Source: Candidatus Omnitrophota bacterium (GTDB taxonomy: Bacteria; Omnitrophota; Gorgyraeia; Zapsychrales; JANLHA01). Taken from it: DNA of 64,000 bases. Shown here piece after piece: positions 1-64,000 of this stretch. Each line of letters begins with the position of its first letter. Position 1 is the stretch's first letter. The stretch is from positions 5,926 to 69,925 of the forward strand of contig JAGLNJ010000051.1 of assembly GCA_023139575.1 (NCBI GenBank), in the 5' to 3' direction. The translations under genes and the position numbers were made by a program. The notes under the pieces were generated by a model. The model saw only the letters and a list, made by a program, of their open reading frames with translations, was not told the DNA's origin and searched no databases.

Positions 1-3000
1 ACTGCACAATATTATCGGCGTCCAGGATCTGCCCGTTATCACCCATGATAACCTTATCGCCAAAGCCCAAAATTGTCTTGAAAGAAGCGGCGCCGGCTTC
101 CCTTTGTCCTGTATAAGCTAAAACCGTGTCGGCATCAGGATTTACTTTTAAAGCTAAAGTATTTTCATCACGCGTTAAGGTGTCATTAATTCCTCTGAGA
201 ATGAAAGATTTATCGCCTTTTTGTTTATCCAAAAAGCCCGCTAAACCGTCACTAAAAAATTTCAGCGCGTCCTTATCTTTTATTTTACCTTCCAGCACAG
301 ACAGCTCTGCCGTTCTTTTATTTAACCTCTCTTTATCCGGATCGCTGCTATAATTTTTTTCTTTATCAGAAGGTGTTTTTTCTTTTTCCGTTTCGGGGCC
401 CTTCACATCCGGCCCGGCAGGGCCTCCCGCCCCCGGTATCTGTTCTTCTTGTTCAGATTTCTTTTTGTTAGTATCATATTGATCTTTAAGAATTTTATAG
501 TATTTTTTGGATATAGGGCCTGATTCATGGGCTGCTGTTCTGCGATAAGGTGTGCCGTCAACGCCAGAACTGGCGCTGGCATAAAGATTATTGGCTTCTT
601 CTTCGATACTTGAAGTTTCTTTTGAAGGCCCGGGCTCTGACTGGCTCTCTTTCTCTTTGGGTTTTTCTTTGGGCTCTGTCGACAATTCGGTCTTTTTCTC
701 TTCTGGACTATCCGCTCCCGGCTCTTTTTTATCTTTTACTTCCCCCTTTTTATCGCGGGGTTTTCTTTCGTCATGTATAATTCCATCCATATTCATATCT
801 ACACCGCCGCCTTGAAACCCTGCTTCTTCTTGCCTCTCTTTTAAAAACTCTTTAGGGTCGGTAAAAACGGCAGATATGGATACATCCTCCCATTTTATTT
901 CTTCATACATGGATTCCCGGCCAAACGTGGCGTATATATAAGAGGATTCCTTGCCGAAAACCGGAGACCTTGACGACAAAGAAATTTCATTATAGACATA
1001 AAGCGATTTATCCCCTTCACCGCTTTTACCAAAGAGCACCTGTTCATTTGCCGATGTAATAGTGACCTCCTCCCCGCCTTCACCGCTTAAGATATCTAGG
1101 AGAGCCGCCATTGTTTCATATTCTTCTATAGACTCCTCTCTTAGATCAGAATCATCCTTCAAGTAAGAAGAATCATCCATCAAATAAGAAAAATCACCCG
1201 TCAAGCCAATAGAACCCGCATACAAATCCCCAGACATCAAGCTAAAAGCGCCAGTATTCAAAGCCCCATCCAGAGCGCCTTTACCGCTGAGAACATTCAG
1301 GAGGGCCTCAGAATAGCCCCCAGCTTTGAGTTCATCCAGGAGAGCTTCATTCTTTTCATCTGAAGAGCCTCCACCGCTGAGAACGTCTATGATGGCCTCA
1401 GAATAGCCATCAGCTTTGAGCGCATTTAGGAGCGCTGCCCACTTTTCATCTGGAGAGCCTTTACCGCTGAGAACATCTATGAGGGCCTTAGAATAGCCCC
1501 CAGCGCTGAGAACTTCTAGAAAGTCAGATAATTTTTTATCCGAATTATAACTAATTGTGATACGCTTTGCCTTCTTTCCAGGCAAAAAAATACCTTTTTC
1601 CCACCCTTCTAAAAGACTGGCAATGGTAAAGCCATCCGCATCGTGGCCGCTCTCCTCGCCATAGGAAAAGGCGCTGATCTCTTCATTAAGCATTCCGTCT
1701 ACTCCTGCTAGACGTGCTAAAAGCGTGGCGTCATCTACTTTCGGTTCAACAGATAACAGGTTTTCATCCACACCTGCCAGGCGCACAAGAAACGTGGCGT
1801 CATCTTCTTTCGATTCAATAGATAATCTTTTTGCGTCTTCCCCTTCTAAAAGAGCATGGCTGGTAAAGGTATCCCTGTCACCCGCGCCCTTCTCCTCAAA
1901 GAAATAGGAGCCCGTCCCTTCAAAGTTCAGCATGACATCGGCCTTAACGCCGTCTACACCCAAGCCCGCCACGCTTGCTATAATTTCAGGGTCTTCGTCT
2001 ATCCGCCTGTGGATCTCCACCAGATCGCTATCCTTAGAAAACGGCTTAAACAGGACATTTCCAGCCTTATCCTTCACTACTATTTCTTCCGGATCGATGC
2101 CCAGCGACTCTGTTTCCTCTTCAGTAAATTTAAGGCGCGGATCATTAAAGCCCTTATGCGCTACTGGATCAACTTTGCCTTTCGCGTTTATACTATAACC
2201 CGCGCGCATGAAACTTTTTCTTTTACCGCCAAACACGCCGATCAATTCAGCATCAGTGAGCCCCGGAGTCAATGGGCTGGCATAACCCAGAAGCACCAGC
2301 AATTTATCAAAGCCTTCTCCCCCGTCATACCTTCTGATCGAGCGGTATAATCCTAAATGCGTTAACATGTCAGTATATGACTGATTCGTTGACGCGCTTG
2401 AAAGGGCAATGCCCAAACTGGCATTTACATTAGCCTGCATGTGCTTGGCCAAGACGGTGTTTAAGGCCTTCGTTGAATGGAGAACAGCGGCGCTTTCAAT
2501 AATGTCATGGCCGGCCAGGCGCAGTTGCGCGTCATAATAAACATCGCTCGGAGCGTGCTCAATATCCCCGTCGTCATACAGTTCCTGCTGTTCGGCCTTG
2601 TGCTCAGCAAGCTGGTCCTCATAATCTTCAATATCCCGGAACTCTTGAGGGCTCAACCCGGCGCGGGCGCTGGTTTCATCAGCAAAGGCGACAAAGCTGT
2701 CCGGCCCGAACACAAATTTATCGTCTGAATTAGACATGAAGGCGTGATATGTCAGTTGGCCGACGCCGTCCTCATCTGTTTTTCCTTTTGAAGCGAATCC
2801 GGCTGTCCCATTAAATGCGGGGTGGTTGCCGTCGAAAGTTGTATAAGAATAAAGAAAATCATATCCCATTTCCAGTAAGGAGTTGCCAAATACCGAAACG
2901 AAAACACTGCCGGCGCCTTTTTTATCACTTTCAGAATGATTTTTCTTGCCGTCATACATATCCGTAAAGCTTGCCGGTGTCAGGCTGGCTAATGAAGCTG

Positions 3001-5590
3001 TTATCCCCTTTGCCGCGGCTGACCCTAAAAAGAGCAATGAGCGGATCTTCAAGGTGGCTATAACTTGTTCTTCTCCACTCGATAAACCGCTATCGGCATG
3101 GTCCTTCCCCACATTATTATCAATAACGGCGGCGATTCCTACGGTAATCAGAGACTGCAACAAAGATTTGAGCATCTCACCGCCAATGGTACACTCAACT
3201 ATTTCTCCCTTAGAATTGGCATATGTCCCCAACGGAGTACCGTCTTTCTCATCTCCTGCGCTGGCGATATAGAGGATAGCGGCTAAATTAGCCCCCAGTT
3301 CTCCCACAGCCTCGGAAAGAAGCGATTCCGTGTCAACATCGAACTCATCAGCCGCCAGTCTGCGCAGATAATAGGATGCCAGGCTTTTTGTAATTGTCAT
3401 ACCGGCGGATTTCGCCCAATTGATTAAAGAAACAACCGCCGTATTATAAACATCAACCCTAGGGCCGCCGGCATCGACTTCTCCCTTGTGCGTGAGGCCC
3501 ATAAAATCTCTGAAATACGTGCCGCACGTTTCGTCTGCGATATGAGCAAAAGAAGTCATAGCGAAGGATGTGGCTATAGAAGTAATCGCCCCTGCCAAGG
3601 CGGATCTCAACTGCGGATCCATATCCTCATCAAGGTGTTCATAAACATAATCTGATATTTCCCTGCTTATGTATGCCTTCACCAGACCTTGCGCGAAACC
3701 GTGCGCGAAACCGGTAAAAAAGACTTTTGTCATACTCATTCTGGTAATATCCAAGGCCGCCTTATTAACAACTTGCTTTTTAACCGTATTCGAAACTGTA
3801 GATGTCCCTGAAGTCCTGAACAATCTGGCAACTTTTGCTTTTGCCTTGCTCCAGGTTTTGGCCGCCCACTTCCCGGCAGCAGAATTGGCGATTTTATCCC
3901 CCGCCACCTGTAATAATGTCCTTTCAGCAGTGCTAGCCCCGGCTTGGGGGGCCATCGCAAGATCAACGAAAACTTGTGATGCTTGGGCTGCTTGGGTGGC
4001 GGTCCCCCCTGAAGTCATAACATCACCCGCTATTTCTCCTGCCTGTGCAGCGAGTTCTTGTGAAGCCCCTGCATTAATGGCTTGGGCTGCCCCTTCTCCT
4101 GCGGCGGCCGAAGCTGCGGCATCTCCCCCCGATTTTACAAAGTCTTTTCCTGCTGCTTCTCCTGCAGCCTTTGCCATTTCTTGCGTTCCCCCGCTCTTGA
4201 CTGTGTCGGACGCCGCTTGTCCTGCGGCGACTTTTGATCCTTCCGTTGCCCCTTCTCGTAATCCTTCTGCAACTATAGCCTGTTCCGCCGCCAACGCTGC
4301 GGCCTGCGCGACCATTAAACAGCTAAAACCCACTGTCAATGCTATAGTCAGGGCGGTTCCCACCAGCATCGCCGTACCGGGGTCACAAGATCCGGTAACT
4401 TGACAAGCTTGAGCCCAGGTGCTGGTCATCTCGCTTCCGGCAACTCCCATCACTGCAACTACCGCCCCACCTGAGGCACCTACAGCTCCCAGAGAGCCCA
4501 TCCACCCTCCAAAAGCGATAGATACAACGGATATCACAATATGAAGCATCATAGCGCTGCCGCTGATAAAGCCGGGCAGGTCGTCGGATTTATCTACCCA
4601 GGCATTGCCCCAAACAAAGGCCTTTTGGGCATCCGGGATAATTTGGCAGGCTATTTTTTGTTTATCTAAATCCGGAGCTAAAACAAAACCGCTGAACTGT
4701 CCCAAAAACTCTTCAATTGTAAGGATCCTGAGTTTGCCGATATCTGTAATAATCACTTCATCGTTTTCTTTGTCAACGCTCTTGACCATAACAAAGTGCT
4801 CAGGATCCAGGTTGGCAATAAAAGGCGTCTGGATCTTAAGGGCATCCTTATCTGACACTTTCGCCGCAATAAGATTAAGGCCATAAGGCTGGGCAATTTT
4901 ATCCATCGCGAACAAGGACGTCTTCAACTCAGGTTCGCCCGGCTTTACAATCTCGTTCAAAAGATCAACAATGAGCGTCGCTTGCGACAATTCTTCCAAC
5001 GTTTGATAAATATTTCGGCTTGCCAAAAGGTCTCGTAACGCATAAATACCGCAATTCAACGGATGAATGTCAGGATCCTGCAACCAGGATGCCACCTGGT
5101 TTATGCTGTTTTCATCGAATCGCAGCTTAGTCTCCAGGGAGATTTTCTTCGGCTCTTTGCCAACCATTTTGCCGCCTTCAATTCTTGTGTCAGATATATA
5201 GATATTAACACGGGGATTATCGCGGTAAGCAACTTGGCCTAAAAACTTGCGCATGGCTTTAGCTAATTCAAGGGATAATTCTTCAGCAGTCATCGGCTCT
5301 GGAAAGAGAAAAGGCAGGTCTAACGGGTTCTCTTGCGGGGCTTGAAACTTTTCAGCTCCCCACAAAACACGGGGATCATAGCTTAACGCCCAGGAAATCT
5401 GTTCAGGCACAAACACTAACACAACGAGCAGGGCAATAGTTCGCAGCCAAGTTTTAAAACGGCTCTTGAAAGGCTGCTCCGGCTTTTTATCTAAAACGAA
5501 GGCAGAGAAGTCCCCATGATCAATATTATTAATAATATTGCTATTATTTACACTTTGGGAGCCTGCATTATTGTCCAATCTGTCTTCCAT
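1..5590 (-). CDS. Giant repeat-containing secreted/membrane-anchored protein, partial (>1860 aa; 3' end beyond window edge). N-terminal signal-anchor helix, Ala/Gly-rich low-complexity block, 30-aa x3 and 23-aa x2 tandem repeats
   Basis: Reverse complement from the ATG at 5588-5590 reads open (MEDRLDNNAGSQSVNN...RTIALLVVLVFVPEQ...) down to position 1. An in-frame TAA lies 2 codons upstream of the ATG. The ORF track lists no other M-to-stop minus-strand ORF in this frame over 5.6 kb, consistent with one long frame whose stop is outside the window. Plus-strand 'ORFs' here are low-complexity mirror frames. Confidence 0.6.
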   Translation of the reverse strand, partial: MEDRLDNNAGSQSVNNSNIINNIDHGDFSAFVLDKKPEQPFKSRFKTWLRTIALLVVLVFVPEQISWALSYDPRVLWGAEKFQAPQENPLDLPFLFPEPMTAEELSLELAKAMRKFLGQVAYRDNPRVNIYISDTRIEGGKMVGKEPKKISLETKLRFDENSINQVASWLQDPDIHPLNCGIYALRDLLASRNIYQTLEELSQATLIVDLLNEIVKPGEPELKTSLFAMDKIAQPYGLNLIAAKVSDKDALKIQTPFIANLDPEHFVMVKSVDKENDEVIITDIGKLRILTIEEFLGQFSGFVLAPDLDKQKIACQIIPDAQKAFVWGNAWVDKSDDLPGFISGSAMMLHIVISVVSIAFGGWMGSLGAVGASGGAVVAVMGVAGSEMTSTWAQACQVTGSCDPGTAMLVGTALTIALTVGFSCLMVAQAAALAAEQAIVAEGLREGATEGSKVAAGQAASDTVKSGGTQEMAKAAGEAAGKDFVKSGGDAAASAAAGEGAAQAINAGASQELAAQAGEIAGDVMTSGGTATQAAQASQVFVDLAMAPQAGASTAERTLLQVAGDKIANSAAGKWAAKTWSKAKAKVARLFRTSGTSTVSNTVKKQVVNKAALDITRMSMTKVFFTGFAHGFAQGLVKAYISREISDYVYEHLDEDMDPQLRSALAGAITSIATSFAMTSFAHIADETCGTYFRDFMGLTHKGEVDAGGPRVDVYNTAVVSLINWAKSAGMTITKSLASYYLRRLAADEFDVDTESLLSEAVGELGANLAAILYIASAGDEKDGTPLGTYANSKGEIVECTIGGEMLKSLLQSLITVGIAAVIDNNVGKDHADSGLSSGEEQVIATLKIRSLLFLGSAAAKGITASLASLTPASFTDMYDGKKNHSESDKKGAGSVFVSVFGNSLLEMGYDFLYSYTTFDGNHPAFNGTAGFASKGKTDEDGVGQLTYHAFMSNSDDKFVFGPDSFVAFADETSARAGLSPQEFRDIEDYEDQLAEHKAEQQELYDDGDIEHAPSDVYYDAQLRLAGHDIIESAAVLHSTKALNTVLAKHMQANVNASLGIALSSASTNQSYTDMLTHLGLYRSIRRYDGGEGFDKLLVLLGYASPLTPGLTDAELIGVFGGKRKSFMRAGYSINAKGKVDPVAHKGFNDPRLKFTEEETESLGIDPEEIVVKDKAGNVLFKPFSKDSDLVEIHRRIDEDPEIIASVAGLGVDGVKADVMLNFEGTGSYFFEEKGAGDRDTFTSHALLEGEDAKRLSIESKEDDATFLVRLAGVDENLLSVEPKVDDATLLARLAGVDGMLNEEISAFSYGEESGHDADGFTIASLLEGWEKGIFLPGKKAKRITISYNSDKKLSDFLEVLSAGGYSKALIDVLSGKGSPDEKWAALLNALKADGYSEAIIDVLSGGGSSDEKNEALLDELKAGGYSEALLNVLSGKGALDGALNTGAFSLMSGDLYAGSIGLTGDFSYLMDDSSYLKDDSDLREESIEEYETMAALLDILSGEGGEEVTITSANEQVLFGKSGEGDKSLYVYNEISLSSRSPVFGKESSYIYATFGRESMYEEIKWEDVSISAVFTDPKEFLKERQEEAGFQGGGVDMNMDGIIHDERKPRDKKGEVKDKKEPGADSPEEKKTELSTEPKEKPKEKESQSEPGPSKETSSIEEEANNLYASASSGVDGTPYRRTAAHESGPISKKYYKILKDQYDTNKKKSEQEEQIPGAGGPAGPDVKGPETEKEKTPSDKEKNYSSDPDKERLNKRTAELSVLEGKIKDKDALKFFSDGLAGFLDKQKGDKSFILRGINDTLTRDENTLALKVNPDADTVLAYTGQREAGAASFKTILGFGDKVIMGDNGQILDADNIVQ
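1278..1547 (-). repeat. Three tandem 90-bp (30-aa) in-frame repeats inside the giant gene (protein unit ~LLxxLKAxGYSEAxIDVLSGxGSxDEK)
   Basis: Direct repeat ccttTaccgctgagaac... recurs at 1278, 1368 and 1458 with 90-bp period. Confidence 0.7.
1700..1840 (-). repeat. Two tandem 69-bp (23-aa) in-frame repeats inside the giant gene (unit ~K[EV]DDAT[FL]L[VA]RLAGVD)
   Basis: Motif cgtggcgtcatc at 1724 and 1793, period 69 bp. Confidence 0.55.
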
Positions 5591-6420
5591 AATTTAGTTT
5601 TTTAGTTTCGAATGTCCAGACTTATTTGCTCGTTTATTTTCTCCCCCAAGAAAATGCGCCAAAATGACGAGAAATAAATTGGAACGACTTGGCTGGATTC
5701 TAACTCGTGAGGAAGGCAGAATCCAGCTCTCTCGTTTAATTCAAATCGAGAGAAAAGAGCGGCTGTGATACATTGAACCTTGTATAATAATCGTCTACGA
5801 CCAAGACGATTTGATGAAGCTAAAATTTTGTTTTTTTGTATGCTATTCTTGATTTTTCGCATGTTGCTTTAGGTTTAATGCCATCCATTAAAAAAGGACT
5901 ACCGTGTATTATGGTAGTCCTATAGAATATTCACCTATCAGGCTGTTTTTGCTGAGTTGTTTTTGTGACCGTCGCGGTTAGCCGCATTCTCACTCCATGT
6001 TTAAATGAATTTAAACCAACTCTGAACTATGCCTTATAAGTATAACATAATAATATATATTGACAAGCTTGCGAATAAATTTTTTTAAGATACATCTTGT
6101 TGGTATATATTAAGTTACAATCTTATCAAAAAACTCTTTCACATAAAAAATAATAATTTTTCGGGTAATAATATTGCAAACGCTTTCTTTCCATCCCATA
6201 GAACGCATAAATTTACATTATATACAAGGAACCCCTTTCACTCCACCTTATTCCATATGTTGCGGAGAAAGAAATTTGTTTCAATTATAAAACCACAAAA
6301 GTTACATTGGTAAACCATTGTTTAATTTTTTGTTCAAACTAAGGAAGTATTAACAAGCCTTAAAGTAGATTGGACATTTGATTCGAATTCAAAAGCGCTG
6401 CAGTATTGACATTTATAGCT

Positions 6421-6455
6421 GCAAAAAGGGCGCATTACTTATTTAGAATGCGCCC
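6421..6455 (-). terminator. Rho-independent terminator closing the tad operon (after tadC)
   Basis: Perfect 9-bp inverted repeat GGGCGCATT-N10-AATGCGCCC (6428-6455). It is followed on the minus strand by TTTTT (plus-strand AAAAA 6423-6427), about 20 nt downstream of the tadC stop. Confidence 0.7.
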
Positions 6456-6477
6456 TTGGATAAAATATCTTATTTTT

Positions 6478-7368
6478 TTATTCTTCTATCTTACTGGTCA
6501 TCTGATCCATTGGATTAGTTTCTAAAAATTGCAGAAAAATCGGCCCCGCAACCAAAATACCAACAGTAGGAAAGATAAAGAATAATAGCGGAACTAAAAG
6601 TTTCAACGGCGCTTTCATAGCCATTTTCTCGCCCCTTCGATAACGCGAAGTACGCATATCTTCCGAAAGCATGTTCAGAGCCTCTGAAACAGACGTTCCC
6701 ATTTTGTCCGCCTGAATAAGCGTTCGGGAAAAAGTAGCCAGTTCCGCAAGATCATATTTAGATGAAAGGTCTTTTAAAGCGTCTCTGCGCGTTTTACCGA
6801 CATTAATCTCCTGAAGCAAAGTGTTGAGCTCACTTACCATGACAGAGGGAGGGGATTTCTCGACAACCCATTTTAACGCCAACATAAAGTCCAAGCCGGC
6901 ATTGACACAAAGACCTAATAAGTCAATGGCGTCCGGCAATTCTTTAACCATAACCCCCTTCACGAAGCGTATCTTTCCCTTCAACCAATATTCGGGAAGC
7001 ATATAGCCAAAGCAAAAGCTCATCAAAAACCAGAAAATCATCATGTCAGGCTTAATCATCGGATAAGAAATGGCCAAAACAAAAATGATGCACACTTCTT
7101 TAATGAAAAAAAATTCTTCCGGCGAAATCGGAAGGTGAGCCACAGACAAATCTTTAACAATTCTCGTTCTCAGCTTGCCGGAGCAAAACGGTTTATTTAT
7201 CAAAGCAATCTTCCTGAATATCGATTGTTTTTTTCCTTTACTATCCCCATCGGAAGAGGCATAACCCAGAGCCTCCAGAGTGGGTCGGCTTTCCCAACCT
7301 AAGGGAAAAAGGCCGAGAATAAAACTGAACCCCGAAAGAAATACCATCGTCAATATAAAAATAATCAT
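6478..7368 (-). CDS. tadC: Tad/Flp pilus assembly inner-membrane protein TadC (GspF/T2SSF domain)
   Basis: 296 aa with multiple TM helices. Central T2SSF-like block ELPDAIDLLGLCVNAGLDF...RRDALKDLSSKY...LIQADKMGTSVSEAL, typical of TadC/CpaH. Confidence 0.8.
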   Translation of the reverse strand: MIIFILTMVFLSGFSFILGLFPLGWESRPTLEALGYASSDGDSKGKKQSIFRKIALINKPFCSGKLRTRIVKDLSVAHLPISPEEFFFIKEVCIIFVLAISYPMIKPDMMIFWFLMSFCFGYMLPEYWLKGKIRFVKGVMVKELPDAIDLLGLCVNAGLDFMLALKWVVEKSPPSVMVSELNTLLQEINVGKTRRDALKDLSSKYDLAELATFSRTLIQADKMGTSVSEALNMLSEDMRTSRYRRGEKMAMKAPLKLLVPLLFFIFPTVGILVAGPIFLQFLETNPMDQMTSKIEE

Positions 7369-7430
7369 GTCTTTCTACCCTTTCATTAACCCCTCTTTGC
7401 TGACAGCTCAGGCGGCTGAGAGCTCGCCTA

Positions 7431-8285
7431 TTAGTAGTCCTTCGACGTGCTGATCTTCCAAATCATAGCGGCGCCGATGATCTCGGAAAATGCCGCATAA
7501 ATCAAAAGAGCCCGTCCATTCTGCGACTGGATCATATGATTAAAAAATGTCGGGTTCGCTCCGTATACAATAAAGAAAAAAGCCACCGGAAGCAATGACA
7601 TAACAACGCCCTGAATTTTACCTTGTATTGTCAACGTGTCAATTTGCCCCTGAACGCGCTTCTGTTCACGAATAACACCCACAATACGAGAAAAGATAGC
7701 GGGTAAATTACCTCCTGTCTCTCTCGCCAGAAGAATGGCTGTTGTCATCTGCTGCAAAGCCGACGACGGCATGCGATTGTATAAATGGTTGAACGCCTCT
7801 TCTAAGGAAACTCCCATTTTATTCTCGCCGAGAACCGTCCCGAACTCTTGATTGATAGGGTCCGGCATTTCTTCGACGACCGCTTCCATGGCCTGAATTA
7901 AACTCAACCCACCTCTAAAAGAACTCGACATAATCATCAAGGCATCAATTAACTGATTATTAAATTTTCTTCTATTGCCCTGCAACAAGGCCTTTGTATA
8001 AAGCCCCGGAAACAAAACACCAAAGGCTATGCCGATAACAATGCTGAAAACGCGCACTTGCGCCGGAGCTATCGCATAGCCGATCGCGCCGCCAACGAGA
8101 GGAGCTAAAAGATATACTTGTGAAATTTTTTGAATCTGCTGACGAGGAATTATCCTGTCCAATTTGTTGGACAATTTTTGGGCTCGCTTTTGACTTAAAC
8201 CCACTGTTTTATTATAGACGGTAGGCACCACAGAATACCCTATTAAGGCCGCGGTACAAAAAACTAAAAATAATGTGATCGCCAT
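7431..8285 (-). CDS. tadB: Tad/Flp pilus assembly inner-membrane protein TadB (GspF/T2SSF domain)
   Basis: 284 aa. T2SSF-like block FRGGLSLIQAMEAVVEEMPDPINQEFGTVLGENKMGVSLEEAFNHL...ARETGGNLPAIF. It sits directly upstream of tadC. Confidence 0.8.
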   Translation of the reverse strand: MAITLFLVFCTAALIGYSVVPTVYNKTVGLSQKRAQKLSNKLDRIIPRQQIQKISQVYLLAPLVGGAIGYAIAPAQVRVFSIVIGIAFGVLFPGLYTKALLQGNRRKFNNQLIDALMIMSSSFRGGLSLIQAMEAVVEEMPDPINQEFGTVLGENKMGVSLEEAFNHLYNRMPSSALQQMTTAILLARETGGNLPAIFSRIVGVIREQKRVQGQIDTLTIQGKIQGVVMSLLPVAFFFIVYGANPTFFNHMIQSQNGRALLIYAAFSEIIGAAMIWKISTSKDY

Positions 8286-8366
8286 TTTGTTTCCTTACTT
8301 TTTTACTTTAAAAAAGCCGCTCTGAAACCTCTTTTCTTAGTCCTCTTCTTCAGGGGGGCATTTTCC

Positions 8367-8879
8367 TTATTCCTTAATACCCCAGCACATATTGCTATTA
8401 CAATTTTCGCTTCTGCAATCTGCTATGCAGATCTGACACTTTGTAGCATATTCATCATGATCTTTCGGCAAATCGCAATCACAATTAGCGCGAAAGCACT
8501 GTGATCCCACCCATATATTCATGGCTCCATCTGCCTGGGCGCAGGTATCACATATCGGTTCTCCGACAGGAATCGGACTACAAGGCGGATCATCAAGCGT
8601 GCAGCAGGGTACCAGCCATCCGGGCATTGTATAAACATTCAGGCCCCCCGTAATCACTACAGAATCATAAAAACATTCTTCCGTCGCGTTCGGATCATAC
8701 TGCTTGCCGTGGCCGAAAGAATTACCGGCATTACGCCATTGACCGGACAAACCTCGTGCTAAATATTTTTGGAAAACAAAAAATGTGCTGGCAATAAAGA
8801 ACATGACAAACATATATTCCAAGGCCGAAACTGCTTTTTTATTGTTTGCATTAGTAAATAATATTTTCTTTTTATTCAT
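8367..8879 (-). CDS. Cysteine-rich Flp/TadE-like pilin-like protein (170 aa, about 18 Cys)
   Basis: N-terminal class-III-signal-like segment KKAVSALEYMFVMFFIASTFFVF followed by YLARGLSGQWR...QYDP, a motif shared with pilin paralogs 4 and 7. The C-terminus is packed with Cys (CCTLDDPPCSP, CDTC, CDCDLP, CQICIADCRSENCNSNMC). Confidence 0.55.
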   Translation of the reverse strand: MNKKKILFTNANNKKAVSALEYMFVMFFIASTFFVFQKYLARGLSGQWRNAGNSFGHGKQYDPNATEECFYDSVVITGGLNVYTMPGWLVPCCTLDDPPCSPIPVGEPICDTCAQADGAMNIWVGSQCFRANCDCDLPKDHDEYATKCQICIADCRSENCNSNMCWGIKE

Positions 8880-8901
8880 CTCTTATTCTTATTCGATTTG
8901 T

Positions 8902-11900
8902 TTAATTGGCGCCGGACAAAAACGCCCCGTCACACGGCACAAATTTTAACCGCATGCCTTGGTTTGCGTATAACATAGAATCACCAACACTCCTTGTCAC
9001 CAAATAGCCAAGCTCACCCATTTCACCCTCATCAAAGAAATACGCCGCGCAACTTTCCTCTACTACCCCGTGAGGCAACAAGTGCTCATGCACATAATTC
9101 CAACAATTAATATACTCAAGCTTTGAAAAACCCAGAGCCATTACCCCCCACTGAGCATCCGTTATAGCATGCGGGAAAGTGGCAATAGAATATTTGCTAT
9201 AATTTAACATAAACGCATAGCCCCACTCTGACCCATCAAGTAATTGTAACGGCCGGCACGCTCCTTCGACGCCAGCAACCTCCCCAGCTGAAAGTTCATC
9301 CGCTGCGGGATTATAATCACGAATCTCCCATAAATCTGAGTCGTCTGGAAACGTGATTACTCCTTGCACCTCTTCCGATTCATCAAACCGGATAACGCGC
9401 ACCTTTACCATACCCTCTGTGGAAACCAATTCATAACAACGGCTCGTCCCCCAATCCTTCGTGTAACTATCCACACGCGGCCACTCGGGATCCGGGCCAC
9501 CAACAGAATCAGGCCCTCCCTCAACAGGCCAATAACCGCAGGCATTATTACACCGTCCGGGAGCCCTTACCTCAACCTTGACAGCATGCCAGAAACCTTT
9601 GGAGCTTCCGTCTGCGCGCAACTCATCATCTTCCAGATCTTCGTCCTGCCACACATAAACGACGACAGATGCCGTTCCTTTTGTGTCCTCATAATTAAAG
9701 CGCGCTTGCACCATGGTTTCCATCGGAGAGTCCTGATCAAAAGGCGCGGGTGACGCCGTATTAAAAGGACTGTTTCCGTCAAGAAAGGCCGTAAAATGCT
9801 TCCATCCGTCATGCAAAATAAGCATGGCCCTTAAAGCTTCTTTCAATCTCGCTTGCAGGAACAGAAATCGTTTTTTAAATTTTGCCACCTGATTTTCCGC
9901 GTTTTTCATACAAGCTTCTGCTGTAGCCAAAAAAGCTCCCGAAGGATTAAAGGATCCTTGTGTCAGTTCCAAGCTCTCCACCAAAGAATCATACCATGTT
10001 GAATCATGCCATAAGGCTACTTCGGCGGCGGTAAACTCAGGCTCAGCAATCAGCCAAGCGCAACTAAAATAATTTTCCGGCAAAACCGTTTCCTCTTCAT
10101 AAGGCTGATCCCAAATCGGAAGCAAATAAGGATAATCAAAGGCCCAGCCGAAAGGCATCGCGGCCGGAGAGCAAAGAGTGATGCAGTCTGCGATCGCCGC
10201 CGGGTCTGGCGGTGGAACCATAAGATCCGGGGTGATATTGAAACATGCGTCAAAGGCAGCTTCATGTGCCGGGTCCGCGGGCCACTGCCATGCAGGCAGC
10301 GTAACAAGCAGCCCGGCCGAAGTGCGGTACTCCTGGGGCAACACTGAATTATTACAATTAGCCCTGCACTCCGCCATATTTGCCGAATTATAGCAAGTAT
10401 CAAACAACGCGCTTGCGACAGGATCCGGTGTTAGTTCATTAAAGTCCGGATCAGTCGCATCTCTTGCAACCAAGACCGCCGGACGGAAAGAGGCGTCACC
10501 CATAGACGGAAGAGGCGTGCCGGGAAAAGTATGGCAACTCCCTAAATTATAAGGCGGTTGTGTCATGGTTAGAGCATTTGTTACCGCATCAAAAAAGATC
10601 GTGTTATACAGTGGATCTGATGGATCATGAAACCAGGCACAACTACCCGGCTCAAGTGACGGTGGTGGTGGATCCTCAAAAACAGGCGGCACAAAGGCCG
10701 GCAATCCGGCACAATAATAATTACATTCAATAACATCCGCTGACACCAGGCATCTCATTATCTCTTCCGACGCTCCCGCGTTGCCGAAATCCATCCCCTG
10801 GAAGAGAATGGCGTCCGCCCCGGGAACCAGACACCGCGGCAATAACAAACAGGCCTCTGCCGCTCCGGCAGAATCCCCGGAAAAAAGAGCGTCAAAACAT
10901 CTTTGAAACTTCTGAGCATTTCCGATCGCGGGCGCGAGACCGCTTAGAGGGTATGTTCTTTCATCATTGACCTGCCAATTCAAACAGCTGACCACATCAA
11001 ACAGGTCTCCTCGAGACGGCTGATCAAACTCATCTGTAACGCTTCTTGTAAACATGGTCGGATCTATTTCGTTATAAACGGCCGCGGGAAAATCATCAAA
11101 AATCCAGTCACCCGCAGCAGGAACATAGTTAAAGCTGTCCGCTTCACCAAGAACAAACCCTATCGTCGGCGTTACATAAGGACATTCATTGACCCCATAT
11201 TCATTGGGGGCTGCTTGTTCCGGCGGGACGCACCAAACATCCATCTCGTTGCAACTGTCGGCAACATAGGGATTCGGCAGCACACCAATACCAAGGTCTT
11301 TAGTGTCCATACCTGCGGGATAAAAGCCCGGATGAGGAAATCCTTCATTAACTCCCATGCCATAAGGAGGGGAAAGATCAAAAGGCGGTGCTTGAGCATA
11401 AATCCAATAAAATATCCTCCACCAAAAACGATATATCTCATAACGCCATACCCATAACGTCCCATCATTTCCTTTTACAAAACTAAAAGGACATGCCCCT
11501 CCCTTAGCTCCCATATCCTCATCCAGGCGCTCTCCTGTATTAACATTTACACAAGGAGCCTCAAGCCAAGAGGATGCTATTTTATACCATTCCTTAGTTG
11601 TTTTTACCAATGCCCGTAAATTCTGGTCCAAAAGTGTTTCTGCATAAGAATAAAATTCACTTAAACCATAGACGATTTCGTCCAAAGAGTCTTCTGGATA
11701 CTCGGCTGGATCAGTCCCTCCGACCCCGCAATCACATGTATACGGCACATCCTGCAGATAAGGAAATCTAAGCCTCCTCTCTTGAGAATACGGGTCTGTG
11801 TGGTCTTCCCATGACGCGTCATCATAACACGCTCGATGTTTCGGGCAGTTTCCTTCATAAGGATACACATCCGAACAGAAACGATCCGCCCCCCTCTTCC

Positions 11901-13716
11901 ATCCCCCCTCACCTAAAGGATCCGCAGCGCAAGTGTCATCGTCGGCAATTAACCCTGCCGGCATCGGGACCTTATCCGCCAGCTGAGGAGGGTCACCCGC
12001 AGCGCCGGTATTGGCTTCGTCCAAACACCAATCGCCGCTGAAAGGAGCGTCACCTAAAATGTTAGGAAGTTCAAGCCGACTATTAATTCCATCGTGATCA
12101 TCATCGGCCATTTCCGGATATATATCAGCTAAAATACATGGCACCCCCGATCTTACATCACAATAAACACATTGATCATCAGTGTAATCTAAATATAATG
12201 GGGACAATTCTGTGCCCCAATCGGCAATTTTATGAAAAAGCTGAAAAATCCCTCCAGCAGGATAATTGTCGTTCAAAAGTCCCGGGCGCAAATCATAATT
12301 CATGGCATAAATCGGTGTTTTGTAATAACCCGAGACGTCATCTAATCTAAAAAGGCCTTCAATGGAACTCCCGACCGTGCTTTCCTGCCGTGTCAAACGC
12401 AGCCTGTCAGGATTGGCCGCATCAAAATAAGCCGGGTCTGTCGGGTTATAACGATAGAGATGGTGCTCATCATCCCGCCCCAGCAACTCTCTAAACGAAT
12501 AAAATCCATTAGTATGGTCTTCATATGCCGAATCGTAAATCTCTTCATATATTTCTCCGGCTTTATCATACGGCGTATTAGCCACACAAAGAGCCGGGTT
12601 CCCGCAAGGGTATTGCGGATCTCCAGGATCGTTACAGCAAGGCGGCATCACCGGAAGATTCTCTTCTCTGCCGTCGAATATAAGCACCCCCAAAATATCT
12701 ACACCAAAATCAGACACACAGCACGGATTACATTCTGAAGGCATGTCCAAAGGGAAGTCCGCAGGGAGGGATGGAAAGTTTCCCGGGCAGCACGGGTGTA
12801 TACCTGCCGAGGTAACACAATCTACCGGGTCTAAGAGTCCCCAGGTAGAAAACTGAGCGTTAAGATCATTACACAAGGCCACGTTCATGCCACTACTCCC
12901 ACAGTCAATATTGCATTTACCCGGATCCGCGTAAAGAAAACATGCCATGGATTGCTGAAAAAACTGAATAGCGTTAACCGGCGGGGCAATTATTGTTCGC
13001 AGTCGGTCTGTATAATAATAGGCAAACCGGGAAACATAATCACTGGCTTCATTCCTGGCAATGGCCGCATTCGTCTCCCAGTTAAGATCCTGATCAATAT
13101 CATGGAGGTCTGGAAAATAAACCTGATCCGTAATCGAATTCTGCAGCCCCATCAAAATCCCCCGCTCAATGAGCATGTCTTCAATAGAAAGGGCTTCTGC
13201 CATCATTTTATTCCATAGAGTCGTAATCCCGGGCTGCACAATTGTTAGTTGGACAACTAAAGAAGCCACAGACAAGATTAGAGCAAGACCCAAACAGACC
13301 AACTTCAGGGCAACGAAAGTCGCTGTCCCCGCGGAGGCGATAGTGATTATTATCGCAATAATGACAATGACAATCGTAAAGATGGCTTTTAAAACACCCG
13401 TCATGCCGCAAATACGCTGACGGCCCCCTAAAACTTCTTGAAATATTCTTTCCCCGTAGCTGGCCATTAAAGAAACCATATGCCCGGCAGATGCATTCGC
13501 CGCCATAACCGCAATGGTCTTGGTCCGTGAAACTCTCCCCATATTCATTACAGCCGCATAAATAATAAGAGCCAGGGCGGCTATAAGAATAAGAACAACG
13601 CCGACTTGGCCAGAGGTGTTTTTTAAAGAAGTTCTGTTTTTTTCTGAAAAGGAAAAAACGCTGTTTTTCCTGAAAACGTTTTGAATATTTTTTCGCAATA
13701 ATCTAAACATTAACAA
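8902..13716 (-). CDS. Giant (1604 aa) cysteine/proline/aspartate-rich TadG-like pilus-associated protein; putative pilus tip or adhesin
   Basis: N-terminus SGQVGVVLILIAALALIIYAAVMNMGRV resembles the Tad N-terminal (TadE/G-like) membrane domain. Two further TM helices follow, then a huge extracytoplasmic region with many CC/CxC motifs (HPCCPGNFP, CNPCCVSDFG, PPCCNDPGDPQYPCGNPALC) and D/P/Y/W-rich segments. It sits inside the tad operon. Confidence 0.6.
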   Translation of the reverse strand: MLMFRLLRKNIQNVFRKNSVFSFSEKNRTSLKNTSGQVGVVLILIAALALIIYAAVMNMGRVSRTKTIAVMAANASAGHMVSLMASYGERIFQEVLGGRQRICGMTGVLKAIFTIVIVIIAIIITIASAGTATFVALKLVCLGLALILSVASLVVQLTIVQPGITTLWNKMMAEALSIEDMLIERGILMGLQNSITDQVYFPDLHDIDQDLNWETNAAIARNEASDYVSRFAYYYTDRLRTIIAPPVNAIQFFQQSMACFLYADPGKCNIDCGSSGMNVALCNDLNAQFSTWGLLDPVDCVTSAGIHPCCPGNFPSLPADFPLDMPSECNPCCVSDFGVDILGVLIFDGREENLPVMPPCCNDPGDPQYPCGNPALCVANTPYDKAGEIYEEIYDSAYEDHTNGFYSFRELLGRDDEHHLYRYNPTDPAYFDAANPDRLRLTRQESTVGSSIEGLFRLDDVSGYYKTPIYAMNYDLRPGLLNDNYPAGGIFQLFHKIADWGTELSPLYLDYTDDQCVYCDVRSGVPCILADIYPEMADDDHDGINSRLELPNILGDAPFSGDWCLDEANTGAAGDPPQLADKVPMPAGLIADDDTCAADPLGEGGWKRGADRFCSDVYPYEGNCPKHRACYDDASWEDHTDPYSQERRLRFPYLQDVPYTCDCGVGGTDPAEYPEDSLDEIVYGLSEFYSYAETLLDQNLRALVKTTKEWYKIASSWLEAPCVNVNTGERLDEDMGAKGGACPFSFVKGNDGTLWVWRYEIYRFWWRIFYWIYAQAPPFDLSPPYGMGVNEGFPHPGFYPAGMDTKDLGIGVLPNPYVADSCNEMDVWCVPPEQAAPNEYGVNECPYVTPTIGFVLGEADSFNYVPAAGDWIFDDFPAAVYNEIDPTMFTRSVTDEFDQPSRGDLFDVVSCLNWQVNDERTYPLSGLAPAIGNAQKFQRCFDALFSGDSAGAAEACLLLPRCLVPGADAILFQGMDFGNAGASEEIMRCLVSADVIECNYYCAGLPAFVPPVFEDPPPPSLEPGSCAWFHDPSDPLYNTIFFDAVTNALTMTQPPYNLGSCHTFPGTPLPSMGDASFRPAVLVARDATDPDFNELTPDPVASALFDTCYNSANMAECRANCNNSVLPQEYRTSAGLLVTLPAWQWPADPAHEAAFDACFNITPDLMVPPPDPAAIADCITLCSPAAMPFGWAFDYPYLLPIWDQPYEEETVLPENYFSCAWLIAEPEFTAAEVALWHDSTWYDSLVESLELTQGSFNPSGAFLATAEACMKNAENQVAKFKKRFLFLQARLKEALRAMLILHDGWKHFTAFLDGNSPFNTASPAPFDQDSPMETMVQARFNYEDTKGTASVVVYVWQDEDLEDDELRADGSSKGFWHAVKVEVRAPGRCNNACGYWPVEGGPDSVGGPDPEWPRVDSYTKDWGTSRCYELVSTEGMVKVRVIRFDESEEVQGVITFPDDSDLWEIRDYNPAADELSAGEVAGVEGACRPLQLLDGSEWGYAFMLNYSKYSIATFPHAITDAQWGVMALGFSKLEYINCWNYVHEHLLPHGVVEESCAAYFFDEGEMGELGYLVTRSVGDSMLYANQGMRLKFVPCDGAFLSGAN

Positions 13717-13727
13717 ACCTTATTTTA

Positions 13728-14039
13728 TTAATCATAAGGACGGTCCTTTTGAAAAATTTCGCTTCTCACGCTCGGTTGAAAGGGCGCTGTTCCTCCCTTA
13801 TAAAAACGCGGACGCAGTTGATAAAGGATGCCGTCATAACTTGCCGGAACATCTTCTATTAAACCATCTCGATGCGCCGCCAACCTTCCGATCAAGTCCT
13901 TGCCCGACCATACAAAAAGTCTGATCGTTCCCAAAATGATCAAAACCGTTCCGAACAAGCTAAAACACAATTCTAAGGCAACCTGTGCCTTATTGCGACA
14001 TCGCTGTTCCTTTTTTCTTCTAAACAAAAAAATACGCAT
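13728..14039 (-). CDS. TadE-like pseudopilin (103 aa)
   Basis: N-terminus KAQVALELCFSLFGTVLIILGTIRLFVW matches the TadE-type N-terminal hydrophobic segment; small size; lies in the tad operon. Confidence 0.5.
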   Translation of the reverse strand: MRIFLFRRKKEQRCRNKAQVALELCFSLFGTVLIILGTIRLFVWSGKDLIGRLAAHRDGLIEDVPASYDGILYQLRPRFYKGGTAPFQPSVRSEIFQKDRPYD

Positions 14040-14048
14040 TCCGTCTCC

Positions 14049-15587
14049 TTACAAATTAGAGCCAGGCACTCTTGTAATCCATTGATGCCCCCGCTGATCA
14101 TGCACGCGGGAACGGACAACCAACAACATCGTTTCCAGATCAAGACACGTTAATTCAACGTTGGAGCCTTCATAACAATTGCCGCAAACCTCAACCGGGT
14201 TGGTCATGCCGAAAACACCATGAATAGTCGCAAAAGGAAGCCCTCCTGCCCCATATATAATAGTTTCGTCGGCTTCTTCCCAATTTACAGGAACACCGTT
14301 ACGGCAAAACCTCCCGGTATCGTTAGTTATTTTAAAAATCCTCTCTATAATATCAAGATTCTCCTGAATTAAAGTATGGCGTGTTTGACTGTTTTCCAAC
14401 TCATAAGCATTCGTTAACGCGCTTCCGTCTCCTTCAAGGCCGGTAAAAGAATACATTGTCATATCTGGCAGAAGACCAATCTTAATATAGGTTTGGGCAG
14501 GGTTTCGCAGCAAGAATATCTTAAGATCCATATCATCTTCGGCATTGTTTAAATCACCTTCTTGAGAATCCATAACTCTCAATTTTGTAACAACCCCATA
14601 TTGATCCGTTGACCAGTCAACAATACTTTCTTCTCTCAGATCCCCATCAACATCTATCAGTGTGTTAATCTGTTCGTCAGGTAATATCCCTCTTATCCCT
14701 TTATAAAAAGAGTCATCGAAAAACACATTTTTGTACTTCTTAAACTTGTCGTGGTTAACACCGGCCACCGGCATCCATTGCCATGCAAATTTACTTCGGG
14801 CAGCCGCAGTGGCTACATCAGGGGCACCGCCGCTAAAGTCCAAATCAAAACGATTCACTTCGCCAGCTTTAAAATCGTAAGGCTGGCTTTGATTGGCGAG
14901 CCTAGCAAAAAATATTGTACAGCCGACAATGCCAACACCGGGAAGAAACATGCATTGCGACTTATAACACGTACCATGAGGCGCTATGCTTTCCAAAGCA
15001 GGAACTGCAGCGTAATACGGGCTGCATTCCTGGAGGTTAACAACTCTTGTTCCTCCCGACCAGGTGTCCTGCCAGCTCACAGCGGCATTACCCGTGCCGG
15101 AAGGATAATTATAGCGGCGAAAAGCGGATAATGTAAATGGAAAACGCTGCCCGTTTATAAAAATATCCTGAACGGGAAGATTCCAATGCTCACAAATACC
15201 GTTTTCATTTGGGCATTCTACAGGATAAAACATAGCTTTAGTAAACGACGCGCTAGCTGATGCGACAAAAGGAATCCTGTCCCGAGTGCCTGTGGGTTGG
15301 GAAGCATCTGCCGACAACCTGTCTTCCAAAACCAATACTGACGCCGTATTCCGAGCTGCAGACGTCTGATAGGTTATGGTTCCATAGTTATATTTACCTT
15401 CTCCCGTGCGAAAAGACTCAATCATAGCCAGACGCATCGTCTTCAGGCTCTGATTCATCATTGAGCTGGACTGCAGGGCAGCCTTCACGATGAGCCCAAT
15501 AATAAAAATAACAATGGCTCCGAAAATGGCTAATTCGGTAGCTGATTGTGCTAATCTCAATTTTTTTTTCTTTGGGCTATTCAACAT
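14049..15587 (-). CDS. TadG/TadE-like large pseudopilin (512 aa)
   Basis: N-terminus KKKLRLAQSATELAIFGAIVIFIIGLIV (class-III-like A-Q-S-x-x-E-L plus a TM helix), followed by a large Cys-containing soluble domain. It lies immediately downstream of the pilin array. Confidence 0.55.
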   Translation of the reverse strand: MLNSPKKKKLRLAQSATELAIFGAIVIFIIGLIVKAALQSSSMMNQSLKTMRLAMIESFRTGEGKYNYGTITYQTSAARNTASVLVLEDRLSADASQPTGTRDRIPFVASASASFTKAMFYPVECPNENGICEHWNLPVQDIFINGQRFPFTLSAFRRYNYPSGTGNAAVSWQDTWSGGTRVVNLQECSPYYAAVPALESIAPHGTCYKSQCMFLPGVGIVGCTIFFARLANQSQPYDFKAGEVNRFDLDFSGGAPDVATAAARSKFAWQWMPVAGVNHDKFKKYKNVFFDDSFYKGIRGILPDEQINTLIDVDGDLREESIVDWSTDQYGVVTKLRVMDSQEGDLNNAEDDMDLKIFLLRNPAQTYIKIGLLPDMTMYSFTGLEGDGSALTNAYELENSQTRHTLIQENLDIIERIFKITNDTGRFCRNGVPVNWEEADETIIYGAGGLPFATIHGVFGMTNPVEVCGNCYEGSNVELTCLDLETMLLVVRSRVHDQRGHQWITRVPGSNL

Positions 15588-15614
15588 TTTTATATTAACT
15601 TCTCGGGTTGCTCT

Positions 15615-15944
15615 TTATGGAATTAACGATACGGATCCTGCCACGGACTGTGTCATATTCGCCGTATCAAGACGCAAAGTCCAATATCCCGGCTCGCTGT
15701 TAACAAGGTCTGGAACTGCTTCCGTATATGTTGTCGAATTGCCGGTCGTCGAATACGTCACCGCACCATTCATAAGCTCAGGATCATATTGATCGCCTAT
15801 CCCGTCAACGGCATCGCGCCACCTTCCCTGAATCCCTCTTTTAAAATAAATGCCGCCGACAAAAACAGCGGCCACAATAATCGTTGTCAACACAATATAC
15901 TCTGAAGCGCTTTGTCCCATCTTTTTTTTCATTCTAATGAGCAT
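15615..15944 (-). CDS. Flp-type prepilin paralog 7 (109 aa)
   Basis: MKKKMGQSASEYIVLTTIIVAAVFVGGI carries the G/QSxxEY class-III signal plus a TM helix. YFKRGIQGRWRDAVDGIGDQYDP is shared with paralog 4 and the 170-aa Cys-rich protein. RBS GGTGG lies upstream of the ATG at 15944. Confidence 0.7.
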   Translation of the reverse strand: MLIRMKKKMGQSASEYIVLTTIIVAAVFVGGIYFKRGIQGRWRDAVDGIGDQYDPELMNGAVTYSTTGNSTTYTEAVPDLVNSEPGYWTLRLDTANMTQSVAGSVSLIP

Positions 15945-15967
15945 TTTCCACCTTCTTTTTTCACCCT

Positions 15968-16318
15968 TTATAACGGATCCTTCTCGAGAAACCCCAAATT
16001 AGCATGCGTTTCTGTCATAACACTCTGCCCACGCATAATTGAATAAGTAGTCTCTCCCATATCTTCTGCTTTCGTTTTTGAGTCACTTAGCTGAATTTGC
16101 GCCGTTGAGTTAATCACTATCCCCATTTTTCCGCCAAGCTGTTCCGCCTCTTCTTGATTTCCCACTTGATCTGACATCATTTTTACCATGGCCTGCGCCG
16201 TTCTCTTGACCATTGGAGTCATAACCATTCCTATAGAAAATATAACGCCCAGCAAAAAGGTATATTCCAAAACTGTTTGCGCTTTTTTCTTTGATTGTTT
16301 GTTTTTGTATCTTATCAT
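15968..16318 (-). CDS. Flp-type prepilin paralog 6 (116 aa)
   Basis: KKKAQTVLEYTFLLGVIFSIGMVM; A at -1 of the putative cleavage site; hydrophobic helix. Confidence 0.6.
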   Translation of the reverse strand: MIRYKNKQSKKKAQTVLEYTFLLGVIFSIGMVMTPMVKRTAQAMVKMMSDQVGNQEEAEQLGGKMGIVINSTAQIQLSDSKTKAEDMGETTYSIMRGQSVMTETHANLGFLEKDPL

Positions 16319-16326
16319 AAATATAT

Positions 16327-16698
16327 TTAGTTAGCATACTTGGGCGCCAACTGATTAGTAAAAGTGTCCGTAGTTGAAGTGTGATCTATTTCAAAACGAA
16401 ACTCTTCAGCCAAGGTCGGAAACTGCTTTCGAATTATGTTACTTGCAACAACCCTCCTTGCCATTTGATTAACATAATATGGTTCGTATGAAAAATATCC
16501 AACTCCCTGGTAGTCGTCGCTGTCAAACTCCTCTTTTACTTCCTTGACCATGAAGAGGCGGACATCCCGTATTTTAGACTGAACAGCGCGGCGAAAATAT
16601 GTCGCCATAGACATAATAATGGCAACCACGAGAAAAAACATAATAGAATGTTGTATGGCCAAGCTTTGTCCGTTTTTATTTTTCAGTTGTTTAAGCAT
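16327..16698 (-). CDS. Flp/TadE-like pilin paralog 5 (123 aa, degenerate signal lacking Glu+5)
   Basis: NKNGQSLAIQHSIMFFLVVAIIMSMATYFRRAVQSKIR has G-Q-S but Q instead of E at +5; no obvious SD. Confidence 0.5.
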   Translation of the reverse strand: MLKQLKNKNGQSLAIQHSIMFFLVVAIIMSMATYFRRAVQSKIRDVRLFMVKEVKEEFDSDDYQGVGYFSYEPYYVNQMARRVVASNIIRKQFPTLAEEFRFEIDHTSTTDTFTNQLAPKYAN

Positions 16699-16764
16699 TA
16701 ATCTATAAATATTAGTATGAATATTAAATAATTAAAATAGAAAATTTGCTCTACCTCACAAAAT

Positions 16765-16807
16765 AAAGAATGGCTTACCTAAAATTCCCTCAAGTAAGCC
16801 ATTCTTT
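16765..16807 (-). terminator. Perfect 14-bp inverted repeat (intra-cluster hairpin/attenuator) between pilin paralogs 4 and 5
   Basis: AAAGAATGGCTTAC-N15-GTAAGCCATTCTTT. On the minus strand it is followed by ATTTTGTG, in the 156-nt gap between the pilin-4 stop and the pilin-5 start. Confidence 0.45.
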
Positions 16808-16853
16808 ATTTAACACATTAAACATTCCTTTTACTTAAACTAGGGCGATGAAA

Positions 16854-17174
16854 TTATCCCCAGAAAGGTTGCTCAGCGTTAATAATTTCCTGATTTGATG
16901 TAACTGTTGTAATCTCATCGGCTAGCAAAACTGATGAAGTTACTCCATCCTGAAACGTTTCTTGCGTACTTGCCGATGTAATTGTCATTTTAATTACATT
17001 TGTGTTTCCCGGAGCATACTGATCCCCGATGTCATCAGTAGCGCTACGCATACGACCTTGAATACCTCTTTTAATATAAACCTGTATAGATAAAAGAGCG
17101 CCTATCACGATGATAATCAAAACAGCATATTCGAGAGTGCTTTGCCCTTTCATCTTTCTTAAAAATTTAAACAT
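16854..17174 (-). CDS. Flp-type prepilin paralog 4 (106 aa from the ATG at 17174)
   Basis: MFKFLRKMKGQSTLEYAVLIIIVIGALLSI plus YIKRGIQGRMRSATDDIGDQYAP. AAGGAGG RBS lies 8 nt upstream of the ATG at 17174, while the ORF track starts 10 codons earlier. Confidence 0.7.
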   Translation of the reverse strand: MFKFLRKMKGQSTLEYAVLIIIVIGALLSIQVYIKRGIQGRMRSATDDIGDQYAPGNTNVIKMTITSASTQETFQDGVTSSVLLADEITTVTSNQEIINAEQPFWG

Positions 17175-17233
17175 TGATATATCCTCCTTATCAAATATTA
17201 GCATTTTAACGCTTTACCTAGCAAAGACTCACC

Positions 17234-17611
17234 TTAAATACCGTCAATCAAGCCGAGAGTCGTATCATACTGTGATACCTGAGAACCGCCAGTTCCACGA
17301 GTTCTGGTGTCATCGACGTTGTAAGCGATCATCGCCGAAAGATCAGCTCTTTGCTTTTGCAGTTCTGATTCGGTACTTGCCGTGGTAACAGCATAATTTG
17401 TTTCCAAGTAATACGGTTCGTATTGGTTAGTAGTGTCTCCGAGACCTGCTGTTTCGTTCGTTAAATATGTAGAAGCAGCGCGAATTCTGGCTTGGAGAGT
17501 TCTTTGCGCATAAGTCTGCATAGCAATTACAGCCGCGACGACCAAAGAAATCAAAAGGGCGTATTCAGCTGTCTGCTGTGCTTTTTTATTTTTAATGATT
17601 CTTTTTAACAT
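17234..17611 (-). CDS. Flp-type prepilin paralog 3 (125 aa)
   Basis: MLKRIIKNKKAQQTAEYALLISLVVAAVIAM; GGAGGT RBS upstream of the ATG at 17611. Confidence 0.65.
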   Translation of the reverse strand: MLKRIIKNKKAQQTAEYALLISLVVAAVIAMQTYAQRTLQARIRAASTYLTNETAGLGDTTNQYEPYYLETNYAVTTASTESELQKQRADLSAMIAYNVDDTRTRGTGGSQVSQYDTTLGLIDGI

Positions 17612-17667
17612 TTATTGTACCTCCGTAAACGTTATTTATAGTCTATCTTCATTTTTGTTAACTCCCA

Positions 17668-17874
17668 TTATGGAGCGACTGGACGGGAATCTGACAAGCG
17701 CTGAGCCATATCATCCATGTCATCTGTGCTGTCCGTCAGTGTCGTTTGAAGCTGTGTTTGGAAAAGTCCACCCGGACCTAAGAAAACAATAAGAATGGCA
17801 ACAACACCAGCTACAAGAATGATGTACTCTAAGGTGCTCTGCCCTTTTTCCCTTCTGTTAAGCTTTTGTAACAT
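17668..17874 (-). CDS. Flp-type prepilin paralog 2 (68 aa from the ATG at 17874)
   Basis: MLQKLNRREKGQSTLEYIILVAGVVAILIVFLG; AAGGAGG RBS upstream of 17874. The ORF track extends to 17934, but that 5' extension has no RBS. Confidence 0.7.
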   Translation of the reverse strand: MLQKLNRREKGQSTLEYIILVAGVVAILIVFLGPGGLFQTQLQTTLTDSTDDMDDMAQRLSDSRPVAP

Positions 17875-17935
17875 TATATTTTCCTCCTTACTTACTAAGT
17901 CTTTCTGCTTTTTTAGGCGTTTCCAAAAAAACACC

Positions 17936-18100
17936 TTAATTTGCGCGAAATCCTTTTTGAATTACCTGTTGAGTTGCTTGAACTGAACGAAACACGTAAG
18001 TACTCATTGCCATCATGGCAGCGGCAATTACAGCAACGACGAGAGCGTATTCGATAAAATTTTGACCTGCTTTACTTTTAATTTTCTTTATAAGCCTCAT
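17936..18100 (-). CDS. Flp-type prepilin paralog 1 (54 aa from the ATG at 18100; classic short Flp)
   Basis: MRLIKKIKSKAGQNFIEYALVVAVIAAAMMAMSTYVF; GAAGGTG RBS 3 nt upstream of the ATG at 18100. The track ORF extends to 18148. Confidence 0.7.
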   Translation of the reverse strand: MRLIKKIKSKAGQNFIEYALVVAVIAAAMMAMSTYVFRSVQATQQVIQKGFRAN

Positions 18101-18282
18101 CGCACCTTCACTTTCCGTGTACAGATAATTCGTGCCCAACTTAAGCAACTTAAAGTGGATTTTTATTGGGCAACTCTATTGCCGGCACGATCATGCCGAC
18201 ATCCGCATAACAAAAATCATTATGCAAGATTGAACCCCGTTAAAAACGGGAAGAAAGCCTTAATCAATTATGAAATAGCAAT

Positions 18283-18308
18283 AAAAAAGCCTCCAAGTGT
18301 TTTGGAGA
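18283..18308 (-). terminator. Rho-independent terminator downstream of the 629-aa hypothetical gene, upstream of the pilin array promoter region
   Basis: Stem GCCTCCAA-gtgtt-TTGGAG(ac) with a minus-strand T-tract (plus AAAAAA 18283-18288). Confidence 0.5.
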
Positions 18309-18526
18309 CTAGTGTGTTCTGTCTGTATTATCTTGTGTTATAGCTGTTTTAGAGTAAAAGTACCCTTGGTTGAACCGTATATAAAAAAGCCTCATGGCTT
18401 CTCCTTAGCTTAGTTACTTTATTTCACAAAACTTTACTTCGGGTGAATAAATTATAACATATATCTAAGATAACTGTCAAGGCGATACGCTCAAATAATC
18501 GTAGAAATAACAAAAATATATAAAAA

Positions 18527-20416
18527 TCATATAATGCCCAATAAAAGTTTTTTTCCTTCCAACATAATTTTTTGCTCACTAACCCTTCTTACCGCAAAAT
18601 TTAATTTTTCTATTTTCTCCCTTGGCAAGCTGTCTCTTTTAAACGCTATTTTTATGTAGTTTGCTGTTTCTTGGAAATGTCCCGGCAAAGCATAAAACCC
18701 GCTCAGCATTTCTTCCCTTGTCAATGCGGCGCATGAAAGAGGGAAGTACCTGTATTGGCAAAAAATATTTAATTGGTCCAGCAGGGTTTGCAGAATTTCA
18801 TTAAAATTATAAGAACTTGAAATAAAACGAGTTAAGTCATAATCTAAACTTATCTGTTGCTCATAGAAGGCTTTCTTTTCTTCAAATGCTTTTTTGATGG
18901 CCCCTTCTTCCCTTCCCGCATTCTGCAAATATCCCTTGAACCCTTCAGATGCGGCTGAGGCCTGTAATATAATGCCGAGAAGCGGATCCGCAAATGCTTG
19001 GCTATCATCAATATTATTAGTAATTACCGCCAGAAAAGGTTCTTTTTCAACATTTTTTGAAACAAAATAAACCTTTACCATCGTAGCACTGTCACTCATA
19101 ACAAAAGAGTTTAGATGGATCGAGCTTTCTCTATAATAATACTTCTCGTCTCCTTGAATTTCATGATAATGCTGTGACAGTTTGCAGGCCTTTAGTATCA
19201 TTTGAAACGAAGTCTGACCCGGCAACAAACCACAGACCAACGCCTTTTTTTTGCCAGGAATAAAAGGAAAAGAGGAAATTTCTTCATTTTTAAAATTGCG
19301 TAATACAATTTTGTCCAATCTGACTTTTGATGTTTTGTCTACCGCTTGGCACAAATGTCCAAAAATATCAATATTGCCATCATTGATAAAATCAATATTC
19401 CATGTTTGGACATTCTCAATAATTTCAGAATTGATCCGAGACACTGCCGAGTACAGTGAGGAGGCTAATCCTATCGAAGGCGGTTCTTTCCAAATTGACG
19501 TAAAAGACCCATCTAAATTAATTTGCTTTCCATCGCTTAAATAAACACTTATTATATTAACTTCCTTAAATAGTTGGGGCAACTCAATGGCAACCGCCAG
19601 CTTCAACTTGTTAAAATCGCATTCCTCTTTAATAGCCTCAATGGCAGACAAAGCAGCTTTGTTGTACAAAACATTATTTAATCTCCAAATTCCAGAAAAA
19701 GCACTTTGCTCAATATTTTGTGTATCCCTTAACCCAAACATTTCCAGAAATAATAAAATATCTGGATTGTTTAATCTGACGGATTTTGCCCACTCAAAAT
19801 TACTGGAAAACAATTGATTCAGCAGAGAGTTTTCTGTTAATTCATTAATTGCAGCCTTCAAAAAAACACTTCCCAAATTTGCCAAAGGAACAGATTTCTC
19901 TTCTTTTGTTTCCTGAATGGACATTAAGCCGGCTTTGTCCTTAGTAGCCTTTTCTCTAAGAGTTTCCTTTGGTAATTTTATTTTGGACATTCTAGACATT
20001 TCAGGTGGAGCCGTATCCTCCATAATAAGCGTCCGCTTCTCTTGCGGAAACAGTTCTTTAATTTTTGACTCCGGGATTTGAAATTTTTTGGAAGATTTTT
20101 TTGCTACCGACCTCCTCCCAACCGGGCTACTCAGACTGGAACTTTTGAAGATAGCGTTGATAGAGGATTTAGAAACTTTAATGTCAAAATTCTTTTGAAC
20201 AGTATCGACAAGCCTTCTGCAGCTTATATCAGGTTCTTTAGTTTTACAAGCTACAATAAAGACTACAACTTCTTTTTTTAATTTATGTATAACACCCATA
20301 GTTTTACAAAATGGACAATTGAACTTTCTAAGTATATCACAAAACAAGGCTTGGAAAAAGCGCCTTAGTTGATTTTTCATCTGCCTTAACTTTAATGTCC
20401 AGAAAAATATCAACAT
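18527..20416 (-). CDS. Hypothetical protein (629 aa), soluble, embedded in the tad locus; possible N-terminal HTH-like segment
   Basis: Long ORF with no recognisable catalytic motifs. The N-terminal region ...VACKTKEPDISCRRLVDTVQKNFDIKVSKSSINAIF looks HTH-like. It is bounded by its own terminator. Confidence 0.5.
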   Translation of the reverse strand: MLIFFWTLKLRQMKNQLRRFFQALFCDILRKFNCPFCKTMGVIHKLKKEVVVFIVACKTKEPDISCRRLVDTVQKNFDIKVSKSSINAIFKSSSLSSPVGRRSVAKKSSKKFQIPESKIKELFPQEKRTLIMEDTAPPEMSRMSKIKLPKETLREKATKDKAGLMSIQETKEEKSVPLANLGSVFLKAAINELTENSLLNQLFSSNFEWAKSVRLNNPDILLFLEMFGLRDTQNIEQSAFSGIWRLNNVLYNKAALSAIEAIKEECDFNKLKLAVAIELPQLFKEVNIISVYLSDGKQINLDGSFTSIWKEPPSIGLASSLYSAVSRINSEIIENVQTWNIDFINDGNIDIFGHLCQAVDKTSKVRLDKIVLRNFKNEEISSFPFIPGKKKALVCGLLPGQTSFQMILKACKLSQHYHEIQGDEKYYYRESSIHLNSFVMSDSATMVKVYFVSKNVEKEPFLAVITNNIDDSQAFADPLLGIILQASAASEGFKGYLQNAGREEGAIKKAFEEKKAFYEQQISLDYDLTRFISSSYNFNEILQTLLDQLNIFCQYRYFPLSCAALTREEMLSGFYALPGHFQETANYIKIAFKRDSLPREKIEKLNFAVRRVSEQKIMLEGKKLLLGII

Positions 20417-20476
20417 TTAAATATTTAATCTTTAAAAAAAGATGTATACTTTAAATAGTCACATAATTATCATTCC

Positions 20477-20734
20477 TTGGAAAAAGGATTCTTTATGCTT
20501 AAATGTCCCTATTGCTGCGAAGAACTAACATCCGAAGTTAATCGCTGCGTTCACTGCTCCCAATTTCTCATTGATGATATTATTCATTCAGATTTTCCCA
20601 GCCTGGACAAAAAGAAATGTGTTTTTTGCGGCAAAAAAATACTAAGTCGAGCTAAAATATGCAAGCACTGCCACAAATGGCTTGATGAATTAGATCAAGC
20701 GGTTCGTGATGTAGATCCTGATGATTTGGTTTGA
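20477..20734 (+). CDS. Small double zinc-ribbon protein (85 aa, four CxxC pairs)
   Basis: CPYCC...CVHC...CVFC...CKHC. It is the only plus-strand gene inside the minus-strand tad block. Confidence 0.45.
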   Translation: MEKGFFMLKCPYCCEELTSEVNRCVHCSQFLIDDIIHSDFPSLDKKKCVFCGKKILSRAKICKHCHKWLDELDQAVRDVDPDDLV

Positions 20735-20749
20735 TTCACTCCCGAAAGG

Positions 20750-21094
20750 CTATGCTTCTTTTATCAACTCATCCCCTATTTGAGTTTGCGTTTCATCAAT
20801 CGTCCCCTCTGGCAATTCAATACAATAATTTGCGCGAATAAAATAGGGACCCATCCTATAAGGTTTGATCCTTTTTACAAGACCGATAACTTTATTATTT
20901 TTGTCTACAAAAATAACATCGATTGTGAAACGCATAAAAAGCATGTGGATGGAGCGGCATTGTGTAATGATAAAGCCGTGCCCTTGCGGTAAATTGTCGC
21001 GCCCTAATAAACCAACAAGACGTGATAGCGCTGTATCCGCCAGCTCAGTTTGCTGAGAGATCGTGGTGTTTCGTGTTTTATTGATTATTTTCAC
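20750..21094 (-). CDS. DUF192 (COG1430) family protein
   Basis: LSRLVGLLGRDNLPQGHGFII..CRSIHMLFMRFTIDVIFVD...CIELPEGT matches the DUF192 pattern (GLMGR...GMLF...IHMFFMRFPIDVIF...ELPAG). Its start overlaps the ATPase stop by 4 nt. Confidence 0.65.
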   Translation of the reverse strand: MKIINKTRNTTISQQTELADTALSRLVGLLGRDNLPQGHGFIITQCRSIHMLFMRFTIDVIFVDKNNKVIGLVKRIKPYRMGPYFIRANYCIELPEGTIDETQTQIGDELIKEA

Positions 21095-23262
21095 AAGGCA
21101 GGAACTGTTTCCGTAAAGATTTTTTTCTCTAACGAAAGACCTATACGGTTAAAATCTTCCATGAACTTTGGGACATATCCTGTGGGTTTAAAGTCGCCGA
21201 GTATTTTCCCGTCTTCTGTTTTCCTTTTTTGGTCAAAGACAAAGACATCGCGCAAATCAAGCTGATGATCCTTTTCTATTCCGGCAACCTCGGTAATTCC
21301 TGTTATCTTACGAGTCCCGTCAGAGGTTCGGGCAACATGAACAATAATATCAATGGCTGAGGAAACCATTTCATTGATAGCCCGGATAGGCAATTCGATA
21401 CCGCTTAAGAGGATCATTGAACTCATACGAACCAAAACATCATGGCATGAATTCGCGTGCAGCGTCGTCATAGAGCCGTCATGACCCGTGTTCATAGCCT
21501 GAAGCATATCCAGGACCTCACGGCCGCGGCACTCCCCGATGATAATGCGGTCCGGGCGCATACGCAGCGAATTAATAAACAGATCTCGAATAGTGACCTC
21601 GCCGCGACCTTCAACGTTTGCCGGGCGGGATTCCAGTCGTCCCCAATGGGTTTTCTTTAACCGTAATTCAGCGGCGTCTTCTATCGATATAATTCTTTCA
21701 TTGTCAGGGATGAAATGAGAGAGAACATTTAAAAGCGTCGTTTTCCCGGCGCCGGTTCCTCCAGAAACGATAATATTTTTTCTTCCAACCACACAGGCCT
21801 CAAGAAAAGTAGCCATGTTTTTAGAAAAACTTTTGTACTTAAGCAGCAAGTCGGCCACGCTCAAGCGCTCAACACCAAATTTTCGAATGGTAATCATGGG
21901 GCCGGTCAAAGAAAGAGGGGGAATAATAGCGTTGAAGCGTGAGCCGTCCGGAAGACGAGCGTCGACCATCGGAACAGATTCGTCAATACGTCTACCGAGA
22001 GGAGCGATAATACGGTCAATAATCGCGCGCATCTGCTGATCAGAAACAAACTTCCTGTTAGTTAAAATAATCTTGCCGCCCTTTTCTATATACAGATCGT
22101 TTTTGCTGTTAACCATAATATCGGTAACCTCCGGATCCGCAAGAAACTCTTCCAAAGCCCCCAATCCTAAAGCCTCATCAACGATCTCCTTAACAATCCT
22201 CGCCCGCTCTTCATGCGAAGAAATCAGCGCCCCTTTTTCTTCCATAAGGAGGTTGCTGACAATTTTCTTGGCGGACTCTTTCAGCTCTAAGGCTTTTTGG
22301 GGATCCCCCAACATCTCCGGCGTCAAGTCTTCCACATGCAGGCGATCCACAAGCTTCTCGTGAATCTTCTTTTTAAGAGCGACAATCTCATCTTCCTCTT
22401 TCACAAAACCATCGCCACCGGCAGGCATGTTCTGTGATGATATGCCGAATTTCTGCCAGAATTCACCCGGCTTATCCATTCCTTCGGTCATGCGAACCTT
22501 AGCCACTTCCGCGCCCTGCACAAAAAGGTCTTCCTTTTTGAGGTCTGCGATCATTTGCTTAAAGGCTTCCGCTACCTTCGAACGAGGGCTGTCGATAACA
22601 CAGGGGACGCCTCGATTCAAAGCCATACCCACGGATCTTCCATCGGAAGGAATCCTCGCAAATATTTCGCAGCCTAATACATTGCGGACCTCCTGCCAGG
22701 CAACGCCTCCCCGGCTTTCCGATCGGTTTAAGACCAGCTTGATCATCTTAAAAGGGAAATGCAGGCTTTGCAGCACCTCTAGACACCATTTGATTTGATA
22801 TACAGCTAAAACATCAGGCGTGGCCACCAAAAATATCAAGTTGGAATGATCCAAAGCAGTCAAAAGGGTTTCGCTAAAAGCCTTCCCCGCGTCTATGATG
22901 ATATAATCATAGATCGTAGAGACCGTCTTGAAAAAAGGTTTGATGTTTTCTGCTGTAATATGACCGATCTGTTTAGAATGAATAACGGCCGGCAAAAAAT
23001 CCAGACCGCAGGAATGAGAAATGACAAATTTCTTAATAATGTCCGGACTGTCGGCCTTCTCTATTTCCGGCAAAAGATGAACCAGGGCGTGGCGGGGAAC
23101 AAGGCTTAACATTCTGGACATGTCTTGCCCTGCTTGAAAATCCAAATCAAGAAGCAACACCCTTTTACCCGACACGGCTAAAGAGGTTGCCAAGTTAACG
23201 GCGGCAAAAGTCTTTCCAACACCGCCCTTATTACTAAATATAGTTATGGTTCGAGCTTCCAT
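21091..23262 (-). CDS. Fusion protein: N-terminal ParA/MinD-type (TadZ/CpaE-like) ATPase domain + C-terminal CpaF/TadA secretion ATPase
   Basis: Residues 1-250 begin ITIFSNKGGVGKTFAAVNLATSLA (deviant Walker A KGGxGKT, MinD/ParA fold). Residues ~380-723 are CpaF-like: IVSGGTGAGKTTLLN (Walker A), GRLESRPANVEGRGEVTIRDLFINSLRMRPDRIIIGECRG, LQAMNTGHDGSMTTLHANS. Confidence 0.8.
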   Translation of the reverse strand: MEARTITIFSNKGGVGKTFAAVNLATSLAVSGKRVLLLDLDFQAGQDMSRMLSLVPRHALVHLLPEIEKADSPDIIKKFVISHSCGLDFLPAVIHSKQIGHITAENIKPFFKTVSTIYDYIIIDAGKAFSETLLTALDHSNLIFLVATPDVLAVYQIKWCLEVLQSLHFPFKMIKLVLNRSESRGGVAWQEVRNVLGCEIFARIPSDGRSVGMALNRGVPCVIDSPRSKVAEAFKQMIADLKKEDLFVQGAEVAKVRMTEGMDKPGEFWQKFGISSQNMPAGGDGFVKEEDEIVALKKKIHEKLVDRLHVEDLTPEMLGDPQKALELKESAKKIVSNLLMEEKGALISSHEERARIVKEIVDEALGLGALEEFLADPEVTDIMVNSKNDLYIEKGGKIILTNRKFVSDQQMRAIIDRIIAPLGRRIDESVPMVDARLPDGSRFNAIIPPLSLTGPMITIRKFGVERLSVADLLLKYKSFSKNMATFLEACVVGRKNIIVSGGTGAGKTTLLNVLSHFIPDNERIISIEDAAELRLKKTHWGRLESRPANVEGRGEVTIRDLFINSLRMRPDRIIIGECRGREVLDMLQAMNTGHDGSMTTLHANSCHDVLVRMSSMILLSGIELPIRAINEMVSSAIDIIVHVARTSDGTRKITGITEVAGIEKDHQLDLRDVFVFDQKRKTEDGKILGDFKPTGYVPKFMEDFNRIGLSLEKKIFTETVPAL

Positions 23263-23389
23263 AAAATTATATTTTACATGCTTTACAAAAAAAATCCAGT
23301 TAAATTTATTTTAAAAAAGCGATTGCTTCCAATTCGTGCGTATAAAACGGGAGAAAATCATGAACGTTTCAGAAAAATGAGGTCAAAAA

Positions 23390-25270
23390 CTATATCTTCT
23401 TGATTGTTTCAATCGTCGGAGAACATTCTAAACCCAGCTCATCTAAAATGGCTTCTTGACTATAGACAATGGGAATCGTAACAACCAGTTCTTCCAGCTC
23501 TACTTCCGAAGGAAAAGGATCAAAAGGCGCCAAAATCTGCGCAGTATTTATAGCGTCTTTATCAAAAATATCATACCCGGAAGATTCTTTTATTGTCGCG
23601 TCCATTAAGGATCCATCACTCAATATGGTTAAAGAAAGCTTAACTGTTCCTTGCCATCCTTCTTCTTTAGCCTTATATGGAAATGATATCGTTCGCGAAA
23701 TATTTTGTTGTATCGTCTGTACATACTCTGTGATAGCTTTAGAAATGTTTTCATCATCAATGATTTCTTCCGCTAAAGCTGTTTCTTCGTCGGTAACAAC
23801 GTCTATGGCTTCTTCACCCATTGTTTCGGGCTCTTTACCTTCTTCAGCGGCGGCTGTCTTATCCATTCTCTCTTCCAAAAAGGACGCTATCTCCTCTTCG
23901 TATTCATCAACAGCGGGTTCCTCAATGACGATCTCACCTTCTTCCAGTTTTTCGACGTCTTCTGATAAATCTGCCAACTCTTCCTCTAGTTCATATAACA
24001 TCCCGTCATCTTCTACAGCTTTTTCTTCCGACGGCAAAGACATCTGCCGAAAAATACGCGGAGTCAATGTAATAACAACTTCTTGCTCTTGATTTGCCGT
24101 AGGTGTTATCTTAGATCTGAACAGCGCTCCGACAATTGGTATGGCGCTGATAAAGGGAACTCGTTTAACCTCTTCGCTTTCATTGTGCTTAATCAATCCG
24201 GCAATAACAACCGTCTGCCCGTCATTCAACAGCAGTCGGGTATCGGCAGATCGTGTCGTGAAGGCAACATCATCGCCTACAGCATTAGCATTATCAATAT
24301 CCCTGATGGCAACAGACAAAAGGATATCGATTTTTCCATTTTTCACTTCCGGCGTTACCGTCAAATCAATGCCGTACTCCTTAAAAGTCACATTTTCTTG
24401 AACGCTACCAGCCACATTACCCGTAGTCGTCGTTCGAATCGGAATTTCCCCGCCGACTAAGAAAGAAGCGTCTTCACCATCGACCACAACAATGCTGGGC
24501 TTGGACAAAATTCGCCCTTTCCCTTCCTTAATAAGGGCTTTTACGGTAGCCTGTATTATTGAAGTACGATTAATGTCGCCGATTTTGAACAAATTTTCTA
24601 CATTGTTTCCATCAAACTCCGGCAAGGTCTCTTGATAAACAAGATTTAGAGAATCCGCACTATCTGTTGCCCAATCGAATCCTAATTCTTTCGTAAGCGT
24701 TGTGTTCAACTCAGAAATCTGTACGTCAATCTGAATAAGGTCGCCTTCTACTCTAACCATATCAATGACTTGCTCACCAAAATCGTCAAGGATGAGCTCC
24801 AGCATTTCCTGCTCGCTTTTAATAACAGTCCCTGTAGCTACGACCTTTCCTTCATATGGGTTTGGCGCCAATTTAACGTCCTTGATTTCAGCCGCATCCA
24901 GCAGGCTCTGTAAACGGGAAACAATTGACCCCATGTCTTCTTCGAAAACGCGAGCAATTATAGTTCTTTTCCCGTATTCATCCCAGATGAAAATCGGCGT
25001 CTCCCCAATAGCCTGACCGACAAGAAGCACTTCATTGACATCCGCATTAGCGATATCTACAATGCCCGGTTGGCTGATGGCAATCCTTGTAAGAGAATAC
25101 ACTTTTAAAGTGACCAGATCCCCTTGATAAAGGAAGACATCTCTTTTTTCCAAAGTATCAATAACGTCTTGCGTTTGGGCATGAGCGTTAAACGGAAACA
25201 CTGCCACTGTCATAACAATAAAAACGATTTGTAAAAATTTTTTGCTTTTTGTTTTTTTTGTGATCATCAT
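23390..25270 (-). CDS. cpaC: CpaC/RcpA-type secretin with a polyacidic linker and a C-terminal TonB_C-like domain
   Basis: Signal peptide. Secretin core GRILSKPSIVVVDGEDASFLVGGEIPI...VPFISAIPIVGALFRS. Then a ~90-aa Glu-rich linker (EEELADLSEDVEKLEEGEIVIEEPAVDEYEEE...). Then ISFPYKAKEEGWQGTVKLSLTILSDGSLMDATIKESSGYDIFDKDAINTAQILAPFDPFP, matching the TonB C-terminal pattern (YP..A...G.eG.V.v.f.I..DG.v.d..v..SSG...lD.aAl.A....F.P). Confidence 0.8.
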   Translation of the reverse strand: MMITKKTKSKKFLQIVFIVMTVAVFPFNAHAQTQDVIDTLEKRDVFLYQGDLVTLKVYSLTRIAISQPGIVDIANADVNEVLLVGQAIGETPIFIWDEYGKRTIIARVFEEDMGSIVSRLQSLLDAAEIKDVKLAPNPYEGKVVATGTVIKSEQEMLELILDDFGEQVIDMVRVEGDLIQIDVQISELNTTLTKELGFDWATDSADSLNLVYQETLPEFDGNNVENLFKIGDINRTSIIQATVKALIKEGKGRILSKPSIVVVDGEDASFLVGGEIPIRTTTTGNVAGSVQENVTFKEYGIDLTVTPEVKNGKIDILLSVAIRDIDNANAVGDDVAFTTRSADTRLLLNDGQTVVIAGLIKHNESEEVKRVPFISAIPIVGALFRSKITPTANQEQEVVITLTPRIFRQMSLPSEEKAVEDDGMLYELEEELADLSEDVEKLEEGEIVIEEPAVDEYEEEIASFLEERMDKTAAAEEGKEPETMGEEAIDVVTDEETALAEEIIDDENISKAITEYVQTIQQNISRTISFPYKAKEEGWQGTVKLSLTILSDGSLMDATIKESSGYDIFDKDAINTAQILAPFDPFPSEVELEELVVTIPIVYSQEAILDELGLECSPTIETIKKI

Positions 25271-25346
25271 ATTTACTCCCTAAACTTCCAGTTAACCTCA
25301 TAAAAAGTGAATAACCATAGCATACCTTATTCTTAACCGTTAACCT

Positions 25347-26144
25347 CTAATTTCTAACGCCACCTCTATAAATATCAATAAAAGTGGTTGGAGCGTCTCC
25401 GCCTGTTGTAACCGCCTCTAAAGGCATTTGAGTGTGTGGAACCAATAATTCCGTTCCTTGTTTTTCAAAAACATATTCTGATAAAGCTCCCCAAGAGGCT
25501 GCCTGCATAATTTCTGTTTCTGTTTCAGCAGGGGCTCTTAAAATCAATTGCATTTTTCCGTTTTTTTCAATAAATGACATAAGGCTGGCTTCTTCCGGCG
25601 TCAAGGCAAAGGTTATATTTAATGACCTGGCTTCTTGTTGCTTTTCATATCCTCCCGGAGCCTGCAAATTTGTCCCCACCGCTAAAATCTGGGCATTTTG
25701 GAAGACCATTGAAGTAATCGTGTTTTTGCCTGTCTTGTGTTGAATCGGTATTTCCATATGCGCCAAAACATCAACATAATCTCCAGGATTGATAAGGCCT
25801 CCGACCGCCGATAGAGAGTCTATCATAACCGTATACGCTCTCTTACCCGCAGGAGTACGTAAAGCCAATGAAGATTTTGGCACTGAGGGCGTCTGGGATT
25901 GAGAATCTTGCCCGGAACCAGCTATCACAACCTGACGGCTAGCTAATTGTTTGATTTCTTTACGCAAGGTTTCTAAGTCTCGCTGTAAAGGTTTGATCTG
26001 TTTGGTTTCATATTCTTGAGAAAGCTTGGCTGTTGCCTTTTTGATATTTCCTTCAATATGATTCCCTGTAAGAATAGCCGCAACCGCACCTAGCCCCACC
26101 GCACATGCAATAATAGCAAACTGTCTTTTGGCTTCTAAATTCAT
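25347..26144 (-). CDS. cpaB: Flp pilus assembly protein CpaB/RcpC (SAF domain)
   Basis: N-terminal TM anchor. YTVMIDSLSAVGGLINPGDYVDVLAHMEIP...FQNAQILAVG is typical of CpaB. It lies immediately upstream of the secretin. Confidence 0.75.
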   Translation of the reverse strand: MNLEAKRQFAIIACAVGLGAVAAILTGNHIEGNIKKATAKLSQEYETKQIKPLQRDLETLRKEIKQLASRQVVIAGSGQDSQSQTPSVPKSSLALRTPAGKRAYTVMIDSLSAVGGLINPGDYVDVLAHMEIPIQHKTGKNTITSMVFQNAQILAVGTNLQAPGGYEKQQEARSLNITFALTPEEASLMSFIEKNGKMQLILRAPAETETEIMQAASWGALSEYVFEKQGTELLVPHTQMPLEAVTTGGDAPTTFIDIYRGGVRN

Positions 26145-26148
26145 ATAC

Positions 26149-27126
26149 CTACTCCTCTAATAGTTTATCGTTAATATTCACGACCGTTTTATTTCGAAGC
26201 TCTTGAAGAGTTTCGTTGATTGTCTGTCTCTGCTTAAAAATCGTCAAACCTTCAACAATTTGCTCTTTCACGTCCTCAAAAGCCTTCTGCTCTCCACCTT
26301 TTTTCTCTTCCAGTTTAACAATATAAAAACCTTCCGGCCCTTTGAATACAGCGCTAACTTCGCCTGTTTCTAAAGCAGCGACGACTTTTCTCATTTTAGG
26401 GAAATCAAAAATAGCTTTGAACCCCATATCTCCTTTTTTCCAGGCAGACTTTGCCTTAGAGTGGGTCTTCACCATTTCTTGAAAATCTACGTCCTTATAT
26501 AGCTCAATGCGGATACTTTTTGCCGTTTCTTCATCTTTCACAACAATTTCCCGAACGCGCCATTCAACAGGATCAACAAATTCCGTTTTATTGTTTTCGT
26601 AATATCCCTCAGCTTCTTCTTCTGTCGCTTTTGCTTCTTTTACGATCTGGTCAGCCATTTCGCGAACGATAAGGGTGCGGCGGAACTCTTCCACAGCATC
26701 AACAATATCTTTTTTTTCTGCTATCCCGGTTTTTTCAGCCTCATGAACTATTAGTTGCTGATTGATAAGCTCTTCTAAAACCAGCTTGTTCTGATCAACA
26801 TTCTTTGTATCATAATCGGGCACCAGCTCTTTAAGAGCTTTAAGCCGTTCATTAAATTCTTCTATAGAAATCGCCCAACTGCCTACTGAGGCTAAGACAT
26901 TTTTTGCCATCGGCTTTGAGGCTTGATTAAATTTTTTTGATTTTATACCGGGAGGGTTGGTATTTGCCTGAGAAACTTTATTGCTTTGTGCCACTTCCGG
27001 GGCTGGTGGTTTTTTCTTGCCCTTTAGCTTATCGGTTAGCTCTGTAATCTTATCGCAACCTTGTGTGCTTGCCAGAATTAAGGTAAAAACACAAAAAAAA
27101 CCAATTTTTTGTTTAAATGCTGTCAC
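26149..27126 (-). CDS. PpiC-type peptidyl-prolyl cis-trans isomerase lipoprotein (PrsA/SurA-like)
   Basis: Lipobox LILASTQGC. Parvulin-like region ...WRVREIVVKDEETAKSI...GDMGF...FKGPEGFYIVKLEEKKG. It is the first gene of the operon, 4 nt before cpaB. Confidence 0.65.
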   Translation of the reverse strand: MTAFKQKIGFFCVFTLILASTQGCDKITELTDKLKGKKKPPAPEVAQSNKVSQANTNPPGIKSKKFNQASKPMAKNVLASVGSWAISIEEFNERLKALKELVPDYDTKNVDQNKLVLEELINQQLIVHEAEKTGIAEKKDIVDAVEEFRRTLIVREMADQIVKEAKATEEEAEGYYENNKTEFVDPVEWRVREIVVKDEETAKSIRIELYKDVDFQEMVKTHSKAKSAWKKGDMGFKAIFDFPKMRKVVAALETGEVSAVFKGPEGFYIVKLEEKKGGEQKAFEDVKEQIVEGLTIFKQRQTINETLQELRNKTVVNINDKLLEE

Positions 27127-27395
27127 AAAGACCTCCTTTTAAGGCATATTTGTAAGTATAACTTTTATATATTTAAAAAACAAGTAAATTCCCGTTTTTT
27201 TTGCATTAATGCATTTTATCTAACAAGTTGTGACTTATCGGTTTGCCTGATTTTCAGAAAGCGCTTTCTTATTTATTCCAAAATATAACATCAAAGGTTT
27301 TCCTTAATAGTCCTCTTCCGCAATCAGTTGATTTGATTTTTCTTCCAAAATTTGTTAATTTATCAATTAATTCAAGGCCTTCTCCTATATTACGC

Positions 27396-28202
27396 CTACC
27401 GCTCATTTAGTCGGTTCATCGGCAAACGGCGTCTTGCCTTCATAACGTTTTCTTTAAATATTTGACAATAAACAACTTGCTCTTTCCTCGCAGACGCTTT
27501 AACCAAAATATTACCCCAAGGGTCTATAACCATACTATGCCCGTACGCCCAAATCCCCCGCCCTCCTTGTCCTGCTTGATTAGGGGCTAGGACATAACAT
27601 TGGTTTTCAATAGCTCGGGCCCGTAACAAAGGCTCCCAATGAGTCTCACCTGTCTTTTGTGTAAAAGCCGCCGGAACGGCCAAGACATGACATCCTTTTT
27701 TTAAGTAAAACTGATACATTCCCGGAAAGCGCAGATCATAACAAATTGACATCCCCACCTTGAGGGTGTCCGCCGCAACAAACGTCTTTCTTTTTCCGGG
27801 AGTCATATAATTGGCTTCATTAATTTTTTTATTTCCTATGCGCGCTTTAAAAAGATTGTTTTTGCGATATCGCGCTATGATTTTTCCTCGTCGGTCGATA
27901 AAAACTGATGTATTGTAAAGAGCCTTGCTGCTGCTATCCTTTTCATAAACGGACCCTGCCAAAATATAAATCTTATGCTCTCGGGCAATCTGCATAAGTG
28001 GTTCCAGGGACTGTCCGGGAATCTTCTCAGCGACGTTATTTAAAATATGCCTTTTCCCCGTCTTGCCTCGATAGTGAAAAACTTCCGGCAATAAAACAAA
28101 CTCCGCTCTTTGCCGAACCGCTTTTGTCACAAAAGAAACCGCTTTGGCAATATTCTTCGCCTTATCTTTTCCGGCGTTCATTTGTACAAGCGCAATTTTC
28201 AT
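27396..28202 (-). CDS. Carbon-nitrogen hydrolase family protein (nitrilase/amidase superfamily)
   Basis: MKIALVQMN...FVLLPEVF...ICYDLRFP... is the CN-hydrolase Glu-Lys-Cys triad context. Confidence 0.75.
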   Translation of the reverse strand: MKIALVQMNAGKDKAKNIAKAVSFVTKAVRQRAEFVLLPEVFHYRGKTGKRHILNNVAEKIPGQSLEPLMQIAREHKIYILAGSVYEKDSSSKALYNTSVFIDRRGKIIARYRKNNLFKARIGNKKINEANYMTPGKRKTFVAADTLKVGMSICYDLRFPGMYQFYLKKGCHVLAVPAAFTQKTGETHWEPLLRARAIENQCYVLAPNQAGQGGRGIWAYGHSMVIDPWGNILVKASARKEQVVYCQIFKENVMKARRRLPMNRLNER

Positions 28203-28858
28203 TGCTTTTTTCCCGACGATATCATTTTTTTATATGTTTCGCCGTATTCCTCATAACATTTGGTATAAAACTCCTGCTGGCGCAATTTATTACGCCAGGC
28301 AACGAGGCGTGAATACGGCGTAATATCAAGCTTGGCTAATTCCACTGGGTCGAGAGTGGCCAACAAATTAATATCGGCCAATGATATTGTGTCTCCCGGC
28401 AGGTAGGGGTGATGTTTTAAACTGTTTTCCACCGCTGGTAAAAACCTGTTAAAAAAGTTCACGCCGTCTTGTTCCGAGCGTTTGTCAACCTCAACCGGAA
28501 TAATCGGGGCGAACAATCTATTGAACGCCACCTTGTTTATCGCCCCCCCGATATGCATTGAAACAAAATCAAGCCATTGATCAATGAGGCTTCGGGGTTT
28601 TAGCTCCTGCGGATATAGCCCGCTTTGCTTTTTATGACAGAGGTATCTGCAAATCGAGTTGCTTTCAAACAAAACAAATCCATCGTCCTCAATAACAGGA
28701 ACCTTTCCCGCCGGGTGCATGCGTAAATATTCGGCTGTGCGGGTTTCCCCGTCTTTTACTTTTACGCGGACATAATCATATTCTATGTTGAGTAAATTAG
28801 CCACAAATCGCACTTTATTCGACGAAGTGGACAAATCAGCCCCATAAATCTTTAACAT
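28199..28858 (-). CDS. Glutathione S-transferase family protein
   Basis: MLKIYGADLSTSSNKVRFVANLLNIEYDYVRV...GKVPVIEDDGFVLFESNSICRYL (GST N-terminal thioredoxin-like) plus a GST C-terminal helical domain. Start placed at the ATG at 28858, preceded by GGAGG; the track ORF extends to 28954. Confidence 0.7.
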   Translation of the reverse strand: MLKIYGADLSTSSNKVRFVANLLNIEYDYVRVKVKDGETRTAEYLRMHPAGKVPVIEDDGFVLFESNSICRYLCHKKQSGLYPQELKPRSLIDQWLDFVSMHIGGAINKVAFNRLFAPIIPVEVDKRSEQDGVNFFNRFLPAVENSLKHHPYLPGDTISLADINLLATLDPVELAKLDITPYSRLVAWRNKLRQQEFYTKCYEEYGETYKKMISSGKKQ

Positions 28859-29147
28859 TATTTTTCCCTCCTGAGGTTTTTTGTTATTATTCCTAATATA
28901 TAACGCTAAGGCAAGTACTAATGACAATTTTATTGGTTTTCCCTTATTTTCCAAAAAGGAATTCTTATCCCAAAATTACTGGCGCATGATTATGTGTTGC
29001 TTGTCAAAGCAGCCCTCTTTGACGAAAATTTTTTCTCGCTTTGAATATCTTTCCGCTTGTAAATGTTCTTCATAAAATATAGAATAAGTAATGCTCCCGT
29101 GCCAATAAAAACAATCTTCGAGAACCTGATATGAAAACGTAGAACTT

Positions 29148-29759
29148 GTGAATATACCTCAAATCAAAAATTTCACCAGCCACGAATCGATGACCAGCAC
29201 TATACAAACGGATCCTTTGGCATACCGCTGGTTCGCCTTTCTCATCATGCAACCTGCCGTAATTTCCCAATTGTCGTTGGAGAATGAAAACGCGGTGCTA
29301 TACAAAAATCTAAAAAAAACGGTTTTAAAACAAAAACTTTTACACCTGATCCTTTTTTTTGTTCTAATGGCGGGAACGATCGCGCAACAATATGCGCTAT
29401 ACACATTATCGTTTTTTTTCTTTTATCCAAACTGGAAATTCAGTCATAGCAAACGGCATTTAGTTTCACAAATCAGCATGAAAATCATCAACCGGGATTT
29501 TACAGAGCCAAATCTAAAAAAATCAACTTTTTTTCAAATATGTGAAAAATACAGCCGGGACTACAGCATCCCTTCTTTCGTTGATAAAACCTATATTTCA
29601 GACAAGATCTTGAGATATACGGCGCTTGTCACTATCATTACATTAATTCTTATTCGGCCAGTGCCGTCCGTCTTGTTTTTCTTCATTGCCTTCTTTTGTG
29701 TTTACATCCTCATCCGCATTATTTTAAACACGGATTTCTTTTACCGTGTCTTAAAATAA
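29148..29759 (+). CDS. Hypothetical membrane protein (203 aa)
   Basis: ORF with several hydrophobic segments; no motif recognised; AT-rich; could be spurious. Confidence 0.3.
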   Translation: MNIPQIKNFTSHESMTSTIQTDPLAYRWFAFLIMQPAVISQLSLENENAVLYKNLKKTVLKQKLLHLILFFVLMAGTIAQQYALYTLSFFFFYPNWKFSHSKRHLVSQISMKIINRDFTEPNLKKSTFFQICEKYSRDYSIPSFVDKTYISDKILRYTALVTIITLILIRPVPSVLFFFIAFFCVYILIRIILNTDFFYRVLK

Positions 29760-30031
29760 ATCGATGGATCAAACTTGCACAAATAAAAAGGGAGTTAGAC
29801 GCCTTGAATAGTTGGACGTCTTCGATCCATAAAACGCTATTTAGTACTATATAATACTCCCGCAAGCAAATTTAGCATGGGCAGTTAGTGGACATTTAGC
29901 GTTCCAACTCTAGCCAAAACCTGCCAACGGCTGCCAAACCCCTTTTTCCAACATCACATGTTCTCGTCGGTATTTATCCCTAAAACCAAAAAACCATGCA
30001 GTTATATGCCACATGGCTTCCCTTAAAAAAA

Positions 30032-30105
30032 CGACCCCAGCGGGATTTGAACCCGCGTCGCGAGCTTGAAAAGCTCGTGTCCTGACCAGGCTAGACGATG
30101 GGGTC
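30032..30105 (-). tRNA. tRNA-Glu (anticodon UUC)
   Basis: Reverse complement GACCCCATCGTCTAGCCTGGTCAGGACACGAGCTTTTCAAGCTCGCGACGCGGGTTCAAATCCCGCTGGGGTCG. Cloverleaf with anticodon stem CGAGC/GCTCG and loop TTTTCAA. Confidence 0.8.
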
Positions 30106-30242
30106 TTAAATATCTTTTCTTAAATTAAATAAGTATTATAGTTAATTTACTTTGTCGGTCAAGGAAAAAATTGTGCTCTGAAAATTGTTGCCCCACTCCT
30201 CGTTTTAAGGCTGGCTTGACTTTTCTCCTGCAACTAACAGAT

Positions 30243-32693
30243 TTATTCTTCCTTGGCCACAACGTTCGCGACAGACATAACCTTATCATCTTTTTTCAAA
30301 TTCAGCAATTTTACGCCCTGTGTGCTACGCGATGATTGGCGGATATCTTTTGTCGAGCATCGGACGATCATGCCGTTCTTCGTAACGGTCATGATTTCGT
30401 CTTCTCCCATGACCGCCAAAACTCCTACAACAAGGCCGTTTTTTTCCGTGGTTTTCAAATTAATGATGCCTTTCCCTCCTCTTGACTGCACGCGGTAAGC
30501 GCTGAACTCAGACCGTTTCGCATAGCCAAGCGACGACACAGTCAAAAGAGTGCTTCCTGTCTTGGAAATATCCGAGGGGAAAACCTGCATGCTGACAACA
30601 ATATCCGTCTTCCCCAGCCTTATCCCTCTAACCCCTCGAGCGGAACGTCCCATATCCCGGATCTGCCTTTCAGAAAATCTCAGAGACTTTCCTTCCTTTG
30701 TGGCGAGCAGGATTTCGAACTTCCCATTGCTTATGGCCGTCCCTATAAGCTCGTCACCTTTATCAAGCGAAATCCCTACAATGCCGCCCTTGCGGGGATT
30801 GCTAAAAGCCGACAGCTTTGTTTTTTTGACGTTTCCTCTGGCGGTCGCCATAACAATGGACTGATCTTCTGGGAAATCTTTAACAGCAACTATTGAGCTG
30901 ATGCTCTCATTATTCTTCATGGAAAGCAGATTAACGATCGCTTTGCCCTTAGAGCTGCGTGAGGCTATGGGTATTTCATAGACCTTCAGCCAGCGGATTA
31001 TCCCCTGATTTGAAAAAATCAGGAGATAATCTTTTGAGGAGGCAACGAAAATTTGCCTGACAAAGTCCTCCTCTTTGGTGGTCATCGCCGTTACTCCTTT
31101 ACCGCCCCTCTTTTGACGGCGGTAGGAGCCAACCCCCAATCTTTTAATATAGCCGGTATTGCTAATTGTAATGGCCATGTCCTCTTCGGCGATCAGATCC
31201 TCCATCTCGATCTCCTCGGCCTTAGCGGCAATCTCCGTCCTTCTTTCGTCGCCGTATTTTTTCTTCACAGCAACGAGCTCATCCTTAATGATGCCGTCAA
31301 TCATTTTTTCTGAAGCAAGAATAGCCCGGTAACGATCAATATCTTTTAAAAGCGTTTTGTATTCCTCGTCTATCTTGCTGCGCTCCAAAGCGGTCAGACG
31401 CTGCAGCTGCATCTCCAAAATGGCCTGCGACTGGATCTCGCTGAGCTTAAAGTTTTTCATCAATTTCACCTTGGCCTCTACCGTGCTTTTGGATGAGCGG
31501 ATCAGGCGAATAATTTCATCAATATGATCAATGGCGATCTTTAGGCCTTCCAAGATGTGCGCCCGTTTTAAAGCTCGATCCAGGTTAAATTGCGTCCTGC
31601 GGCGTATGATGATGCGGCGATGCTTTATGTAATGATTTATTAGCTGCTTTATGTTTAAAATACGCGGGCTGTTGTTAACCAGGGCCAAATTGATAATGCC
31701 GAAAGTTGTTTCCAGCTGAGTATGTTTATAAAGATAATTTAAAACAATCTGCGGCTGGACATCGCGGCGCAATTCAATAACAACGCGGATGCCGTCTTTA
31801 TCTGATTCATCGCGAATATCTGTCACGCCGTCTACGCTTTTATTCTGAACCAAAGAAGCTATCGTTGTGATAAGGTTAGCTTTATTTACTTGATACGGGA
31901 GCTCTGTAATAATAATGGTATCTTTATTGCCCTTTTGGCGCTCGATAGCGGCACGCGCCCGCAAGGTGACCTTGCCCCTTCCTGTTGTATAGGCATTCGT
32001 TATGCCTTCTCTTCCACAGATGATCCCTCCCGTGGGGAAGTCCGGCCCTTTAACAATTTTATTTAAATCTTTTACCGTGGCTTCTGGATTATCAATTAAA
32101 TGCGTGGTGCCATCAATAACTTCCCCCAGATTATGCGGCGGCATATTAGTGGCCATACCGACGGCAATACCACTCGACCCGTTAATCAAAAGGTTCGGGA
32201 TGGCCGAAGGCAGGACTTGAGGTTCTTTCAGGGTGGCATCAAAATTAGGATTGTAATCAACCGTATTTTTTTCGATATCAGTCAGCATTTCTCCGGATAT
32301 CGAAGCCAGCCGTGCTTCCGTATAACGCATAGCCGCCGCGGAATCGCCATCAACAGAACCAAAGTTTCCCTGGCCGTCGATCAAAGGATACCGTAAAGAA
32401 AACTCCTGCACCATGCGCACCATGGTGTCATAAACGGCAGAGTCGCCATGAGGATGATACTTACCTAAAACCTCACCGACAATACGGGCGCTTTTCTTAT
32501 AAGGTTTGCTGTGTTCCAGATTAAGCTCTTTCATCGCATACAAAATGCGGCGGTGAACTGGTTTCAACCCATCGCGAACATCCGGCAGGGCTCGCCCGAC
32601 TATAACGCTCATCGAATACGCGAGGTAAGACCTCTTCATCTCCTCTTCAATATTGACAGGTATTATTTTCTCTTTTATTGACAGGCTATTCAT
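30243..32693 (-). CDS. gyrA: DNA gyrase subunit A
   Basis: 816 aa; [30 protein letters not shown]; active-site tyrosine region ...[11 protein letters not shown]; C-terminal beta-pinwheel repeats. Confidence 0.95.
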
Positions 32694-32756
32694 ATATAAG
32701 CGACCTTTCCTTATTAGCTGAAACTTCCGGCCTTCCTGCGTCCGTTCCGGCAGGCG

Positions 32757-35539
<2,783 letters not shown>

Positions 35540-35566
35540 GTTTTTTTAAATTCTTTTTTTGGTTCT

Positions 35567-36658
35567 TTAAATCTTCATCGGTAGCGCTAAATAGAGATAT
35601 TCTTCTAACCGAATAACCGCCGCTTTATCTGGCCCTAATAACTCTAAATTAATACTTTCTTCATTATTAATGGTTTTCAACATATCAATAAAAAACTGGG
35701 GATTAAAGCCCACAACCATCTCTTTCCCTCCGTAATTTATAGAAACTTCCTCTCTCGACTCACCTACATCAGGTGTTATTTTAGAAACAACGAGTTTATT
35801 GGAAAACAACTCAAATTTTATTGCCTGAAAATCGGGCGTAGCTAATAAATTCGCCCTGCGAATAGCGCTTAAAAATTCTTGCGTGTTAATTTTTATAGGT
35901 TGTGCTGACGCGTTCGGAATAACTTGATTATAATCAGGAAAATCCCCCTCAATAATACGGGTGGCGATCAAGACGCCTTCAATATCAAATAAGACCTGGT
36001 TTGTTCCGGGTATAAAAGAAATATCCCCGTCATCCCCCAAATTCCTATATATCTCTTGAACCGCTTTTAAAGGAATGATGACAGAAATTTGTTTTTTTAC
36101 TGGGGACATTAGTTTTTTTTCTATTTTGGCTAATCTTCTTCCATCTGTTGCCACTAGCCTAATATTATTTTGATCTATTTCCAACAAAAGCCCATTCAAT
36201 ATATAGCGGGATTCTTCATGTGAAACAGCAAAGGACGTCAAGCGCAGCATTTCTTTAAAAACAGATTGCTTGATTTTCACAGCTTCTCTGTCTTTGAATT
36301 CTGGAAACTTCGGGAATTCATCTTTTGGCAACCCTATCAGTTTAAAACGGCATTTATTTCCTTCAATATCTATCTGGTTATTTTTCTTGGCGCTAATTAA
36401 GATATCCCCAGATGGAGACTCACGAATGATGTCACTAAACCTCTTTGCGGGAATAGTTATTGCCCCTTCTTCAATCTTTTCCACAGGTATTTCACACGAA
36501 ATTCCTATATCTAAATCGGTTGTATTTAACCTTATCATATCTTTCTGAGTCTCCAACAACATGTTTGAAAGAATGGGTAAAACCGCTTTTGCGGATACAA
36601 TATTTTGTACCACTTGAATTCCTTCTAATAGATTATCTTTGGTAACTTTTATCTTCAT
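35567..36658 (-). CDS. dnaN: DNA polymerase III beta subunit (sliding clamp)
   Basis: 363 aa; MKIKVTKDNLLEGIQVVQNIVSAKAVLPILSNMLLE is a typical DnaN N-terminus; located downstream of dnaA. Confidence 0.9.
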   Translation of the reverse strand: MKIKVTKDNLLEGIQVVQNIVSAKAVLPILSNMLLETQKDMIRLNTTDLDIGISCEIPVEKIEEGAITIPAKRFSDIIRESPSGDILISAKKNNQIDIEGNKCRFKLIGLPKDEFPKFPEFKDREAVKIKQSVFKEMLRLTSFAVSHEESRYILNGLLLEIDQNNIRLVATDGRRLAKIEKKLMSPVKKQISVIIPLKAVQEIYRNLGDDGDISFIPGTNQVLFDIEGVLIATRIIEGDFPDYNQVIPNASAQPIKINTQEFLSAIRRANLLATPDFQAIKFELFSNKLVVSKITPDVGESREEVSINYGGKEMVVGFNPQFFIDMLKTINNEESINLELLGPDKAAVIRLEEYLYLALPMKI

Positions 36659-36739
36659 TTTCCCCTCTTTTTCTTTTGACTACTATTACTTTATTATTAA
36701 TAAAAACGCTTTAATGCTAACAGTAGTTGTAATAGGTGT

Positions 36740-36748
36740 TGTGGATAA
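36740..36748 (-). promoter_or_regulatory. Consensus DnaA box (TTATCCACA on the minus strand) in the dnaA-dnaN spacer
   Basis: Plus-strand tgtggataa is an exact reverse complement of TTATCCACA. Confidence 0.6.
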
Positions 36749-36827
36749 GTTGAACAAGATTAAAAGTTTTTTAATAGCAGTTAGTTATAAAAATTCCCAA
36801 TGTTACTTTCTTATGTAAAAAAAATAA

Positions 36828-38171
36828 TTACTGTTTTAAAGATGTGGTTAACTTCTCGACAGTGTTTCTTAATTCTCTATTATCCTGAATTTCTTTATTA
36901 ATTTTTCGACAAGAATGCATAATGGTCGTATGATCTTTCCCCCCAAAAGCATTACCAATTTCAGGAAAAGAAGAATTTGTAAGCTGCCGCGTTAAAAACA
37001 TCGCGATTTGTCGCGGCAGAATAATATTTCTGCTTCTTCTCTTTCCTTTAAGGTCAGACAAGCTAATATGAAATAAATCCGAAACGGATTTTTGTATCAT
37101 TTCAATACTGATCGTTTTTACGGTTTGTTTAACCATATCCTTCAAGACCACTTTTGCCATATCTAAATGAATCTGCTTTTCTTCCAACAGGGAATAAGCA
37201 ACTACCCGAATTAATGCCCCTTCCAATTCACGGATATTAGTTTTTATTTGATCAGCAATAAAATCAATCACGTTATCCGGAATAACAACAGATTCTCGCT
37301 CACTTTTCTTTCTTAATATAGCCACGCGCGTTTCAAAATCTGGAGGTTGGATATCGGTAATAAGACCCCACGCAAAACGGGACCGTAAACGCTCTTCAAG
37401 ATTGGAGATCTCTTGAGGTGGACGATCCGAGCAGATAATAATTTGTTTTCGGCTGTTATGTAAGGCATTAAAAGTGTGAAAAAACTCCTCTTGGGTGGAT
37501 TCTTTGCCGGCTATAAAGTGAATGTCGTCGATGAGCAACACATCCATATTACGATATTTTTGTCTAAATTGAGGTGTTGAGCGGTGGCGAATAGCATTAA
37601 TGAGTTCATTAGTGAATTTTTCAGAGGACAAATAAACACATTTAGCGTCTGGATGAATGCTTTTGATATGATGTGTGATTGACTGCATTAAATGCGTTTT
37701 CCCTAAACCGACCTGCCCGTATATAAATAAAGGATTGTATGCTTTGGACGGTGATTCAGCGACAGCTTGACTGGCAGCGTAAGCAAAACGGTTAGAGGGT
37801 CCAACGACAAAGCTTTCAAAAGTAAAACGCTTATTTAAATTAATATCTTCCCTGTTAGTCGTCCTCTTCACTAGAATGTTTGTTTCTATAGGGGAAAGTA
37901 TTTGTGTGTTTTGAGGGTTGTTTAATTCAGGATTGATATCGAATTCGATATTAATTTTTTGAGATAGGTCTGTATTGACGTGTTTATTAATAATTTTATA
38001 AAAGTGCTCAATGATCCAGTTTTTATAGAACTCGTCGGGAGTTTCAATTATTATTGTATCAGGTTTTTTTTCCTTAACATTAAGAGAAGCAAACCATGTA
38101 TCATATGATGATGCCCCAATCGCATCTTTAATAATAGGTTGCGCTTTTTGCCAATTATCCAGTAATTCCAT
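36828..38171 (-). CDS. dnaA: Chromosomal replication initiator DnaA
   Basis: 447 aa; AAA+ motifs NPLFIYGQVGLGKTHLMQ, DVLLIDDIHF; C-terminal DNA-binding domain ...HTTIMHSCRKI. Confidence 0.95.
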   Translation of the reverse strand: MELLDNWQKAQPIIKDAIGASSYDTWFASLNVKEKKPDTIIIETPDEFYKNWIIEHFYKIINKHVNTDLSQKINIEFDINPELNNPQNTQILSPIETNILVKRTTNREDINLNKRFTFESFVVGPSNRFAYAASQAVAESPSKAYNPLFIYGQVGLGKTHLMQSITHHIKSIHPDAKCVYLSSEKFTNELINAIRHRSTPQFRQKYRNMDVLLIDDIHFIAGKESTQEEFFHTFNALHNSRKQIIICSDRPPQEISNLEERLRSRFAWGLITDIQPPDFETRVAILRKKSERESVVIPDNVIDFIADQIKTNIRELEGALIRVVAYSLLEEKQIHLDMAKVVLKDMVKQTVKTISIEMIQKSVSDLFHISLSDLKGKRRSRNIILPRQIAMFLTRQLTNSSFPEIGNAFGGKDHTTIMHSCRKINKEIQDNRELRNTVEKLTTSLKQ

Positions 38172-38637
38172 AATTTTTGAAATAAAAAAGTGTTTTTAAA
38201 AAAAAGATTTGTTGACAAGAACAACGAGTTGTTAACATGTCAGTAATCCCTCAAAGTGTTTCATATCAACTGTTTGTGTTTTTGGTAAATCTAAATTAAC
38301 AAGTTTTCCACAGGGCTGGTTAACAACTGCAACTTAGGGTTTGACAAAAATCCTTTTTGAATAGTGAGAAGCCACCAATAAAAAAACGCAAAATATCAAG
38401 TGATAAAAAAGTGTCTTTATTATATCAGACAAAATTTTTAATTCAACTTAAAAGATGCAATATTCCTAAATAAGAAGAAAATAAACGCCCAAAAAAGGCT
38501 ATAAATAAAACTAAAAATGTCATCGACTATTTTTGTTTATTATACATACATAAATAGTTAAAAATAAGTAACTTTAGAGCCTATAAAAAAATGAAAAAGC
38601 TTGACTATGAAATCGACTATGATATAATTTACCAACC
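38172..38637. other. Candidate oriC region (AT-rich divergent spacer between dnaA and rpmH)
   Basis: 466-bp AT-rich non-coding spacer between divergent dnaA and rpmH. One near-consensus DnaA box TTTTCCACA at 38304-38312, plus A-tracts. The classic location of bacterial oriC. Confidence 0.45.
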
Positions 38638-38775
38638 ATGAAGAAGAATTTAACAACTCCAACGATACTAAAAGGTAAAAGAAAGCACGGCTTTCGCAAA
38701 AGGATGTCTACATCTGATGGGCAAGACACGATCAAAAGGCGCCGCGCTAAAGGGAGAAAAAGGCTAGCTAAATAA
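38638..38775 (+). CDS. rpmH: 50S ribosomal protein L34
   Basis: 45-aa [48 protein letters not shown] (below the ORF-track size cutoff), a typical L34. Confidence 0.8.
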
Positions 38776-38801
38776 GATCATCCTTTGCCTGCGACTACCC
38801 A

Positions 38802-39011
38802 ATGAAGTGTTTAATTATTTCATTAATTCATATATACCAAGCATTTAGCCGTATTCTTCTGCCGAGAAGGTGTCGTTTCCACCCCTCATGTTCTACCTAC
38901 GCTATACAAACCATTGAAAAATATGGGCTTATAAAAGGAACCTTTAAATCTGTTAAACGGGTTATCAGATGTTCGCCTCTTTCTGATGGCGGATATGATC
39001 CAGTAAGGTGA
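38802..39011 (+). CDS. yidD: Membrane protein insertion efficiency factor YidD
   Basis: 69 aa; LLPRRCRFHPSCSTYAIQTIEKYG is the conserved C-[RK]-[FY]-x-P-[ST]-CS-x-Y YidD motif; precedes yidC. Confidence 0.8.
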   Translation: MKCLIISLIHIYQAFSRILLPRRCRFHPSCSTYAIQTIEKYGLIKGTFKSVKRVIRCSPLSDGGYDPVR

Positions 39012-39015
39012 TTTT

Positions 39016-40605
39016 ATGGAAAAAAGACTTTTTTTAGCTTTTGTGTTGTCCTTTTTTATTTTGTTTACTTGGAATAAAATGTTTCCCCAACAAAAGAACG
39101 GGGAAATTGTTACTAAAGAAATTATAGAAGAAAAAGCGGATTTAACAATTCCTCCTCCGCTCCCGATTATTGAAAGAAAAGAAGAACGACTATCTTTTTT
39201 AGGTAATGAAAAAATTGAGATAGAGATAACTAATCTTGGAGCAAGTATCAAAAGCGTTAGATTAGCTGAGTATAATTCAAATCTGCCTATAACTGAAATT
39301 AACAGCCTAAAACAATATAAAGATGTGACTTTTATAGAAACTTATAAGACTGCCAATAAAATTATATTCCAATACAAAGCTAATGATATAGCAATTTCTA
39401 AATCATATGAGCTCGACGGATATTTGGTTAAAACGGACACTCGAATAGAAAATAGCAGAGAAATGTCCATTGAAGAAAAAGTTGAAATACAAGCCTTTAA
39501 ATTGGACATTTCCAGATTGGACAAAGAAGGCATTAACCCTCGAGATAAAATGCTTCAAGAATATTCTATTGCCAATGATCTTCAAATATATCGAAAAAAG
39601 AACGCATTTAAAATTAGTAAAAAAGATTATAGAGTTGAAATAGATAATATTAATTGGATTGGTTTTAGAAACAGGTATTTTTGTGCAATATTAATGCCAC
39701 AGTATAATATAGAAAAATATGAAATTATTCCTATAGAAAACCAAGAGTTGTCCATTACTTTAAGCGCAAAAACCGAAAAATTAGGTCAAATTGATACACA
39801 AGAGTATCAAAATATAATATACTTTGGGCCACAAGACATCAATGTGTTAAAAAGTTACGATTTAGGCTTTGAGCGCATCATAAATTATAAGATTGGAGGC
39901 TTTTTTGATATTATGGCCTTCGGACTTACTGACTTTGTTGCCAAAATCATCCTGAGATATTTGAATTTTTTAAACAAAATTATTGATAATTTAGGTATAG
40001 CAATCATTATTTTAGCAATTTCAATATCGGTTGTGACATATCCATTTACGCATAAAAGCATGATGTCAATGAAGAAAATGCAGGCAATTCAGCCAAAGTT
40101 GAGCAAAATAAGGGAGCAATATAAGAATAATCCCCAAAAATTAAATAAAGAGATGATGGAGTTGTATAAAGAAAACAAGGTGAATCCATTTGGAGGGTGC
40201 TTACCAATGCTTTTTCAAATGCCCATTTTTATTGGGCTGTATCAAGTTCTTTGGAGATCCGCATCTTTGAAAGGGGCGAGTTTTTTATGGATAAAAGACC
40301 TTTCAGAACCAGATAGGCTTTTTATATTAAATAATACGCTTCCAATAATTGGCAACGAGATCAATATTTTGCCTATTTTAATGATGATAGTTATGTTTTT
40401 TCAGCAAAAAATTTCATCAAAAAACATGGTTGTCGCCGATCCGCAACAGGCGCAACAACAAAAAATGATGATGATGTTTATGCCGTTGATGATTGGTTTT
40501 ATCTTTTATAAATTTGCTAGCGGTTTGGCGCTTTATTTTACCACGTTCTATATATTGTCCACTCTGACGCACTTGAGAATGTCCAAAATAAAAAAGGCTG
40601 TTTAA
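39016..40605 (+). CDS. yidC: Membrane protein insertase YidC
   Basis: 529 aa; N-terminal TM, periplasmic domain, C-terminal 60 kDa IMP core NPFGGCLPMLFQMPIFIGLYQVL. Confidence 0.9.
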   Translation: MEKRLFLAFVLSFFILFTWNKMFPQQKNGEIVTKEIIEEKADLTIPPPLPIIERKEERLSFLGNEKIEIEITNLGASIKSVRLAEYNSNLPITEINSLKQYKDVTFIETYKTANKIIFQYKANDIAISKSYELDGYLVKTDTRIENSREMSIEEKVEIQAFKLDISRLDKEGINPRDKMLQEYSIANDLQIYRKKNAFKISKKDYRVEIDNINWIGFRNRYFCAILMPQYNIEKYEIIPIENQELSITLSAKTEKLGQIDTQEYQNIIYFGPQDINVLKSYDLGFERIINYKIGGFFDIMAFGLTDFVAKIILRYLNFLNKIIDNLGIAIIILAISISVVTYPFTHKSMMSMKKMQAIQPKLSKIREQYKNNPQKLNKEMMELYKENKVNPFGGCLPMLFQMPIFIGLYQVLWRSASLKGASFLWIKDLSEPDRLFILNNTLPIIGNEINILPILMMIVMFFQQKISSKNMVVADPQQAQQQKMMMMFMPLMIGFIFYKFASGLALYFTTFYILSTLTHLRMSKIKKAV

Positions 40606-40606
40606 A

Positions 40607-40804
40607 ATGAATAAAAAAACAAAAAGCATTGATGTTGAGGGCTCTACGGTAGAAGAGGCAATCAAAAAAGCTTTGGATATATTAAATGTCACAAAAAATG
40701 ATATAGTGGTTAAAGTAGTCTGTGAAGAGAAGAGGGGCTTGTTTGGTATGGAGGGGGCAAAGCCAGCCAAAATAAAGGTCAGCCTCAAAGAAAATGATAA
40801 TTAA
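40607..40804 (+). CDS. Jag_N-domain-only protein (KhpB/Jag N-terminal homolog, 65 aa)
   Basis: IDVEGSTVEEAIKKALDILNVTKNDIVVKVVCEEKRGLFGMEGAKPAKIKV matches the Jag N-terminal domain. Position after yidC is conserved, but the KH/R3H domains are absent. Confidence 0.5.
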   Translation: MNKKTKSIDVEGSTVEEAIKKALDILNVTKNDIVVKVVCEEKRGLFGMEGAKPAKIKVSLKENDN

Positions 40805-40859
40805 TTAAAAAAACACTTGCTTTGTTTGTAAAAAAGCGGAAAATAAAATGTAGGCAATA

Positions 40860-40875
40860 GATTTCACGTGAAAAC
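40860..40875. promoter_or_regulatory. parS-like palindrome 1 (gATTTCACGTGAAAAc)
   Basis: Core TTTCACGTGAAA matches the canonical parS tGTTTCACGTGAAACa at 12 of 16 positions; directly upstream of parA. Confidence 0.5.
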
Positions 40876-40895
40876 ATTGCCTAACAAAAAATAAT

Positions 40896-40911
40896 AATTT
40901 CACGTGAAAAG
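40896..40911. promoter_or_regulatory. parS-like palindrome 2 (aATTTCACGTGAAAAg)
   Basis: Second copy of the same palindromic core 36 bp downstream, overlapping the parA 5' end. Confidence 0.5.
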
Positions 40912-40927
40912 CCCTTTTAAAGAAATT

Positions 40928-41794
40928 ATGGCCAAAATAATTTCAATCTGCAATCAAAAAGGTGGTACGGGTAAAACCACTACCGCCGTAAATCTTTCCT
41001 ACGCACTATCACAACATAATAAAAAAGTTCTCATGGCAGACACGGATCCTCAAGGAAACGCGACCAGCGGGATCGGTATAAATAAAAGTGTTATTAATAA
41101 ATCTATTTATGACGTCTTATTAAATAAATGTTCAATAAAAGACTCAATTGTCGAAAAAGCTTATGAAAATTTAGATGTGTTGCCATGTAATATTAACTTG
41201 ACCGGAGCAGAAATTGAGTTAGTAGGGGCGCTGTCGAGGGAGACACGGCTAAAAAAGGCTTTATCATCTATTTCTGAAGAGTATGACTACATCTTTTTAG
41301 ATTGTCCGCCATCTTTAGGTTTATTGACGCTGAACGCTTTGGTGGCCAGCGATGGGATTGTTATACCGATACAATGTGAGTTTTATGCTTTAGAAGGGGT
41401 TTCTCAGCTTCTTAATACCATTAATTTGGTTCGTGACGGTCTTAACCCAGAGTTAGACATTGAAGGTGTTTTGATGACGATGGCAGATTATAGGACTAAT
41501 TTAACTACGGAAGTTATTAATGAAATTAAGAGTTATTTTAAAGATAAAGTTTATGATACTATTATACCTAGAAATATAAAATTGAGTGAAGCGCCGAGTT
41601 TTGGGAAGCCGATTATGCTTTATGACCATAATTCCATTGGCGCTAAGAAATACACACAGTTGGCATTAGAATTCTTAGGGGCCAAGATAGAAGATCCTAA
41701 CAAGTTGGAAGAAAAGAACATGCAAGAAATCCCACAAGCCGACATCACTGAAGTACCCGTAAATCCAGCTTCAGAAGAAGCCACGCCCACTTAA
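40928..41794 (+). CDS. parA: Chromosome partitioning ATPase ParA/Soj
   Basis: MAKIISICNQKGGTGKTTTAVNLSYAL (deviant Walker A). The ATG at 40928 fits ParA N-termini; the track ORF starts at a GTG at 40904. Confidence 0.9.
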   Translation: MAKIISICNQKGGTGKTTTAVNLSYALSQHNKKVLMADTDPQGNATSGIGINKSVINKSIYDVLLNKCSIKDSIVEKAYENLDVLPCNINLTGAEIELVGALSRETRLKKALSSISEEYDYIFLDCPPSLGLLTLNALVASDGIVIPIQCEFYALEGVSQLLNTINLVRDGLNPELDIEGVLMTMADYRTNLTTEVINEIKSYFKDKVYDTIIPRNIKLSEAPSFGKPIMLYDHNSIGAKKYTQLALEFLGAKIEDPNKLEEKNMQEIPQADITEVPVNPASEEATPT

Positions 41795-41820
41795 AAGAAC
41801 TTTAAAACCAGGAGCAATAA

Positions 41821-42681
41821 ATGGAGCATCGAGCTTTAGGAAAAGGGTTATCTGCTTTGATACCAGATAATTTCACCCTTAATGAAAATAAAGCCATCAC
41901 CCAGTCCATCGCTTATGTAAAAACGGAAAGAATAAAAGATTCCTCGTTGCAGCCACGAAAGAATTATGATGAAGAAAAGTTGGATGGGTTAAAGCTATCT
42001 ATTCAAGAAAAAGGGGTGTTACAGCCAATACTTGTTAGAAAAAGGGGGGATGATTATGAAGTTGTGGCTGGAGAAAGGCGTTTACGGGCGGCTAGATCCA
42101 TAAATCTCGACGACGTGCCCGTCATAATCAAAGACGTTTCTAATGATGAAGCACTTGTTTTGGCATTGGTTGAGAATATTCAACGTGAAGACCTAAATCC
42201 GATTGAAGAAGCGCTGGCTTTTCAACGGCTGCTGGAGGATTTTTCTTTTTCACAGGATGTTATTGCTAAATCTGTAGGAAAGGACAGATCAACGATCAGC
42301 AATACTTTGCGACTTTTGAAATTGCCGGGAGATATTCAAAAGGCTGTTGTTGATGGGCGGATAGCAATGGGGCATGCCAGGACCCTTATTAACGTTGAAG
42401 ACATGAATGAACAGCAATTTTTATTTAATCAAATTATTTTGAAGGGGTTGTCGGTTCGTGAAATCGAAAATCTAACCAAAGGCAAGGCAAAGAGAAACCC
42501 TCGTCAGAAAAAAGTTAAGGAAGACGGGAAAGATCACGAAACGGTTTTAGTGGAAGAAGAATTGCAAAAATTTCTTGGAACTAAAGTTAGGGTTCAATCC
42601 CAGAGAAAAAGAGGAAAGATCACCATTGATTATTATTCTCATGATGATTTAAACAGGATCCTGAATTTAATTAAACAGTAA
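41821..42681 (+). CDS. parB: Chromosome partitioning protein ParB/Spo0J
   Basis: 286 aa; ParB box GERRLRAA, HTH ...QDVIAKSVGKDRSTISNTLRLL. Confidence 0.9.
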   Translation: MEHRALGKGLSALIPDNFTLNENKAITQSIAYVKTERIKDSSLQPRKNYDEEKLDGLKLSIQEKGVLQPILVRKRGDDYEVVAGERRLRAARSINLDDVPVIIKDVSNDEALVLALVENIQREDLNPIEEALAFQRLLEDFSFSQDVIAKSVGKDRSTISNTLRLLKLPGDIQKAVVDGRIAMGHARTLINVEDMNEQQFLFNQIILKGLSVREIENLTKGKAKRNPRQKKVKEDGKDHETVLVEEELQKFLGTKVRVQSQRKRGKITIDYYSHDDLNRILNLIKQ

Positions 42682-42830
42682 CATTATTATCTTCCTAAAG
42701 TTGCCTCTCATTTCATACATCAAGAACAAATTAATGTATATTGAAACATGATGATGCGTTATTCAGAAAACGTAAATTACGTAAACCATTGAAAATAAAA
42801 AATATACAAGCACAAAAAAGGACATTTATT

Positions 42831-43652
42831 ATGATAAAAGGGATGACGGGATATGGAACAGCGGGCGTTAATACGAACAAAATAAAAGGTGTTGTAGAAA
42901 TCAAAACGCAAAATCACCGCTATTTTGACACGGTTTTTTATTTGCCTTTGGGGTTTTCTTCGCTCGAAAACAAGATCAAGAATGCAATCAATGCGAAGAT
43001 CAAAAGAGGCAGAGTTACTTTTTCATTTAAAATTACTGAAAGATCAACACAGGCGATTGACCTTAACAAAGCGGCCGTTAAAAAATATTTGAGCTATGCT
43101 AAACAATTAAAAAAAGAATTTTCTTTGACGAGCGAGCTGTCTGTTGCGGACTTAATAAAATTGCCCGGAGTTGTTGAGGCGAAAGACACCTTAGTGACTC
43201 CCCCGCAAGTAGCTACATCGCTGGAAAAAGGTTTGGACACCGCGCTGAAAAGTTTGATAACGATGCGCGCGCGAGAAGGCAAGAGTTTGGCCAAAGATAT
43301 TAATGTGATATTGCAGGGAATGTTGCGGCAGGTGAGAATTATTCAGATGCGATCAAAGGCCTTGCTGAAAAAAAATAAGAAATTGATGAACATGGATGAA
43401 TTCCTTTCTTATCAAAAAGGGATCGACATTAGCGAAGAATTGACCAGGCTCAAACATTATATTGAAGAGTTCAAATTGCTTTTAAAATCAACAGTTAGCG
43501 TCGGAAAGAAGCTGGATTTTGTCGCCCAGGAAATGCAAAGAGAAACGAACACAATAGGTTCTAAGGTTCAGGATCGAATTATATCCAACGCAGTGATTAC
43601 AATAAAAAGCAAAATAGAAAAGCTTCGCGAACAAGCCCAAAACATTGAATAA
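42831..43652 (+). CDS. yicC: YicC family stress-induced protein (YicC_N + DUF1732)
   Basis: MIKGMTGYG... is the typical YicC start; C-terminal ...EMQRETNTIGSK... The track ORF begins 30 codons earlier at 42741. Confidence 0.7.
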   Translation: MIKGMTGYGTAGVNTNKIKGVVEIKTQNHRYFDTVFYLPLGFSSLENKIKNAINAKIKRGRVTFSFKITERSTQAIDLNKAAVKKYLSYAKQLKKEFSLTSELSVADLIKLPGVVEAKDTLVTPPQVATSLEKGLDTALKSLITMRAREGKSLAKDINVILQGMLRQVRIIQMRSKALLKKNKKLMNMDEFLSYQKGIDISEELTRLKHYIEEFKLLLKSTVSVGKKLDFVAQEMQRETNTIGSKVQDRIISNAVITIKSKIEKLREQAQNIE

Positions 43653-43668
43653 AAGCGGGAAAAGATTT

Positions 43669-44247
43669 ATGAAAAAGGGGAGAATCGTTATTATATCGGG
43701 GCCTTCGGGTTCAGGCAAAACCACTTTGCAGGCCAAGCTTTTGAAAAGCAAAAGGGTAAAAGGAAAGTTGGTTGAATCGATATCAATAACGACGCGGCCC
43801 AGACGCAAAGGGGAAAAGGATGGCCGCGAGTATTTTTTTGTAAGTGATAAAATGTTTCGTTATAAAAAAAGGGCGGGGCACCTGTTAGAATCTGAACAGG
43901 TGTTTCACTGTTTTTATGGGACTCCGAGAAAATATGTTTATGATCTGTTAAAAAAGGGCACGCATGTATTATTGGGCATTGATGTTAAAGGGGCCAGAAA
44001 GGTTAGGCTGCAATACCCGGAAGCCTTGATGATTTTTATTAAAACGCCTTCGTTAAAAGTACTGAAAGAACGGTTATTAAAGCGCAAAACCGAAGAACCA
44101 ACAGACCTTAAGATTCGTGTGGCCATAGCGAGCCAGGAATTGAAAGCGGCCAATCGATATGATTTTGTTATTATCAATAACGATTTAAAAAAAGCGTATG
44201 CAGAGCTTGAAAATATTGTTTGTAGAGAGCTTTTCGCTAAGAGATAA
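43669..44247 (+). CDS. gmk: Guanylate kinase
   Basis: GRIVIISGPSGSGKTTL P-loop, ...TTRPRRKGEKDGREYFFVS. Start chosen at the second ATG (MKKGRIVII); the track ORF starts at 43645. Confidence 0.85.
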   Translation: MKKGRIVIISGPSGSGKTTLQAKLLKSKRVKGKLVESISITTRPRRKGEKDGREYFFVSDKMFRYKKRAGHLLESEQVFHCFYGTPRKYVYDLLKKGTHVLLGIDVKGARKVRLQYPEALMIFIKTPSLKVLKERLLKRKTEEPTDLKIRVAIASQELKAANRYDFVIINNDLKKAYAELENIVCRELFAKR

Positions 44248-44389
44248 TTCTTTGCGCTGGCCGCAGGCAGGCTGCAAAAAAAGAACTTTGACAAAATCTG
44301 CGATATATGATATATATTCAGATTAATTATATAAGAAAATTTAAATTTATAATATTATTTGATCATCAATAAAATGGAGGTGTAGTGTA

Positions 44390-44641
44390 ATGGGATATCC
44401 GCCGTTGGAGGATTTGTTGCCGAAGTCGAATTTTAGCGTTTATAAACTAGTGCGCATGGCTGCGATAAGGGCCTTAGAGCTGGCTGATGGAAAGCCAAAA
44501 TTGATGGAAAGACCTTCGGGTGAAAAAACCCCGACAGTCGCTTTAGAAGAAATCAAGGCAGGGAGGGTTGTTTTGAAGGATGTGGCTGATCAGTTTAAGC
44601 CGGTAGAAACGCCAGAGGCGCTGGCAAAAAAAGAAAAATAA
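44390..44641 (+). CDS. rpoZ: DNA-directed RNA polymerase subunit omega
   Basis: 83 aa; SVYKLVRMAAIRALELADG is the RpoZ signature; conserved gmk-rpoZ linkage. Confidence 0.8.
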   Translation: MGYPPLEDLLPKSNFSVYKLVRMAAIRALELADGKPKLMERPSGEKTPTVALEEIKAGRVVLKDVADQFKPVETPEALAKKEK

Positions 44642-44665
44642 TTACGTTAAGCGTTCTTTAAACCT

Positions 44666-45214
44666 ATGGTCTTAAAAAATAAAAAAGTTGTTTTAGGCGT
44701 GACGGGAAGCATAGCCGCCTATAAAGCGCCGGACATTGTGCGGCGCTTACAGGATCAGGGGGCTGTTGTTTCTGTTATCATGACTAAAGAGGCTCAGGAA
44801 TTTATAACCCCGCTCACGTTTGAAAGTTTGACGCAAACAAAAGTTGGTCTTGATATGTTTGCCCGAAAAGAAGTTTTTTCATATATTCAACATATAAGAT
44901 TTGCTCAGGAAGCTGATATACTGCTTATAGCTCCGGCTACAGCGAATATAATAGGAAAGATAGCTTCTGGAATCGCTAACGATCTTTTAACATGCACAGC
45001 CTTGGCCGTGAAGGCACCGATTATGATCGCCCCCGCAATGAACGATGCGATGTTTCACAACAACATAGTTCAGGATAATTGTAAGAAATTAAAACAATAT
45101 GGCGTGAAAATAATCGATCCTGTTAAGGGACTCTTGGCTTGCGGGACAGAAGGCGAGGGGCATTTAGCCGAAGTAGATATAATAGTTGAAGCCGTAGAAA
45201 AAATATTTCTTTGA
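44666..45214 (+). CDS. coaC: Phosphopantothenoylcysteine decarboxylase-type flavoprotein (CoaC domain only)
   Basis: 182 aa; KKVVLGVTGSIAAYKAPDIVRRL...PAMNDAMFHN is the flavoprotein/HFCD fold. No CoaB synthetase domain follows. Confidence 0.7.
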   Translation: MVLKNKKVVLGVTGSIAAYKAPDIVRRLQDQGAVVSVIMTKEAQEFITPLTFESLTQTKVGLDMFARKEVFSYIQHIRFAQEADILLIAPATANIIGKIASGIANDLLTCTALAVKAPIMIAPAMNDAMFHNNIVQDNCKKLKQYGVKIIDPVKGLLACGTEGEGHLAEVDIIVEAVEKIFL

Positions 45215-45223
45215 AAATTTTGT

Positions 45224-45295
45224 GGCGAGGTAGCCAAGTGGTAAGGCGGTGGTCTGCAAAACCATTATTCACCGGTTCGAGTCCGGTCCTCGCCT
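45224..45295 (+). tRNA. tRNA-Cys (anticodon GCA)
   Basis: GGCGAGGTAGCCAAGTGGTAAGGCGGTGGTCTGCAAAACCATTATTCACCGGTTCGAGTCCGGTCCTCGCCT; acceptor GGCGAGG/CCTCGCC, anticodon loop CTGCAAA, T-loop GGTTCGAGTCC. Confidence 0.8.
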
Positions 45296-45389
45296 TTAAT
45301 AAAAGGTCAGATGTAAGAAGCCATGGGTTAGCAATAGAAAGTATTGAGATAAACTGAACACGACCCATAGACTAATGAAAGCTTTTATT

Positions 45390-45472
45390 GGGCAAGTGGT
45401 GGAATGGCATACACGCAGGACTTAAAATCCTGTGACCGGAAGGTCGTGTGGGTTCGACTCCCACCTTGCCCA
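45390..45472 (+). tRNA. tRNA-Leu (anticodon UAA) with long variable arm
   Basis: GGGCAAGTGGTGGAATGGCATACACGCAGGACTTAAAATCCTGTGACCGGAAGGTCGTGTGGGTTCGACTCCCACCTTGCCCA; loop CTTAAAA. Confidence 0.8.
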
Positions 45473-45627
45473 TAACATAAATGAACAGCGGGAAAAGGAC
45501 GCCGGCTCAAAGAACAAACGCACTAAACATTTAGATTGGGCGCTTAGCTCAGTTTCAGCCGGAGGCTGATCCGCCTCTGGCGGAGGTTAAAGAAGCTTGC
45601 TCATATCGTGATTCAAAAAAGGTTCGT

Positions 45628-45701
45628 GGGCGGTTAGCTCAGTTGGTTAGAGTGTCACGTTGACATCGTGAAGGTCACAAGTTCGAGTCTTGTACCGCCC
45701 A
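45628..45701 (+). tRNA. tRNA-Val (anticodon GAC)
   Basis: GGGCGGTTAGCTCAGTTGGTTAGAGTGTCACGTTGACATCGTGAAGGTCACAAGTTCGAGTCTTGTACCGCCCA; anticodon loop TTGACAT. Confidence 0.8.
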
Positions 45702-45799
45702 TTTTATTTCAACCAAAAAGGACATCTTAATACTTAAATGAACGGCCGCAGAAAAAAACGCAATAATTTTTTATATCCTGCAGGCCATCTTTTTAATAT

Positions 45800-47536
45800 A
45801 TGGATTACAAAACAGACATAGATAAATTAAGACATTCCTGCTCGCATGTTATGGCCCAGGCGGTAAAAAAACTGTGGCCGGAAGCGAAGGCGGCTATTGG
45901 TCCAGCCATTGAAACTGGTTTTTATTATGATTTTGAAAAGGAAGAACCATTTACCAATAAAGATTTAAAGGCCATTGAAAAAGAAATGCGCAAGATTATT
46001 TCCAAAGGGCATAGTATTACGCAGGTCTTTATGCCTCGCCAGGAAGCCATCAATTTTTTCAAAAAGACGGAGGATGATTATAAGCTTGAACTGATTGAAG
46101 GCATTTTAGATGAACAGATTTCTATATATAAAACAGGCGAAGAGTTTTTTGATTTATGTAAAGGGCCTCATGTTGAAAGCGTTTCAGAGATTAAGGTTTT
46201 TAAATTGTTGTCCGTGGCTGGCGCCTATTGGCGAGGGGATGAAAAAAACAAAATGCTGCAGCGTATTTACGGAACGTGTTTCGCCAGCGATGAGGAGCTG
46301 AAGGCCGATTTGAAAATGCGTGAGGAGGCGGAAAAGCGAGACCATAGAAAGCTTGGAACGCAGCTGGATCTGTTTCATATTTACCATGAAGATGCGGGGG
46401 CGGGTTTGGTTTTTTACCACCCTTCGGGAGCTTTGTTGCGCAAGATTATTGAGGATTACACAAAGGAAAAACATCTAAACAGCGGTTATGAAATGGTCAT
46501 GACCCCGAATATCTTAAAGGGTAAGCTTTGGGATAAAAGCGGCCATTCTGATTTCTATCGAGAAAACATGTATTATTTTGATGTGGACCAGGAAGAGTAT
46601 GCTGTTAAGCCCATGAATTGCCCCGGGCACATGCTTATTTATAAAGCGCATCTTCATTCTTATAGGGAATTGCCCATTCGTTTTTTTGAATTAGGAACAG
46701 TTTATCGCCAAGAAAAGGCTGGCGTGTTGCATGGCCTGCTGCGTGTGCGGGGTTTCACGCAAGACGATGCACATATTTTTTGCACACCCGAGCAATTAAA
46801 GGATGAGATTAAAAGCGGTTTGGATTTTGTGTTTTCCACGATGGAAGATTTTGGTTTTGAGTCTTGGGATATTGAAGTCAGCACAAAACCGGAAAAACAT
46901 ATTGGCGCTGATGAAAATTGGCAGAACGCCACAGATACCTTGGAAGGCGCTTTGAAGGAAAAAGATATAGATTATCAAATCAATGAGGGTGACGGAGCGT
47001 TTTATGGACCGAAGATTGATATTAAATTAAAGGATGCGATTGGCCGGTCCTGGCAATGTGCGACTATTCAATGTGATTTTTCTTTGCCGGAGCGGTTTGA
47101 CTTAACTTATGTGAATGAAGAAGGCCAGGCTGTTCGGCCGATTATGATTCATCGGGCGGTGTTTGGGAGCGTGGAACGGTTTATTGGGACGTTGATCGAG
47201 CATTATGCGGGCGCTTTTCCTTTATGGCTTGCGCCCGTTCAGGTTGCCGTTATTCCTATAAAAGATGAGAACCAAGAATTTGCAAATCAAGTAAAAGACA
47301 ATTTACAAAAGAATGGCATAAGGGTTATAATTGATGCAAGAAATGAGAGCTTGGGAAAACGCATTCGGGAAGGAGCCGTTAAAAAGATTCCTTACCTGCT
47401 TGTTATCGGAGATAAAGAGGTTGAAACACAGCAAGTAGCTGTACGTAAAAGAATCGTGGGTGATCAAGGCGGCTTGACGGTTGAAGCGTTTTTGAAACAA
47501 TTGCAGCAGGAAATAGAGACAAAAACGCTTAATTAA
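45800..47536 (+). CDS. thrS: Threonyl-tRNA synthetase (lacking N-terminal TGS domain)
   Basis: 578 aa; begins at the editing/SAD region HSCSH; class II aaRS motifs ...FRGE/ ...GPKIDI...; C-terminal anticodon-binding domain. Confidence 0.9.
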   Translation: MDYKTDIDKLRHSCSHVMAQAVKKLWPEAKAAIGPAIETGFYYDFEKEEPFTNKDLKAIEKEMRKIISKGHSITQVFMPRQEAINFFKKTEDDYKLELIEGILDEQISIYKTGEEFFDLCKGPHVESVSEIKVFKLLSVAGAYWRGDEKNKMLQRIYGTCFASDEELKADLKMREEAEKRDHRKLGTQLDLFHIYHEDAGAGLVFYHPSGALLRKIIEDYTKEKHLNSGYEMVMTPNILKGKLWDKSGHSDFYRENMYYFDVDQEEYAVKPMNCPGHMLIYKAHLHSYRELPIRFFELGTVYRQEKAGVLHGLLRVRGFTQDDAHIFCTPEQLKDEIKSGLDFVFSTMEDFGFESWDIEVSTKPEKHIGADENWQNATDTLEGALKEKDIDYQINEGDGAFYGPKIDIKLKDAIGRSWQCATIQCDFSLPERFDLTYVNEEGQAVRPIMIHRAVFGSVERFIGTLIEHYAGAFPLWLAPVQVAVIPIKDENQEFANQVKDNLQKNGIRVIIDARNESLGKRIREGAVKKIPYLLVIGDKEVETQQVAVRKRIVGDQGGLTVEAFLKQLQQEIETKTLN

Positions 47537-47562
47537 AAAAAATTTCTTAGTGTAATTAAGCC

Positions 47563-48135
47563 GTGAAAAAGGTGAAAAGAAAAACTTTTTCACGCAGAAA
47601 ACAGGAGGTGGTTCTTATTCAAAAAAACATTAGAATTAACGAGCGCATCAGAGTCCCAGAGGTTCGCGTTATTGGCGCCAATTCAGAGCAGTTAGGCGTC
47701 GTGGTTCTTAAAAGAGCCTTGGAATTGGCACGCGAAAACAGTCTTGATTTGGTAGAAGTAGCTCCAACCGCTAAACCGCCGGTTTGTCGTATTATGGATT
47801 TCAGTAAGTATAAATATGACCAAGAAAAAAAGGAAAGGCGGGTTAAAAAGGCCCAGAAAATTACCCATTTAAAGCAAATAAGGATTAAGCCGCATATTGA
47901 TGAGAATGATTACCAGATTAAGCTTAAGCAGGCGAAGATGTTTCTTGATAAGAAGGATAAGGTGAAAGTCAACCTGTTCTTCAGGGGCCGGGAGGTCGCC
48001 TTTCGGGCTCAGGGAAAGAGGATTTTAGACCGCTTTGTTGAAGATATTTCTGACGTGGGGCAGACTGAAAAATCTGCTCAAATGGAGGGTCGGATCATGT
48101 CGCTCATCCTTACGCCTAAATCTGAGAAAAATTGA
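47563..48135 (+). CDS. infC: Translation initiation factor IF-3
   Basis: INERIRVPEVRVIGANSEQLGVV... is typical of IF-3; conserved thrS-infC-rpmI-rplT order. The true start may be a non-ATG codon. Confidence 0.85.
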   Translation: MKKVKRKTFSRRKQEVVLIQKNIRINERIRVPEVRVIGANSEQLGVVVLKRALELARENSLDLVEVAPTAKPPVCRIMDFSKYKYDQEKKERRVKKAQKITHLKQIRIKPHIDENDYQIKLKQAKMFLDKKDKVKVNLFFRGREVAFRAQGKRILDRFVEDISDVGQTEKSAQMEGRIMSLILTPKSEKN

Positions 48136-48316
48136 AAAACGGATAAAAAAGAATAATTGACATAAAAGCGTTTATCCTTTAACATATATGCTCTTATTTT
48201 AAATTTTAAAGTAATGGAGCAATTTTTCAAAAGCATGACGAAAACCGCGTTGAATAAACGACAAAGAAATTTTATTGATTTGTGAAGGGTAGAGATGTGA
48301 AAGAGAGGTAAAGGAA

Positions 48317-48520
48317 ATGCCGAAATTGAAAACAAATCGGTCTGCAGCGAAACGATTTAAAATAACAAAATCCGGAAAAATCAAAAAGCGCAGTGCCGGC
48401 AGAGGACATATTTTAGGTAAAATGGCCCGTAAGCGAAAACGCAAGTTGCGCCAGAGCAGTTATCTGTCAGATGCGGATGAAAAAAGGATAAGGAGGTTGC
48501 TGCCCTATGGTGCGAATTAA
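48317..48520 (+). CDS. rpmI: 50S ribosomal protein L35
   Basis: MPKLKTNRSAAKRFKITKSGKIKKRSAGRGH is an L35 signature. Confidence 0.9.
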   Translation: MPKLKTNRSAAKRFKITKSGKIKKRSAGRGHILGKMARKRKRKLRQSSYLSDADEKRIRRLLPYGAN

Positions 48521-48884
48521 ATCTTCAGTTGCGCGTCGAAAAAGACATAAAAAGGTTTTAAAAGAAACGAAAGGCCAGTTTGGCCATAGAAGCAAACGCT
48601 TTTCACAGGCTAAGCGATCTCTGAAAAAAGGGATGGCCTATGCGTTCCGCGACCGCAAGGTTAAGAAGAGACTATATAAAGCTATTTGGATTGTTCGGAT
48701 AAGCGCTGCTTGCCAAGAGGCAGGTATCGCCTATAGCCGTTTCATCAATGGTTTGACCAAGGCCAAAGTGGCTATAAACAGAAAAGTTTTAGCAGATCTA
48801 AGCATCAGTTCGCCAGCCACTTTCAAGCAGCTTGTCAAATTGGCTAAAGCAACCTTGACGGCTAAAATGCCGAAACAGGCTTAA
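48507..48884 (+). CDS. rplT: 50S ribosomal protein L20
   Basis: MVRIKSSVARRKRHKKVLKETKGQFG... is an L20 signature. Confidence 0.9.
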   Translation: MVRIKSSVARRKRHKKVLKETKGQFGHRSKRFSQAKRSLKKGMAYAFRDRKVKKRLYKAIWIVRISAACQEAGIAYSRFINGLTKAKVAINRKVLADLSISSPATFKQLVKLAKATLTAKMPKQA

Positions 48885-48908
48885 AAAGACGGCATTGATA
48901 ATCTTAAA

Positions 48909-48943
48909 ATGTGGGTTCTAAAAACAGAACTCACATTTTTTTT
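48909..48943 (+). terminator. Rho-independent terminator after rplT
   Basis: ATGTGGGTTCT-aaaaac-AGAACTCACAT stem (one mismatch) followed by TTTTTTTT. Confidence 0.7.
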
Positions 48944-49017
48944 GGCTCAGAGGAGCAGGCAGCGAAACCTAAAAAATTTCCTTGTTATAGTAATATTAAT
49001 ATAATACAATCATCACC

Positions 49018-50376
49018 ATGAGAATTATTATTGTTGGGGCAGGAATTATCGGTTCAAATTTGGCAAAATTCCTTACCGATGAGAACCATGAAGTCTATAT
49101 TATCGAGACTGATCCTGAAACCGCCCGAAAAGTTGATGAAAAGCTCGACGCTAAAGTCATTGTGGGTAACGGCGCGGATCCTGAGGCCCTCAAGAAAGCC
49201 GGCATCGAGCAAGCTGATTTGGTTATTGCGGTTACAACCTCAGATGAAACTAATTTAGTTGTAGGGGTTTTAGCAGAATCGTTTGGCGCCAAAAGAAGAA
49301 TTGCCCGGGTGCGCAGCGTGTCCTTGTCTAATGTCCTTGATGAAGTCGGATATGCCAAATTCCATTTAGATGAACTCATCAATCCTGAAGAATTAGCTTC
49401 GCAAACAATTATTAAGACTATTGAAACACCTGGAGCCAGTGAAGTGGCTGATTTTGCCGAAGGCAAGATCCTGTTGCGCGCCTTTGATATCCCAGAGGCC
49501 TCGCATTTATGCGGACTGCGCGTTGAAGAGGTTCGTGATGAAGACTTCCCTTGGCCATTTATTATTGTTGCTATCAAACGTAATGGATCCGTTCTCATTC
49601 CCAAAGGCGATACTTTTGTTGAGGCGGAAGACCGTATTTATGTTTTATTGCCCCACCAGTCTCTCGGAGAATTTTTGACCTTTGTTAATCCTGAAAGCCG
49701 TATGCCAAAAAAAGTGGTTATCTATGGCGCCACTCATATGGGGCAACGCGTGGCAAAGGCCTTAAGCGAAAAGATAAGCGATGTGATTTTATTAGAGGAG
49801 AACCCTCTTATAGCGGAAAAAGCGGCAGGAGCGCTGGAGTCGATACGGGTGATTAACGGGACAGCGGCCGAAAAAGATATATTAGTAGAATGCGGCATCG
49901 AAGCAGCAGATGCTTTTATTGCCACAAGCGGCAACGATCATTCTAATTTGGTCAGCGCTGTTTTAGCGAAAAAGATGGGCGCTAAACGGACCGCGATTAT
50001 TACGCAGCATCCGGATTATATGAGTATCGTCGATGCATTAAAAATAGATGCTCTCATCAACCCCAGGCTTTTGGCCATGCAGCAGATTTTACGATTAGTT
50101 CGAGGCAAGGGCATTCAATCCGTCACGAAGATGATGGATTGTGATGCCGAGGCGTTAGAATTTATTCCGGAACCGGGAGCCCCCATAACGAAGTCTCCGA
50201 TTAAAAACATCAACTTCCCAAAAAATTCTATTGTTGGCGCTGTTTCCCGTGAGGATGGGGTTATTCTCGTTGACGGAGAAACAGAAATCAAAGCAGGAGA
50301 ACGGGTAATCGTCTTTTGTCAAGAAAGCGCCGTCAAGAAGCTGCAATCATTATTTATTCATAAAAAAGCATTTTAA
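49018..50376 (+). CDS. trkA: Trk potassium uptake system NAD-binding protein TrkA (two RCK_N/RCK_C pairs)
   Basis: MRIIIVGAGIIGSNLAKFL Rossmann motif, a second Rossmann VVIYGATHMGQRVAK; 452 aa. Confidence 0.85.
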   Translation: MRIIIVGAGIIGSNLAKFLTDENHEVYIIETDPETARKVDEKLDAKVIVGNGADPEALKKAGIEQADLVIAVTTSDETNLVVGVLAESFGAKRRIARVRSVSLSNVLDEVGYAKFHLDELINPEELASQTIIKTIETPGASEVADFAEGKILLRAFDIPEASHLCGLRVEEVRDEDFPWPFIIVAIKRNGSVLIPKGDTFVEAEDRIYVLLPHQSLGEFLTFVNPESRMPKKVVIYGATHMGQRVAKALSEKISDVILLEENPLIAEKAAGALESIRVINGTAAEKDILVECGIEAADAFIATSGNDHSNLVSAVLAKKMGAKRTAIITQHPDYMSIVDALKIDALINPRLLAMQQILRLVRGKGIQSVTKMMDCDAEALEFIPEPGAPITKSPIKNINFPKNSIVGAVSREDGVILVDGETEIKAGERVIVFCQESAVKKLQSLFIHKKAF

Positions 50377-50388
50377 AAGGCCGTCTTT

Positions 50389-51843
50389 GTGCACAAGAAA
50401 TTCGTTTTAAATATAATTTCACGTATTCTCTTAATAGTATGCTTTGTCATGTTGGCTCCATTGGGGTGGGCTTTTTTGGCAAACCCTAACAGCCGCGAAG
50501 TGTTTGTTTTTGTTGCTACGATAGCCTTTGGGATGACCGTTGCCGGGATATGCCGGGTATTCTTGAGAATTAAAAAAACAGATTATGAAAAAATGAATAT
50601 TAAAGACGCCTTGGCTATTGTCGGGTTATCTTGGATTTGTTTGTCAGCTTATGGCGCTTTGCCGCTATTTTTTAGCGGGGCTGTGCCGTCCTTTACCGAC
50701 GCCTTTTTTGAAGTGGTTAGCGGTTTTACAACGACTGGGGCAACGATCATAACGGATGTTGAGGCCTTGCCGCGCGGCATCCTTTTCTGGCGGAGTTTGA
50801 CGCATTGGCTGGGCGGGATGGGAATCATTGTTTTATGTCTGGCTTTGTTGCCGGCTTTGGGGCATAGCGCTTTTCATCTTTATCGGGCCGAGGCCCCGGG
50901 AATCGCTGTCGAACGTGTTGAACCGCGGATTAAAGAGACCGCCAAAATTCTTTGGTCGGTGTATTTTCTGCTTTCCTTGGCGGAAACGCTGCTTCTTATG
51001 TTTGGGGGCATGACCTTTTATGAGTCCTTGTGCCATACTTTTGGGACAATGGCTACGGGAGGTTTTTCAACCAGAAACGCAAGCATCGGAGCTTTCAACG
51101 CTTATACGCAGTGGGTTATTACGGTCTTTATGTTTCTTGCCGGGGCAAATTTTATGCTGCATTATCAGGCCTTGAGGGGAAACATTAAAAGCTATCTTAA
51201 AAGTGAAGAGTTCCGCGCCTATTTAGGAATATTATTAGTGGGGACAATTTTCTTCTCCATGATTCTTTTTATGATGGGGCCAGAACCCTTTTCGTTTCGC
51301 GCAGCGGCTTTCCAGGTAACTTCCATTTTGACCACGACCGGTTATACAACAGTTGATTTTGATCTGTGGCCGCACGTCTTGCGTTTCGGTTTGATTCTGT
51401 TGATGTTTATTGGCGGGTGCGGCGGCTCAACCGGTGGCGGCATGAAAGTGGTCCGCATATTGCTGACCTTTAAAATGGCTATTAATTCTGTTGTGCAGAT
51501 GGTTTTTCCTAATGCCGTTATTCCATTAAAATGTGACAACAATCCCTTGCCGAACAGGCAAGTGACAACGGTTTTGTCTTATTTTATTGTTTATATTTTG
51601 CTTTTCTTTATCGGCTCGTTTCTTTTTATTCTCTTTGAGCGGTGTGACTTAGCAACCGGATTTTCGGCAACGATCGCCGCATTGAGTAATATTGGTCCCG
51701 GCCTCGTTAAAGTCGGTGCTACCCAAAACTACGCCTGGATATCTATTCCGGGAAAGTGGTTATTAATTTTTCTTATGTTGGCGGGAAGGCTTGAATTATA
51801 CGCAGTCTTGATTCTCATTTTTCCTTCGACGTGGAAAAAATAG
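50389..51843 (+). CDS. trkH: Trk potassium transporter membrane subunit TrkH
   Basis: 484 aa polytopic membrane protein with repeated TTTGYT/TTGF selectivity-like motifs (GFTTTGATI, TTTGYTTVD, GFSTRNAS). Confidence 0.85.
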   Translation: MHKKFVLNIISRILLIVCFVMLAPLGWAFLANPNSREVFVFVATIAFGMTVAGICRVFLRIKKTDYEKMNIKDALAIVGLSWICLSAYGALPLFFSGAVPSFTDAFFEVVSGFTTTGATIITDVEALPRGILFWRSLTHWLGGMGIIVLCLALLPALGHSAFHLYRAEAPGIAVERVEPRIKETAKILWSVYFLLSLAETLLLMFGGMTFYESLCHTFGTMATGGFSTRNASIGAFNAYTQWVITVFMFLAGANFMLHYQALRGNIKSYLKSEEFRAYLGILLVGTIFFSMILFMMGPEPFSFRAAAFQVTSILTTTGYTTVDFDLWPHVLRFGLILLMFIGGCGGSTGGGMKVVRILLTFKMAINSVVQMVFPNAVIPLKCDNNPLPNRQVTTVLSYFIVYILLFFIGSFLFILFERCDLATGFSATIAALSNIGPGLVKVGATQNYAWISIPGKWLLIFLMLAGRLELYAVLILIFPSTWKK

Positions 51844-51922
51844 ATGCTGATAAATAGAGCGTGACGCTGTAATTTTTGATGGTATAATGGTTGCAAGCTT
51901 TTTTGAATTTTAAGGAGAAACA

Positions 51923-52963
51923 ATGGGTTGGGATTTTAATGAGCTTCGCCAAAAAGTTCAGGAAGAAGCCAAAGGCATTCAGGATATTCAAGGCCTTGAG
52001 GCCTTCCGTATAAAATATTTAGGCCGCAAAGGCTTGATTCAGGGAATTTATGCCAGCCTGGCCACTTTGCCTAAAGAAGAAAAGCCTGCTGTAGGGAAAC
52101 GAGCAAATGATTTGAGATCGCTCATTACCCGGGAAATGGAAGAAAGGAAGAAGGCCGTGGAGTCTTCATTGCAGAGCAAGAAACGAAAAGGAGATATTGA
52201 TGTTTCTTTGCCGGGCGTAGGACAGGAATTTGGACGATCACATATTTTGACCCAAGTCATTGATGAAATATGCGGGACATTTGAAAACTTGGGCTTTATC
52301 GTTCACGAAAGCCCGGAGATCGAAACAGAATTTTATAATTTTACTGCGTTAAACATTCCGATCGACCATCCGTCCCGGGACGCCTTTGACACATTTTATT
52401 TGGAGCAAAAAGATTGCCAAAACCCGGATCGCAATGTGCTTTTGCGCAGCCACACATCTCCTGGACAGATTCGTATTATGGAAACAGCGAAGCCTCCACT
52501 TGCAGTGGTTGTTCCAGGGAAAGTGTACCGGCCTGATGCCGTTGATGCCAGCCATTCGTTTATGTTTCACCAGATCGAGGGGCTCCTTGTTGATAAAGAC
52601 GTGAAATTTTCTCACTTAAAAGGCCTTTTGAGTGAATTCTGCCGGCGTTTTTTCAGTGAAGATATTAAGATGCGTTTTCGTCCGCACTTTTTTCCTTTTA
52701 CGGAGCCTTCAGCTGAAGTAGATATTTCTTGTTATATTTGTGGTGGAAAGGGGTGTTCAGTTTGTGGACGAAAAGGGTGGCTTGAAATTTTAGGATGCGG
52801 CATGGTTCATCCAAAGGTTTTTGAAGCGGTCAATTATCCTAAAGGGAAATATACCGGGTTAGCCTTTGGCATGGGAGTAGAAAGAGTTGCCATGTTGAAA
52901 TATGGCATTCATGATATCCGTATCTTTTATGAAAACGACATAAGGTTTTTGAAACAGTTTTAA
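51923..52963 (+). CDS. pheS: Phenylalanyl-tRNA synthetase alpha subunit
   Basis: 346 aa; class II core FRPHFFPFTEPSAEVDI, GWLEILGCGMVHP. Confidence 0.9.
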   Translation: MGWDFNELRQKVQEEAKGIQDIQGLEAFRIKYLGRKGLIQGIYASLATLPKEEKPAVGKRANDLRSLITREMEERKKAVESSLQSKKRKGDIDVSLPGVGQEFGRSHILTQVIDEICGTFENLGFIVHESPEIETEFYNFTALNIPIDHPSRDAFDTFYLEQKDCQNPDRNVLLRSHTSPGQIRIMETAKPPLAVVVPGKVYRPDAVDASHSFMFHQIEGLLVDKDVKFSHLKGLLSEFCRRFFSEDIKMRFRPHFFPFTEPSAEVDISCYICGGKGCSVCGRKGWLEILGCGMVHPKVFEAVNYPKGKYTGLAFGMGVERVAMLKYGIHDIRIFYENDIRFLKQF

Positions 52964-52975
52964 TAGAGGGTTGTT

Positions 52976-55009
52976 ATGAAAATCAGTCTTAACTGGTTAA
53001 AAGACTACATAAAATTTAATATTCCTGTTGAAAAATTGGCGCATCGTTTAACGATGGCGGGTATGGAAATTGAGAAGATCCATTCTGTCGACGAGGATGT
53101 TGTTCTGGAGCTGGAAATTACGCCTAACCGTTCGGATTGTCTAAATGTTATCGGGATCGCCCGAGAGGTTTCGGCCGTTTTAAATAAGACGTTGATTATC
53201 CCGAAAGTCCGCAAAAGAAGGCTTCCTTCTGCCAAAGCGGATGTCGCTATTCTTGACCGCGAAGGGTGTTTGAGATACATTGGCGCTTTGATCAAAAATG
53301 TATCCGTGGGAAAGGCTCCTGATAGCATGGCCAAACGCCTTTCAGCTATAGGCCTTCGCCCCATTAACAATATCGTTGATATAACTAATTTTTGCCTTAT
53401 GGAAACAGGGCAGCCTATGCATGCCTTTGATTATGACAAACTTATTGGCGGTAAAATCGTCGTTCGTCGTGCCAGGCAGGGCGAGAAGATTGTCACGATC
53501 GATGGCGTGGAAAGAGTCTTGGACACGTCAATATTGGTTATTGCCGACACTAAAAGACCTGTAGCTGTTGCCGGTGTTATGGGCGGGCAGGATACGGAAG
53601 TAACCGAAAAGACAAAAAATATTCTGTTGGAAAGCGCCTGTTTTGATCCGGTTTTGGTGAGAAGAGGCGCGCGTAAATTAGGCCTTTCCACAGATTCGTC
53701 ATATCGTTTTGAACGGGGTGTTAATATTCAGATGGTGGAAGGGGCCGCACATCGCGCGATAGCTTTGATCCGCGAGTTTTCGCAAGGCGAAACAACGCAT
53801 TGGACGGATCTCTTTTTAACAAAGAGAAAAATTTCTAAATCCGAAATTAGTATAAAAATTCAACAGGTTAATGATCTGTTGGGCTCACAATTGACATATT
53901 CACGTTGCAAGACGATCCTGAAAAGACTTGAATTTTACGTCAAAGGAGAAAATCGTGACACCTTGCATGTGCAAGCCCCTGATTTCCGAGGAGATATTGA
54001 AAGGGAGGTAGACGTTATTGAAGAGATTGGCCGAGTGATCGGCTACGACAATCTCCCGATGAGTTTACCGCAAATTACGGTGACGCATTTAAATCCCCGA
54101 AATAATCGGCAGCTGAAAAAAGAAATGCGTGACATTCTGAATGCGCAGGGGTTTAATGAAATTATTACCTATACACTGATCAACAGTCAGTCTTTAGAAA
54201 AAACAAAGCAGGCCGCCCTTAAAAGAATTAGAGTTAAAAACCCTCTCACTCAAGATCAGGAAATCATGCGCCCGGATCTTCTCCCAAGTTTTTTAGACAT
54301 TGCGCTTTCCAACATTAATCGCGGCCAAAAAAACATGCGGCTATATGAACTCGGAAAAAAATATCTCCCCGAGGGAGAAAAAGAATTTTTGGCGATGATC
54401 GTCACGGGTCTTAAAGCTTCTGACTGGCGGAATTTTTCCAAAGGAAAAATGGATTTTTTTGATATCAAAGGGCCGGCTTCTGTTTTGATGGAACGGCTGC
54501 GCGTAAAAAAGGCTTCTTTTGAAGATGCGGCAGAATCTCCGATTTATGAGCCGGGACGCGCCGCAGTGATTAAGGCAGGGCAAACGGTTTTGGGAGACGC
54601 GGGGCAGATCAAAAAAGAAATTTTAAAAAAATGGGATATAAAATTTGAAGACATATACTTTCTTCAATTAAGCCTCACTGAGCTGGCAAAGGAAAGACAG
54701 CTGACGGCGGGCTTTGAACCGATTTCCGAATATCCTGCTATTACCCGGGATGTCAGTTTGGCTGTTAAAGAAGACGTTTCTTTTGCTCAAATTGAAAAAA
54801 CAGCTTTTCAATTAGGCGCAAAATTTTTGAAAGAAATAAACTTTATGGAAGTATATCGCGGGGAAAAAATACCCCAAGGATATAAGGGGCTGAGTTTCTC
54901 GCTCCGCTACCAATCTTCTAGACGCACTTTGACAGAAGAAGAGATCGGTGAGGTTCACGCAACTATTTGTCAAAGTTATATCGACCAGACGCGGGCGATT
55001 ATCCGTTAA
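52976..55009 (+). CDS. pheT: Phenylalanyl-tRNA synthetase beta subunit
   Basis: 677 aa; MKISLNWLKDYI is the classic PheT start; B3/4 and B5 domains; follows pheS. Confidence 0.9.
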   Translation: MKISLNWLKDYIKFNIPVEKLAHRLTMAGMEIEKIHSVDEDVVLELEITPNRSDCLNVIGIAREVSAVLNKTLIIPKVRKRRLPSAKADVAILDREGCLRYIGALIKNVSVGKAPDSMAKRLSAIGLRPINNIVDITNFCLMETGQPMHAFDYDKLIGGKIVVRRARQGEKIVTIDGVERVLDTSILVIADTKRPVAVAGVMGGQDTEVTEKTKNILLESACFDPVLVRRGARKLGLSTDSSYRFERGVNIQMVEGAAHRAIALIREFSQGETTHWTDLFLTKRKISKSEISIKIQQVNDLLGSQLTYSRCKTILKRLEFYVKGENRDTLHVQAPDFRGDIEREVDVIEEIGRVIGYDNLPMSLPQITVTHLNPRNNRQLKKEMRDILNAQGFNEIITYTLINSQSLEKTKQAALKRIRVKNPLTQDQEIMRPDLLPSFLDIALSNINRGQKNMRLYELGKKYLPEGEKEFLAMIVTGLKASDWRNFSKGKMDFFDIKGPASVLMERLRVKKASFEDAAESPIYEPGRAAVIKAGQTVLGDAGQIKKEILKKWDIKFEDIYFLQLSLTELAKERQLTAGFEPISEYPAITRDVSLAVKEDVSFAQIEKTAFQLGAKFLKEINFMEVYRGEKIPQGYKGLSFSLRYQSSRRTLTEEEIGEVHATICQSYIDQTRAIIR

Positions 55010-55033
55010 TTTTTTCTTTAAGGATATGGCAGA

Positions 55034-55061
55034 TTGAAATACAAAACAATAGTGCTATAAT
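55034..55061 (+). promoter_or_regulatory. Sigma-70-like promoter (TTGAAA-16 nt-TATAAT) upstream of a ~170-nt leader preceding rarA
   Basis: TTGAAA at 55034-55039 and TATAAT at 55056-55061. Confidence 0.45.
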
Positions 55062-55248
55062 ATATCCATCCCTGCTGTGTTCGTTAGTGGCTGACTAAAT
55101 GAACCAATAATGGTATGAAGGGAGCCTGACTTCTAGATGTCCCAGGACATCTTAGAGGGGTACCCACCTATAACACAGGTTCACTCCTATACTAAGGCCC
55201 GACGGCAATAGCGGGGATTTCTTTTCTAGTCTGCCTTTATGAACGAGA

Positions 55249-56637
55249 ATGAAAAAGGCATCTCAAAATAACTCCGAAGACCTCTTTACGGTGAAACGGC
55301 AAAAAGAATTGCTGGCCACTTCCCCCCTTAGCGCGCGCATGCGTCCAGGCACATTAAAAGAATATGCGGGGCAAAAACACATCTTGGGTGAAGGCAAATT
55401 ATTAAACCGCGCCATAGCCGCTGATCGGATCAGCTCGTTGATTTTGTATGGGCCTCCGGGCTGCGGCAAGACGACTTTAGCGCATTGTATTAGCAGCCAG
55501 TCTCAGGCTGTTTTCGAGAAGGTCAATGCGGTTTCCTCAAATGTTGAGGAGCTGCGTAAAGTTCTTCTTTCCGGACGGCACAGACGCATGAATTCCGGGA
55601 ACAAAACGATTCTCTTTATTGACGAGATCCATCGTTTTAATAAGGCACAACAGGATGTCCTTATGCCCGATTTGGAAGACGGTAGCGTGGTCTTGATTGG
55701 GGCCACGGTTTTTAATCCGTTTTTTTCTCTGGTTAGCCCTCTTTTATCCCGATCCTTGGTTTTTGAGCTGCAAGCTTTGCAGACGGAGGATATTTTATCT
55801 TTATTAAAAAGGGCGTTGAAGGATAAAGAACGGGGTTTAGGCATGCTCAAAATTAAGGCCAGCCCTAAAGCCCTAAACTTCCTTGCTGACATCTGCGATG
55901 GCGACGCAAGAAAGGCGCTAAACGCTCTTGAGATAGGATGCCTGACAACGACAAAGAATAAGCAGGGCGTCATCAATTTTTCCCTGAAAGTGGCACAGGA
56001 ATCAATTCAGAAAAAACAGGTCAATTATGATCAGGCTGGTGATGCTCATTATGACACCGCATCGGCTTTCATAAAATCCATGCGGGGTTCTGATCCGGAT
56101 GCGGCCTTATATTGGATGGCAAAAATGATTTATGCAGGGGAAGACCACCGGTTTATAGCGCGAAGGATTTGTATTTGCGCGGCTGAAGACGTCGGCAATG
56201 CGGACCCCAGAGCAATAACAGTGGCTAATGCTGCCTATCAGATTACGGAATTTATCGGCATGCCGGAAGCTCGCATTCCTTTGGCCCAGGCGGCTGTTTA
56301 TGTGGCTTGCGCTCCTAAGTCAAACGCTGTTTATTTAGGAATTGATAAGGCCTTATCTGATGTAAAAAATAAGAGGATTCAGGAGGTCCCTACATATTTA
56401 AAAGACGCTTCATATTCTGGGGCAAAGAAGATGGGGCATGGCCAGGGCTATCGTTATTCCCATGATTATAAAGATCATTATGTTGCTCAGGATTATACCC
56501 CTAAGGGCGTTGACTATTATCATCCCACGGATTTGGGATTTGAAAAAGAAATGAAGCAGCGGTTGGCAAAAATAAGGCAAAATTCGACAAAAGAGAAGAA
56601 AAACCCTCAAAATTTTGGAAAAGCGCAAAAATATTAA
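55249..56637 (+). CDS. rarA: Replication-associated recombination protein A (RarA/MgsA, AAA+ ATPase)
   Basis: LILYGPPGCGKTTLA Walker A, ILFIDEIHRFNKAQQD; C-terminal MgsA domain ...YDQAGDAHYD... Confidence 0.85.
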   Translation: MKKASQNNSEDLFTVKRQKELLATSPLSARMRPGTLKEYAGQKHILGEGKLLNRAIAADRISSLILYGPPGCGKTTLAHCISSQSQAVFEKVNAVSSNVEELRKVLLSGRHRRMNSGNKTILFIDEIHRFNKAQQDVLMPDLEDGSVVLIGATVFNPFFSLVSPLLSRSLVFELQALQTEDILSLLKRALKDKERGLGMLKIKASPKALNFLADICDGDARKALNALEIGCLTTTKNKQGVINFSLKVAQESIQKKQVNYDQAGDAHYDTASAFIKSMRGSDPDAALYWMAKMIYAGEDHRFIARRICICAAEDVGNADPRAITVANAAYQITEFIGMPEARIPLAQAAVYVACAPKSNAVYLGIDKALSDVKNKRIQEVPTYLKDASYSGAKKMGHGQGYRYSHDYKDHYVAQDYTPKGVDYYHPTDLGFEKEMKQRLAKIRQNSTKEKKNPQNFGKAQKY

Positions 56638-56790
56638 AAATTAGTAGGTTTATATATATTAATATATAATCAAAAAGAATAAAGTTGTAGATTTATATAA
56701 AAAGTGATAATATATTAAAAATGTCAACAGGGGAAAAACTGGTTCAGAGAGCCTTTTTAAATTTATCCAAATATTTAAAGAAAATTTCTT

Positions 56791-57351
56791 GTGAAAATAG
56801 AAGAAAAACACGGTATCCGAGAAAGAATATTAACACTTTTAAGAAAACAAAAGGAGGCTGACAAGCTTCAAAAGAGCCTGATTATTTTAAAAAAATTATT
56901 TGCGTTAGAAGCGTTTGATAATGCAAAAACAGTTCTTTTTTATGCGTCTTTTGATGGAGAAGTTGAAACTTTTGAAATGATGGCGCAAGCCAAAAAAATG
57001 AAGAAAAGCGTAGCACTACCGATTATTTTAATGCGAGAAGAAAAAATAATACCTGTTTTAATCGATAATTTTGTGGAAGAAATTGAGATTGGCCCTTACG
57101 GTATTCAGCAACCACGATATGATCATGATAAAATGTTAAATATCCAGGGCATAGACGCTGTTATTATTCCTGGAGTTGCTTATGATAAAAAAAAATATCG
57201 GTTAGGCCGAGGGAAAGGTTTTTACGATCGTTTTTTAAATGACCTCTCTAAAGAGACGCCAACTATCGGTTTGGCGTTTGATTTTCAGGTCATTGATGAT
57301 ATCCCGCATGAAGAACACGATGTTCCTGTAGACTACGTTATTACTAATTAG
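56791..57351 (+). CDS. 5-formyltetrahydrofolate cyclo-ligase
   Basis: 186 aa; ...ALPII...; IIPGVAYDKKKYRLGRGKGFYDRFL is the 5-FCL signature. Confidence 0.75.
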   Translation: MKIEEKHGIRERILTLLRKQKEADKLQKSLIILKKLFALEAFDNAKTVLFYASFDGEVETFEMMAQAKKMKKSVALPIILMREEKIIPVLIDNFVEEIEIGPYGIQQPRYDHDKMLNIQGIDAVIIPGVAYDKKKYRLGRGKGFYDRFLNDLSKETPTIGLAFDFQVIDDIPHEEHDVPVDYVITN

Positions 57352-57467
57352 CTTCCTTCTTTTTTAGACTAGATTTTCCTTAATTGCCTGTTTTTTGAAC
57401 AGTAAAGGGCTAATACTTAAAAAGAGACGGCTGTCTCGATAACATAAAATAAAGAGGAGTTGTACAA

Positions 57468-59048
57468 ATGAAGGAAATTGCCGCTTTAACTATGGACCAA
57501 AGCTTAATCATTGGGATTATTGCTGGTTTTTGTATTTTTGTAGGGTGGATGTTGCGATCTTATTTTGCCGGAAAGAAATTGCGTGAAGCTGAACAGCGCG
57601 CTAAGGAGTTAACAGAATTTGCCAATCGTGAAGCGGACAGCCGTAAGAAAGAAACCGAGCTGGCAGCCAAGGATCTCATGTTGAAGATTCACCAAGATTT
57701 TGACAAGGAAACTAAAGGCAGGCGTGAGGAACTGGCAGCGACAGAGAAGCGTATTTTGCAAAAGGAAGAAAATCTTGATAAAAGAGTCGATTTGCTGGAG
57801 AAAAAAGAAAAAGACATTAATAATCGGCTGATGGTTTTAAGAAAAGAAGAAGATGGTTTCAAATTAAAAAATGAAGAACTTACCAAGCTTATTGCTGAAG
57901 AAAAAAAGAGACTGCAGCATATTTCGTCTATGTCGTCGGATGAGGCCAAGGCGTTGTTGTTGAAAAGGGTAGATGAAGAATTGGTAGAGGAAAAGGCGAC
58001 GCGGATCAGAAGAAACGAAGAAGATATTAAAGAGGCTTCTGATAAGACGGCCAAACAAATTGTCAGCACTGCTATCCAAAGATGCGCCTCTGATCATACG
58101 GCTGAAACTACCTTGAGCGTTGTGGCCTTGCCGAGTGATGAGATGAAAGGACGAATTATCGGACGGGAAGGACGCAATATCCGCGCTTTGGAAATGGCTA
58201 CGGGAGTTGATATTATTATTGATGATACTCCTGAAGCGGTTACGATTTCAGGGTTTGATATGGTTAGAAGAGAAATCGCGCGTATTGCTTTGCAAAATTT
58301 GATTGCGGATGGACGGATTCACCCGGGGCGAATTGAAGAGGTTGTTGAGAAGGCAAAACAAGAAATTGAAAGCCGTATAAAAGAAGAAGGGGAAAAGGCT
58401 GCGTTTGACTTAGGGATACACGGCATGCATCCTGAGCTTTTAAAACTCGTCGGAAGGCTGAAATACCGCACCAGTTTTGGTCAGAACGCCCTAATTCACA
58501 CCAAAGAAGTTGCGAGTCTTATGAAGATTATGGCAACGCAAATGGGCTTGGACCCCAAGATTGCTGTCCGTGCCGGGCTTTTGCATGACATCGGGAAAGT
58601 GGTCAGCCAGGAGATGGGAGAGGGTACGCATGCTTTAGTTGGCGCTAATTTATCTCGGAAGTTTGGTGAAGGCGAAACTGCCGTAAACGCGATTGCTTCT
58701 CATCATGACGAGGTTGATTGCGAAACAGAATACGGGGTTCTTTTATGTGCGGCTGATGCCATCAGCGCTTCTCGCCCTGGAGCCAGAGCCGAAACGCTTG
58801 AGACATATGTCAAGAGACTTGAAAGTTTAGAGAAGATCGCGAATGCTTTTAAAGGCGTAGACAAATCTTATGCTTTGCAGGCAGGTAGAGAGATCCGTAT
58901 TGTGGTCAGCCCTGATAAAATCAATGACGACGAAGCTATTGTTATGGCGAGGGATATTCGTAAGCGCATCGAACAGGAATTGGAATATCCGGGGCAAATA
59001 AAAGTTATTGTTGTTCGGGAAACCCGCGCGGTTGAATTCGCAAAATAA
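57468..59048 (+). CDS. rny: Ribonuclease Y
   Basis: N-terminal TM, coiled coil, KH domain (GRIIGREGRNIRALE), HD domain (LLHDIGKV...HH). Confidence 0.9.
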   Translation: MKEIAALTMDQSLIIGIIAGFCIFVGWMLRSYFAGKKLREAEQRAKELTEFANREADSRKKETELAAKDLMLKIHQDFDKETKGRREELAATEKRILQKEENLDKRVDLLEKKEKDINNRLMVLRKEEDGFKLKNEELTKLIAEEKKRLQHISSMSSDEAKALLLKRVDEELVEEKATRIRRNEEDIKEASDKTAKQIVSTAIQRCASDHTAETTLSVVALPSDEMKGRIIGREGRNIRALEMATGVDIIIDDTPEAVTISGFDMVRREIARIALQNLIADGRIHPGRIEEVVEKAKQEIESRIKEEGEKAAFDLGIHGMHPELLKLVGRLKYRTSFGQNALIHTKEVASLMKIMATQMGLDPKIAVRAGLLHDIGKVVSQEMGEGTHALVGANLSRKFGEGETAVNAIASHHDEVDCETEYGVLLCAADAISASRPGARAETLETYVKRLESLEKIANAFKGVDKSYALQAGREIRIVVSPDKINDDEAIVMARDIRKRIEQELEYPGQIKVIVVRETRAVEFAK

Positions 59049-59087
59049 AATTGTTAGCTGAAAGACAGGCTTCAGGAAACAAACCTC

Positions 59088-59873
59088 ATGAACATTCTGT
59101 GTATAGGTGATGTTGTTGGAAAGGCTGGAAGAAAGGCGTTAACAGAGCTTCTTCCTCAACTGCAAGAGGAGTATGCCTTAGACGCTATTATTGCTAATGC
59201 TGAGAATTCTGCGGGCGGTTCCGGCATAACGCCGCGTATAGCGAATCAATTTTTCCGTTTAGGCTGTACGGTTATAACTCTGGGCGACCATGTTTGGGAT
59301 CGGCAGGAGCTGGTTGAATATTTGAAGGAACGGAAAGCTATTCTGCGTCCAGCCAATTACCCTTCCGGCACGCCGGGAAAGGGATGGTGTGTCGTGGAAA
59401 CAGCGAATGGGTCGAAAATCGGCGTTATCAACCTCTTGGGGCGGGTTTTCATGCGTTACAATGTCAACTGCCCCTTTAAGACAGCGGAAGATGTCATCAA
59501 GGAAATAAAAAAGGTAACCAACATTATTGTTGTTGATATGCACGCGGAGACAACCAGTGAAAAAGTTGCTATGGGATGGTTTCTCGACGGTAAAGCGTCA
59601 GCGATTTTTGGAACGCATACCCATATTCAAACGGCTGATGAAAAGGTTTTACCTAAAGGGACGGCGTATATTACAGACGTTGGCATGACCGGGCCTTATG
59701 ACTCGGTTATTGGCCAGAACAAGGAAAAAATCATCAAAAGATTTTTAACAAGCATGCCAACACGTTTTGAAGTGGCTAAAGAGAATCCCGTGGTTCATGG
59801 GGTCGTTGTTGAAATAGATGATATTACCGGGTTAGCTAAAAAAATTAGCCGTGTACAAAGGAGTTTACTATGA
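59088..59873 (+). CDS. ymdB: YmdB-like metallophosphoesterase (TIGR00282 family 2',3'-cyclic-nucleotide phosphodiesterase)
   Basis: MNILCIGDVVGKAGRKAL, ...GDHVWD..., GTHTH; conserved rny-ymdB pairing. Confidence 0.85.
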   Translation: MNILCIGDVVGKAGRKALTELLPQLQEEYALDAIIANAENSAGGSGITPRIANQFFRLGCTVITLGDHVWDRQELVEYLKERKAILRPANYPSGTPGKGWCVVETANGSKIGVINLLGRVFMRYNVNCPFKTAEDVIKEIKKVTNIIVVDMHAETTSEKVAMGWFLDGKASAIFGTHTHIQTADEKVLPKGTAYITDVGMTGPYDSVIGQNKEKIIKRFLTSMPTRFEVAKENPVVHGVVVEIDDITGLAKKISRVQRSLL

Positions 59874-60259
59874 ACGCTTGGGAAGGATTAAACCGAAGGC
59901 GTTTCCCGCGGGTTAACTATCCCTGTCTTGTTAAGGTAAAACAGAAAGAAGACTCCCCGGGAATATATTTAACTCATACGGAAAATATCGGCGTTGGCGG
60001 TGTCGGTATTATTTTAAAAAAGCACATAAAGCTTTATGCCCCCGTTGAAGTTGAAATTGACCTTTTAGATTTGGATAATCCTGTGAAGTGCCACGGCAAG
60101 GTGGTTTGGTCTGTCCTCCGGAAAAATGGAGCCTTGAAGAAGGTGGCGTTTTACGATTTAGGCGTTGAGTTTATCAACCTGCCTTCGCAAGATCTAAGCC
60201 GGATAGAAGGCATAGTCAAGCGTCTCGCTAGGCACGATTATCGGGTGCCTTATGTGTGA
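59870..60259 (+). CDS. PilZ domain protein (putative c-di-GMP receptor)
   Basis: RRRFPRV (RxxxR) and ENIGVGGVG (D/NxSxxG) PilZ motifs; 129 aa; start overlaps the ymdB stop (ATGA). Confidence 0.6.
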   Translation: MNAWEGLNRRRFPRVNYPCLVKVKQKEDSPGIYLTHTENIGVGGVGIILKKHIKLYAPVEVEIDLLDLDNPVKCHGKVVWSVLRKNGALKKVAFYDLGVEFINLPSQDLSRIEGIVKRLARHDYRVPYV

Positions 60260-60333
60260 TGATTATTTAAAAGGCAGGAAGTTCTCCCTTTTACGATAAC
60301 TCTATAAAATTTATATGAATAGATGGTGAAAAA

Positions 60334-61611
60334 ATGATTAAAGTGCGATTTGCTCCCAGCCCCACAGGGTATTTGCATGTCGGCGGTGCGCGTACGGCCC
60401 TTTTTAACTGGATGTATGCGAAGGCTCAGGGAGGAAAATTTGTTTTAAGGATAGAAAACACGGATCTGGAACGTTCCAAACCGGAATATGTTGATAGCAT
60501 TCTGGAAAGCATGAAATGGTTGGGGTTGACCTGGGATGAGCTGTACCGACAAAGTGACCGCTTTGATATCTATCGTGAACATGCAGAAAAATTGTTAGCG
60601 GAAGGCAAGGCCTATAAAGAAGGTGACGCCGTCATTTTGAATATGCCGAAGGAAGAGATCAAGATTTATGATCTGATCCGCGGCGAGATTGTTTTTGATT
60701 CGGACGCTCTTAAGGATCAGGTTTTGATGAAATCTGATGGCTCCCCAACGTACAGTTTTGCTTGCGTTGTTGACGATGCTCTGATGGAGATATCACATGT
60801 TATTCGTGGAGAAGACCACATTCCAAACACGCCGAAACAGATTGTTATTTATCAGTCTCTGGGATTTGCGATTCCAAAATACGCCCATTTGCCTTTAATC
60901 ATGGACGCCGAAGGCGGCCGGATGTCGAAAAGGACCGGCGCTGTGGCCGTTAATGAATATGAGTCGATGGGGATTTTATCAGAGGCCCTGGTTAATTATC
61001 TGATGCTTTTGGGCTGGTCCCCGGGAAACAATCAAGAGATCATCAGCTTAAAAAAAGCGGTTACGAAATTTTCTATAAAAAAGATCAATAAGGCTGCGGC
61101 AGCTTTTTCTTTGGAAAAACTCAAGTGGATGAATGGTCAATATATTAAGCAGATGGATACCGCCCCCTTAGCCGAGCAGGTAGCTGCCTTTTTAAAAGCA
61201 CAGGATCTAGACGGCAAAGAATGTGACCAGAACAAAATCAAAGAGATTGTTGGCTTATATAAAAGCCGCATGACTACGTTTGTTGAATTCTGCGAGAGAA
61301 CAAAATATTTTTTTCGGGATGAAATAGAGATCGTCCCATCAATGAGAGATAAATTTTTATCAAAGGGCCAAGAACAGGCTTTTCATATATTGCAAGAACG
61401 ATTAGGAAGATTAGACGAATATAACATGGAAACGGCAGAGAAAGCCTTTCGTGATGTCGTGCAGGAATTAGAGATGAAAGCCTCTGACTTGGTGCATCCG
61501 GTCAGGGTCGCTTTGACGGGACAGGATGTTGGGCCGGGCTTGTTTGAGACGATGGCTGTGTTAGGAAAAGAGAAAACCGTCGCCAGATTACGGAATGCTG
61601 TACAAAATTAA
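60334..61611 (+). CDS. gltX: Glutamyl-tRNA synthetase (short, 425 aa)
   Basis: RFAPSPTGYLHVGGARTALFNWMYAK (HIGH-type motif), KMSKR; shorter than typical GluRS, so the anticodon-binding domain is probably reduced. Confidence 0.8.
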   Translation: MIKVRFAPSPTGYLHVGGARTALFNWMYAKAQGGKFVLRIENTDLERSKPEYVDSILESMKWLGLTWDELYRQSDRFDIYREHAEKLLAEGKAYKEGDAVILNMPKEEIKIYDLIRGEIVFDSDALKDQVLMKSDGSPTYSFACVVDDALMEISHVIRGEDHIPNTPKQIVIYQSLGFAIPKYAHLPLIMDAEGGRMSKRTGAVAVNEYESMGILSEALVNYLMLLGWSPGNNQEIISLKKAVTKFSIKKINKAAAAFSLEKLKWMNGQYIKQMDTAPLAEQVAAFLKAQDLDGKECDQNKIKEIVGLYKSRMTTFVEFCERTKYFFRDEIEIVPSMRDKFLSKGQEQAFHILQERLGRLDEYNMETAEKAFRDVVQELEMKASDLVHPVRVALTGQDVGPGLFETMAVLGKEKTVARLRNAVQN

Positions 61612-61785
61612 AGGGGCCGTCATGAGGCAAAAAAAGAGATTAATCCTTGGGATAGTGCTTGTTTGTTTATGCTTGACCTTTGTCGGTTGTGAGTCAACGA
61701 TGCATCAGATTCAGGAATTTGATGAGTGGTGGAAAGAAAATTTGTGGTAAAAAACGCTTTTTGATTAATTGGTTTTTTAATATAT

Positions 61786-61857
61786 TGCCCTGTCGTTCAA
61801 TTGGTAGGACACATGACTCTGGCTCATGCGATCTTGGTTCGAGCCCAGGCGGGGCAG
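61786..61857 (+). tRNA. tRNA-Gln (anticodon CUG), U1-A72 start
   Basis: TGCCCTGTCGTTCAATTGGTAGGACACATGACTCTGGCTCATGCGATCTTGGTTCGAGCCCAGGCGGGGCA; anticodon stem CATGA/TCATG, loop CTCTGGC. A U1 start is also seen in E. coli tRNA-Gln. Confidence 0.7.
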
Positions 61858-61918
61858 TAAAATTTGATTATTTATTTTGAAAGCAAGATTTTAGATAATG
61901 TGGGCTGGCAAATAAAAC

Positions 61919-62173
61919 ATGTGGCATATATATATTCTGGAATCTAATGACGGACGGATGTATACGGGAATCACCTCCGACATTGAAAGACGTTTCAAGG
62001 AACATCAACAGGGTAAAGGCGCTCGCTTTACAAAGGCCTTTGGCGCAAAAAAAATGCTTTATTATGAAGATTGTGAGACAAAAAATGAGGCGCTAAAACG
62101 TGAGGCGGAAATTAAAAAATTAACAAAAAGCCAAAAACTTTCGCTGATTAAAAACAAAAAAATTAAAATATGA
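61919..62173 (+). CDS. GIY-YIG nuclease family protein (UPF0213-like)
   Basis: [37 protein letters not shown] is the GIY...YTG(I/S)T...R...H GIY-YIG pattern; 84 aa; its stop overlaps the glnS start. Confidence 0.7.
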
Positions 62174-63888
62174 ATCAAAAGCCAGGCAATAATAGTGAAG
62201 AGAGCAAACCATTTCGGTCGCTGGACTTTGTCCGTGAAATCGTTGCGCAGGATTTAAAAGCCAACAAGCACGACGGCAAGGTTGTAACGCGGTTTCCTCC
62301 CGAGCCAAACGGCTATTTGCATATCGGCCATGCCAAATCGATTTGTTTGAATTTCGGTATTGCCTTGGAAAATCAAGGGACGTGCCACTTGCGTTTTGAT
62401 GACACCAACCCCGCTAAAGAAGATGAAGAATATGTAGATGCTATTAAAGAAGACGTGAGCTGGCTGGGATTTGATTGGGGTGAACACCTTTATTTTGCTT
62501 CAGATTATTTTGAAAAAATTTATGCCTACGCGGTTGAGCTGATCAAGCAAGGCCAGGCGTATGTGGATAGTTTGAGCGCCGAGGAGATACGGAAAAACAG
62601 AGGGACATTAACGGAGCCGGGAAAAAACAGCCCTTATCGTGATCGACCAGTTGAAGAAAATCAGGATCTTTTTGAGCGAATGCGGAAAGGCGAATTCGAG
62701 GAAGGAACGCATGTCTTACGGGCTAAGATCGATATGGCTTCGGGAAATATGAACATGCGCGACCCTACGCTCTATCGCATCCGTAAAGCGTCACATCATC
62801 GCACCGGTGATAAATGGTGCATTTATCCGATGTATGATTTTACACATTGTCTTTCCGACTCGATTGAGGGTATTACGCATTCTATCTGCACGTTAGAGTT
62901 TGAGAACCATCGGCCTTTATATGATTGGGTTTTGGATGAATTAAAAACGCCTTGCCATCCGCAACAGATAGAATTCGCCCGGCTGAATTTGAATTATTCC
63001 ATCATGAGCAAACGAAAGCTTTTAGAATTAGTCAAAGGCGAACATGTTAATGGCTGGGATGATCCGCGCATGCCGACCATATGCGGGTTGCGTCGTCGAG
63101 GATATACTCCGGAGGCTATCCGGGAATTCTGTAAACGCATCGGCGTAGCTAAAGTGGACGGGGTTATTGATATCGCGCTTTTGGAGCATTGTTTACGTGA
63201 AGATCTTAATAAGAGGGCCCCACGGGTCATGGCCGTGCTCAAACCGTTGAAAGTTGTTATTACAAATTATCCTCAAGGTCAAGAGGAAGATCTGGATGCC
63301 GTGAACAACCCTGAGGACCCGGACGCCGGAACGCGGAAGGTCCCGTTTTCGCGCGAACTATATATAGAGCAGGATGATTTTATGGAAGATCCGCCGAAGA
63401 AATTTTACAGATTGTCTCCGGAAAAGGAGGTTCGCCTGCGTTATGCCTATTTTATAACGTGTGAAAAAGTTATTAAAGATGAACAAACCGGTGAAATCAA
63501 GGAGTTGCACTGCACCTATGATCCGGCTACAAAAGGGGGTAATTCCCCCGACGGGCGTAAAGTTAAGGCCACGATACATTGGGTGTCTGCCCGGCACGCA
63601 TTGCCGGCAGAAGTGCGTTTGTATGACCGCTTGTTTAATAATGAAAACCCTTCCGGGGAAAAGGATATAAATTTTAAAAATTTTTTTAATCCCTGCTCTC
63701 TGGAAGTTTTAAATGACTGCTGGCTGGAGCCAAGCTTAAAAGGGCTGCGGCCGGGAGATCCGAGGCAGTTTGAACGCCTGGGTTATTTTTCTTTGGATAA
63801 GGATGCGACTGAACAAAAAACCATCTTAAATCGCACTGTTTCTTTAAGGGATTCGTGGGCCAAGATTTCCAAAGCACATAAAAAATAA
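62170..63888 (+). CDS. glnS: Glutaminyl-tRNA synthetase
   Basis: [24 protein letters not shown] (HIGH), VMSKR-like motif MSKR, C-terminal beta-barrel anticodon-binding domains; 572 aa. Confidence 0.9.
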
Positions 63889-64000
63889 TAATGCCATTGA
63901 GTTCTTTGAATTAAAAAGATTTTAACATATGAGGAAAGTATAAAACTTTCCAAACTGCTGAAAACTCCTTTCCTGAGAACGCAAGAAGTTATGACGATCG

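Follow-up and report, generated by a model that had tools for sequence, protein, structure and literature searches.

A fast-evolving 1602-residue protein encoded at a fixed place in the Omnitrophota Tad operon, with a plausible role at the pilus tip

Introduction

In the Tad pilus protein CpaL, the N-terminal module and the extreme C-terminal strand are essential (PMC13533445), whereas the pilus assembles without the middle part, which is located at the top of the tip (PMC13533445, PMC12607857). In Myxococcus, tip genes form separate clusters, and extra copies can be found outside the main locus, and an HMM search by the authors of that study restricted the Kil tips to the Myxococcota (PMC12075869).

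Omnitrophota are widespread, uncultivated and ultra-small bacteria that are thought to be predators or parasites, a lifestyle for which the presence of Tad pili is among the main arguments from their genomes (PMC10066038). Here, we analysed a stretch of 64,000 nucleotides (the window) from a Candidatus Omnitrophota metagenome-assembled genome (MAG), in which a giant cysteine-rich protein had been singled out as a candidate pilus-tip or contact adhesin.

Results

The gene occupies a fixed place in the Tad operon

The gene lies inside a Tad operon, as the original prediction had it, with RcpC, a secretin, TadZ-TadA, Flp-type pilins, TadB and TadC all present. Positions below are those of the window.

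25347-26144, minus strand: RcpC/CpaB
23390-25270, minus strand: secretin fused to TonB_C
21091-23262, minus strand: TadZ-TadA fusion
20750-21094, minus strand: DUF192 gene
15615-17934, minus strand: six upstream pilin-like genes with Flp/class-III signals (88, 125, 116, 123, 116 and 109 aa)
14049-15587, minus strand: 512-aa partner gene, prepilin-like N-terminus (A↓QSATE), always immediately upstream
13728-14039, minus strand: 103-aa partner gene, small, prepilin-like (A↓QVALE)
8902-13710, minus strand: coding sequence of the 1602-aa protein, from the ATG at 13710 to the stop codon at 8902-8904
8367-8879, minus strand: 170-aa partner gene, prepilin-like (A↓VSALE), with a Cys-rich C-terminus (14 Cys, 8.2%)
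7431-8285, minus strand: TadB (PF00482), platform protein downstream of the 1602-aa gene
6478-7368, minus strand: TadC (PF00482), platform protein

The order of pilins, 512-aa gene, 103-aa gene, 1602-aa gene, 170-aa gene, TadB and TadC was the same in 26 of 26 species-level GTDB loci, all of them from Omnitrophota MAGs; these were found by a genome scan with eight closer sequences and cover only members with both motifs used, because the scan alignment consisted of those eight. Order and strand are also identical at the loci L001, L003, L005 and L033. We conclude that the 1602-aa gene is a core gene with a fixed place in the Tad operon. At one further locus (L004), the 512-aa partner is paired with a family member outside a Tad locus, similar to the extra tip copies of Myxococcus.

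The 512-, 103- and 170-aa partners are termed prepilin-like from a G/A-x4-E motif only, a motif shared by all nine pilin-like ORFs that the operon has besides the 1602-aa gene, the six Flp-type genes included, and TadE (PF07811) was not detected in any of the three. No prepilin peptidase (Peptidase_A24) gene was found within the window, and no recognisable TadD or RcpB in the operon. A 629-aa low-GC ORF, considered as a possible IS insertion, was rejected as such on the evidence of orthologs at the same place in other loci. Directly downstream of TadC, proteins of 15,000-30,000 residues are encoded in a conserved neighbourhood.

The reading frame itself is uninterrupted (8902-13716, minus strand) and comprises 1604 codons when counted from an in-frame TTG at 13716, the mechanical ORF start upstream of the ATG at 13710. 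This ATG, which has an AAGG Shine-Dalgarno sequence ahead of it, is the probable start; the predicted single gene is thus one intact ORF, with a likely length of 1602 rather than 1604 residues. Its product (P0001) is 100% identical to NCBI KAR05_03390, annotated as "hypothetical protein" in a Candidatus Omnitrophica MAG. The noted richness in Asp (8.1%), Pro (7.5%), Tyr (4.6%) and Trp (2.2%) was reproduced, and the ectodomain carries a net charge of -139.

The protein belongs to a large, fast-evolving family

An exhaustive profile search enlarged the family to 856 cluster representatives at E<=1e-3 and 405 at E<=1e-30, whereas a second, word-indexed homolog search with the alignment had not enlarged it. 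All named or located members are from Omnitrophota. Family lengths range from ~1000 to 1733 aa, mostly 1000-1700 aa, and the present protein ranks 142nd of 149 in size. It had been seen as a TadG of unusual size, a view that we do not uphold: ~1000-1700 aa is the norm for this large Omnitrophota-specific family, and past the first ~57 residues the protein has no TadG likeness. A Cys module is repeated two to five times in 42 of the 149 members, with a single significant copy in the 1602-aa protein; repeat copy number was largely rejected as an explanation of size, its correlation with length being 0.26.

Median identity to the window's copy is 29% for the 1602-aa gene versus 62-69% for TadA, TadB and TadC, and such fast evolution fits what is expected of an exposed part. 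A literature search for data on the protein in V. archaeovorus returned nothing usable.

A pilin-like N-terminus is followed by a membrane hairpin

The N-terminal region comprises the following elements.

13609-13710, minus strand: aa 1-34, cytoplasmic cationic leader ending in Gly34, with the look of a prepilin leader
13417-13608, minus strand: aa 35-98, TM1 and periplasmic helical extension, pilin alpha1-like and Tad/PF13400-like
13408-13410, minus strand: Cys101 in the TM1-TM2 loop, putative disulfide partner of Cys1425
13231-13401, minus strand: aa 104-160, TM2-TM3 hydrophobic hairpin, family-specific, with low AF2 confidence

Family members carry a short cationic leader (median 24 aa, net charge +5) with Gly or Ala directly before a hydrophobic helix of ~20 residues; residue -1 is Gly in 134 of 136 members and Ala in the other two. 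The +5 residue is Ile, Val, Leu, Met or Ala in 136 of 136 and never Glu (or Phe). Absence of Glu5 is a feature of GspK/PilK-type tip subunits, and by analogy with these its absence here would fit a top-most subunit. N56, K64, S80 and S84 are near-invariant in the TM1 region, and the AF2 model of a homolog (P0007) has one continuous helix of ~60 residues (21-81), with the canonical pilin beta-sheet after alpha1 absent from the model.

The proposed Tad-type N-terminus was confirmed as a pilin-like signature with weak profile similarity, but its match to PF13400 (15.9 bits, E=0.017), which appears only in a scan confined to this segment, falls below the gathering score of 22.3 bits. A bona fide Ralstonia TadG, at 20.4 bits, is also under this threshold, and no other model matches the N-termini of the family as often as PF13400 (9 of 25 members at E<=1, best E=1.8e-4). 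Aligned by hhalign with bona fide TadG N-termini, the family is in register (P ~5-8e-4, probability 24-31%) over the first ~57 columns only. The apparent similarity to TadG is marginal and limited to a hydrophobic segment, where spurious similarity is common.

Both extra TM helices that had been described after the N-terminal anchor are present and conserved. The protein has three hydrophobic helices (aa ~35-58, 104-128 and 135-160), and at least three TM-like segments occur in 120 of 136 family members, in place of the single helix of TadG. To our knowledge, no TadG, CpaL, KilN or GspK with a hairpin of the TM2-TM3 type has been described. We conclude that the protein is very probably inserted in the inner membrane with its N-terminus in the cytoplasm and with ~1440 residues facing the periplasm or the outside.

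The ectodomain has conserved ends and a variable middle

The following regions of the ectodomain could be delimited.

13084-13128, minus strand: aa 195-209, DQVYFPDLHDIDQDL, conserved acidic loop with consensus PDLxDxDxDGxxG
12586-12942, minus strand: aa 257-375, densest Cys region (14 Cys) and the only very dense stretch
11431-12585, minus strand: aa 376-760, conserved ectodomain core
10711-11073, minus strand: aa 880-1000, conserved block, AF2 pLDDT 80-94
9991-10710, minus strand: aa 1001-1240, variable insert, low family occupancy and low AF2 confidence
8905-9990, minus strand: aa 1241-1602, conserved C-terminal region, a helix of ~50 residues and then a beta-rich domain
8929-8955, minus strand: aa 1586-1594, conserved terminal strand MRLKFVPCD

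Five aspartates of the acidic loop (D195, D201, D204, D206 and D208) are 92-99% conserved, and the loop resembles a DxDxDG Ca2+-binding loop, which makes it a putative binding site. Many DP and DxD stretches had been reported in addition; DP is modestly enriched over shuffled sequences (18 versus 10.8, p=0.019) but DxD is not. The core contains the motif G411-R-D413-D414-E-H, in which G and D413 are conserved in 100% and D414 in 97% of members, together with WKRGxDRFC (W604 to C612) and D674/D677. Within aa 880-1000 lies the Cys module 'GNAxKFQxC..C..C..LPRSLVP' (C909, C938, C954), of which C938 and C954 co-vary; the variable insert that follows holds degenerate copies of this Cys module, and in homolog P0027 the region matching aa 1001-1240 is replaced by FN3-type domains.

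Residues of note in the C-terminal beta-rich domain, a domain also seen in the AF2 model of P0007, are Y1352, W1354, H1375, C1425, R1441 and D1443. The terminal KFVPC is 95-99% conserved (F1590 95%, C1593 99%) and forms a strand in both AF2 models, which are of moderate confidence (pLDDT 70 and 62). Taken over the family, the N- and C-terminal parts are conserved and the middle is variable.

Fold searches with this ectodomain were negative. The whole protein matched nothing in Pfam or NCBIfam at E<=1, a sequence-profile search of the PDB returned nothing, the ectodomain had no PDB fold match, and Tad_C (PF09977), PF26942 and vWA were not found downstream of the N-terminal helix (Pfam at E<=1; hhalign). 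The suggested check for lectin or vWA folds yielded no lectin, vWA, adhesin-type or other known fold, and the PilY1/PilC beta-propeller (PF05567) was likewise not matched in Pfam or by fold.

Cysteine covariation points to a bond between the two ends

Cysteine makes up 55 of the 1602 residues (3.4%). This is an enrichment over neighbouring genes (0-2%), but the richness, once called extraordinary, is close to the family median of 3.7% (range 2.2-6.3). Similarly, CC, CxC and CxxC clusters are no more frequent than in composition-preserving shuffles, contrary to the impression from the sequence; CxxxC is modestly enriched (6 versus 1.9 in such shuffles, p=0.011). The individual Cys motifs that had been quoted were located at aa 305, 327 and 356, and in the same dense region C307, C327, C330, C331, C359 and C375 are 91-98% conserved, with C358 and C369 co-varying (r=0.85).

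The number of cysteines is odd for the ectodomain alone in 123 of 138 members and even for loop plus ectodomain in 127 of 138 (p=4e-26). C101 and C1425 are both present in 138 members, C101 never occurs alone, and six full-length members have neither (Fisher p=3e-8); these six are mutually distant, and the losses were independent. From this covariation of presence and absence we infer a C101-C1425 disulfide, which would tie the conserved C-terminal beta-domain to the loop just past the N-terminal helix. Parity and covariation together indicate a predicted total of ~27 disulfides in the protein. Besides C101-C1425, the putative pairs are C358-C369, C622-C1387, C820-C843 and C938-C954.

Discussion

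We give about even chances to the explanation that the 1602-aa protein is an Omnitrophota-specific minor-pilin-like protein of the TadG/CpaL/KilN class, which starts and caps the Tad (Flp) pilus. Analogy with CpaL and KilN makes a role at the tip or in contact plausible (PMC12607857, PMC13533445, PMC12075869). In such a mechanism, the protein and the adjacent prepilin-like 512-, 103- and 170-aa proteins, whose association we infer from gene order only, would form a complex that primes pilus polymerisation on TadB/TadC; the complex would then cap the filament and could display the fast-evolving, disulfide-stabilised middle for contact with host or prey cells.

A protein that simply sits at the pilus tip is hard to reconcile with the conserved TM hairpin, a point on which the original prediction was silent: with three membrane helices, extraction of the protein into the filament should be hindered. 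The same helices could instead keep it in the inner membrane for good, as a component of the Tad machine that is not extruded at all, a possibility that we take seriously but find doubtful. In that case, the large disulfide-rich periplasmic domain would serve as a scaffold or as an element aligning or gating between the TadB/C platform and the secretin, or would anchor the filament at its base or terminate it. The conservation of the hairpin across the family speaks for residence, as does the putative C101-C1425 link, which would put the C-terminal domain at the membrane-proximal loop, and the lack of a recognisable TadD/RcpB means that some periplasmic or outer-membrane assembly role is vacant; Aggregatibacter TadG, too, was reportedly first described as an inner-membrane protein. 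Structural parts of the machine are, however, well conserved in this operon (62-69% identity for TadA/B/C), whereas this protein, at 29%, resembles the least conserved genes and has a hypervariable middle that FN3 modules replace in one relative. Its orphan pairing with the 512-aa gene outside a Tad locus also argues against residence, and there is little reason for a permanent membrane protein to carry a prepilin-type leader with an invariant G/A at -1. A further reading, which we regard as unlikely, is that the tip subunit leaves the membrane together with its hairpin, buried within the core of the filament, and inserts the hairpin into the host membrane on contact. If true, the Tad pilus would be a contact-dependent anchoring or penetration device, translocator-like, and not a simple adhesive fibre. 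On this reading, given the conserved giant proteins downstream of TadC, pilus and giant surface protein could act jointly in host attack.

It is more improbable still that the protein is an effector or enzyme, for example one with lytic or toxic action on the host envelope, whose sole connection with the pilus is co-regulation. A putative active or metal-binding site would then be made up of GRDDEH and further acidic residues that are invariant, and the invariance of G411, D413 and D414, together with that of the charged residues R228, H1375, R1441 and D1443, is compatible with this; the missing fold match leaves room for catalysis. Against it stand the lack of any Pfam, NCBIfam or PDB sequence match to enzyme families, the membrane anchor with its pilin-type N-terminus and the fixed slot between pilins and platform genes, and conservation falls mostly on Cys, Asp, Gly, Trp and Pro, typical of structural and metal-binding roles. 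Least probable, to the point of being effectively refuted, is that the gene was acquired recently as a foreign adhesin module, that the ORF is a product of mis-assembly or fusion, or that it is a pseudogene. Such an origin was suggested by the raised local GC content, which is real (0.478 for the gene versus 0.419 for the whole window) but without meaning as a foreign-origin signal: the excess is fully explained by amino-acid composition, which with host codon usage gives an expected value of 0.477, and GC3 is ordinary (0.444 versus a mean of 0.415 +/- 0.053 for other genes). The fixed synteny in 26 species makes recent acquisition unlikely, and more than 140 homologs are collinear with the unbroken, full-length ORF.

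The family, more than 850 clusters of unannotated proteins, belongs to the fixed core of the Omnitrophota Tad operon and is the part of it that evolves fastest. Given the fixed Tad slot, fastest evolution, pilin-type N-terminus and disulfide-rich ectodomain, the protein is the most obvious candidate for a host-contact determinant.

Among described systems, TadG/CpaL of Caulobacter shares a tad-locus gene beside small TadE/F-like pseudopilins, a Tad (PF13400)-type hydrophobic helix after a cationic leader ending in Gly, and a size far above that of other pilins; with CpaL in particular, the protein has in common a conserved N-terminal module and extreme C-terminus around a large middle. It differs from TadG/CpaL in being two to three times larger, with two extra TM helices and ~27 putative disulfides, and in lacking vWA, Tad_C and PF26942 as well as Glu or Phe at +5. 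The GspK/PilK/PilX proteins are likewise the largest minor pilins of their systems, lack Glu5 and are proposed to sit top-most in the initiation complex (PMC13533445), but there is no sequence or fold match to them, the size difference is about five-fold, and the TM helices are extra. PilY1/PilC of type IVa pili are large tip-associated proteins, and a Ca2+-binding acidic loop controls PilY1 function; the DxDxD(G)-like stretch that is conserved at aa 204-209, a putative Ca2+ site, is a PilY1-like trait, but PilY1 is not a pilin, has no alpha1 helix and contains a beta-propeller, whereas no propeller was detected here. KilN, from the KilL/M/N 'Tip' complexes of the Myxococcus xanthus Kil Tad-like system, shares the predatory or host-dependent lifestyle; it too is large and pilin-like, and its distal domain is variable, unknown in fold and predicted to contain many disulfides. 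It has two smaller adjacent pilin-like partners, compared with three here (512, 103 and 170 aa); the Omnitrophota protein has the TM hairpin and is typically larger, and the likeness is one of description. The 'adaptable tip' concept developed for Myxococcus KilN and Caulobacter CpaL would thus extend to a distant phylum, with the twist of extra membrane helices.

A giant gene within a complete Tad operon

The giant gene is a single unbroken ORF (8902-13716, minus strand), with no frameshift or stop codon splitting it, in agreement with the original prediction. The length of 1604 aa given there counts from a TTG; an ATG at 13710, two codons downstream and preceded by an AAGG Shine-Dalgarno sequence, is the likely start, and yields a 1602-aa product identical to NCBI 'MAG: hypothetical protein KAR05_03390 [Candidatus Omnitrophica bacterium]'. 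Residues are numbered here on this 1602-aa product. The gene sits within a complete Tad/Flp (adhesion pilus) operon, which runs in this order:

minus, RcpC/CpaB
23390-25270, minus, secretin (RcpA/CpaC) with a C-terminal TonB_C fusion
21091-23262, minus, TadZ (ParA-like ATPase) fused to TadA
minus, DUF192
18527-20416, minus, 629-aa low-GC (0.36) ORF, weak HTH_32 hint only
minus, six small Flp/class-III-signal pilin-like genes
minus, 512-aa, then 103-aa prepilin-like gene
minus, giant gene
8367-8879, minus, 170 aa, prepilin-like (A|VSALE), the C-terminal half containing 14 Cys (8.2%)
minus, TadB, then TadC
2-5593, minus, next after the operon, a reading frame of 1864 aa or more directly downstream of TadC that runs off the window start

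Both the secretin and TadZ-TadA fusions recur in homologous loci. The 629-aa ORF was considered as an insertion and rejected as such, with orthologs at the same place in 23 of 26 loci; it is a conserved component of the Omnitrophota-type Tad operon. Orthologs of the 170-aa protein (79-141 aa, 2-8 Cys) always lie between the giant gene and TadB. The frame after TadC encodes a single TM helix near the N-terminus and, at aa 221-307, a domain resembling Peptidase_C39; its N-terminus is homologous to post-TadC ORFs of 29,688 aa (locus L001) and 23,460 aa (L003); a 14,803-aa ORF occupies the same position in L033. From these sequences, the 'Tad operon plus giant ORF' arrangement looks conserved.

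Neither a prepilin peptidase gene nor a Dsb gene was found within the 64-kb window. The operon adjoins the dnaA-dnaN-gyrB-gyrA region, and the remainder of the window is housekeeping:

36828-39016, minus, dnaA, dnaN, gyrB, gyrA
from 39016, plus, yidC, parA, parB, diverging
55066-55221, plus, 6S RNA (65.6 bits against Rfam)
30032, 45224, 45389, 45627 and 61785, five tRNA genes

A probable replication origin at about 38.2-39.0 kb places the Tad operon about 12 kb away from it.

Composition of the giant protein

Cysteine richness, as predicted, is evident (55 Cys, 3.4%, against 0-2% in neighbouring genes except the next one downstream, at 8.2%), with the highest density at aa 257-375 (14 Cys per 120 residues). 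Pro, Tyr and Trp are abundant, and the protein is acidic (D+E 13.9% versus K+R 6%; ectodomain net charge -139). The proposed CC, CxC and CxxC clusters and DxD stretches, however, occur no more often than shuffling of the sequence would give; CxxxC and DP are the only enriched motifs, and modestly so. The elevated GC content was also observed (0.478 versus 0.419 for the window as a whole), but this protein's amino acids, encoded with the codon preferences of the remaining genes, would be expected to give 0.477, and GC3 is ordinary; the signal is thus compositional, and an artefactual or foreign origin of the gene was rejected.

A large family in Omnitrophota

A word-indexed search returned 28 homologs (1056-1733 aa, 26-34% identity), those with names all being Omnitrophica, and an exhaustive profile search, run over 1.84 billion representatives, raised the number to 856 at E<=1e-3, of which 405 reach E<=1e-30; nearly all of them can be aligned end to end. 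By length, the window protein comes 142nd in a set of 149 full-length representatives, whose median Cys content is 3.7%, so that within the family its size and Cys content, originally singled out as special, are unexceptional. All 26 loci recovered in a scan of GTDB species genomes are from Omnitrophota MAGs. Seven of these (L011, L015, L016, L017, L023, L025, L031), species-representative MAGs with a complete operon of the Omnitrophota type, were deposited as 'uncultured Planctomycetales bacterium', which probably reflects how the source records were labelled. Judged by these searches, the family is large, uncharacterised and restricted to Omnitrophota. In the Omnitrophota literature, Tad loci are described via TadB, TadC and RcpA only, and the giant protein is unmentioned.

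A pilin-like N-terminus

A Pfam scan of the whole protein gave no match, and its isolated first hydrophobic segment scored 15.9 bits against PF13400 (Tad; E=0.017), below the 22.3-bit threshold; for calibration, an annotated Ralstonia TadG reaches only 20.4 bits. PF13400 is nevertheless the commonest match of family N-termini (9 of 25 members, best E=1.8e-4). When the family profile was compared with one built from 20 aligned bona fide TadG proteins, the N-termini fell into register: GQVAV pairs with RGAV, AAN/AAD pairs with ADxAA, and N56, which is invariant, pairs with a D that is likewise invariant in TadG (P=5-8e-4, with a probability of just 24-31%). Nothing beyond the N-terminus aligned. 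Across 136 family members, the leader is cationic (median 24 aa, net charge +5) and ends, at position -1 of the putative prepilin cleavage site, in G (134) or A (2). Position +5 holds an aliphatic residue throughout, in no case Glu, unlike every other pilin-like ORF of the window operon, all of which carry G/A-x4-E. In an AF2 model of the homolog P0007, the first helix is one continuous, pilin alpha1-like 60-residue helix. The N-terminus is therefore pilin- and Tad-like by signature, as originally proposed, while membership of the TadG family itself is not established by the sub-threshold score and low-probability alignment.

A membrane hairpin and probably covalently linked ends

The two extra TM helices of the original prediction are present at aa 104-160, after a ~45-residue loop behind TM1; at least three TM-like segments occur in 120 of 136 members, and none lies elsewhere in these proteins. 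The ectodomain Cys count is odd in 123 of 138 complete members, and inclusion of the single TM1-TM2 loop Cys makes it even in 127 (binomial p=4e-26). In the window protein, the sum is 53+1 = 54, or about 27 predicted disulfides. Presence/absence covariation indicated local pairs (C358-C369, C820-C843, C938-C954, C517-C562) and long-range ones (C622-C1387, C101-C1425). Both C101 and C1425 occur in 138 members and C101 alone in none, and both are replaced in six full-length members (Fisher p=3e-8), whose mutual identity is only 29-41% and whose nearest relatives keep both, so the losses are independent. This cysteine bookkeeping settles the predicted topology, with the TM1-TM2 loop and the large domain in the same oxidising compartment, and the covariation argues for a covalent bond between the conserved C-terminal domain and this loop, which directly follows the N-terminal helix.

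Conserved and variable parts of the ectodomain

Highly conserved stretches span aa 35-240, 320-720, 880-1000 and 1241-1600; conservation is low at about 240-320, 760-880 and, above all, 1000-1240. About 24 Cys columns are invariant or near-invariant, as are G411-R-D-D-E-H, WKRGxDRFC, D674, D677, the terminal strand KFVPC and, in the C-terminal domain, Y1352, W1354, H1375, R1441 and D1443; the acidic loop at aa 195-209 (PDLxDxDxDGxxG) is near-invariant. Models of full-length P0007 (mean pLDDT 69.9, pTM 0.62) and of window protein aa 880-1602 (62.1, 0.40) agreed on three elements: a coil region rich in Cys, helical segments (one of them ~50 residues long) and, predicted with confidence, a beta-rich domain at the C-terminus. 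Confidence was low for the insert specific to the window protein. No known fold emerged from Pfam or from a PDB sequence-profile search. Of 27 members, P0027 (1322 aa) alone has recognisable Pfam domains: its FN3 and Pur_ac_phosph_N (FN3-like) modules lie at the position of the variable middle. Nor do repeats account for much of the size differences: some members carry 2-5 copies of a three-Cys module, but this has little bearing on how length varies.

Synteny, rapid evolution and alternative roles

Gene order and strand are the same in all 26 GTDB loci as far as each contig reaches (TadZA, DUF192, 629, flp, 125, 116, 123, 116, 109, 512, 103, giant, 170, TadB, TadC), and also in the loci of the homologs P0004, P0028, P0022 and P0016. 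Over the 26 loci, median identity to the window proteins is 69% for TadA, 65% for TadC, 62% for TadB, 38% and 36% for the 103- and 170-aa proteins, 30% for the 512-aa protein, 29% for the giant and 25% for the 629-aa protein. The homolog P0013 lies outside any Tad locus, among radical-SAM and glycosyltransferase genes, yet is preceded by a 512-like gene (520 aa; the pair occupies L004 8428-14530), indicating that the giant and its 512-aa neighbour behave as a unit.

The giant might instead be retained in the inner membrane by its hairpin and serve as a scaffold or anchor in the periplasm. The rapid evolution, the variable, modular middle and the prepilin-type leader speak against this main alternative, to which we give a lower but still appreciable probability. 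That the giant is an enzymatic effector seems very improbable, the invariant acidic residues being all that speaks for it.

Comparison with CpaL and KilN

In the Caulobacter TadG homolog CpaL, an extreme C-terminal strand returns to the N-terminal pilin module. Pilus initiation requires both, whereas the large middle, which crowns the tip, is for the most part not required (PMC12607857, PMC13533445). The interchangeable tips of Myxococcus are made up of KilL/M/N trios, their distal domains being rich in disulfides, and some trios are encoded apart from the main locus (PMC12075869). The Omnitrophota giant follows the same logic, with a pilin-type N-terminus lacking Glu5, conserved ends predicted to be linked to each other, a variable middle, small prepilin-like partners adjacent, and an orphan pair outside the Tad locus reminiscent of the separately encoded Myxococcus tip clusters. 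By this analogy, a TadG/CpaL/KilN-class role is favoured, at about even confidence, in which the giant would initiate and cap the Tad pilus and may present a host-contact surface. The family, which has no annotation, Pfam model or fold relative, is best described as closest in kind to the large Tad tip/initiation minor-pilin-like proteins. TadG, CpaL and KilN as described lack a TM hairpin, whereas the Omnitrophota giants are set apart by this conserved extra element, by about 23-27 predicted disulfides and by a new ectodomain.

What the first reader, a model, noticed from the sequence alone, without database searches (positions are those of the whole stretch)
15615..18148. Seven tandem Flp-type prepilin paralogs with graded divergence
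Seven consecutive small ORFs (54-125 aa mature-scale) each start with a basic N-terminus, a G/A-Q-S/T-x-x-E-Y class-III signal and one TM helix. The first four (paralogs 1 to 4, at 17936-18100, 17668-17874, 17234-17611 and 16854-17174) have strong AAGGAGG-type RBSs and canonical Gly at -1. Paralogs 5 and 6 have weak or no SD. Paralog 6 has Ala at -1. Paralog 5 has lost the Glu+5 residue needed for assembly-competent pilins. Paralogs 3, 4, 5 and 7 and the 170-aa Cys protein share a post-helix motif Y-x-[KR]R-x-[IL]Q-x-[RK]-x-R...QY[DAE]P. This looks like a pilin gene family expanded in situ, with probable major subunits upstream and minor or variant subunits downstream.
Basis: seen in the sequence. 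Interest (0 to 1): 0.65.

Follow-up and report, generated by a model that had tools for sequence, protein, structure and literature searches.

The report
Conserved seven-pilin cassette of Omnitrophota Tad pilus
The seven small genes are real pilin genes, but they are an ancient, fixed-order set found in the Tad-type pilus locus of many Omnitrophota bacteria, not a recent local expansion; four look highly expressed and three weakly expressed.

Summary
Seven consecutive minus-strand genes (15615-18100) each encode a basic leader, [G/A]|Q-x3-E-Y and one hydrophobic helix. The motif occurs 9 times in the window, all within 13997-18073, and never in shuffles.

Two details are wrong. Paralog 3 has Ala, not Gly, at -1, and this Ala is invariant in its family. 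Paralog 1 has only a weak ribosome-binding site.

The genome is Candidatus Omnitrophota. The genes lie inside a complete Tad-like locus: RcpC, secretin, fused TadZ-TadA, TadB, TadC, and TadE/F/G-like proteins. The locus sits next to oriC and a giant gene.

In 39 of 53 related species loci the same seven slots occur in the same order, so each "paralog" has its own orthologues. This is not a recent in situ expansion.

Slot 1 is Flp-like and slot 2 matches the archaeal-type class III signal family. Slots 3-7 are about 100-residue pilins, and slots 3 and 4 are predicted as a helix plus a four-stranded sheet. They form two subfamilies: 3/5, and 4/7 plus the 170-aa Cys protein.

Several features support a major/minor split: a conserved promoter, strong SDs on slots 2-4 only, a sequence-conserved terminator hairpin after slot 4, and roughly twofold faster evolution of slots 5-7.

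No prepilin peptidase is in the window or in the related loci. The locus was already described coarsely in the literature. An uncatalogued structured 5' leader RNA turned up in passing.

The parts
18451..18480 (-). Sigma-70 promoter of the pilin operon (TTGACA-18-TGnTATAAT, 12/12 match with extended -10)
   Evidence: The same TTGACA-N(16-18)-TGnTATAYT occurs in 34 of 40 unk629-to-p1 intergenic gaps of related loci.
18100..18177 (-). Conserved structured 5' leader RNA motif that ends at the p1 start codon. Layout: AAUAGAG, stem P1, internal loop, hairpin P2, P1', AAGGAUCAUCUGU..AACAC..AAGGUG (SD).
   Evidence: Covariance model R2 gives 38 hits at E<=0.01 in 1.26 Mb. There is one per locus, all directly 5' of the first pilin gene, and a single hit in the window. 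92.3% of cells are paired and 11/11 pairs show compensatory changes; 0/500 shuffles reach this. No Rfam family matches.
17936..18100 (-). Pilin slot 1 (p1), 54 aa, about 42 aa mature. A short, helix-only-sized Flp-type pilin, G|QNFIEY.
   Evidence: Flp_Fap scores 22.7 bits, below the gathering score of 32.2. 37/40 slot-1 orthologues hit Flp_Fap at E<=0.01. Median interspecies identity is 62%.
17668..17874 (-). Pilin slot 2 (p2), 68 aa, about 56 aa mature, G|QSTLEY, strong SD TAAGGAGG
   Evidence: Pfam Class_IIIsignal PF04021 scores 26.8 bits, above the gathering score of 23.7. 40/40 orthologues hit it. An SD of 5 nt or more is present in 100% of loci.
17234..17611 (-). Pilin slot 3 (p3), 125 aa, A|QQTAEY with invariant Ala at -1, strong SD; helix plus beta-sheet pilin
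   Evidence: One search shows A11 invariant in 110 sequences. AlphaFold2 gives pLDDT 78.1, helix 2-53 and four strands 67-115. The family has 725 clusters, named Flp, UPF0333 or PilE by JGI.
16854..17174 (-). Pilin slot 4 (p4), 106 aa, G|QSTLEY, strong SD. With p1 it is the best conserved slot; helix plus beta-sheet pilin.
   Evidence: 1367 clusters at E<=1e-3, and the top 120 are 65-93% identical over the full length. AlphaFold2 gives pLDDT 75.5, helix 13-52 and four strands 58-97. 3334 representatives at the 50% clustering level.
16764..16808 (-). Terminator-like hairpin with a 20-bp stem and T tract after p4. The stem core GGCUUAC/GUAAGCC is sequence-conserved.
   Evidence: GGCTTAC.{8,60}GTAAGCC occurs 36 times in 1.2 Mb of related loci. 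In nearly all listed cases it lies about 40-60 nt 3' of the p4 orthologue and it is not seen elsewhere in the loci; the L001 copy instead lies a few hundred nt downstream, after an inserted p1-like gene. The p4-to-p5 gap has a median of 158 nt and MFE -47.8, against 10-64 nt and -3 to -10 for the other pilin gaps.
16327..16698 (-). Pilin slot 5 (p5), 123 aa, G|QSLAIQH, no SD. It belongs to the p3-like subfamily and has an atypical Glu position.
   Evidence: a one-residue insertion in 33/40 orthologues, and Gln instead of Glu in 7/40. hhalign p3~p5 gives 98.3%, E 1e-14.
15968..16318 (-). Pilin slot 6 (p6), 116 aa, A|QTVLEY, no SD, starts 8 nt after the p5 stop
   Evidence: Ala at -1 in 20/35 parsed orthologues.
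15615..15944 (-). Pilin slot 7 (p7), 109 aa, G|QSASEY, p4-like subfamily
   Evidence: hhalign p4~p7 gives 98.4%, E 6e-15, and p7~cys170 gives 96.1%.
14049..15587 (-). 512-aa pilin-like protein (A|QSATEL-AIFG...), a TadE/F-like pseudopilin candidate with a large C-terminal domain
   Evidence: [AG]|Q-x3-E-L in 53 of 60 parsed orthologues. No Pfam hit. Syntenic in nearly all loci.
13728..14039 (-). 103-aa pilin-like protein (A|QVALEL; orthologues [AG]|Q-x3-E-F), a TadE/F-like pseudopilin candidate
8902..13716 (-). 1604-aa protein with a TadG-like N-terminus (SGQVGVVLILIAALAL...) and no Glu
   Evidence: No Pfam hit. Syntenic. The TadG assignment rests on motif resemblance only.
8367..8879 (-). 170-aa Cys-rich pilin-like protein (A|VSALEY). 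Its N-terminal half is p7-like.
6478..8285 (-). TadB-like (7431-8285) and TadC-like (6478-7368) platform proteins, each with one T2SSF domain
18527..20299 (-). Conserved unknown protein with a transposase-type N-terminal HTH, immediately upstream of the pilin promoter. The ORF extends to 20416; the conserved start is M40.
   Evidence: HTH_32 in 8/39 orthologues, HTH_Tnp_Tc3_2 in 5/39. No relative in the PDB.
20750..26144 (-). Core machinery: DUF192 (20750-21094), fused ParA/TadZ-like plus TadA/CpaF ATPase (21091-23262), secretin with C-terminal TonB_C (23390-25270), and RcpC/CpaB (25347-26144)
   Evidence: Synteny in the related loci.

Best explanation
The seven genes are the pilin cassette of the Tad-type (type IVc) pilus locus of an Omnitrophota bacterium.

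Shown:
- All seven carry a class III (prepilin) signal and lie between the TadZ-TadA ATPase and the TadB/TadC platform genes.
- Each occupies a fixed slot that is conserved in order and in cleavage-site signature across many species.
- Slots 3 and 4 are predicted to be a long N-terminal helix plus a four-stranded sheet. Slots 1 and 2 are of helix-only size.

Inferred mechanism:
- A conserved sigma-70 promoter with a structured leader drives p1-p4.
- p2-p4 are translated efficiently from strong SDs, and most transcripts end at the conserved hairpin after p4. p1-p4 would therefore supply the bulk filament subunits.
- Read-through at a low level, plus weak or coupled translation, would give small amounts of p5-p7, the 512-aa and 103-aa TadE/F-like proteins, the TadG-like 1604-aa protein and the Cys-rich 170-aa pilin. 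These would form a priming or tip (adhesive) complex.
- p5, whose Glu is displaced or lost, is a candidate for the tip-most subunit. This is by analogy with the T2SS tip pseudopilin GspK, which I recall lacks Glu5.
- A prepilin peptidase encoded elsewhere must accept both Gly and Ala at -1, with Gln at +1. This is the signature that PMC3875500 describes for pilins processed by the archaeal peptidase EppA.
- The pilus presumably serves host or prey attachment, as proposed for Omnitrophota.
For: Locus identity:
- Pfam hits for RcpC, Secretin, T2SSE with an N-terminal ParA/AAA_31 domain, and two single-domain T2SSF proteins.
- Organism: the 100% identical protein is labelled Candidatus Omnitrophica, and 80 related loci are mostly labelled Omnitrophota.

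Pilin identity:
- The motif is present 9 times against 0 in shuffles.
- Slot 1 matches Flp_Fap in 37/40 orthologues. Slot 2 matches Class_IIIsignal in 40/40.
- AlphaFold2 predicts helix plus sheet for p4 and p3.

Fixed slots:
- 39/53 loci have exactly seven genes in order. The others differ by a duplicated p2-p3-p4 triplet or an extra p2-like gene.
- Cleavage motifs are slot-specific.

Two-tier expression:
- The promoter is conserved in 34/40 loci.
- SD matches of 5 nt or more: 100% for slots 2-4, against 13%, 14% and 46% for slots 5, 6 and 7, and 8% for the 512-aa gene.
- A hairpin with stem of 7 bp or more lies after slot 4 in 31/39 loci, with a T-rich tail in 16/39. The conserved core is present in 36 loci.

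Two-tier conservation: 53-62% for slots 1-4 against 33-45% for slots 5-7.

Literature:
- A Tad complex in Velamenicoccia is described as expressed in V. archaeovorus and linked to predation (PMC10066038).
Against: - No prepilin peptidase (Peptidase_A24) is in the 64-kb window, in the 3.9 kb beyond it, or within 10 kb either side in 80 related loci.
- No expression or protein data were available, so abundance is inferred only from sequence signals.
- Only 16/39 post-p4 hairpins have a clear T tract, so it may be a stabilising or processing element rather than a terminator.
- p3-p7 match no curated pilin family. Their predicted heads match no solved pilin by Foldseek.
- Which of p1-p4 is the major subunit, and whether they share one filament, is unknown.
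- The TadE/F/G assignments rest on N-terminal motif resemblance only.
Confidence: 0.7

Rival explanations
1. The apparatus is mainly a type II-secretion-like machine. The many pilin-like proteins form a short periplasmic pseudopilus, with one major and many minor subunits, that pushes out cargo such as the adjacent giant protein. It would not be an external adhesive pilus.
For: The giant ORF (2-5593, more than 1864 aa, with an N-terminal Peptidase_C39 domain) lies directly downstream of tadC. West-Roberts et al. describe this conserved locus as a T2SS-like secretion system preceding giant genes. A large minor-pilin complement, here 7 or more low-SD pilin-like genes, is typical of T2SS (my own knowledge).
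Against: The core parts are Tad-type: RcpC, a TadZ-like ParA domain, split single-domain TadB/TadC, and a Flp_Fap-like p1. The pilin motif is G|QxxxEY, not the T2SS G|F(T/S)LxE. Four strongly expressed, highly conserved pilins fit a long fibre better than a piston. The two readings are not mutually exclusive.
Confidence: 0.15
2. p1-p4 are alternative major pilins. Each builds its own filament type on a shared machine, giving functional or antigenic variety, rather than being parts of one fibre.
For: Several pilins have strong SDs. The p2-p3-p4 triplet is duplicated as a unit in 5 of 53 loci, and an extra p2-like gene occurs in 9 of 53. From my own knowledge, Thermus thermophilus assembles two pilus types on one machine.
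Against: All four share one conserved promoter and one terminator, so there is no sign of independent regulation. Each slot is a distinct, conserved orthologous family with a different size and fold class, not a set of variable copies of one pilin. Duplication of the triplet as a unit argues that p2, p3 and p4 work together.
Confidence: 0.1
3. Some of the longer class-III-signal proteins (p5-p7, the 170-aa protein, the 512-aa protein) are not filament subunits. They would be cell-surface proteins that merely use the prepilin peptidase for membrane anchoring or processing, like archaeal bindosome sugar-binding proteins.
For: They hit no pilin family, evolve fast and carry varied C-terminal domains. 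Archaea are known to use class III signals for non-pilin proteins (my own knowledge).
Against: They occupy fixed slots inside the pilus operon between the pilins and tadB/C. p5 and p7 share the post-helix domain with the conserved p3 and p4. Most retain the Glu needed for filament packing.
Confidence: 0.05

Closest known systems
Canonical Tad / Flp (type IVc) pilus loci: Aggregatibacter flp-1-flp-2-tadV-rcpCAB-tadZABCDEFG and Caulobacter pilA-cpaA-K
   Same: RcpC, secretin, TadA-type ATPase, a TadZ-like ParA domain and split TadB/TadC each with one T2SSF domain are present. There is a short Flp-like pilin with G|x4-E-Y (p1). Pseudopilin-like proteins carry E-F/E-L, and a TadG-like large protein lies downstream.
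   Different: There are eight Flp-like pilin genes rather than one or two. Five of the seven array pilins are about 100 aa mature, the 170-aa protein is similar in size, and slots 3 and 4 are predicted to have a beta-sheet head. Gln at +1 is nearly universal and Ala at -1 is common. TadZ and TadA are fused and the secretin carries a TonB_C domain. The locus has no tadV and no recognisable tadD/rcpB. It contains a conserved HTH protein and a DUF192 protein.
Archaeal EppA-dependent (Epd) pili of Methanococcus maripaludis, with DUF361 / Class_IIIsignal pilins
   Same: The signal is G at -1, Gln at +1 and Glu at +5, as described for EppA substrates (PMC3875500). p2 and all its orthologues pass the Pfam Class_IIIsignal model. 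There is one short major-type pilin plus several essential minor pilins, and two platform genes. Tad is reported to derive from an Epd-like system (PMC6668835).
   Different: The host is a diderm bacterium with dnaA/gyrAB at oriC and a secretin. All pilins are in one operon rather than scattered. No EppA was identified.
The conserved 'type II secretion-like' locus upstream of Omnitrophota giant genes (West-Roberts et al. 2023 bioRxiv) and the Velamenicoccus archaeovorus Tad locus (Seymour et al. 2023; Kizina et al. 2022)
   Same: [quoted passage not shown] In V. archaeovorus the Tad locus sits at 12-30 kb of the genome record CP019384.1, and here the locus lies next to oriC.
   Different: Those papers treat the small genes collectively. 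They do not describe the seven ordered orthologous slots, the subfamilies, the slot-specific cleavage sites, the expression signals or the leader RNA, as far as the texts I could read show.
Myxococcus Kil Tad-like apparatus and Bdellovibrio Tad/T4b pilins used in predation
   Same: A Tad-like machine with several pilins in a predatory bacterium. Seymour et al. place Omnitrophota TadB/C with Bdellovibrionales, and RcpA with predatory myxobacteria and Lysobacter.
   Different: Not compared at sequence level here. From my own knowledge the Kil system has three pilins (KilK/L/M) and its own peptidase.

Membership tests
Flp/Fap pilin (Pfam PF04964; Tad major pilin) | Profile match at or above Pfam's gathering score | tested here: not met
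   p1 scores 22.7 bits and p2 16.3 bits against a cut-off of 32.2; p3-p7 give no hit. At E<=0.01, 37/40 slot-1 orthologues match, so slot 1 is Flp-like. Only 4/120 slot 3-7 proteins match.
Flp/Fap pilin (Pfam PF04964; Tad major pilin) | Short basic leader ending in Gly, then x4-Glu-Tyr and a hydrophobic helix | tested here: met
   Met for p1, p2, p4 and p7. p3 and p6 have Ala at -1. p5 has a shifted or lost Glu.
Flp/Fap pilin (Pfam PF04964; Tad major pilin) | Very small mature protein (about 40-60 aa) without a globular head | tested here: not met
   Met only by p1 (42 aa) and p2 (56 aa). p3-p7 are 96-115 aa mature. p3 and p4 have a predicted 4-stranded sheet.
Flp/Fap pilin (Pfam PF04964; Tad major pilin) | Encoded with the tadA/tadB/tadC/rcpA/rcpC machinery | tested here: met
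Flp/Fap pilin (Pfam PF04964; Tad major pilin) | Cleaved by a TadV/CpaA-type (A24) prepilin peptidase | not testable with these tools
   No A24 gene is in the window, its contig end or the 80 related loci. The rest of the genome could not be read.
Class III signal peptide / DUF361 pilins (Pfam PF04021; EppA substrates) | Profile match at or above the gathering score | tested here: met
   p2 scores 26.8 bits against 23.7, and 40/40 slot-2 orthologues match. p3 scores 14.7 bits, which is weak. Only 16/120 slot 3-7 proteins match.
Class III signal peptide / DUF361 pilins (Pfam PF04021; EppA substrates) | Gly at -1, Gln at +1, Glu at +5 | tested here: met
   Gln at +1 is present in every parsed slot 1-5 and 7 sequence and in 30/35 parsed slot-6 sequences. 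Gly/Ala at -1 and Glu at +5 are present, except in slot 5. The criterion is from PMC3875500.
Class III signal peptide / DUF361 pilins (Pfam PF04021; EppA substrates) | Archaeal host with an EppA peptidase | tested here: not met
   The chromosome is bacterial (dnaA, dnaN, gyrB, gyrA, parAB, secretin). It is labelled Candidatus Omnitrophica. No peptidase was found.
Tad (type IVc) pilus system | TadA ATPase, TadB and TadC each with one T2SSF domain, secretin, RcpC, and a TadZ-type ParA-like protein | tested here: met
   TadZ is present only as an N-terminal domain fused to TadA.
Tad (type IVc) pilus system | TadE/TadF pseudopilins and TadG | tested here: inconclusive
   The N-terminal motifs resemble them ([AG]|Q-x3-E-[FL]; GQV..hydrophobic). 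There are no Pfam or NCBIfam hits.
Type II secretion pseudopilins (GspG-K) | G|F(T/S)LxE N-methylation-type motif and GspG-K family profiles | tested here: not met
   The motif is G/A|Q-x3-E-Y. No T2SS pseudopilin family was hit.

The most novel reading that the evidence does not exclude
The Omnitrophota Tad fibre is a heteropolymer whose repeating unit contains several different pilins: the short Flp-like p1 and/or p2 together with the helix-plus-sheet p3 and p4. The p2-p3-p4 triplet would be an obligate module, since it is duplicated only as a unit. Production would be gated by a previously uncatalogued structured leader RNA and a sequence-conserved 3' stem-loop. This would be the first multi-pilin Tad filament and a new cis-regulatory RNA class controlling pilus synthesis in an uncultivated predatory phylum.
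Probability: 0.2. Interest if true: 0.7.

Novelty: new variant of a known kind. Interest (0 to 1): 0.45.

Why it matters
Omnitrophota are widespread, ultra-small and mostly uncultivated bacteria thought to attack other cells. Their Tad-like locus sits next to giant genes and is a prime candidate for the attachment or attack organelle.

Its pilin complement turns out to be a fixed, phylum-wide set of distinct subunits. There are four conserved and apparently abundant ones, several fast-evolving minor ones, and large tip candidates. This gives concrete targets for proteomics, antibodies and cryo-EM, and suggests which proteins contact the host.

The Gln+1 and Gly/Ala-1 signature and the Class_IIIsignal match give a bacterial example that looks close to the archaeal Epd-type pilins from which Tad systems are thought to derive.

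The conserved promoter, leader RNA and 3' hairpin give testable handles on how pilus production is regulated.

Tried and rejected
Structure and sequence searches that found nothing:
- A profile search of the p4 family against PDB sequences gave only a chance antibody hit. The same search for the HTH protein gave only chance hits.
- NCBIfam has no family for any of the ten pilin-like proteins.
- The Rfam E-value scan of 15500-18700 gave only a chance miRNA hit on the hairpin.

Methods that failed:
- RNAalifold on MAFFT alignments of the leader gave no structure because the alignment was not structure-consistent. I replaced it with an iterated covariance model.
- The listing of cluster members on ten distant p4-family representatives returned no names or taxonomy.

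Literature that could not be used:
- Kizina et al. 2022 (PMC9004380) is not held.
- The Seymour supplements contain no tadV/flp entries.
- Literature searches for an Omnitrophota prepilin peptidase and for a DUF192-pilus link found nothing useful.

Ideas considered and rejected:
- An rRNA operon in the ORF-poor region 1-6400. It is a giant ORF running off the window.
- The 203-aa membrane ORF at 29148-29759 as a peptidase. It has no Pfam hit and I saw no Asp/GxGD pattern in its translation.
- unk629 as a peptidase. It was not among the ORFs with three or more predicted transmembrane segments, and it has an HTH domain.
- Chance ORFs.

Full report
**1. What is in the sequence**

On the minus strand between 15615 and 18100 there are seven consecutive ORFs of 54, 68, 125, 106, 123, 116 and 109 aa. 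Each begins with a Lys/Arg-rich stretch, then [G/A]|Q-x-x-x-E-Y, then about 20 hydrophobic residues (alignment A1).

The cleavage-site sequences are:
- p1: KAG|QNFIEY
- p2: KG|QSTLEY
- p3: KKA|QQTAEY
- p4: KG|QSTLEY
- p5: NG|QSLAIQH
- p6: KKA|QTVLEY
- p7: MG|QSASEY

A regex for this signal plus helix, applied to all six frames of the 64-kb window, finds 9 sites. All are on the minus strand between 13997 and 18073. Twenty triplet shuffles gave none. The two extra sites are the 512-aa (A|QSATEL) and 103-aa (A|QVALEL) proteins immediately downstream. The 170-aa Cys-rich protein at 8367-8879 has A|VSALEY.

Paralog 3 has Ala at -1. Paralog 1 has only a weak GAAGGTG ribosome-binding site. The pilin-like set extends beyond seven.

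**2. Context**

The window is the origin region of a bacterial chromosome. It carries dnaA, dnaN, gyrB and gyrA on the minus strand and yidC and parAB on the plus strand, with a GC-skew switch near 38 kb.

The pilin genes sit in a single minus-strand locus, in this order:
- SurA-like PPIase
- RcpC/CpaB
- secretin with a TonB_C tail
- a fusion of a ParA/TadZ-like domain with a T2SSE (TadA/CpaF) ATPase
- DUF192
- a 590-630-aa protein with a transposase-type HTH
- the seven pilins
- the 512-aa, 103-aa and 1604-aa pilin-like proteins
- the 170-aa Cys-rich pilin
- TadB-like and TadC-like proteins, each with one T2SSF domain
- a giant ORF of more than 1864 aa with an N-terminal Peptidase_C39 domain, which runs off the window

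p4 is 100% identical to an NCBI protein labelled Candidatus Omnitrophica. The window lies in GCA_030641285.1 contig DAOWHT010000051.1.

**3. Comparison with other genomes**

The p4 family is large and tightly conserved. There are 1367 clusters at 90% identity with E<=1e-3, and the best 120 are 65-93% identical over the full length. There are 3334 representatives at the 50% level.

A scan of one genome per species found 198 confirmed matches (tblastn E<=1e-3). I fetched the best 80 loci with 10 kb on each side and assigned every ORF in them to the window's locus proteins by BLASTP.

The whole gene order recurs almost everywhere the contig is long enough: rcpC, secretin, tadZA, DUF192, HTH protein, p1-p7, 512-aa, 103-aa, 1604-aa, Cys-rich pilin, tadB, tadC.

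Of 53 loci that contain both flanking genes:
- 39 have exactly seven pilin genes
- 5 carry a duplicated p2-p3-p4 triplet
- 9 carry one extra p2-like gene after p4
- 1 has five genes

One locus carries both the duplicated triplet and the extra p2-like gene, so these categories overlap by one.

Each slot keeps its own signature across species (40 sequences per slot, of which 35-40 could be parsed):
- Slot 1: G|QN..EY
- Slot 2: G|QSTLEY, 40/40
- Slot 3: A|Q.TAEY. Ala is invariant in a 110-sequence alignment.
- Slot 4: G|QSTLEY
- Slot 5: a one-residue insertion places Glu at +6 in 33/40, and Gln replaces Glu in 7/40
- Slot 6: mostly A|Q
- Slot 7: G|Q

Mature lengths are also slot-specific: 42, 56, 108, 97, 115, 102 and 96 aa.

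The seven genes are therefore old, positionally orthologous paralogs. They are not a recent expansion in this genome.

**4. Relationships and fold**

Profile-profile comparison of the parts after the helix shows two subfamilies:
- p3~p5: 98.3%, E 1e-14
- p4~p7: 98.4%, E 6e-15
- p7~170-aa protein: 96.1%

p6 is loosely p4-like. p1 and p2 are unrelated beyond the helix.

Family matches:
- Slot 1 matches Pfam Flp_Fap in 37/40 species, although each score is below the gathering cut-off.
- Slot 2 matches Class_IIIsignal (PF04021, the archaeal DUF361 family) above the cut-off in the window, and at E<=0.01 in all 40.
- Slots 3-7 are essentially outside Pfam and NCBIfam.

AlphaFold2 with deep alignments predicts the classic pilin 'lollipop' for two of them:
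- p4: pLDDT 75.5, helix 13-52, four strands 58-97
- p3: pLDDT 78.1, helix 2-53, four strands 67-115

Neither model matches a solved structure by Foldseek.

The near-universal Gln at +1, with Gly or Ala at -1 and Glu at +5, is the signature described for substrates of the archaeal peptidase EppA (PMC3875500). This fits the proposal that Tad systems derive from an Epd-like archaeal pilus (PMC6668835).

**5. Expression signals**

*Promoter.* A perfect sigma-70 promoter with extended -10 lies at 18480-18451, just after the HTH gene. The same promoter is found in 34 of 40 related gaps, 240-430 nt upstream of p1 in most loci.

*Ribosome-binding sites.* Strong SDs (5 nt or more of AAGGAGGT) precede slots 2, 3 and 4 in 100% of 39 loci. 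The figures for the other genes are 31% for slot 1, 13% for slot 5, 14% for slot 6, 46% for slot 7 and 8% for the 512-aa gene.

*Gap after slot 4.* The gap has a median of 158 nt and folds strongly, with median MFE -47.8 kcal/mol. All other pilin gaps are 10-64 nt with MFE of -3 to -10.

*Hairpin.* In the window this gap holds a 20-bp hairpin followed by a T tract (16808-16764). Its core, GGCUUAC...GUAAGCC, is conserved in sequence. It occurs 36 times in 1.2 Mb of related loci. In nearly all listed cases it lies 40-60 nt after the p4 orthologue and it is not seen elsewhere in the loci; the L001 copy is the exception, lying a few hundred nt downstream after an inserted p1-like gene.

*Evolutionary rate.* Interspecies identity is 62, 55, 53 and 62% for slots 1-4. 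It is 33, 35 and 45% for slots 5-7 and 38% for the Cys-rich pilin.

They also show that the pattern is conserved across the phylum rather than being decay in one genome.

**6. Mechanism proposed**

Shown: a complete Tad-type machine with an unusually large, ordered pilin set.

Inferred:
- p1-p4 are the abundant filament subunits, made from the promoter-to-hairpin transcript.
- p5-p7, the TadE/F-like 512-aa and 103-aa proteins, the TadG-like 1604-aa protein and the Cys-rich pilin are made at low level by read-through and weak or coupled translation.
- These low-level proteins form a priming or tip complex. p5 is a candidate tip-most subunit because its Glu is displaced or lost.
- Duplication of p2-p3-p4 only as a unit suggests these three act together.
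- The peptidase must be encoded elsewhere and must accept Gly or Ala at -1.

Function in host or prey attachment follows the literature on Omnitrophota (PMC10066038; bioRxiv 10.1101/2023.11.21.568195).

**7. What remains open**

- No Peptidase_A24 gene is in the window (Pfam on all sizeable ORFs; transmembrane scan).
- None is in the 3.9 kb to the contig end.
- None is among the polytopic ORFs of the 80 loci.
- Denise et al. note that some systems, such as MSH, lack their own peptidase and borrow one.
- No expression or protein data could be read, because Kizina 2022 is not held.

**8. Novelty**

The locus is already in the literature. Seymour et al. report a Tad complex in Velamenicoccia and analyse TadB/C and RcpA. 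[quoted passage not shown]

In the papers I could search, I did not find:
- the seven ordered orthologous slots
- the two subfamilies of helix-plus-sheet pilins
- the slot-specific cleavage sites
- the conserved expression architecture
- the leader RNA

I therefore rate this as a new variant of a known kind, of moderate interest.

**9. Found in passing: a structured leader RNA**

The roughly 80 nt before the p1 start codon (18177-18100) form a conserved RNA. Its layout is AAUAGAG, stem P1, a 5' internal loop, hairpin P2, P1', then AAGGAUCAUCUGU..AACAC..AAGGUG (the SD).

A covariance model seeded from two sequences and iterated once finds 38 copies at E<=0.01 in 1.26 Mb. There is one per locus, always in this position, and only one in the window.

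On that alignment:
- 92.3% of cells pair, against 71.7% in shuffles
- all 11 pairs show compensatory changes
- there are 87 double-change cells, against 23.5 in shuffles (0/500 shuffles reach this)
- sliding the 3' partners drops pairing to 56% or less

Rfam has no matching family. Its ligand or protein partner is unknown. The two GGA motifs spaced about 20 nt apart, one in the SD, resemble CsrA sites, but this was not tested.

Noticed in passing
window 18100-18177 (minus); L002:9025-9104, L003:9023-9102 and 35 further loci: A conserved structured RNA of about 80 nt lies immediately 5' of the first pilin gene. Its layout is AAUAGAG, P1, internal loop, P2, P1', AAGGAUCAUCUGU..AACAC..SD. There are 38 copies, one per locus, with strong covariation (11/11 pairs compensatory, 92% paired, 0/500 shuffles). 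No Rfam family matches. It is a candidate new cis-regulatory leader; its ligand or partner is unknown.
   Followed up: yes
window 16764-16808 (minus); about position 10,360 in most related loci: The terminator-like hairpin after pilin slot 4 has a sequence-conserved stem core, GGCUUAC...GUAAGCC. It is present in 36 related loci, in nearly all listed cases 40-60 nt after the p4 orthologue (the L001 copy lies further downstream, after an inserted p1-like gene) and it is not seen elsewhere in 1.2 Mb. Sequence conservation in a terminator stem suggests an added role, such as protein binding, processing or stabilisation.
   Followed up: partly
window 18178-18450 (minus): The rest of the roughly 345-nt leader is highly structured (MFE -94.8, z = -3.0). 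It contains two terminator-like hairpins (about 18403-18378 and 18310-18288). A 19-codon mini-ORF with an AAGGAG SD has its start codon in the loop of the first hairpin, and its first 9 nt equal those of p1. This could be an attenuator, a small RNA or a remnant.
   Followed up: no
window 18527-20416 (minus): A 590-630-aa protein is conserved at this position in nearly all related loci at 22-50% identity. It has a transposase-type N-terminal HTH (HTH_32, HTH_Tnp_Tc3_2), and the rest is unknown. The conserved start is M40 (20299). It ends 47 nt before the pilin promoter, so it may be a regulator or a domesticated transposase.
   Followed up: partly
window 21091-23262 (minus): The ParA/MinD-type (TadZ-like) domain and the TadA/CpaF secretion ATPase are fused into one protein of about 720 aa. 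The fusion is conserved in all related loci that cover it.
   Followed up: no
window 23390-25270 (minus): The Tad secretin carries a C-terminal TonB_C domain (residues 529-603).
   Followed up: no
window 2-5593 (minus): A giant ORF of more than 1864 aa runs off the left end of the window. It has a Peptidase_C39 domain near its N-terminus and lies directly downstream of tadC. This matches the 'Archaeovorin'-type giant genes described by West-Roberts et al.
   Followed up: partly
window 20750-21094 (minus): A DUF192 (COG1430) protein is a fixed member of the locus, between the ATPase and the HTH protein, in nearly all related loci. Its role in pilus systems is unknown.
   Followed up: no
L001, L050, L055, L059, L065, L077 (triplet); L017, L022, L025, L030, L049, L054, L061 (extra gene): Some species carry a tandem duplication of the p2-p3-p4 triplet as a unit. 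Others carry one extra p2-like gene between slots 4 and 5.
   Followed up: partly
window 55066-55221 (plus) and 59870-60259 (plus): There is a 6S RNA gene (Rfam, 65.6 bits) and a stand-alone PilZ-domain protein elsewhere in the window.
   Followed up: no

Follow-up and report, generated by a model that had tools for sequence, protein, structure and literature searches.

The window analysed here, a 64,000-nucleotide stretch of a Candidatus Omnitrophota contig, contains a Tad locus with Flp pilins, RcpC, an RcpA secretin and TadB/TadC, the gene company by which a TadA/CpaF locus is recognised. Its tadZA gene lies at 21091..23262 on the minus strand, which the initial annotation had not specified, and comprises 723 codons with an ATG start, 0 internal stops and a stop codon at 21091-21093. 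The translation is a 723-aa TadZ-TadA fusion ATPase, 100% identical to the GenBank entry 'Flp pilus assembly complex ATPase component TadA [Candidatus Omnitrophica bacterium]'. The gene order is rcpC, secretin, tadZA, with rcpC/cpaB at 25347..26144 (minus strand; Pfam RcpC, 3e-23) and the rcpA/cpaC secretin gene at 23390..25270 (minus strand), whose product matched Pfam Secretin (3.5e-41) and T2SS-T3SS_pil_N and carries a C-terminal TonB_C domain (1e-15). This order was kept in most fused loci checked, and the TonB_C region of the secretin is also conserved in the Omnitrophota loci L014 and L019. A DUF192 gene (20750..21094, minus strand; Pfam DUF192, 4.9e-19) overlaps the tadZA stop by 4 nt and was found again in the fused Tad loci L014, L003 and L060. 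Seven tandem genes for small Flp-like pilins of 70-125 aa (15615..18148, minus strand) were recognised from their translations, most with G/xxxxEY-type leaders; the gene at 17668-17934 gave a Pfam Class_IIIsignal match, and for the remaining six the assignment comes solely from inspecting motifs. Two T2SSF platform genes (tadB/tadC) are located at 7431-8285 and 6478-7368 (both minus strand; Pfam T2SSF, 3.8e-18 and 5.8e-14 for the pair), and are 30-38% identical to TadB/TadC of other fused loci. A 629-aa ORF at 18527-20416 was rejected as a TadB/TadC fusion; it had no Pfam or NCBIfam match and, by reading, no obvious membrane helices, and the real T2SSF genes are those at 6478-8285. The ORF-poor region at 1-6400 was considered as an rRNA operon and also rejected: Rfam found none, and a giant ORF runs off the window edge.

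The initial annotation had described a single polypeptide joining a ParA-like ATPase to a complete TadA/CpaF module. This description was borne out by the continuous ORF, the Pfam domains, the motifs and the surrounding Tad locus. The domain annotation that it had proposed as a check was obtained from both Pfam and NCBIfam: the product has two domains, with Pfam AAA_31/CbiA/ParA over residues 4-240 and T2SSE over residues 366-645 (1e-57; 195.9 bits against a cut-off of 24.9). In detail, all on the minus strand, residues 1-249 (22516..23262) form a TadZ-like ParA/MinD-type domain according to Pfam, the AF2 model and fold matches; residues 250-289 (22396..22515; AF2 pLDDT <50) form a linker predicted to be disordered, with an Omnitrophota-conserved FWxKFG motif at residues 268-273 (22444-22461); residues 290-365 (22168..22395; AF2 helices at ~286-364) are the helical N-terminal region of the TadA module; and residues 366-723 (21094..22167) are the TadA/CpaF ATPase core, assigned from Pfam T2SSE and CpaF structure matches. 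The N-terminal domain carries the deviant Walker A motif KGGVGKT at residues 12-18 (23209..23229), with K12 as the signature Lys and K17 as the P-loop Lys. The core carries Walker A (GGTGAGKTT, residues 501-509, 21736-21762), the Asp box (ERIISIEDAAEL, residues 522-533, 21664-21699), Walker B (RPDRIIIGECRG, residues 569-580, 21523-21558) and the His box (TGHDGSMTTLHAN, residues 592-604, 21451-21489). The claimed lack of a receiver domain (ARD) at the N-terminus also held: the P-loop starts at residue 12, the annotated ORF has its maximal length, and 18 codons ahead of the ATG there is an in-frame stop, so that a receiver domain is impossible.

A PDB sequence search matched residues 327-710 to residues 111-491 of Caulobacter CpaF (9e24/8rjf/8rkd) with E=2e-107, whereas the next family reached 1e-38, and Foldseek matched the TadA core to CpaF with E ~1e-25. 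The four catalytic boxes of the core were invariant in both alignments (A1 and A2). With 324.6 bits, the protein fell short of the curated cut-off (373.15) of the NCBIfam model TIGR03819 (TadA-family conjugal-transfer-associated ATPase); since that model represents another TadA sub-family, the shortfall does not speak against membership among Tad-pilus TadA proteins. The last 430 residues constitute a standard TadA/CpaF motor. A D-E-x-x-x-L-K-x-x-I-H motif in the helical region before the TadA core is common to all fusions. The linker is among the least conserved parts (0.56-0.62, compared with ~0.75-0.98 in most domain cores), and conservation of FW.KFG across the Omnitrophota sequences is 80% or higher. 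The AF2 model of the full-length monomer (pTM 0.41) is poor in parts of the TadA core and uninformative on inter-domain contacts.

Orthologous fusions, which the initial annotation had suggested seeking, were abundant, with more than 120 protein clusters retaining the full-length layout. The best 120 homologue clusters were full length except for one truncated 686-aa entry, were 66-77% identical to the window protein and were almost all named Candidatus Omnitrophota; they came from many independent assemblies, multi-megabase contigs included. Seven further 50%-identity fusion clusters were 42-52% identical to and colinear with the window protein, and the two of these that were checked lie in complete Tad loci with no separate tadZ. 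The same single-ORF layout was found in the best 120 Bdellovibrio clusters, again from independent assemblies, including complete genomes. Merging of an adjacent tadZ and tadA by a missed stop or a linker frameshift, an easy mistake given that tadZ lies directly upstream of tadA in most canonical loci and that tblastn 'coverage 7-719' made ordinary split loci resemble fusions, has a practically negligible probability, because the frame is continuous, the single-ORF layout recurs in both sets of 120 clusters, and the ARD of a normal tadZ is absent from the N-terminus. The stop or frameshift that the initial annotation had asked to exclude was not found in the linker (22396-22515); conservation, not reads, excludes the artefact. 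These results establish tadZA as a real, conserved gene.

The N-terminal domain was compared with known structures and families. AF2 pLDDT was mostly 80-95, and a PDB sequence search matched residues 5-232 to ParA/MinD-family structures. The best match, both structurally and by PDB sequence, was 3ea0 (TM 0.90, rmsd ~2 Å, E=1.4e-16), followed among the fold matches by FlhG, FleN, MinD and Soj; the E. rectale TadZ structure 3fkq was absent from the sequence and fold matches to this domain. Such fold matches would suit the chance capture of an ordinary ParA/MinD ATPase, such as a MinD or Soj, with no relationship to TadZ/CpaE, as would the full KGGVGKT, which is more MinD-like than typical TadZ, and the best curated NCBIfam match, archaeal MinD (minD_arch, 93.1 bits), compared with 38.7 bits for the only CpaE-type model present. 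This origin, which would have refuted the initial annotation, we consider very improbable. The minD_arch score falls far below its cut-off (201.75), as does that of minD_bact (79 against 212.9), and all other MinD and ParA models in NCBIfam were likewise far under cut-off. When 1.84 billion representatives were searched exhaustively, the highest-scoring unfused matches, ranking after the fusions, were ~400-aa receiver+ParA proteins, not ~260-aa MinDs; one of them is named CpaE, and two were confirmed by gene context as genuine tadZ, lying between rcpC and tadA in Tad loci. Moreover, the Tad locus of the window holds no separate tadZ, and the sole other ParA-like gene in the 64 kb is the chromosomal parA, located elsewhere beside parB. 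These results support the view, already taken in the initial annotation, that the domain belongs to the TadZ/CpaE clade, as a ParA/MinD-type domain that has lost its atypical receiver domain.

Residues K12, G13, G14, V15, G16, K17, D39, D41 and D124 showed no variation among 27 Omnitrophota and 17 Bdellovibrio fusions (the numbering in this alignment is one lower than the tadZA residue numbering). Judged from these residues, the nucleotide-binding site of the N-terminal domain is complete (K12, K17, D39, D41, D124). The P-loop Lys (K17) was present in 116/120 Omnitrophota orthologues, compared with 18/60 split TadZ, which suggests retained catalysis. Conservation of the domain (0.74-0.88) is on par with much of the motor.

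Among 80 species-representative loci, 12 carried single-ORF TadZ-TadA fusions, of which 11 were called by per-domain tblastn with stop-codon checks and the twelfth, L062 (WOR-3), by inspection. They belong to Bdellovibrionota, Omnitrophota, Elusimicrobiales, WOR-3 and unclassified MAGs. Fusions suggested by the genome scan across Firmicutes, Chloroflexota, Actinomycetota, Acidobacteriota, Pseudomonas and others were rejected, ~60 of the 80 loci having adjacent but separate tadZ and tadA. No more than 29 aa precede the ParA domain in 11/11 tblastn-detected fusions, compared with at least 104 aa, and typically 130-200, in complete split tadZ (80 loci). The receiver domain was absent in 11/11 fusions with a measurable N-domain; fusion and receiver-domain loss go strictly together in the sample examined. 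Other TadA fusion layouts encountered were FHA-TadA and TadZ-TadA-TadB in one frame.

In a neighbour-joining (NJ) tree of the concatenated N- and C-terminal domains, the 22 fused proteins formed an exact bipartition with a bootstrap of 99/100, in a sample picked for similarity to a single query; the single-domain NJ trees of TadA alone and TadZ alone recovered the fused proteins as monophyletic in 6/100 and 5/100 replicates, respectively. By raw identity, the domains of the window protein are no closer to those of Bdellovibrio than to some split TadZ/TadA pairs, so that the value of 99/100 rests on one crude distance method and a one-query sample. The N-domain of the window protein is 25-31% identical to Bdellovibrionota N-domains and up to 40% identical to a split Firmicutes TadZ. 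These identities, together with the lack of resolution in the single-domain trees, would fit independent origins of the Omnitrophota and Bdellovibrio fusions by convergent loss of the stop codon between neighbours, with the architecture shared and the ancestry not; the adjacency of tadZ and tadA makes fusion a one-step event, and FHA-TadA and TadZ-TadA-TadB show that other TadA fusions occur. We nevertheless regard convergence as distinctly unlikely, since the concatenated tree gives one fused group, ARD loss and the rcpC-secretin-tadZA order are common to both lineages, the alignment is colinear through the linker, and TadB/TadC of Omnitrophota Tad loci are reported to group with Bdellovibrionales (PMC10066038).

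A more far-reaching proposal, which we put forward tentatively and hold to be rather unlikely as a whole, is that the ARD-less TadZA fusions form a distinct Tad subtype of single origin that would have passed by horizontal transfer between lineages that include predators or epibionts, with a catalytically intact MinD-like switch, tethered 1:1 to the bifunctional motor, gating motor engagement and the receiver function residing on a separate hub protein. If true, the fusion would serve as 'Rosetta-stone' evidence for direct TadZ-TadA contact in all Tad machines, with TadZ forming, for example, the still unassigned outer cytoplasmic ring seen by cryo-ET. The lineages of this proposed subtype are Bdellovibrionota, Omnitrophota, some Elusimicrobiales, WOR-3 and unclassified MAGs.

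Taken as a whole, we propose that the tadZA product, TadZA, is probably the cytoplasmic ATPase of the Omnitrophota Tad (Flp, type IVc) pilus machine, with motor placement presumably coupled to it. By homology, the TadA/CpaF module would form a hexamer driving Flp pilin polymerisation and depolymerisation via the TadB/TadC platform. The fusion would set TadZ:TadA at 1:1 and would keep the TadZ domains close to the motor ring, on its cytoplasmic face or periphery. Extrapolating from Bdellovibrio and canonical TadZ, the TadZ domains may dimerise in an ATP-dependent way and, jointly with the linker, may dock onto a partner that serves positioning or assembly in the cell, so that recruitment of the motor to the secretin/RcpC site would be coupled to the TadZ nucleotide state. 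A receiver-type function is presumably supplied in trans, as by RomR in Bdellovibrio. For Omnitrophota, we infer localisation, dimerisation and motor coupling by analogy with these systems, and the suggestion in the initial annotation that the fusion would be 'hard-wiring motor placement' is a reasonable one.

Alternatively, the main role of the TadZ domain may be to regulate the bifunctional motor in an ATP-dependent manner, for example as an engagement gate or an extension/retraction switch, and not to serve as a localisation tether. The retained P-loop Lys described above speaks for such a role through the catalysis that it suggests, and each hexamer would carry six tethered domains of ParA type, which could associate into three ATP-sandwich dimers. 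Polar targeting may also matter less in Omnitrophota, whose cells are described as largely ultra-small (PMC10066038), and TadZA of Bdellovibrio is highly dynamic, not statically polar (bioRxiv 10.64898/2026.07.08.737194). However, the Bdellovibrio TadZ region and linker bind the polarity hub RomR, an interaction known for Bdellovibrio only (bioRxiv 10.64898/2026.07.08.737194), and both the positioning of the machine and the assembly of the secretin depend on canonical TadZ/CpaE (PMC12637624); the AF2 model is uninformative on the TadZ-TadA interface. On balance, we assign a mainly regulatory role a low probability and favour the pilus ATPase with coupled motor placement.

The only earlier description of TadZA is a very recent preprint on a single organism; here the protein emerges as the standard Tad ATPase of many Candidatus Omnitrophota, and it is also present in Elusimicrobiales, WOR-3 and unclassified MAGs. 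The covalent fusion is natural evidence for direct contact between TadZ and TadA, a point that Caulobacter cryo-ET could not settle; CpaE has been proposed to form an outer cytoplasmic ring around CpaF (PMC12637624). The P-loop Lys, mostly kept in fused N-domains and missing from most split TadZ, offers a biochemically testable contrast, and Bdellovibrio genetics could substitute for work in the uncultured, ultra-small and possibly predatory Omnitrophota. A Tad specialist aware of the 2026 preprint would find the fusion unsurprising, and it is no new kind of system. A TadZ-TadA fusion was not found mentioned in the main text of PMC10066038, in a 2026 Omnitrophota preprint or in Denise et al. 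2019.

Compared with known proteins, the N-domain resembles 3ea0, a Chlorobium tepidum ParA-family ATPase, in being ARD-less and of similar fold (~245 aa in 3ea0), but 3ea0 is a stand-alone protein. With canonical TadZ/CpaE (A. actinomycetemcomitans TadZ, C. crescentus CpaE and E. rectale TadZ 3fkq), the window protein shares a ParA/MinD-superfamily domain with a KGGxGx[ST]-type P-loop and a coding position directly upstream of the tadA sequence, and this group includes the nearest unfused relatives of its N-domain; in contrast to them, the N-domain lacks the ARD and is covalently joined to TadA, and it keeps the classical P-loop Lys found in the minority of split TadZ sampled. The motor resembles C. 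crescentus CpaF (8rjf, 8rkd, 9e24) over residues 327-710, with all four catalytic boxes present, whereas the first ~110 residues of CpaF are replaced by the folded TadZ domain and linker.

[quoted passage not shown] The initial annotation had taken the architecture to be undescribed; with the same ARD-less layout in this preprint, that claim falls, and the window tadZA is not a new architecture. In Bdellovibrio, tadZA proved refractory to deletion, and joint depletion of tadZA and tadB blocks prey invasion (bioRxiv 10.64898/2026.07.08.737194). The window protein aligned to B. bacteriovorus TadZA in one HSP of 702 residues (39% identity, E=2e-162). Both consist of an ARD-less TadZ, a flexible linker and TadA in one polypeptide, both follow the rcpC-secretin-tadZA order, both fall in the same fused group of the concatenated tree, and both lineages include predatory or parasitic members. 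They differ in phylum (Bdellovibrionota and Omnitrophota) and in the N-domain, which in Bdellovibrio-type fusions (L010) is only ~26% identical to that of the window protein. The linkers also differ, with FWxKFG in Omnitrophota and LQRLK...PKP in Bdellovibrio. In Omnitrophota, tadB and tadC lie within the locus, a DUF192 gene follows tadZA and the secretin bears a TonB_C domain, whereas in Bdellovibrio tadB comes directly after tadZA and tadC is located elsewhere.

The fusion gene, tadZA (21091-23262), lies on the minus strand and reads from an ATG start through 723 codons with zero internal stops, confirming the continuous ORF claimed in the initial annotation. The deviant Walker A KGGVGKT (residues 12-18), the TadA Walker A GGTGAGKTT (residues 501-509), the Asp box (residues 522-533), and the His box (residues 592-604) named there were all found in the translation, as was Walker B (residues 569-580). 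Pfam analysis placed ParA-type families (AAA_31, CbiA, and ParA) across residues 4-240 and T2SSE at residues 366-645 (195.9 bits against a cut-off of 24.9), both in one polypeptide. NCBIfam returned TadA-, VirB11-, and FlaI-type matches for the C-terminal part and MinD/ParA-type matches for the N-terminal part, every one of the latter below its cut-off. Among solved structures, Caulobacter CpaF matched residues 327-710 (E about 2e-107). The ORF is already maximal, with an in-frame stop 18 codons 5' of the ATG, so no receiver domain is hidden upstream; with the P-loop at residues 12-18, the reported absence of this domain holds.

GenBank already contains a protein identical to the window protein, annotated as the Flp pilus assembly ATPase component TadA of a Candidatus Omnitrophica bacterium. 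The single-ORF layout was repeated across the best 120 clusters of homologues (clustered at 90%). These shared 66-77% identity with the window protein, carried both ParA-type and T2SSE Pfam domains, and, except for one truncated 686-aa entry, measured 716-737 aa with 99% query coverage; they came from many independent assemblies, some with contigs >3 Mb, and the named members were almost all Omnitrophota. Mean column conservation among Omnitrophota orthologues was 0.74-0.88 in the N-domain (residues 1-249), equal to much of the motor, and the linker (residues 242-301; 0.56-0.62) was the sole region relaxed to that degree. The missed stop or frameshift in the linker that the initial annotation had considered, like any other sequencing error or a decaying remnant, is excluded by the full-length two-domain recurrence and the N-domain conservation across orthologues.

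An exhaustive search with residues 1-313 covered 1.84 billion representatives clustered at 50% identity. Three classes of match emerged: close orthologues, a large share of which were truncated; seven remoter full-length fusions (682-746 aa, all ParA plus T2SSE by Pfam) that aligned colinearly with the window protein in one HSP at 42-52% identity; and a long tail of 370-420-aa proteins matched over their residues about 140-380. Proteins in this tail contained Response_reg and ParA-type domains, and one was called CpaE by JGI. Two of them were located in their contigs; each gene sat in a canonical Tad locus, with rcpC on one side and a separate tadA on the other. On sequence grounds, these nearest unfused relatives indicate that the N-domain belongs with TadZ/CpaE, as initially proposed, and not with MinD or Soj.

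The structure of the window protein was predicted with AF2 from an alignment of 44 Omnitrophota and Bdellovibrio sequences (mean pLDDT 65.9, pTM 0.41). The N-domain was confident (pLDDT about 80-95), residues 250-289 are predicted to be disordered because their pLDDT was <50, about residues 286-364 were helical, and the TadA core was of patchy confidence; at this pTM, the model gave nothing reliable on contacts between the TadZ and TadA domains. In Foldseek, the C-terminal part matched CpaF (E about 1e-25), and the top match of the N-domain was 3ea0, a stand-alone ATPase of the ParA family from Chlorobium tepidum (TM 0.90, rmsd about 2 Å), followed by FlhG, FleN, MinD, and Soj; the solved E. 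rectale TadZ was not found among the matches listed. The linker also contains an FWxKFG motif (residues 268-273; 22444-22461), which shows at least 80% conservation across Omnitrophota orthologues despite the poorly conserved, low-confidence surroundings and is absent from Bdellovibrio TadZA. The motif may serve in binding a partner or the membrane.

To define the distribution of the fusion, GTDB species representatives were scanned by tblastn, yielding 80 loci (L-numbers). The apparent spread of fusions over a dozen phyla, judged by tblastn coverage, was rejected after per-domain tblastn and stop-codon checks, since canonical tadZ ends in its ParA domain immediately upstream of tadA and the adjacent pair mimics one match. 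The same checks identified true single-ORF fusions only in Bdellovibrionota/Oligoflexia (L005-L008 and L010, the last a complete Bdellovibrio genome), a "Deltaproteobacteria" MAG (L004), Omnitrophota (L014 and L019), an Elusimicrobiales MAG (L074), and unclassified MAGs (L022 and L060), and inspection added a WOR-3 MAG (L062). The ParA domain was preceded by ≤29 residues in 11/11 tblastn-detected fusions and by ≥104 residues, typically 130-200, in every complete split tadZ. Fusion and loss of the atypical receiver domain thus coincide without exception in the sampled loci, which are themselves phylogenetically non-independent.

Other TadA architectures were also seen in the scan. By sequence inspection, an FHA-like N-terminal region replaces the TadZ domain of TadA in MAGs labelled Streptomycetaceae, Proteobacteria, and Lentisphaeria (L064 5395-7263, L069 570-2375, and L081 5317-7080), and the TadA-domain NJ tree groups two of these three with TadAs fused to TadZ. 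In an Eremiobacterota MAG (L073 5065-8913), a 1,282-codon stop-free frame carries a TadZ-like P-loop, a complete TadA and, at its C-terminus, a membrane region similar to TadB. This may be a triple fusion, or it may be an artefact, since frames tend to stay open over long distances when GC is high, as in this genome.

Single-domain NJ trees (TadA and TadZ) lacked resolution, with the fused-only split at bootstrap 6/100 and 5/100, and by raw identity Bdellovibrio was no closer to the window domains than some split pairs. In a concatenated tree of TadZ-domain and TadA-domain columns (82 taxa, 591 columns), the 22 fused proteins formed an exact bipartition (bootstrap 99/100). With a crude method and a sample picked by similarity to one query, this concatenated tree is good but not conclusive support for the view that the fusion arose once and then spread.

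The fusion gene belongs to a Tad locus (Flp, type IVc pilus) on the minus strand, where it is preceded by rcpC (25347-26144) and an RcpA/CpaC-like secretin with a C-terminal TonB_C domain (23390-25270). After tadZA come a DUF192 gene (20750-21094) that overlaps its stop by 4 nt, a 629-aa ORF without a family match (18527-20416), and seven tandem genes for small Flp-like pilins (15615-18148), which measure 70-125 aa and mostly carry G/xxxxEY-type leaders. Further along are genes for proteins of 512, 103, and 1604 aa, whose N-termini are hydrophobic and pilin-like (within 8902-18148), and two T2SSF platform genes (6478-8285). No separate tadZ was found in this locus, and the one further ParA-like gene of the 64-kb window (40904-41794), next to parB and near dnaA/dnaN/gyrB/gyrA and a GC-skew flip, is the chromosomal partition ATPase.

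Several further features of the locus were recorded. The secretin TonB_C part (residues 529-603) is kept in two other Omnitrophota loci (L014, 62% identity; L019, 42%), making it a lineage feature and no accident. DUF192 homologues lie inside other tadZA-type Tad loci (L014 8159-8500, L003 14638-14895, and L060 8901-9227), suggesting that this Tad subtype includes an uncharacterised accessory protein. The pilin and pseudopilin set in 8902-18148 is unusually large for a Tad locus, and its 512-, 103-, and 1604-aa proteins gave zero family matches. The 629-aa ORF had neither a Pfam nor an NCBIfam match, no obvious membrane helices by eye, and, among the other fused Tad loci examined, no tblastn match. 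It lies in the region's lowest-GC stretch (0.36) and may be an insertion. Directly downstream of tadC, a minus-strand stop-free frame of at least 1,864 codons (2-5593) continues past the left window edge and may encode a giant protein of the kind reported from Omnitrophota, with pilus or secretion genes as neighbours (bioRxiv 10.64898/2026.06.07.730766). The chromosomal origin region (30243-42681) carries gyrA, gyrB, dnaN, and dnaA, all on the minus strand; the GC skew flips at about 38-40 kb, and parA/parB occupy 40904-42681, which places the Tad locus ≤ about 12 kb from the origin; V. archaeovorus also has its Tad locus (12382-29832) near the origin (Seymour et al., PMC10066038). A 6S RNA lies at 55066-55221 (65.6 bits).

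TadZ/CpaE positions or nucleates the Tad machine. CpaF is a hexameric bifunctional motor (PMC11300603), and the idea that CpaE encircles this motor as an outer ring in the cytoplasm is a proposal only (PMC12637624). Covalent fusion would fix TadZ:TadA at 1:1 and hold six nucleotide-binding TadZ domains around the motor on flexible tethers. These domains would dimerise in an ATP-dependent manner and, with the linker, would dock on a partner providing the lost receiver-type function, a step in which the FWxKFG motif of the Omnitrophota linker may help. Tethering, dimerisation, and docking would thus couple motor recruitment or engagement to the TadZ nucleotide state. A live alternative is that the TadZ domain is more regulatory and gates the motor. 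The window N-domain retains the full KGGVGK[TS] P-loop, whose lysine was kept by 116/120 Omnitrophota orthologues and by 12/16 of the sampled fusions versus 18/60 split TadZ, and K12, K17, D39, D41, and D124 were invariant across Omnitrophota and Bdellovibrio fusions (the alignment itself is numbered one lower than the protein because its reference lacks Met1). The retained lysine slightly favours gating, as do the very small cells reported for most Omnitrophota. The results extend the range of TadZA well beyond Bdellovibrio and tie the TadZ-TadA fusion to receiver-domain loss, and the covalent fusion is natural evidence for a direct TadZ-TadA partnership.

Seymour et al. 2023 (PMC10066038) have already described the Omnitrophota Tad locus, with its TadB/TadC grouping with Bdellovibrionales; the main text of that paper was not found to mention a fusion of TadZ and TadA. 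That TadZA is the norm in Omnitrophota was likewise not found in the literature searched. For B. bacteriovorus tad locus 1, a preprint dated 8 July 2026 describes the fusion explicitly as "an atypical TadZA hybrid protein", comprising a ParA/MinD-like TadZ region without the atypical receiver domain, a flexible linker, and TadA; its TadZ region and linker bind the polarity hub RomR, and the authors were unable to obtain a tadZA deletion (bioRxiv 10.64898/2026.07.08.737194). The B. bacteriovorus TadZA proteins we recovered (738-739 aa) are annotated solely as TadA or T2SS/T4P ATPase. Given this preprint and the full-length homology, the initial view that the fusion was undescribed is out of date, and the accompanying reading of its anatomy stands. 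Within the TadZA family, only recently named, the window protein represents an Omnitrophota branch: it aligns with one of the B. bacteriovorus TadZA proteins in one HSP of 702 residues (39% identity, E=2e-162), and the Bdellovibrio and window loci share the order rcpC-secretin-tadZA.
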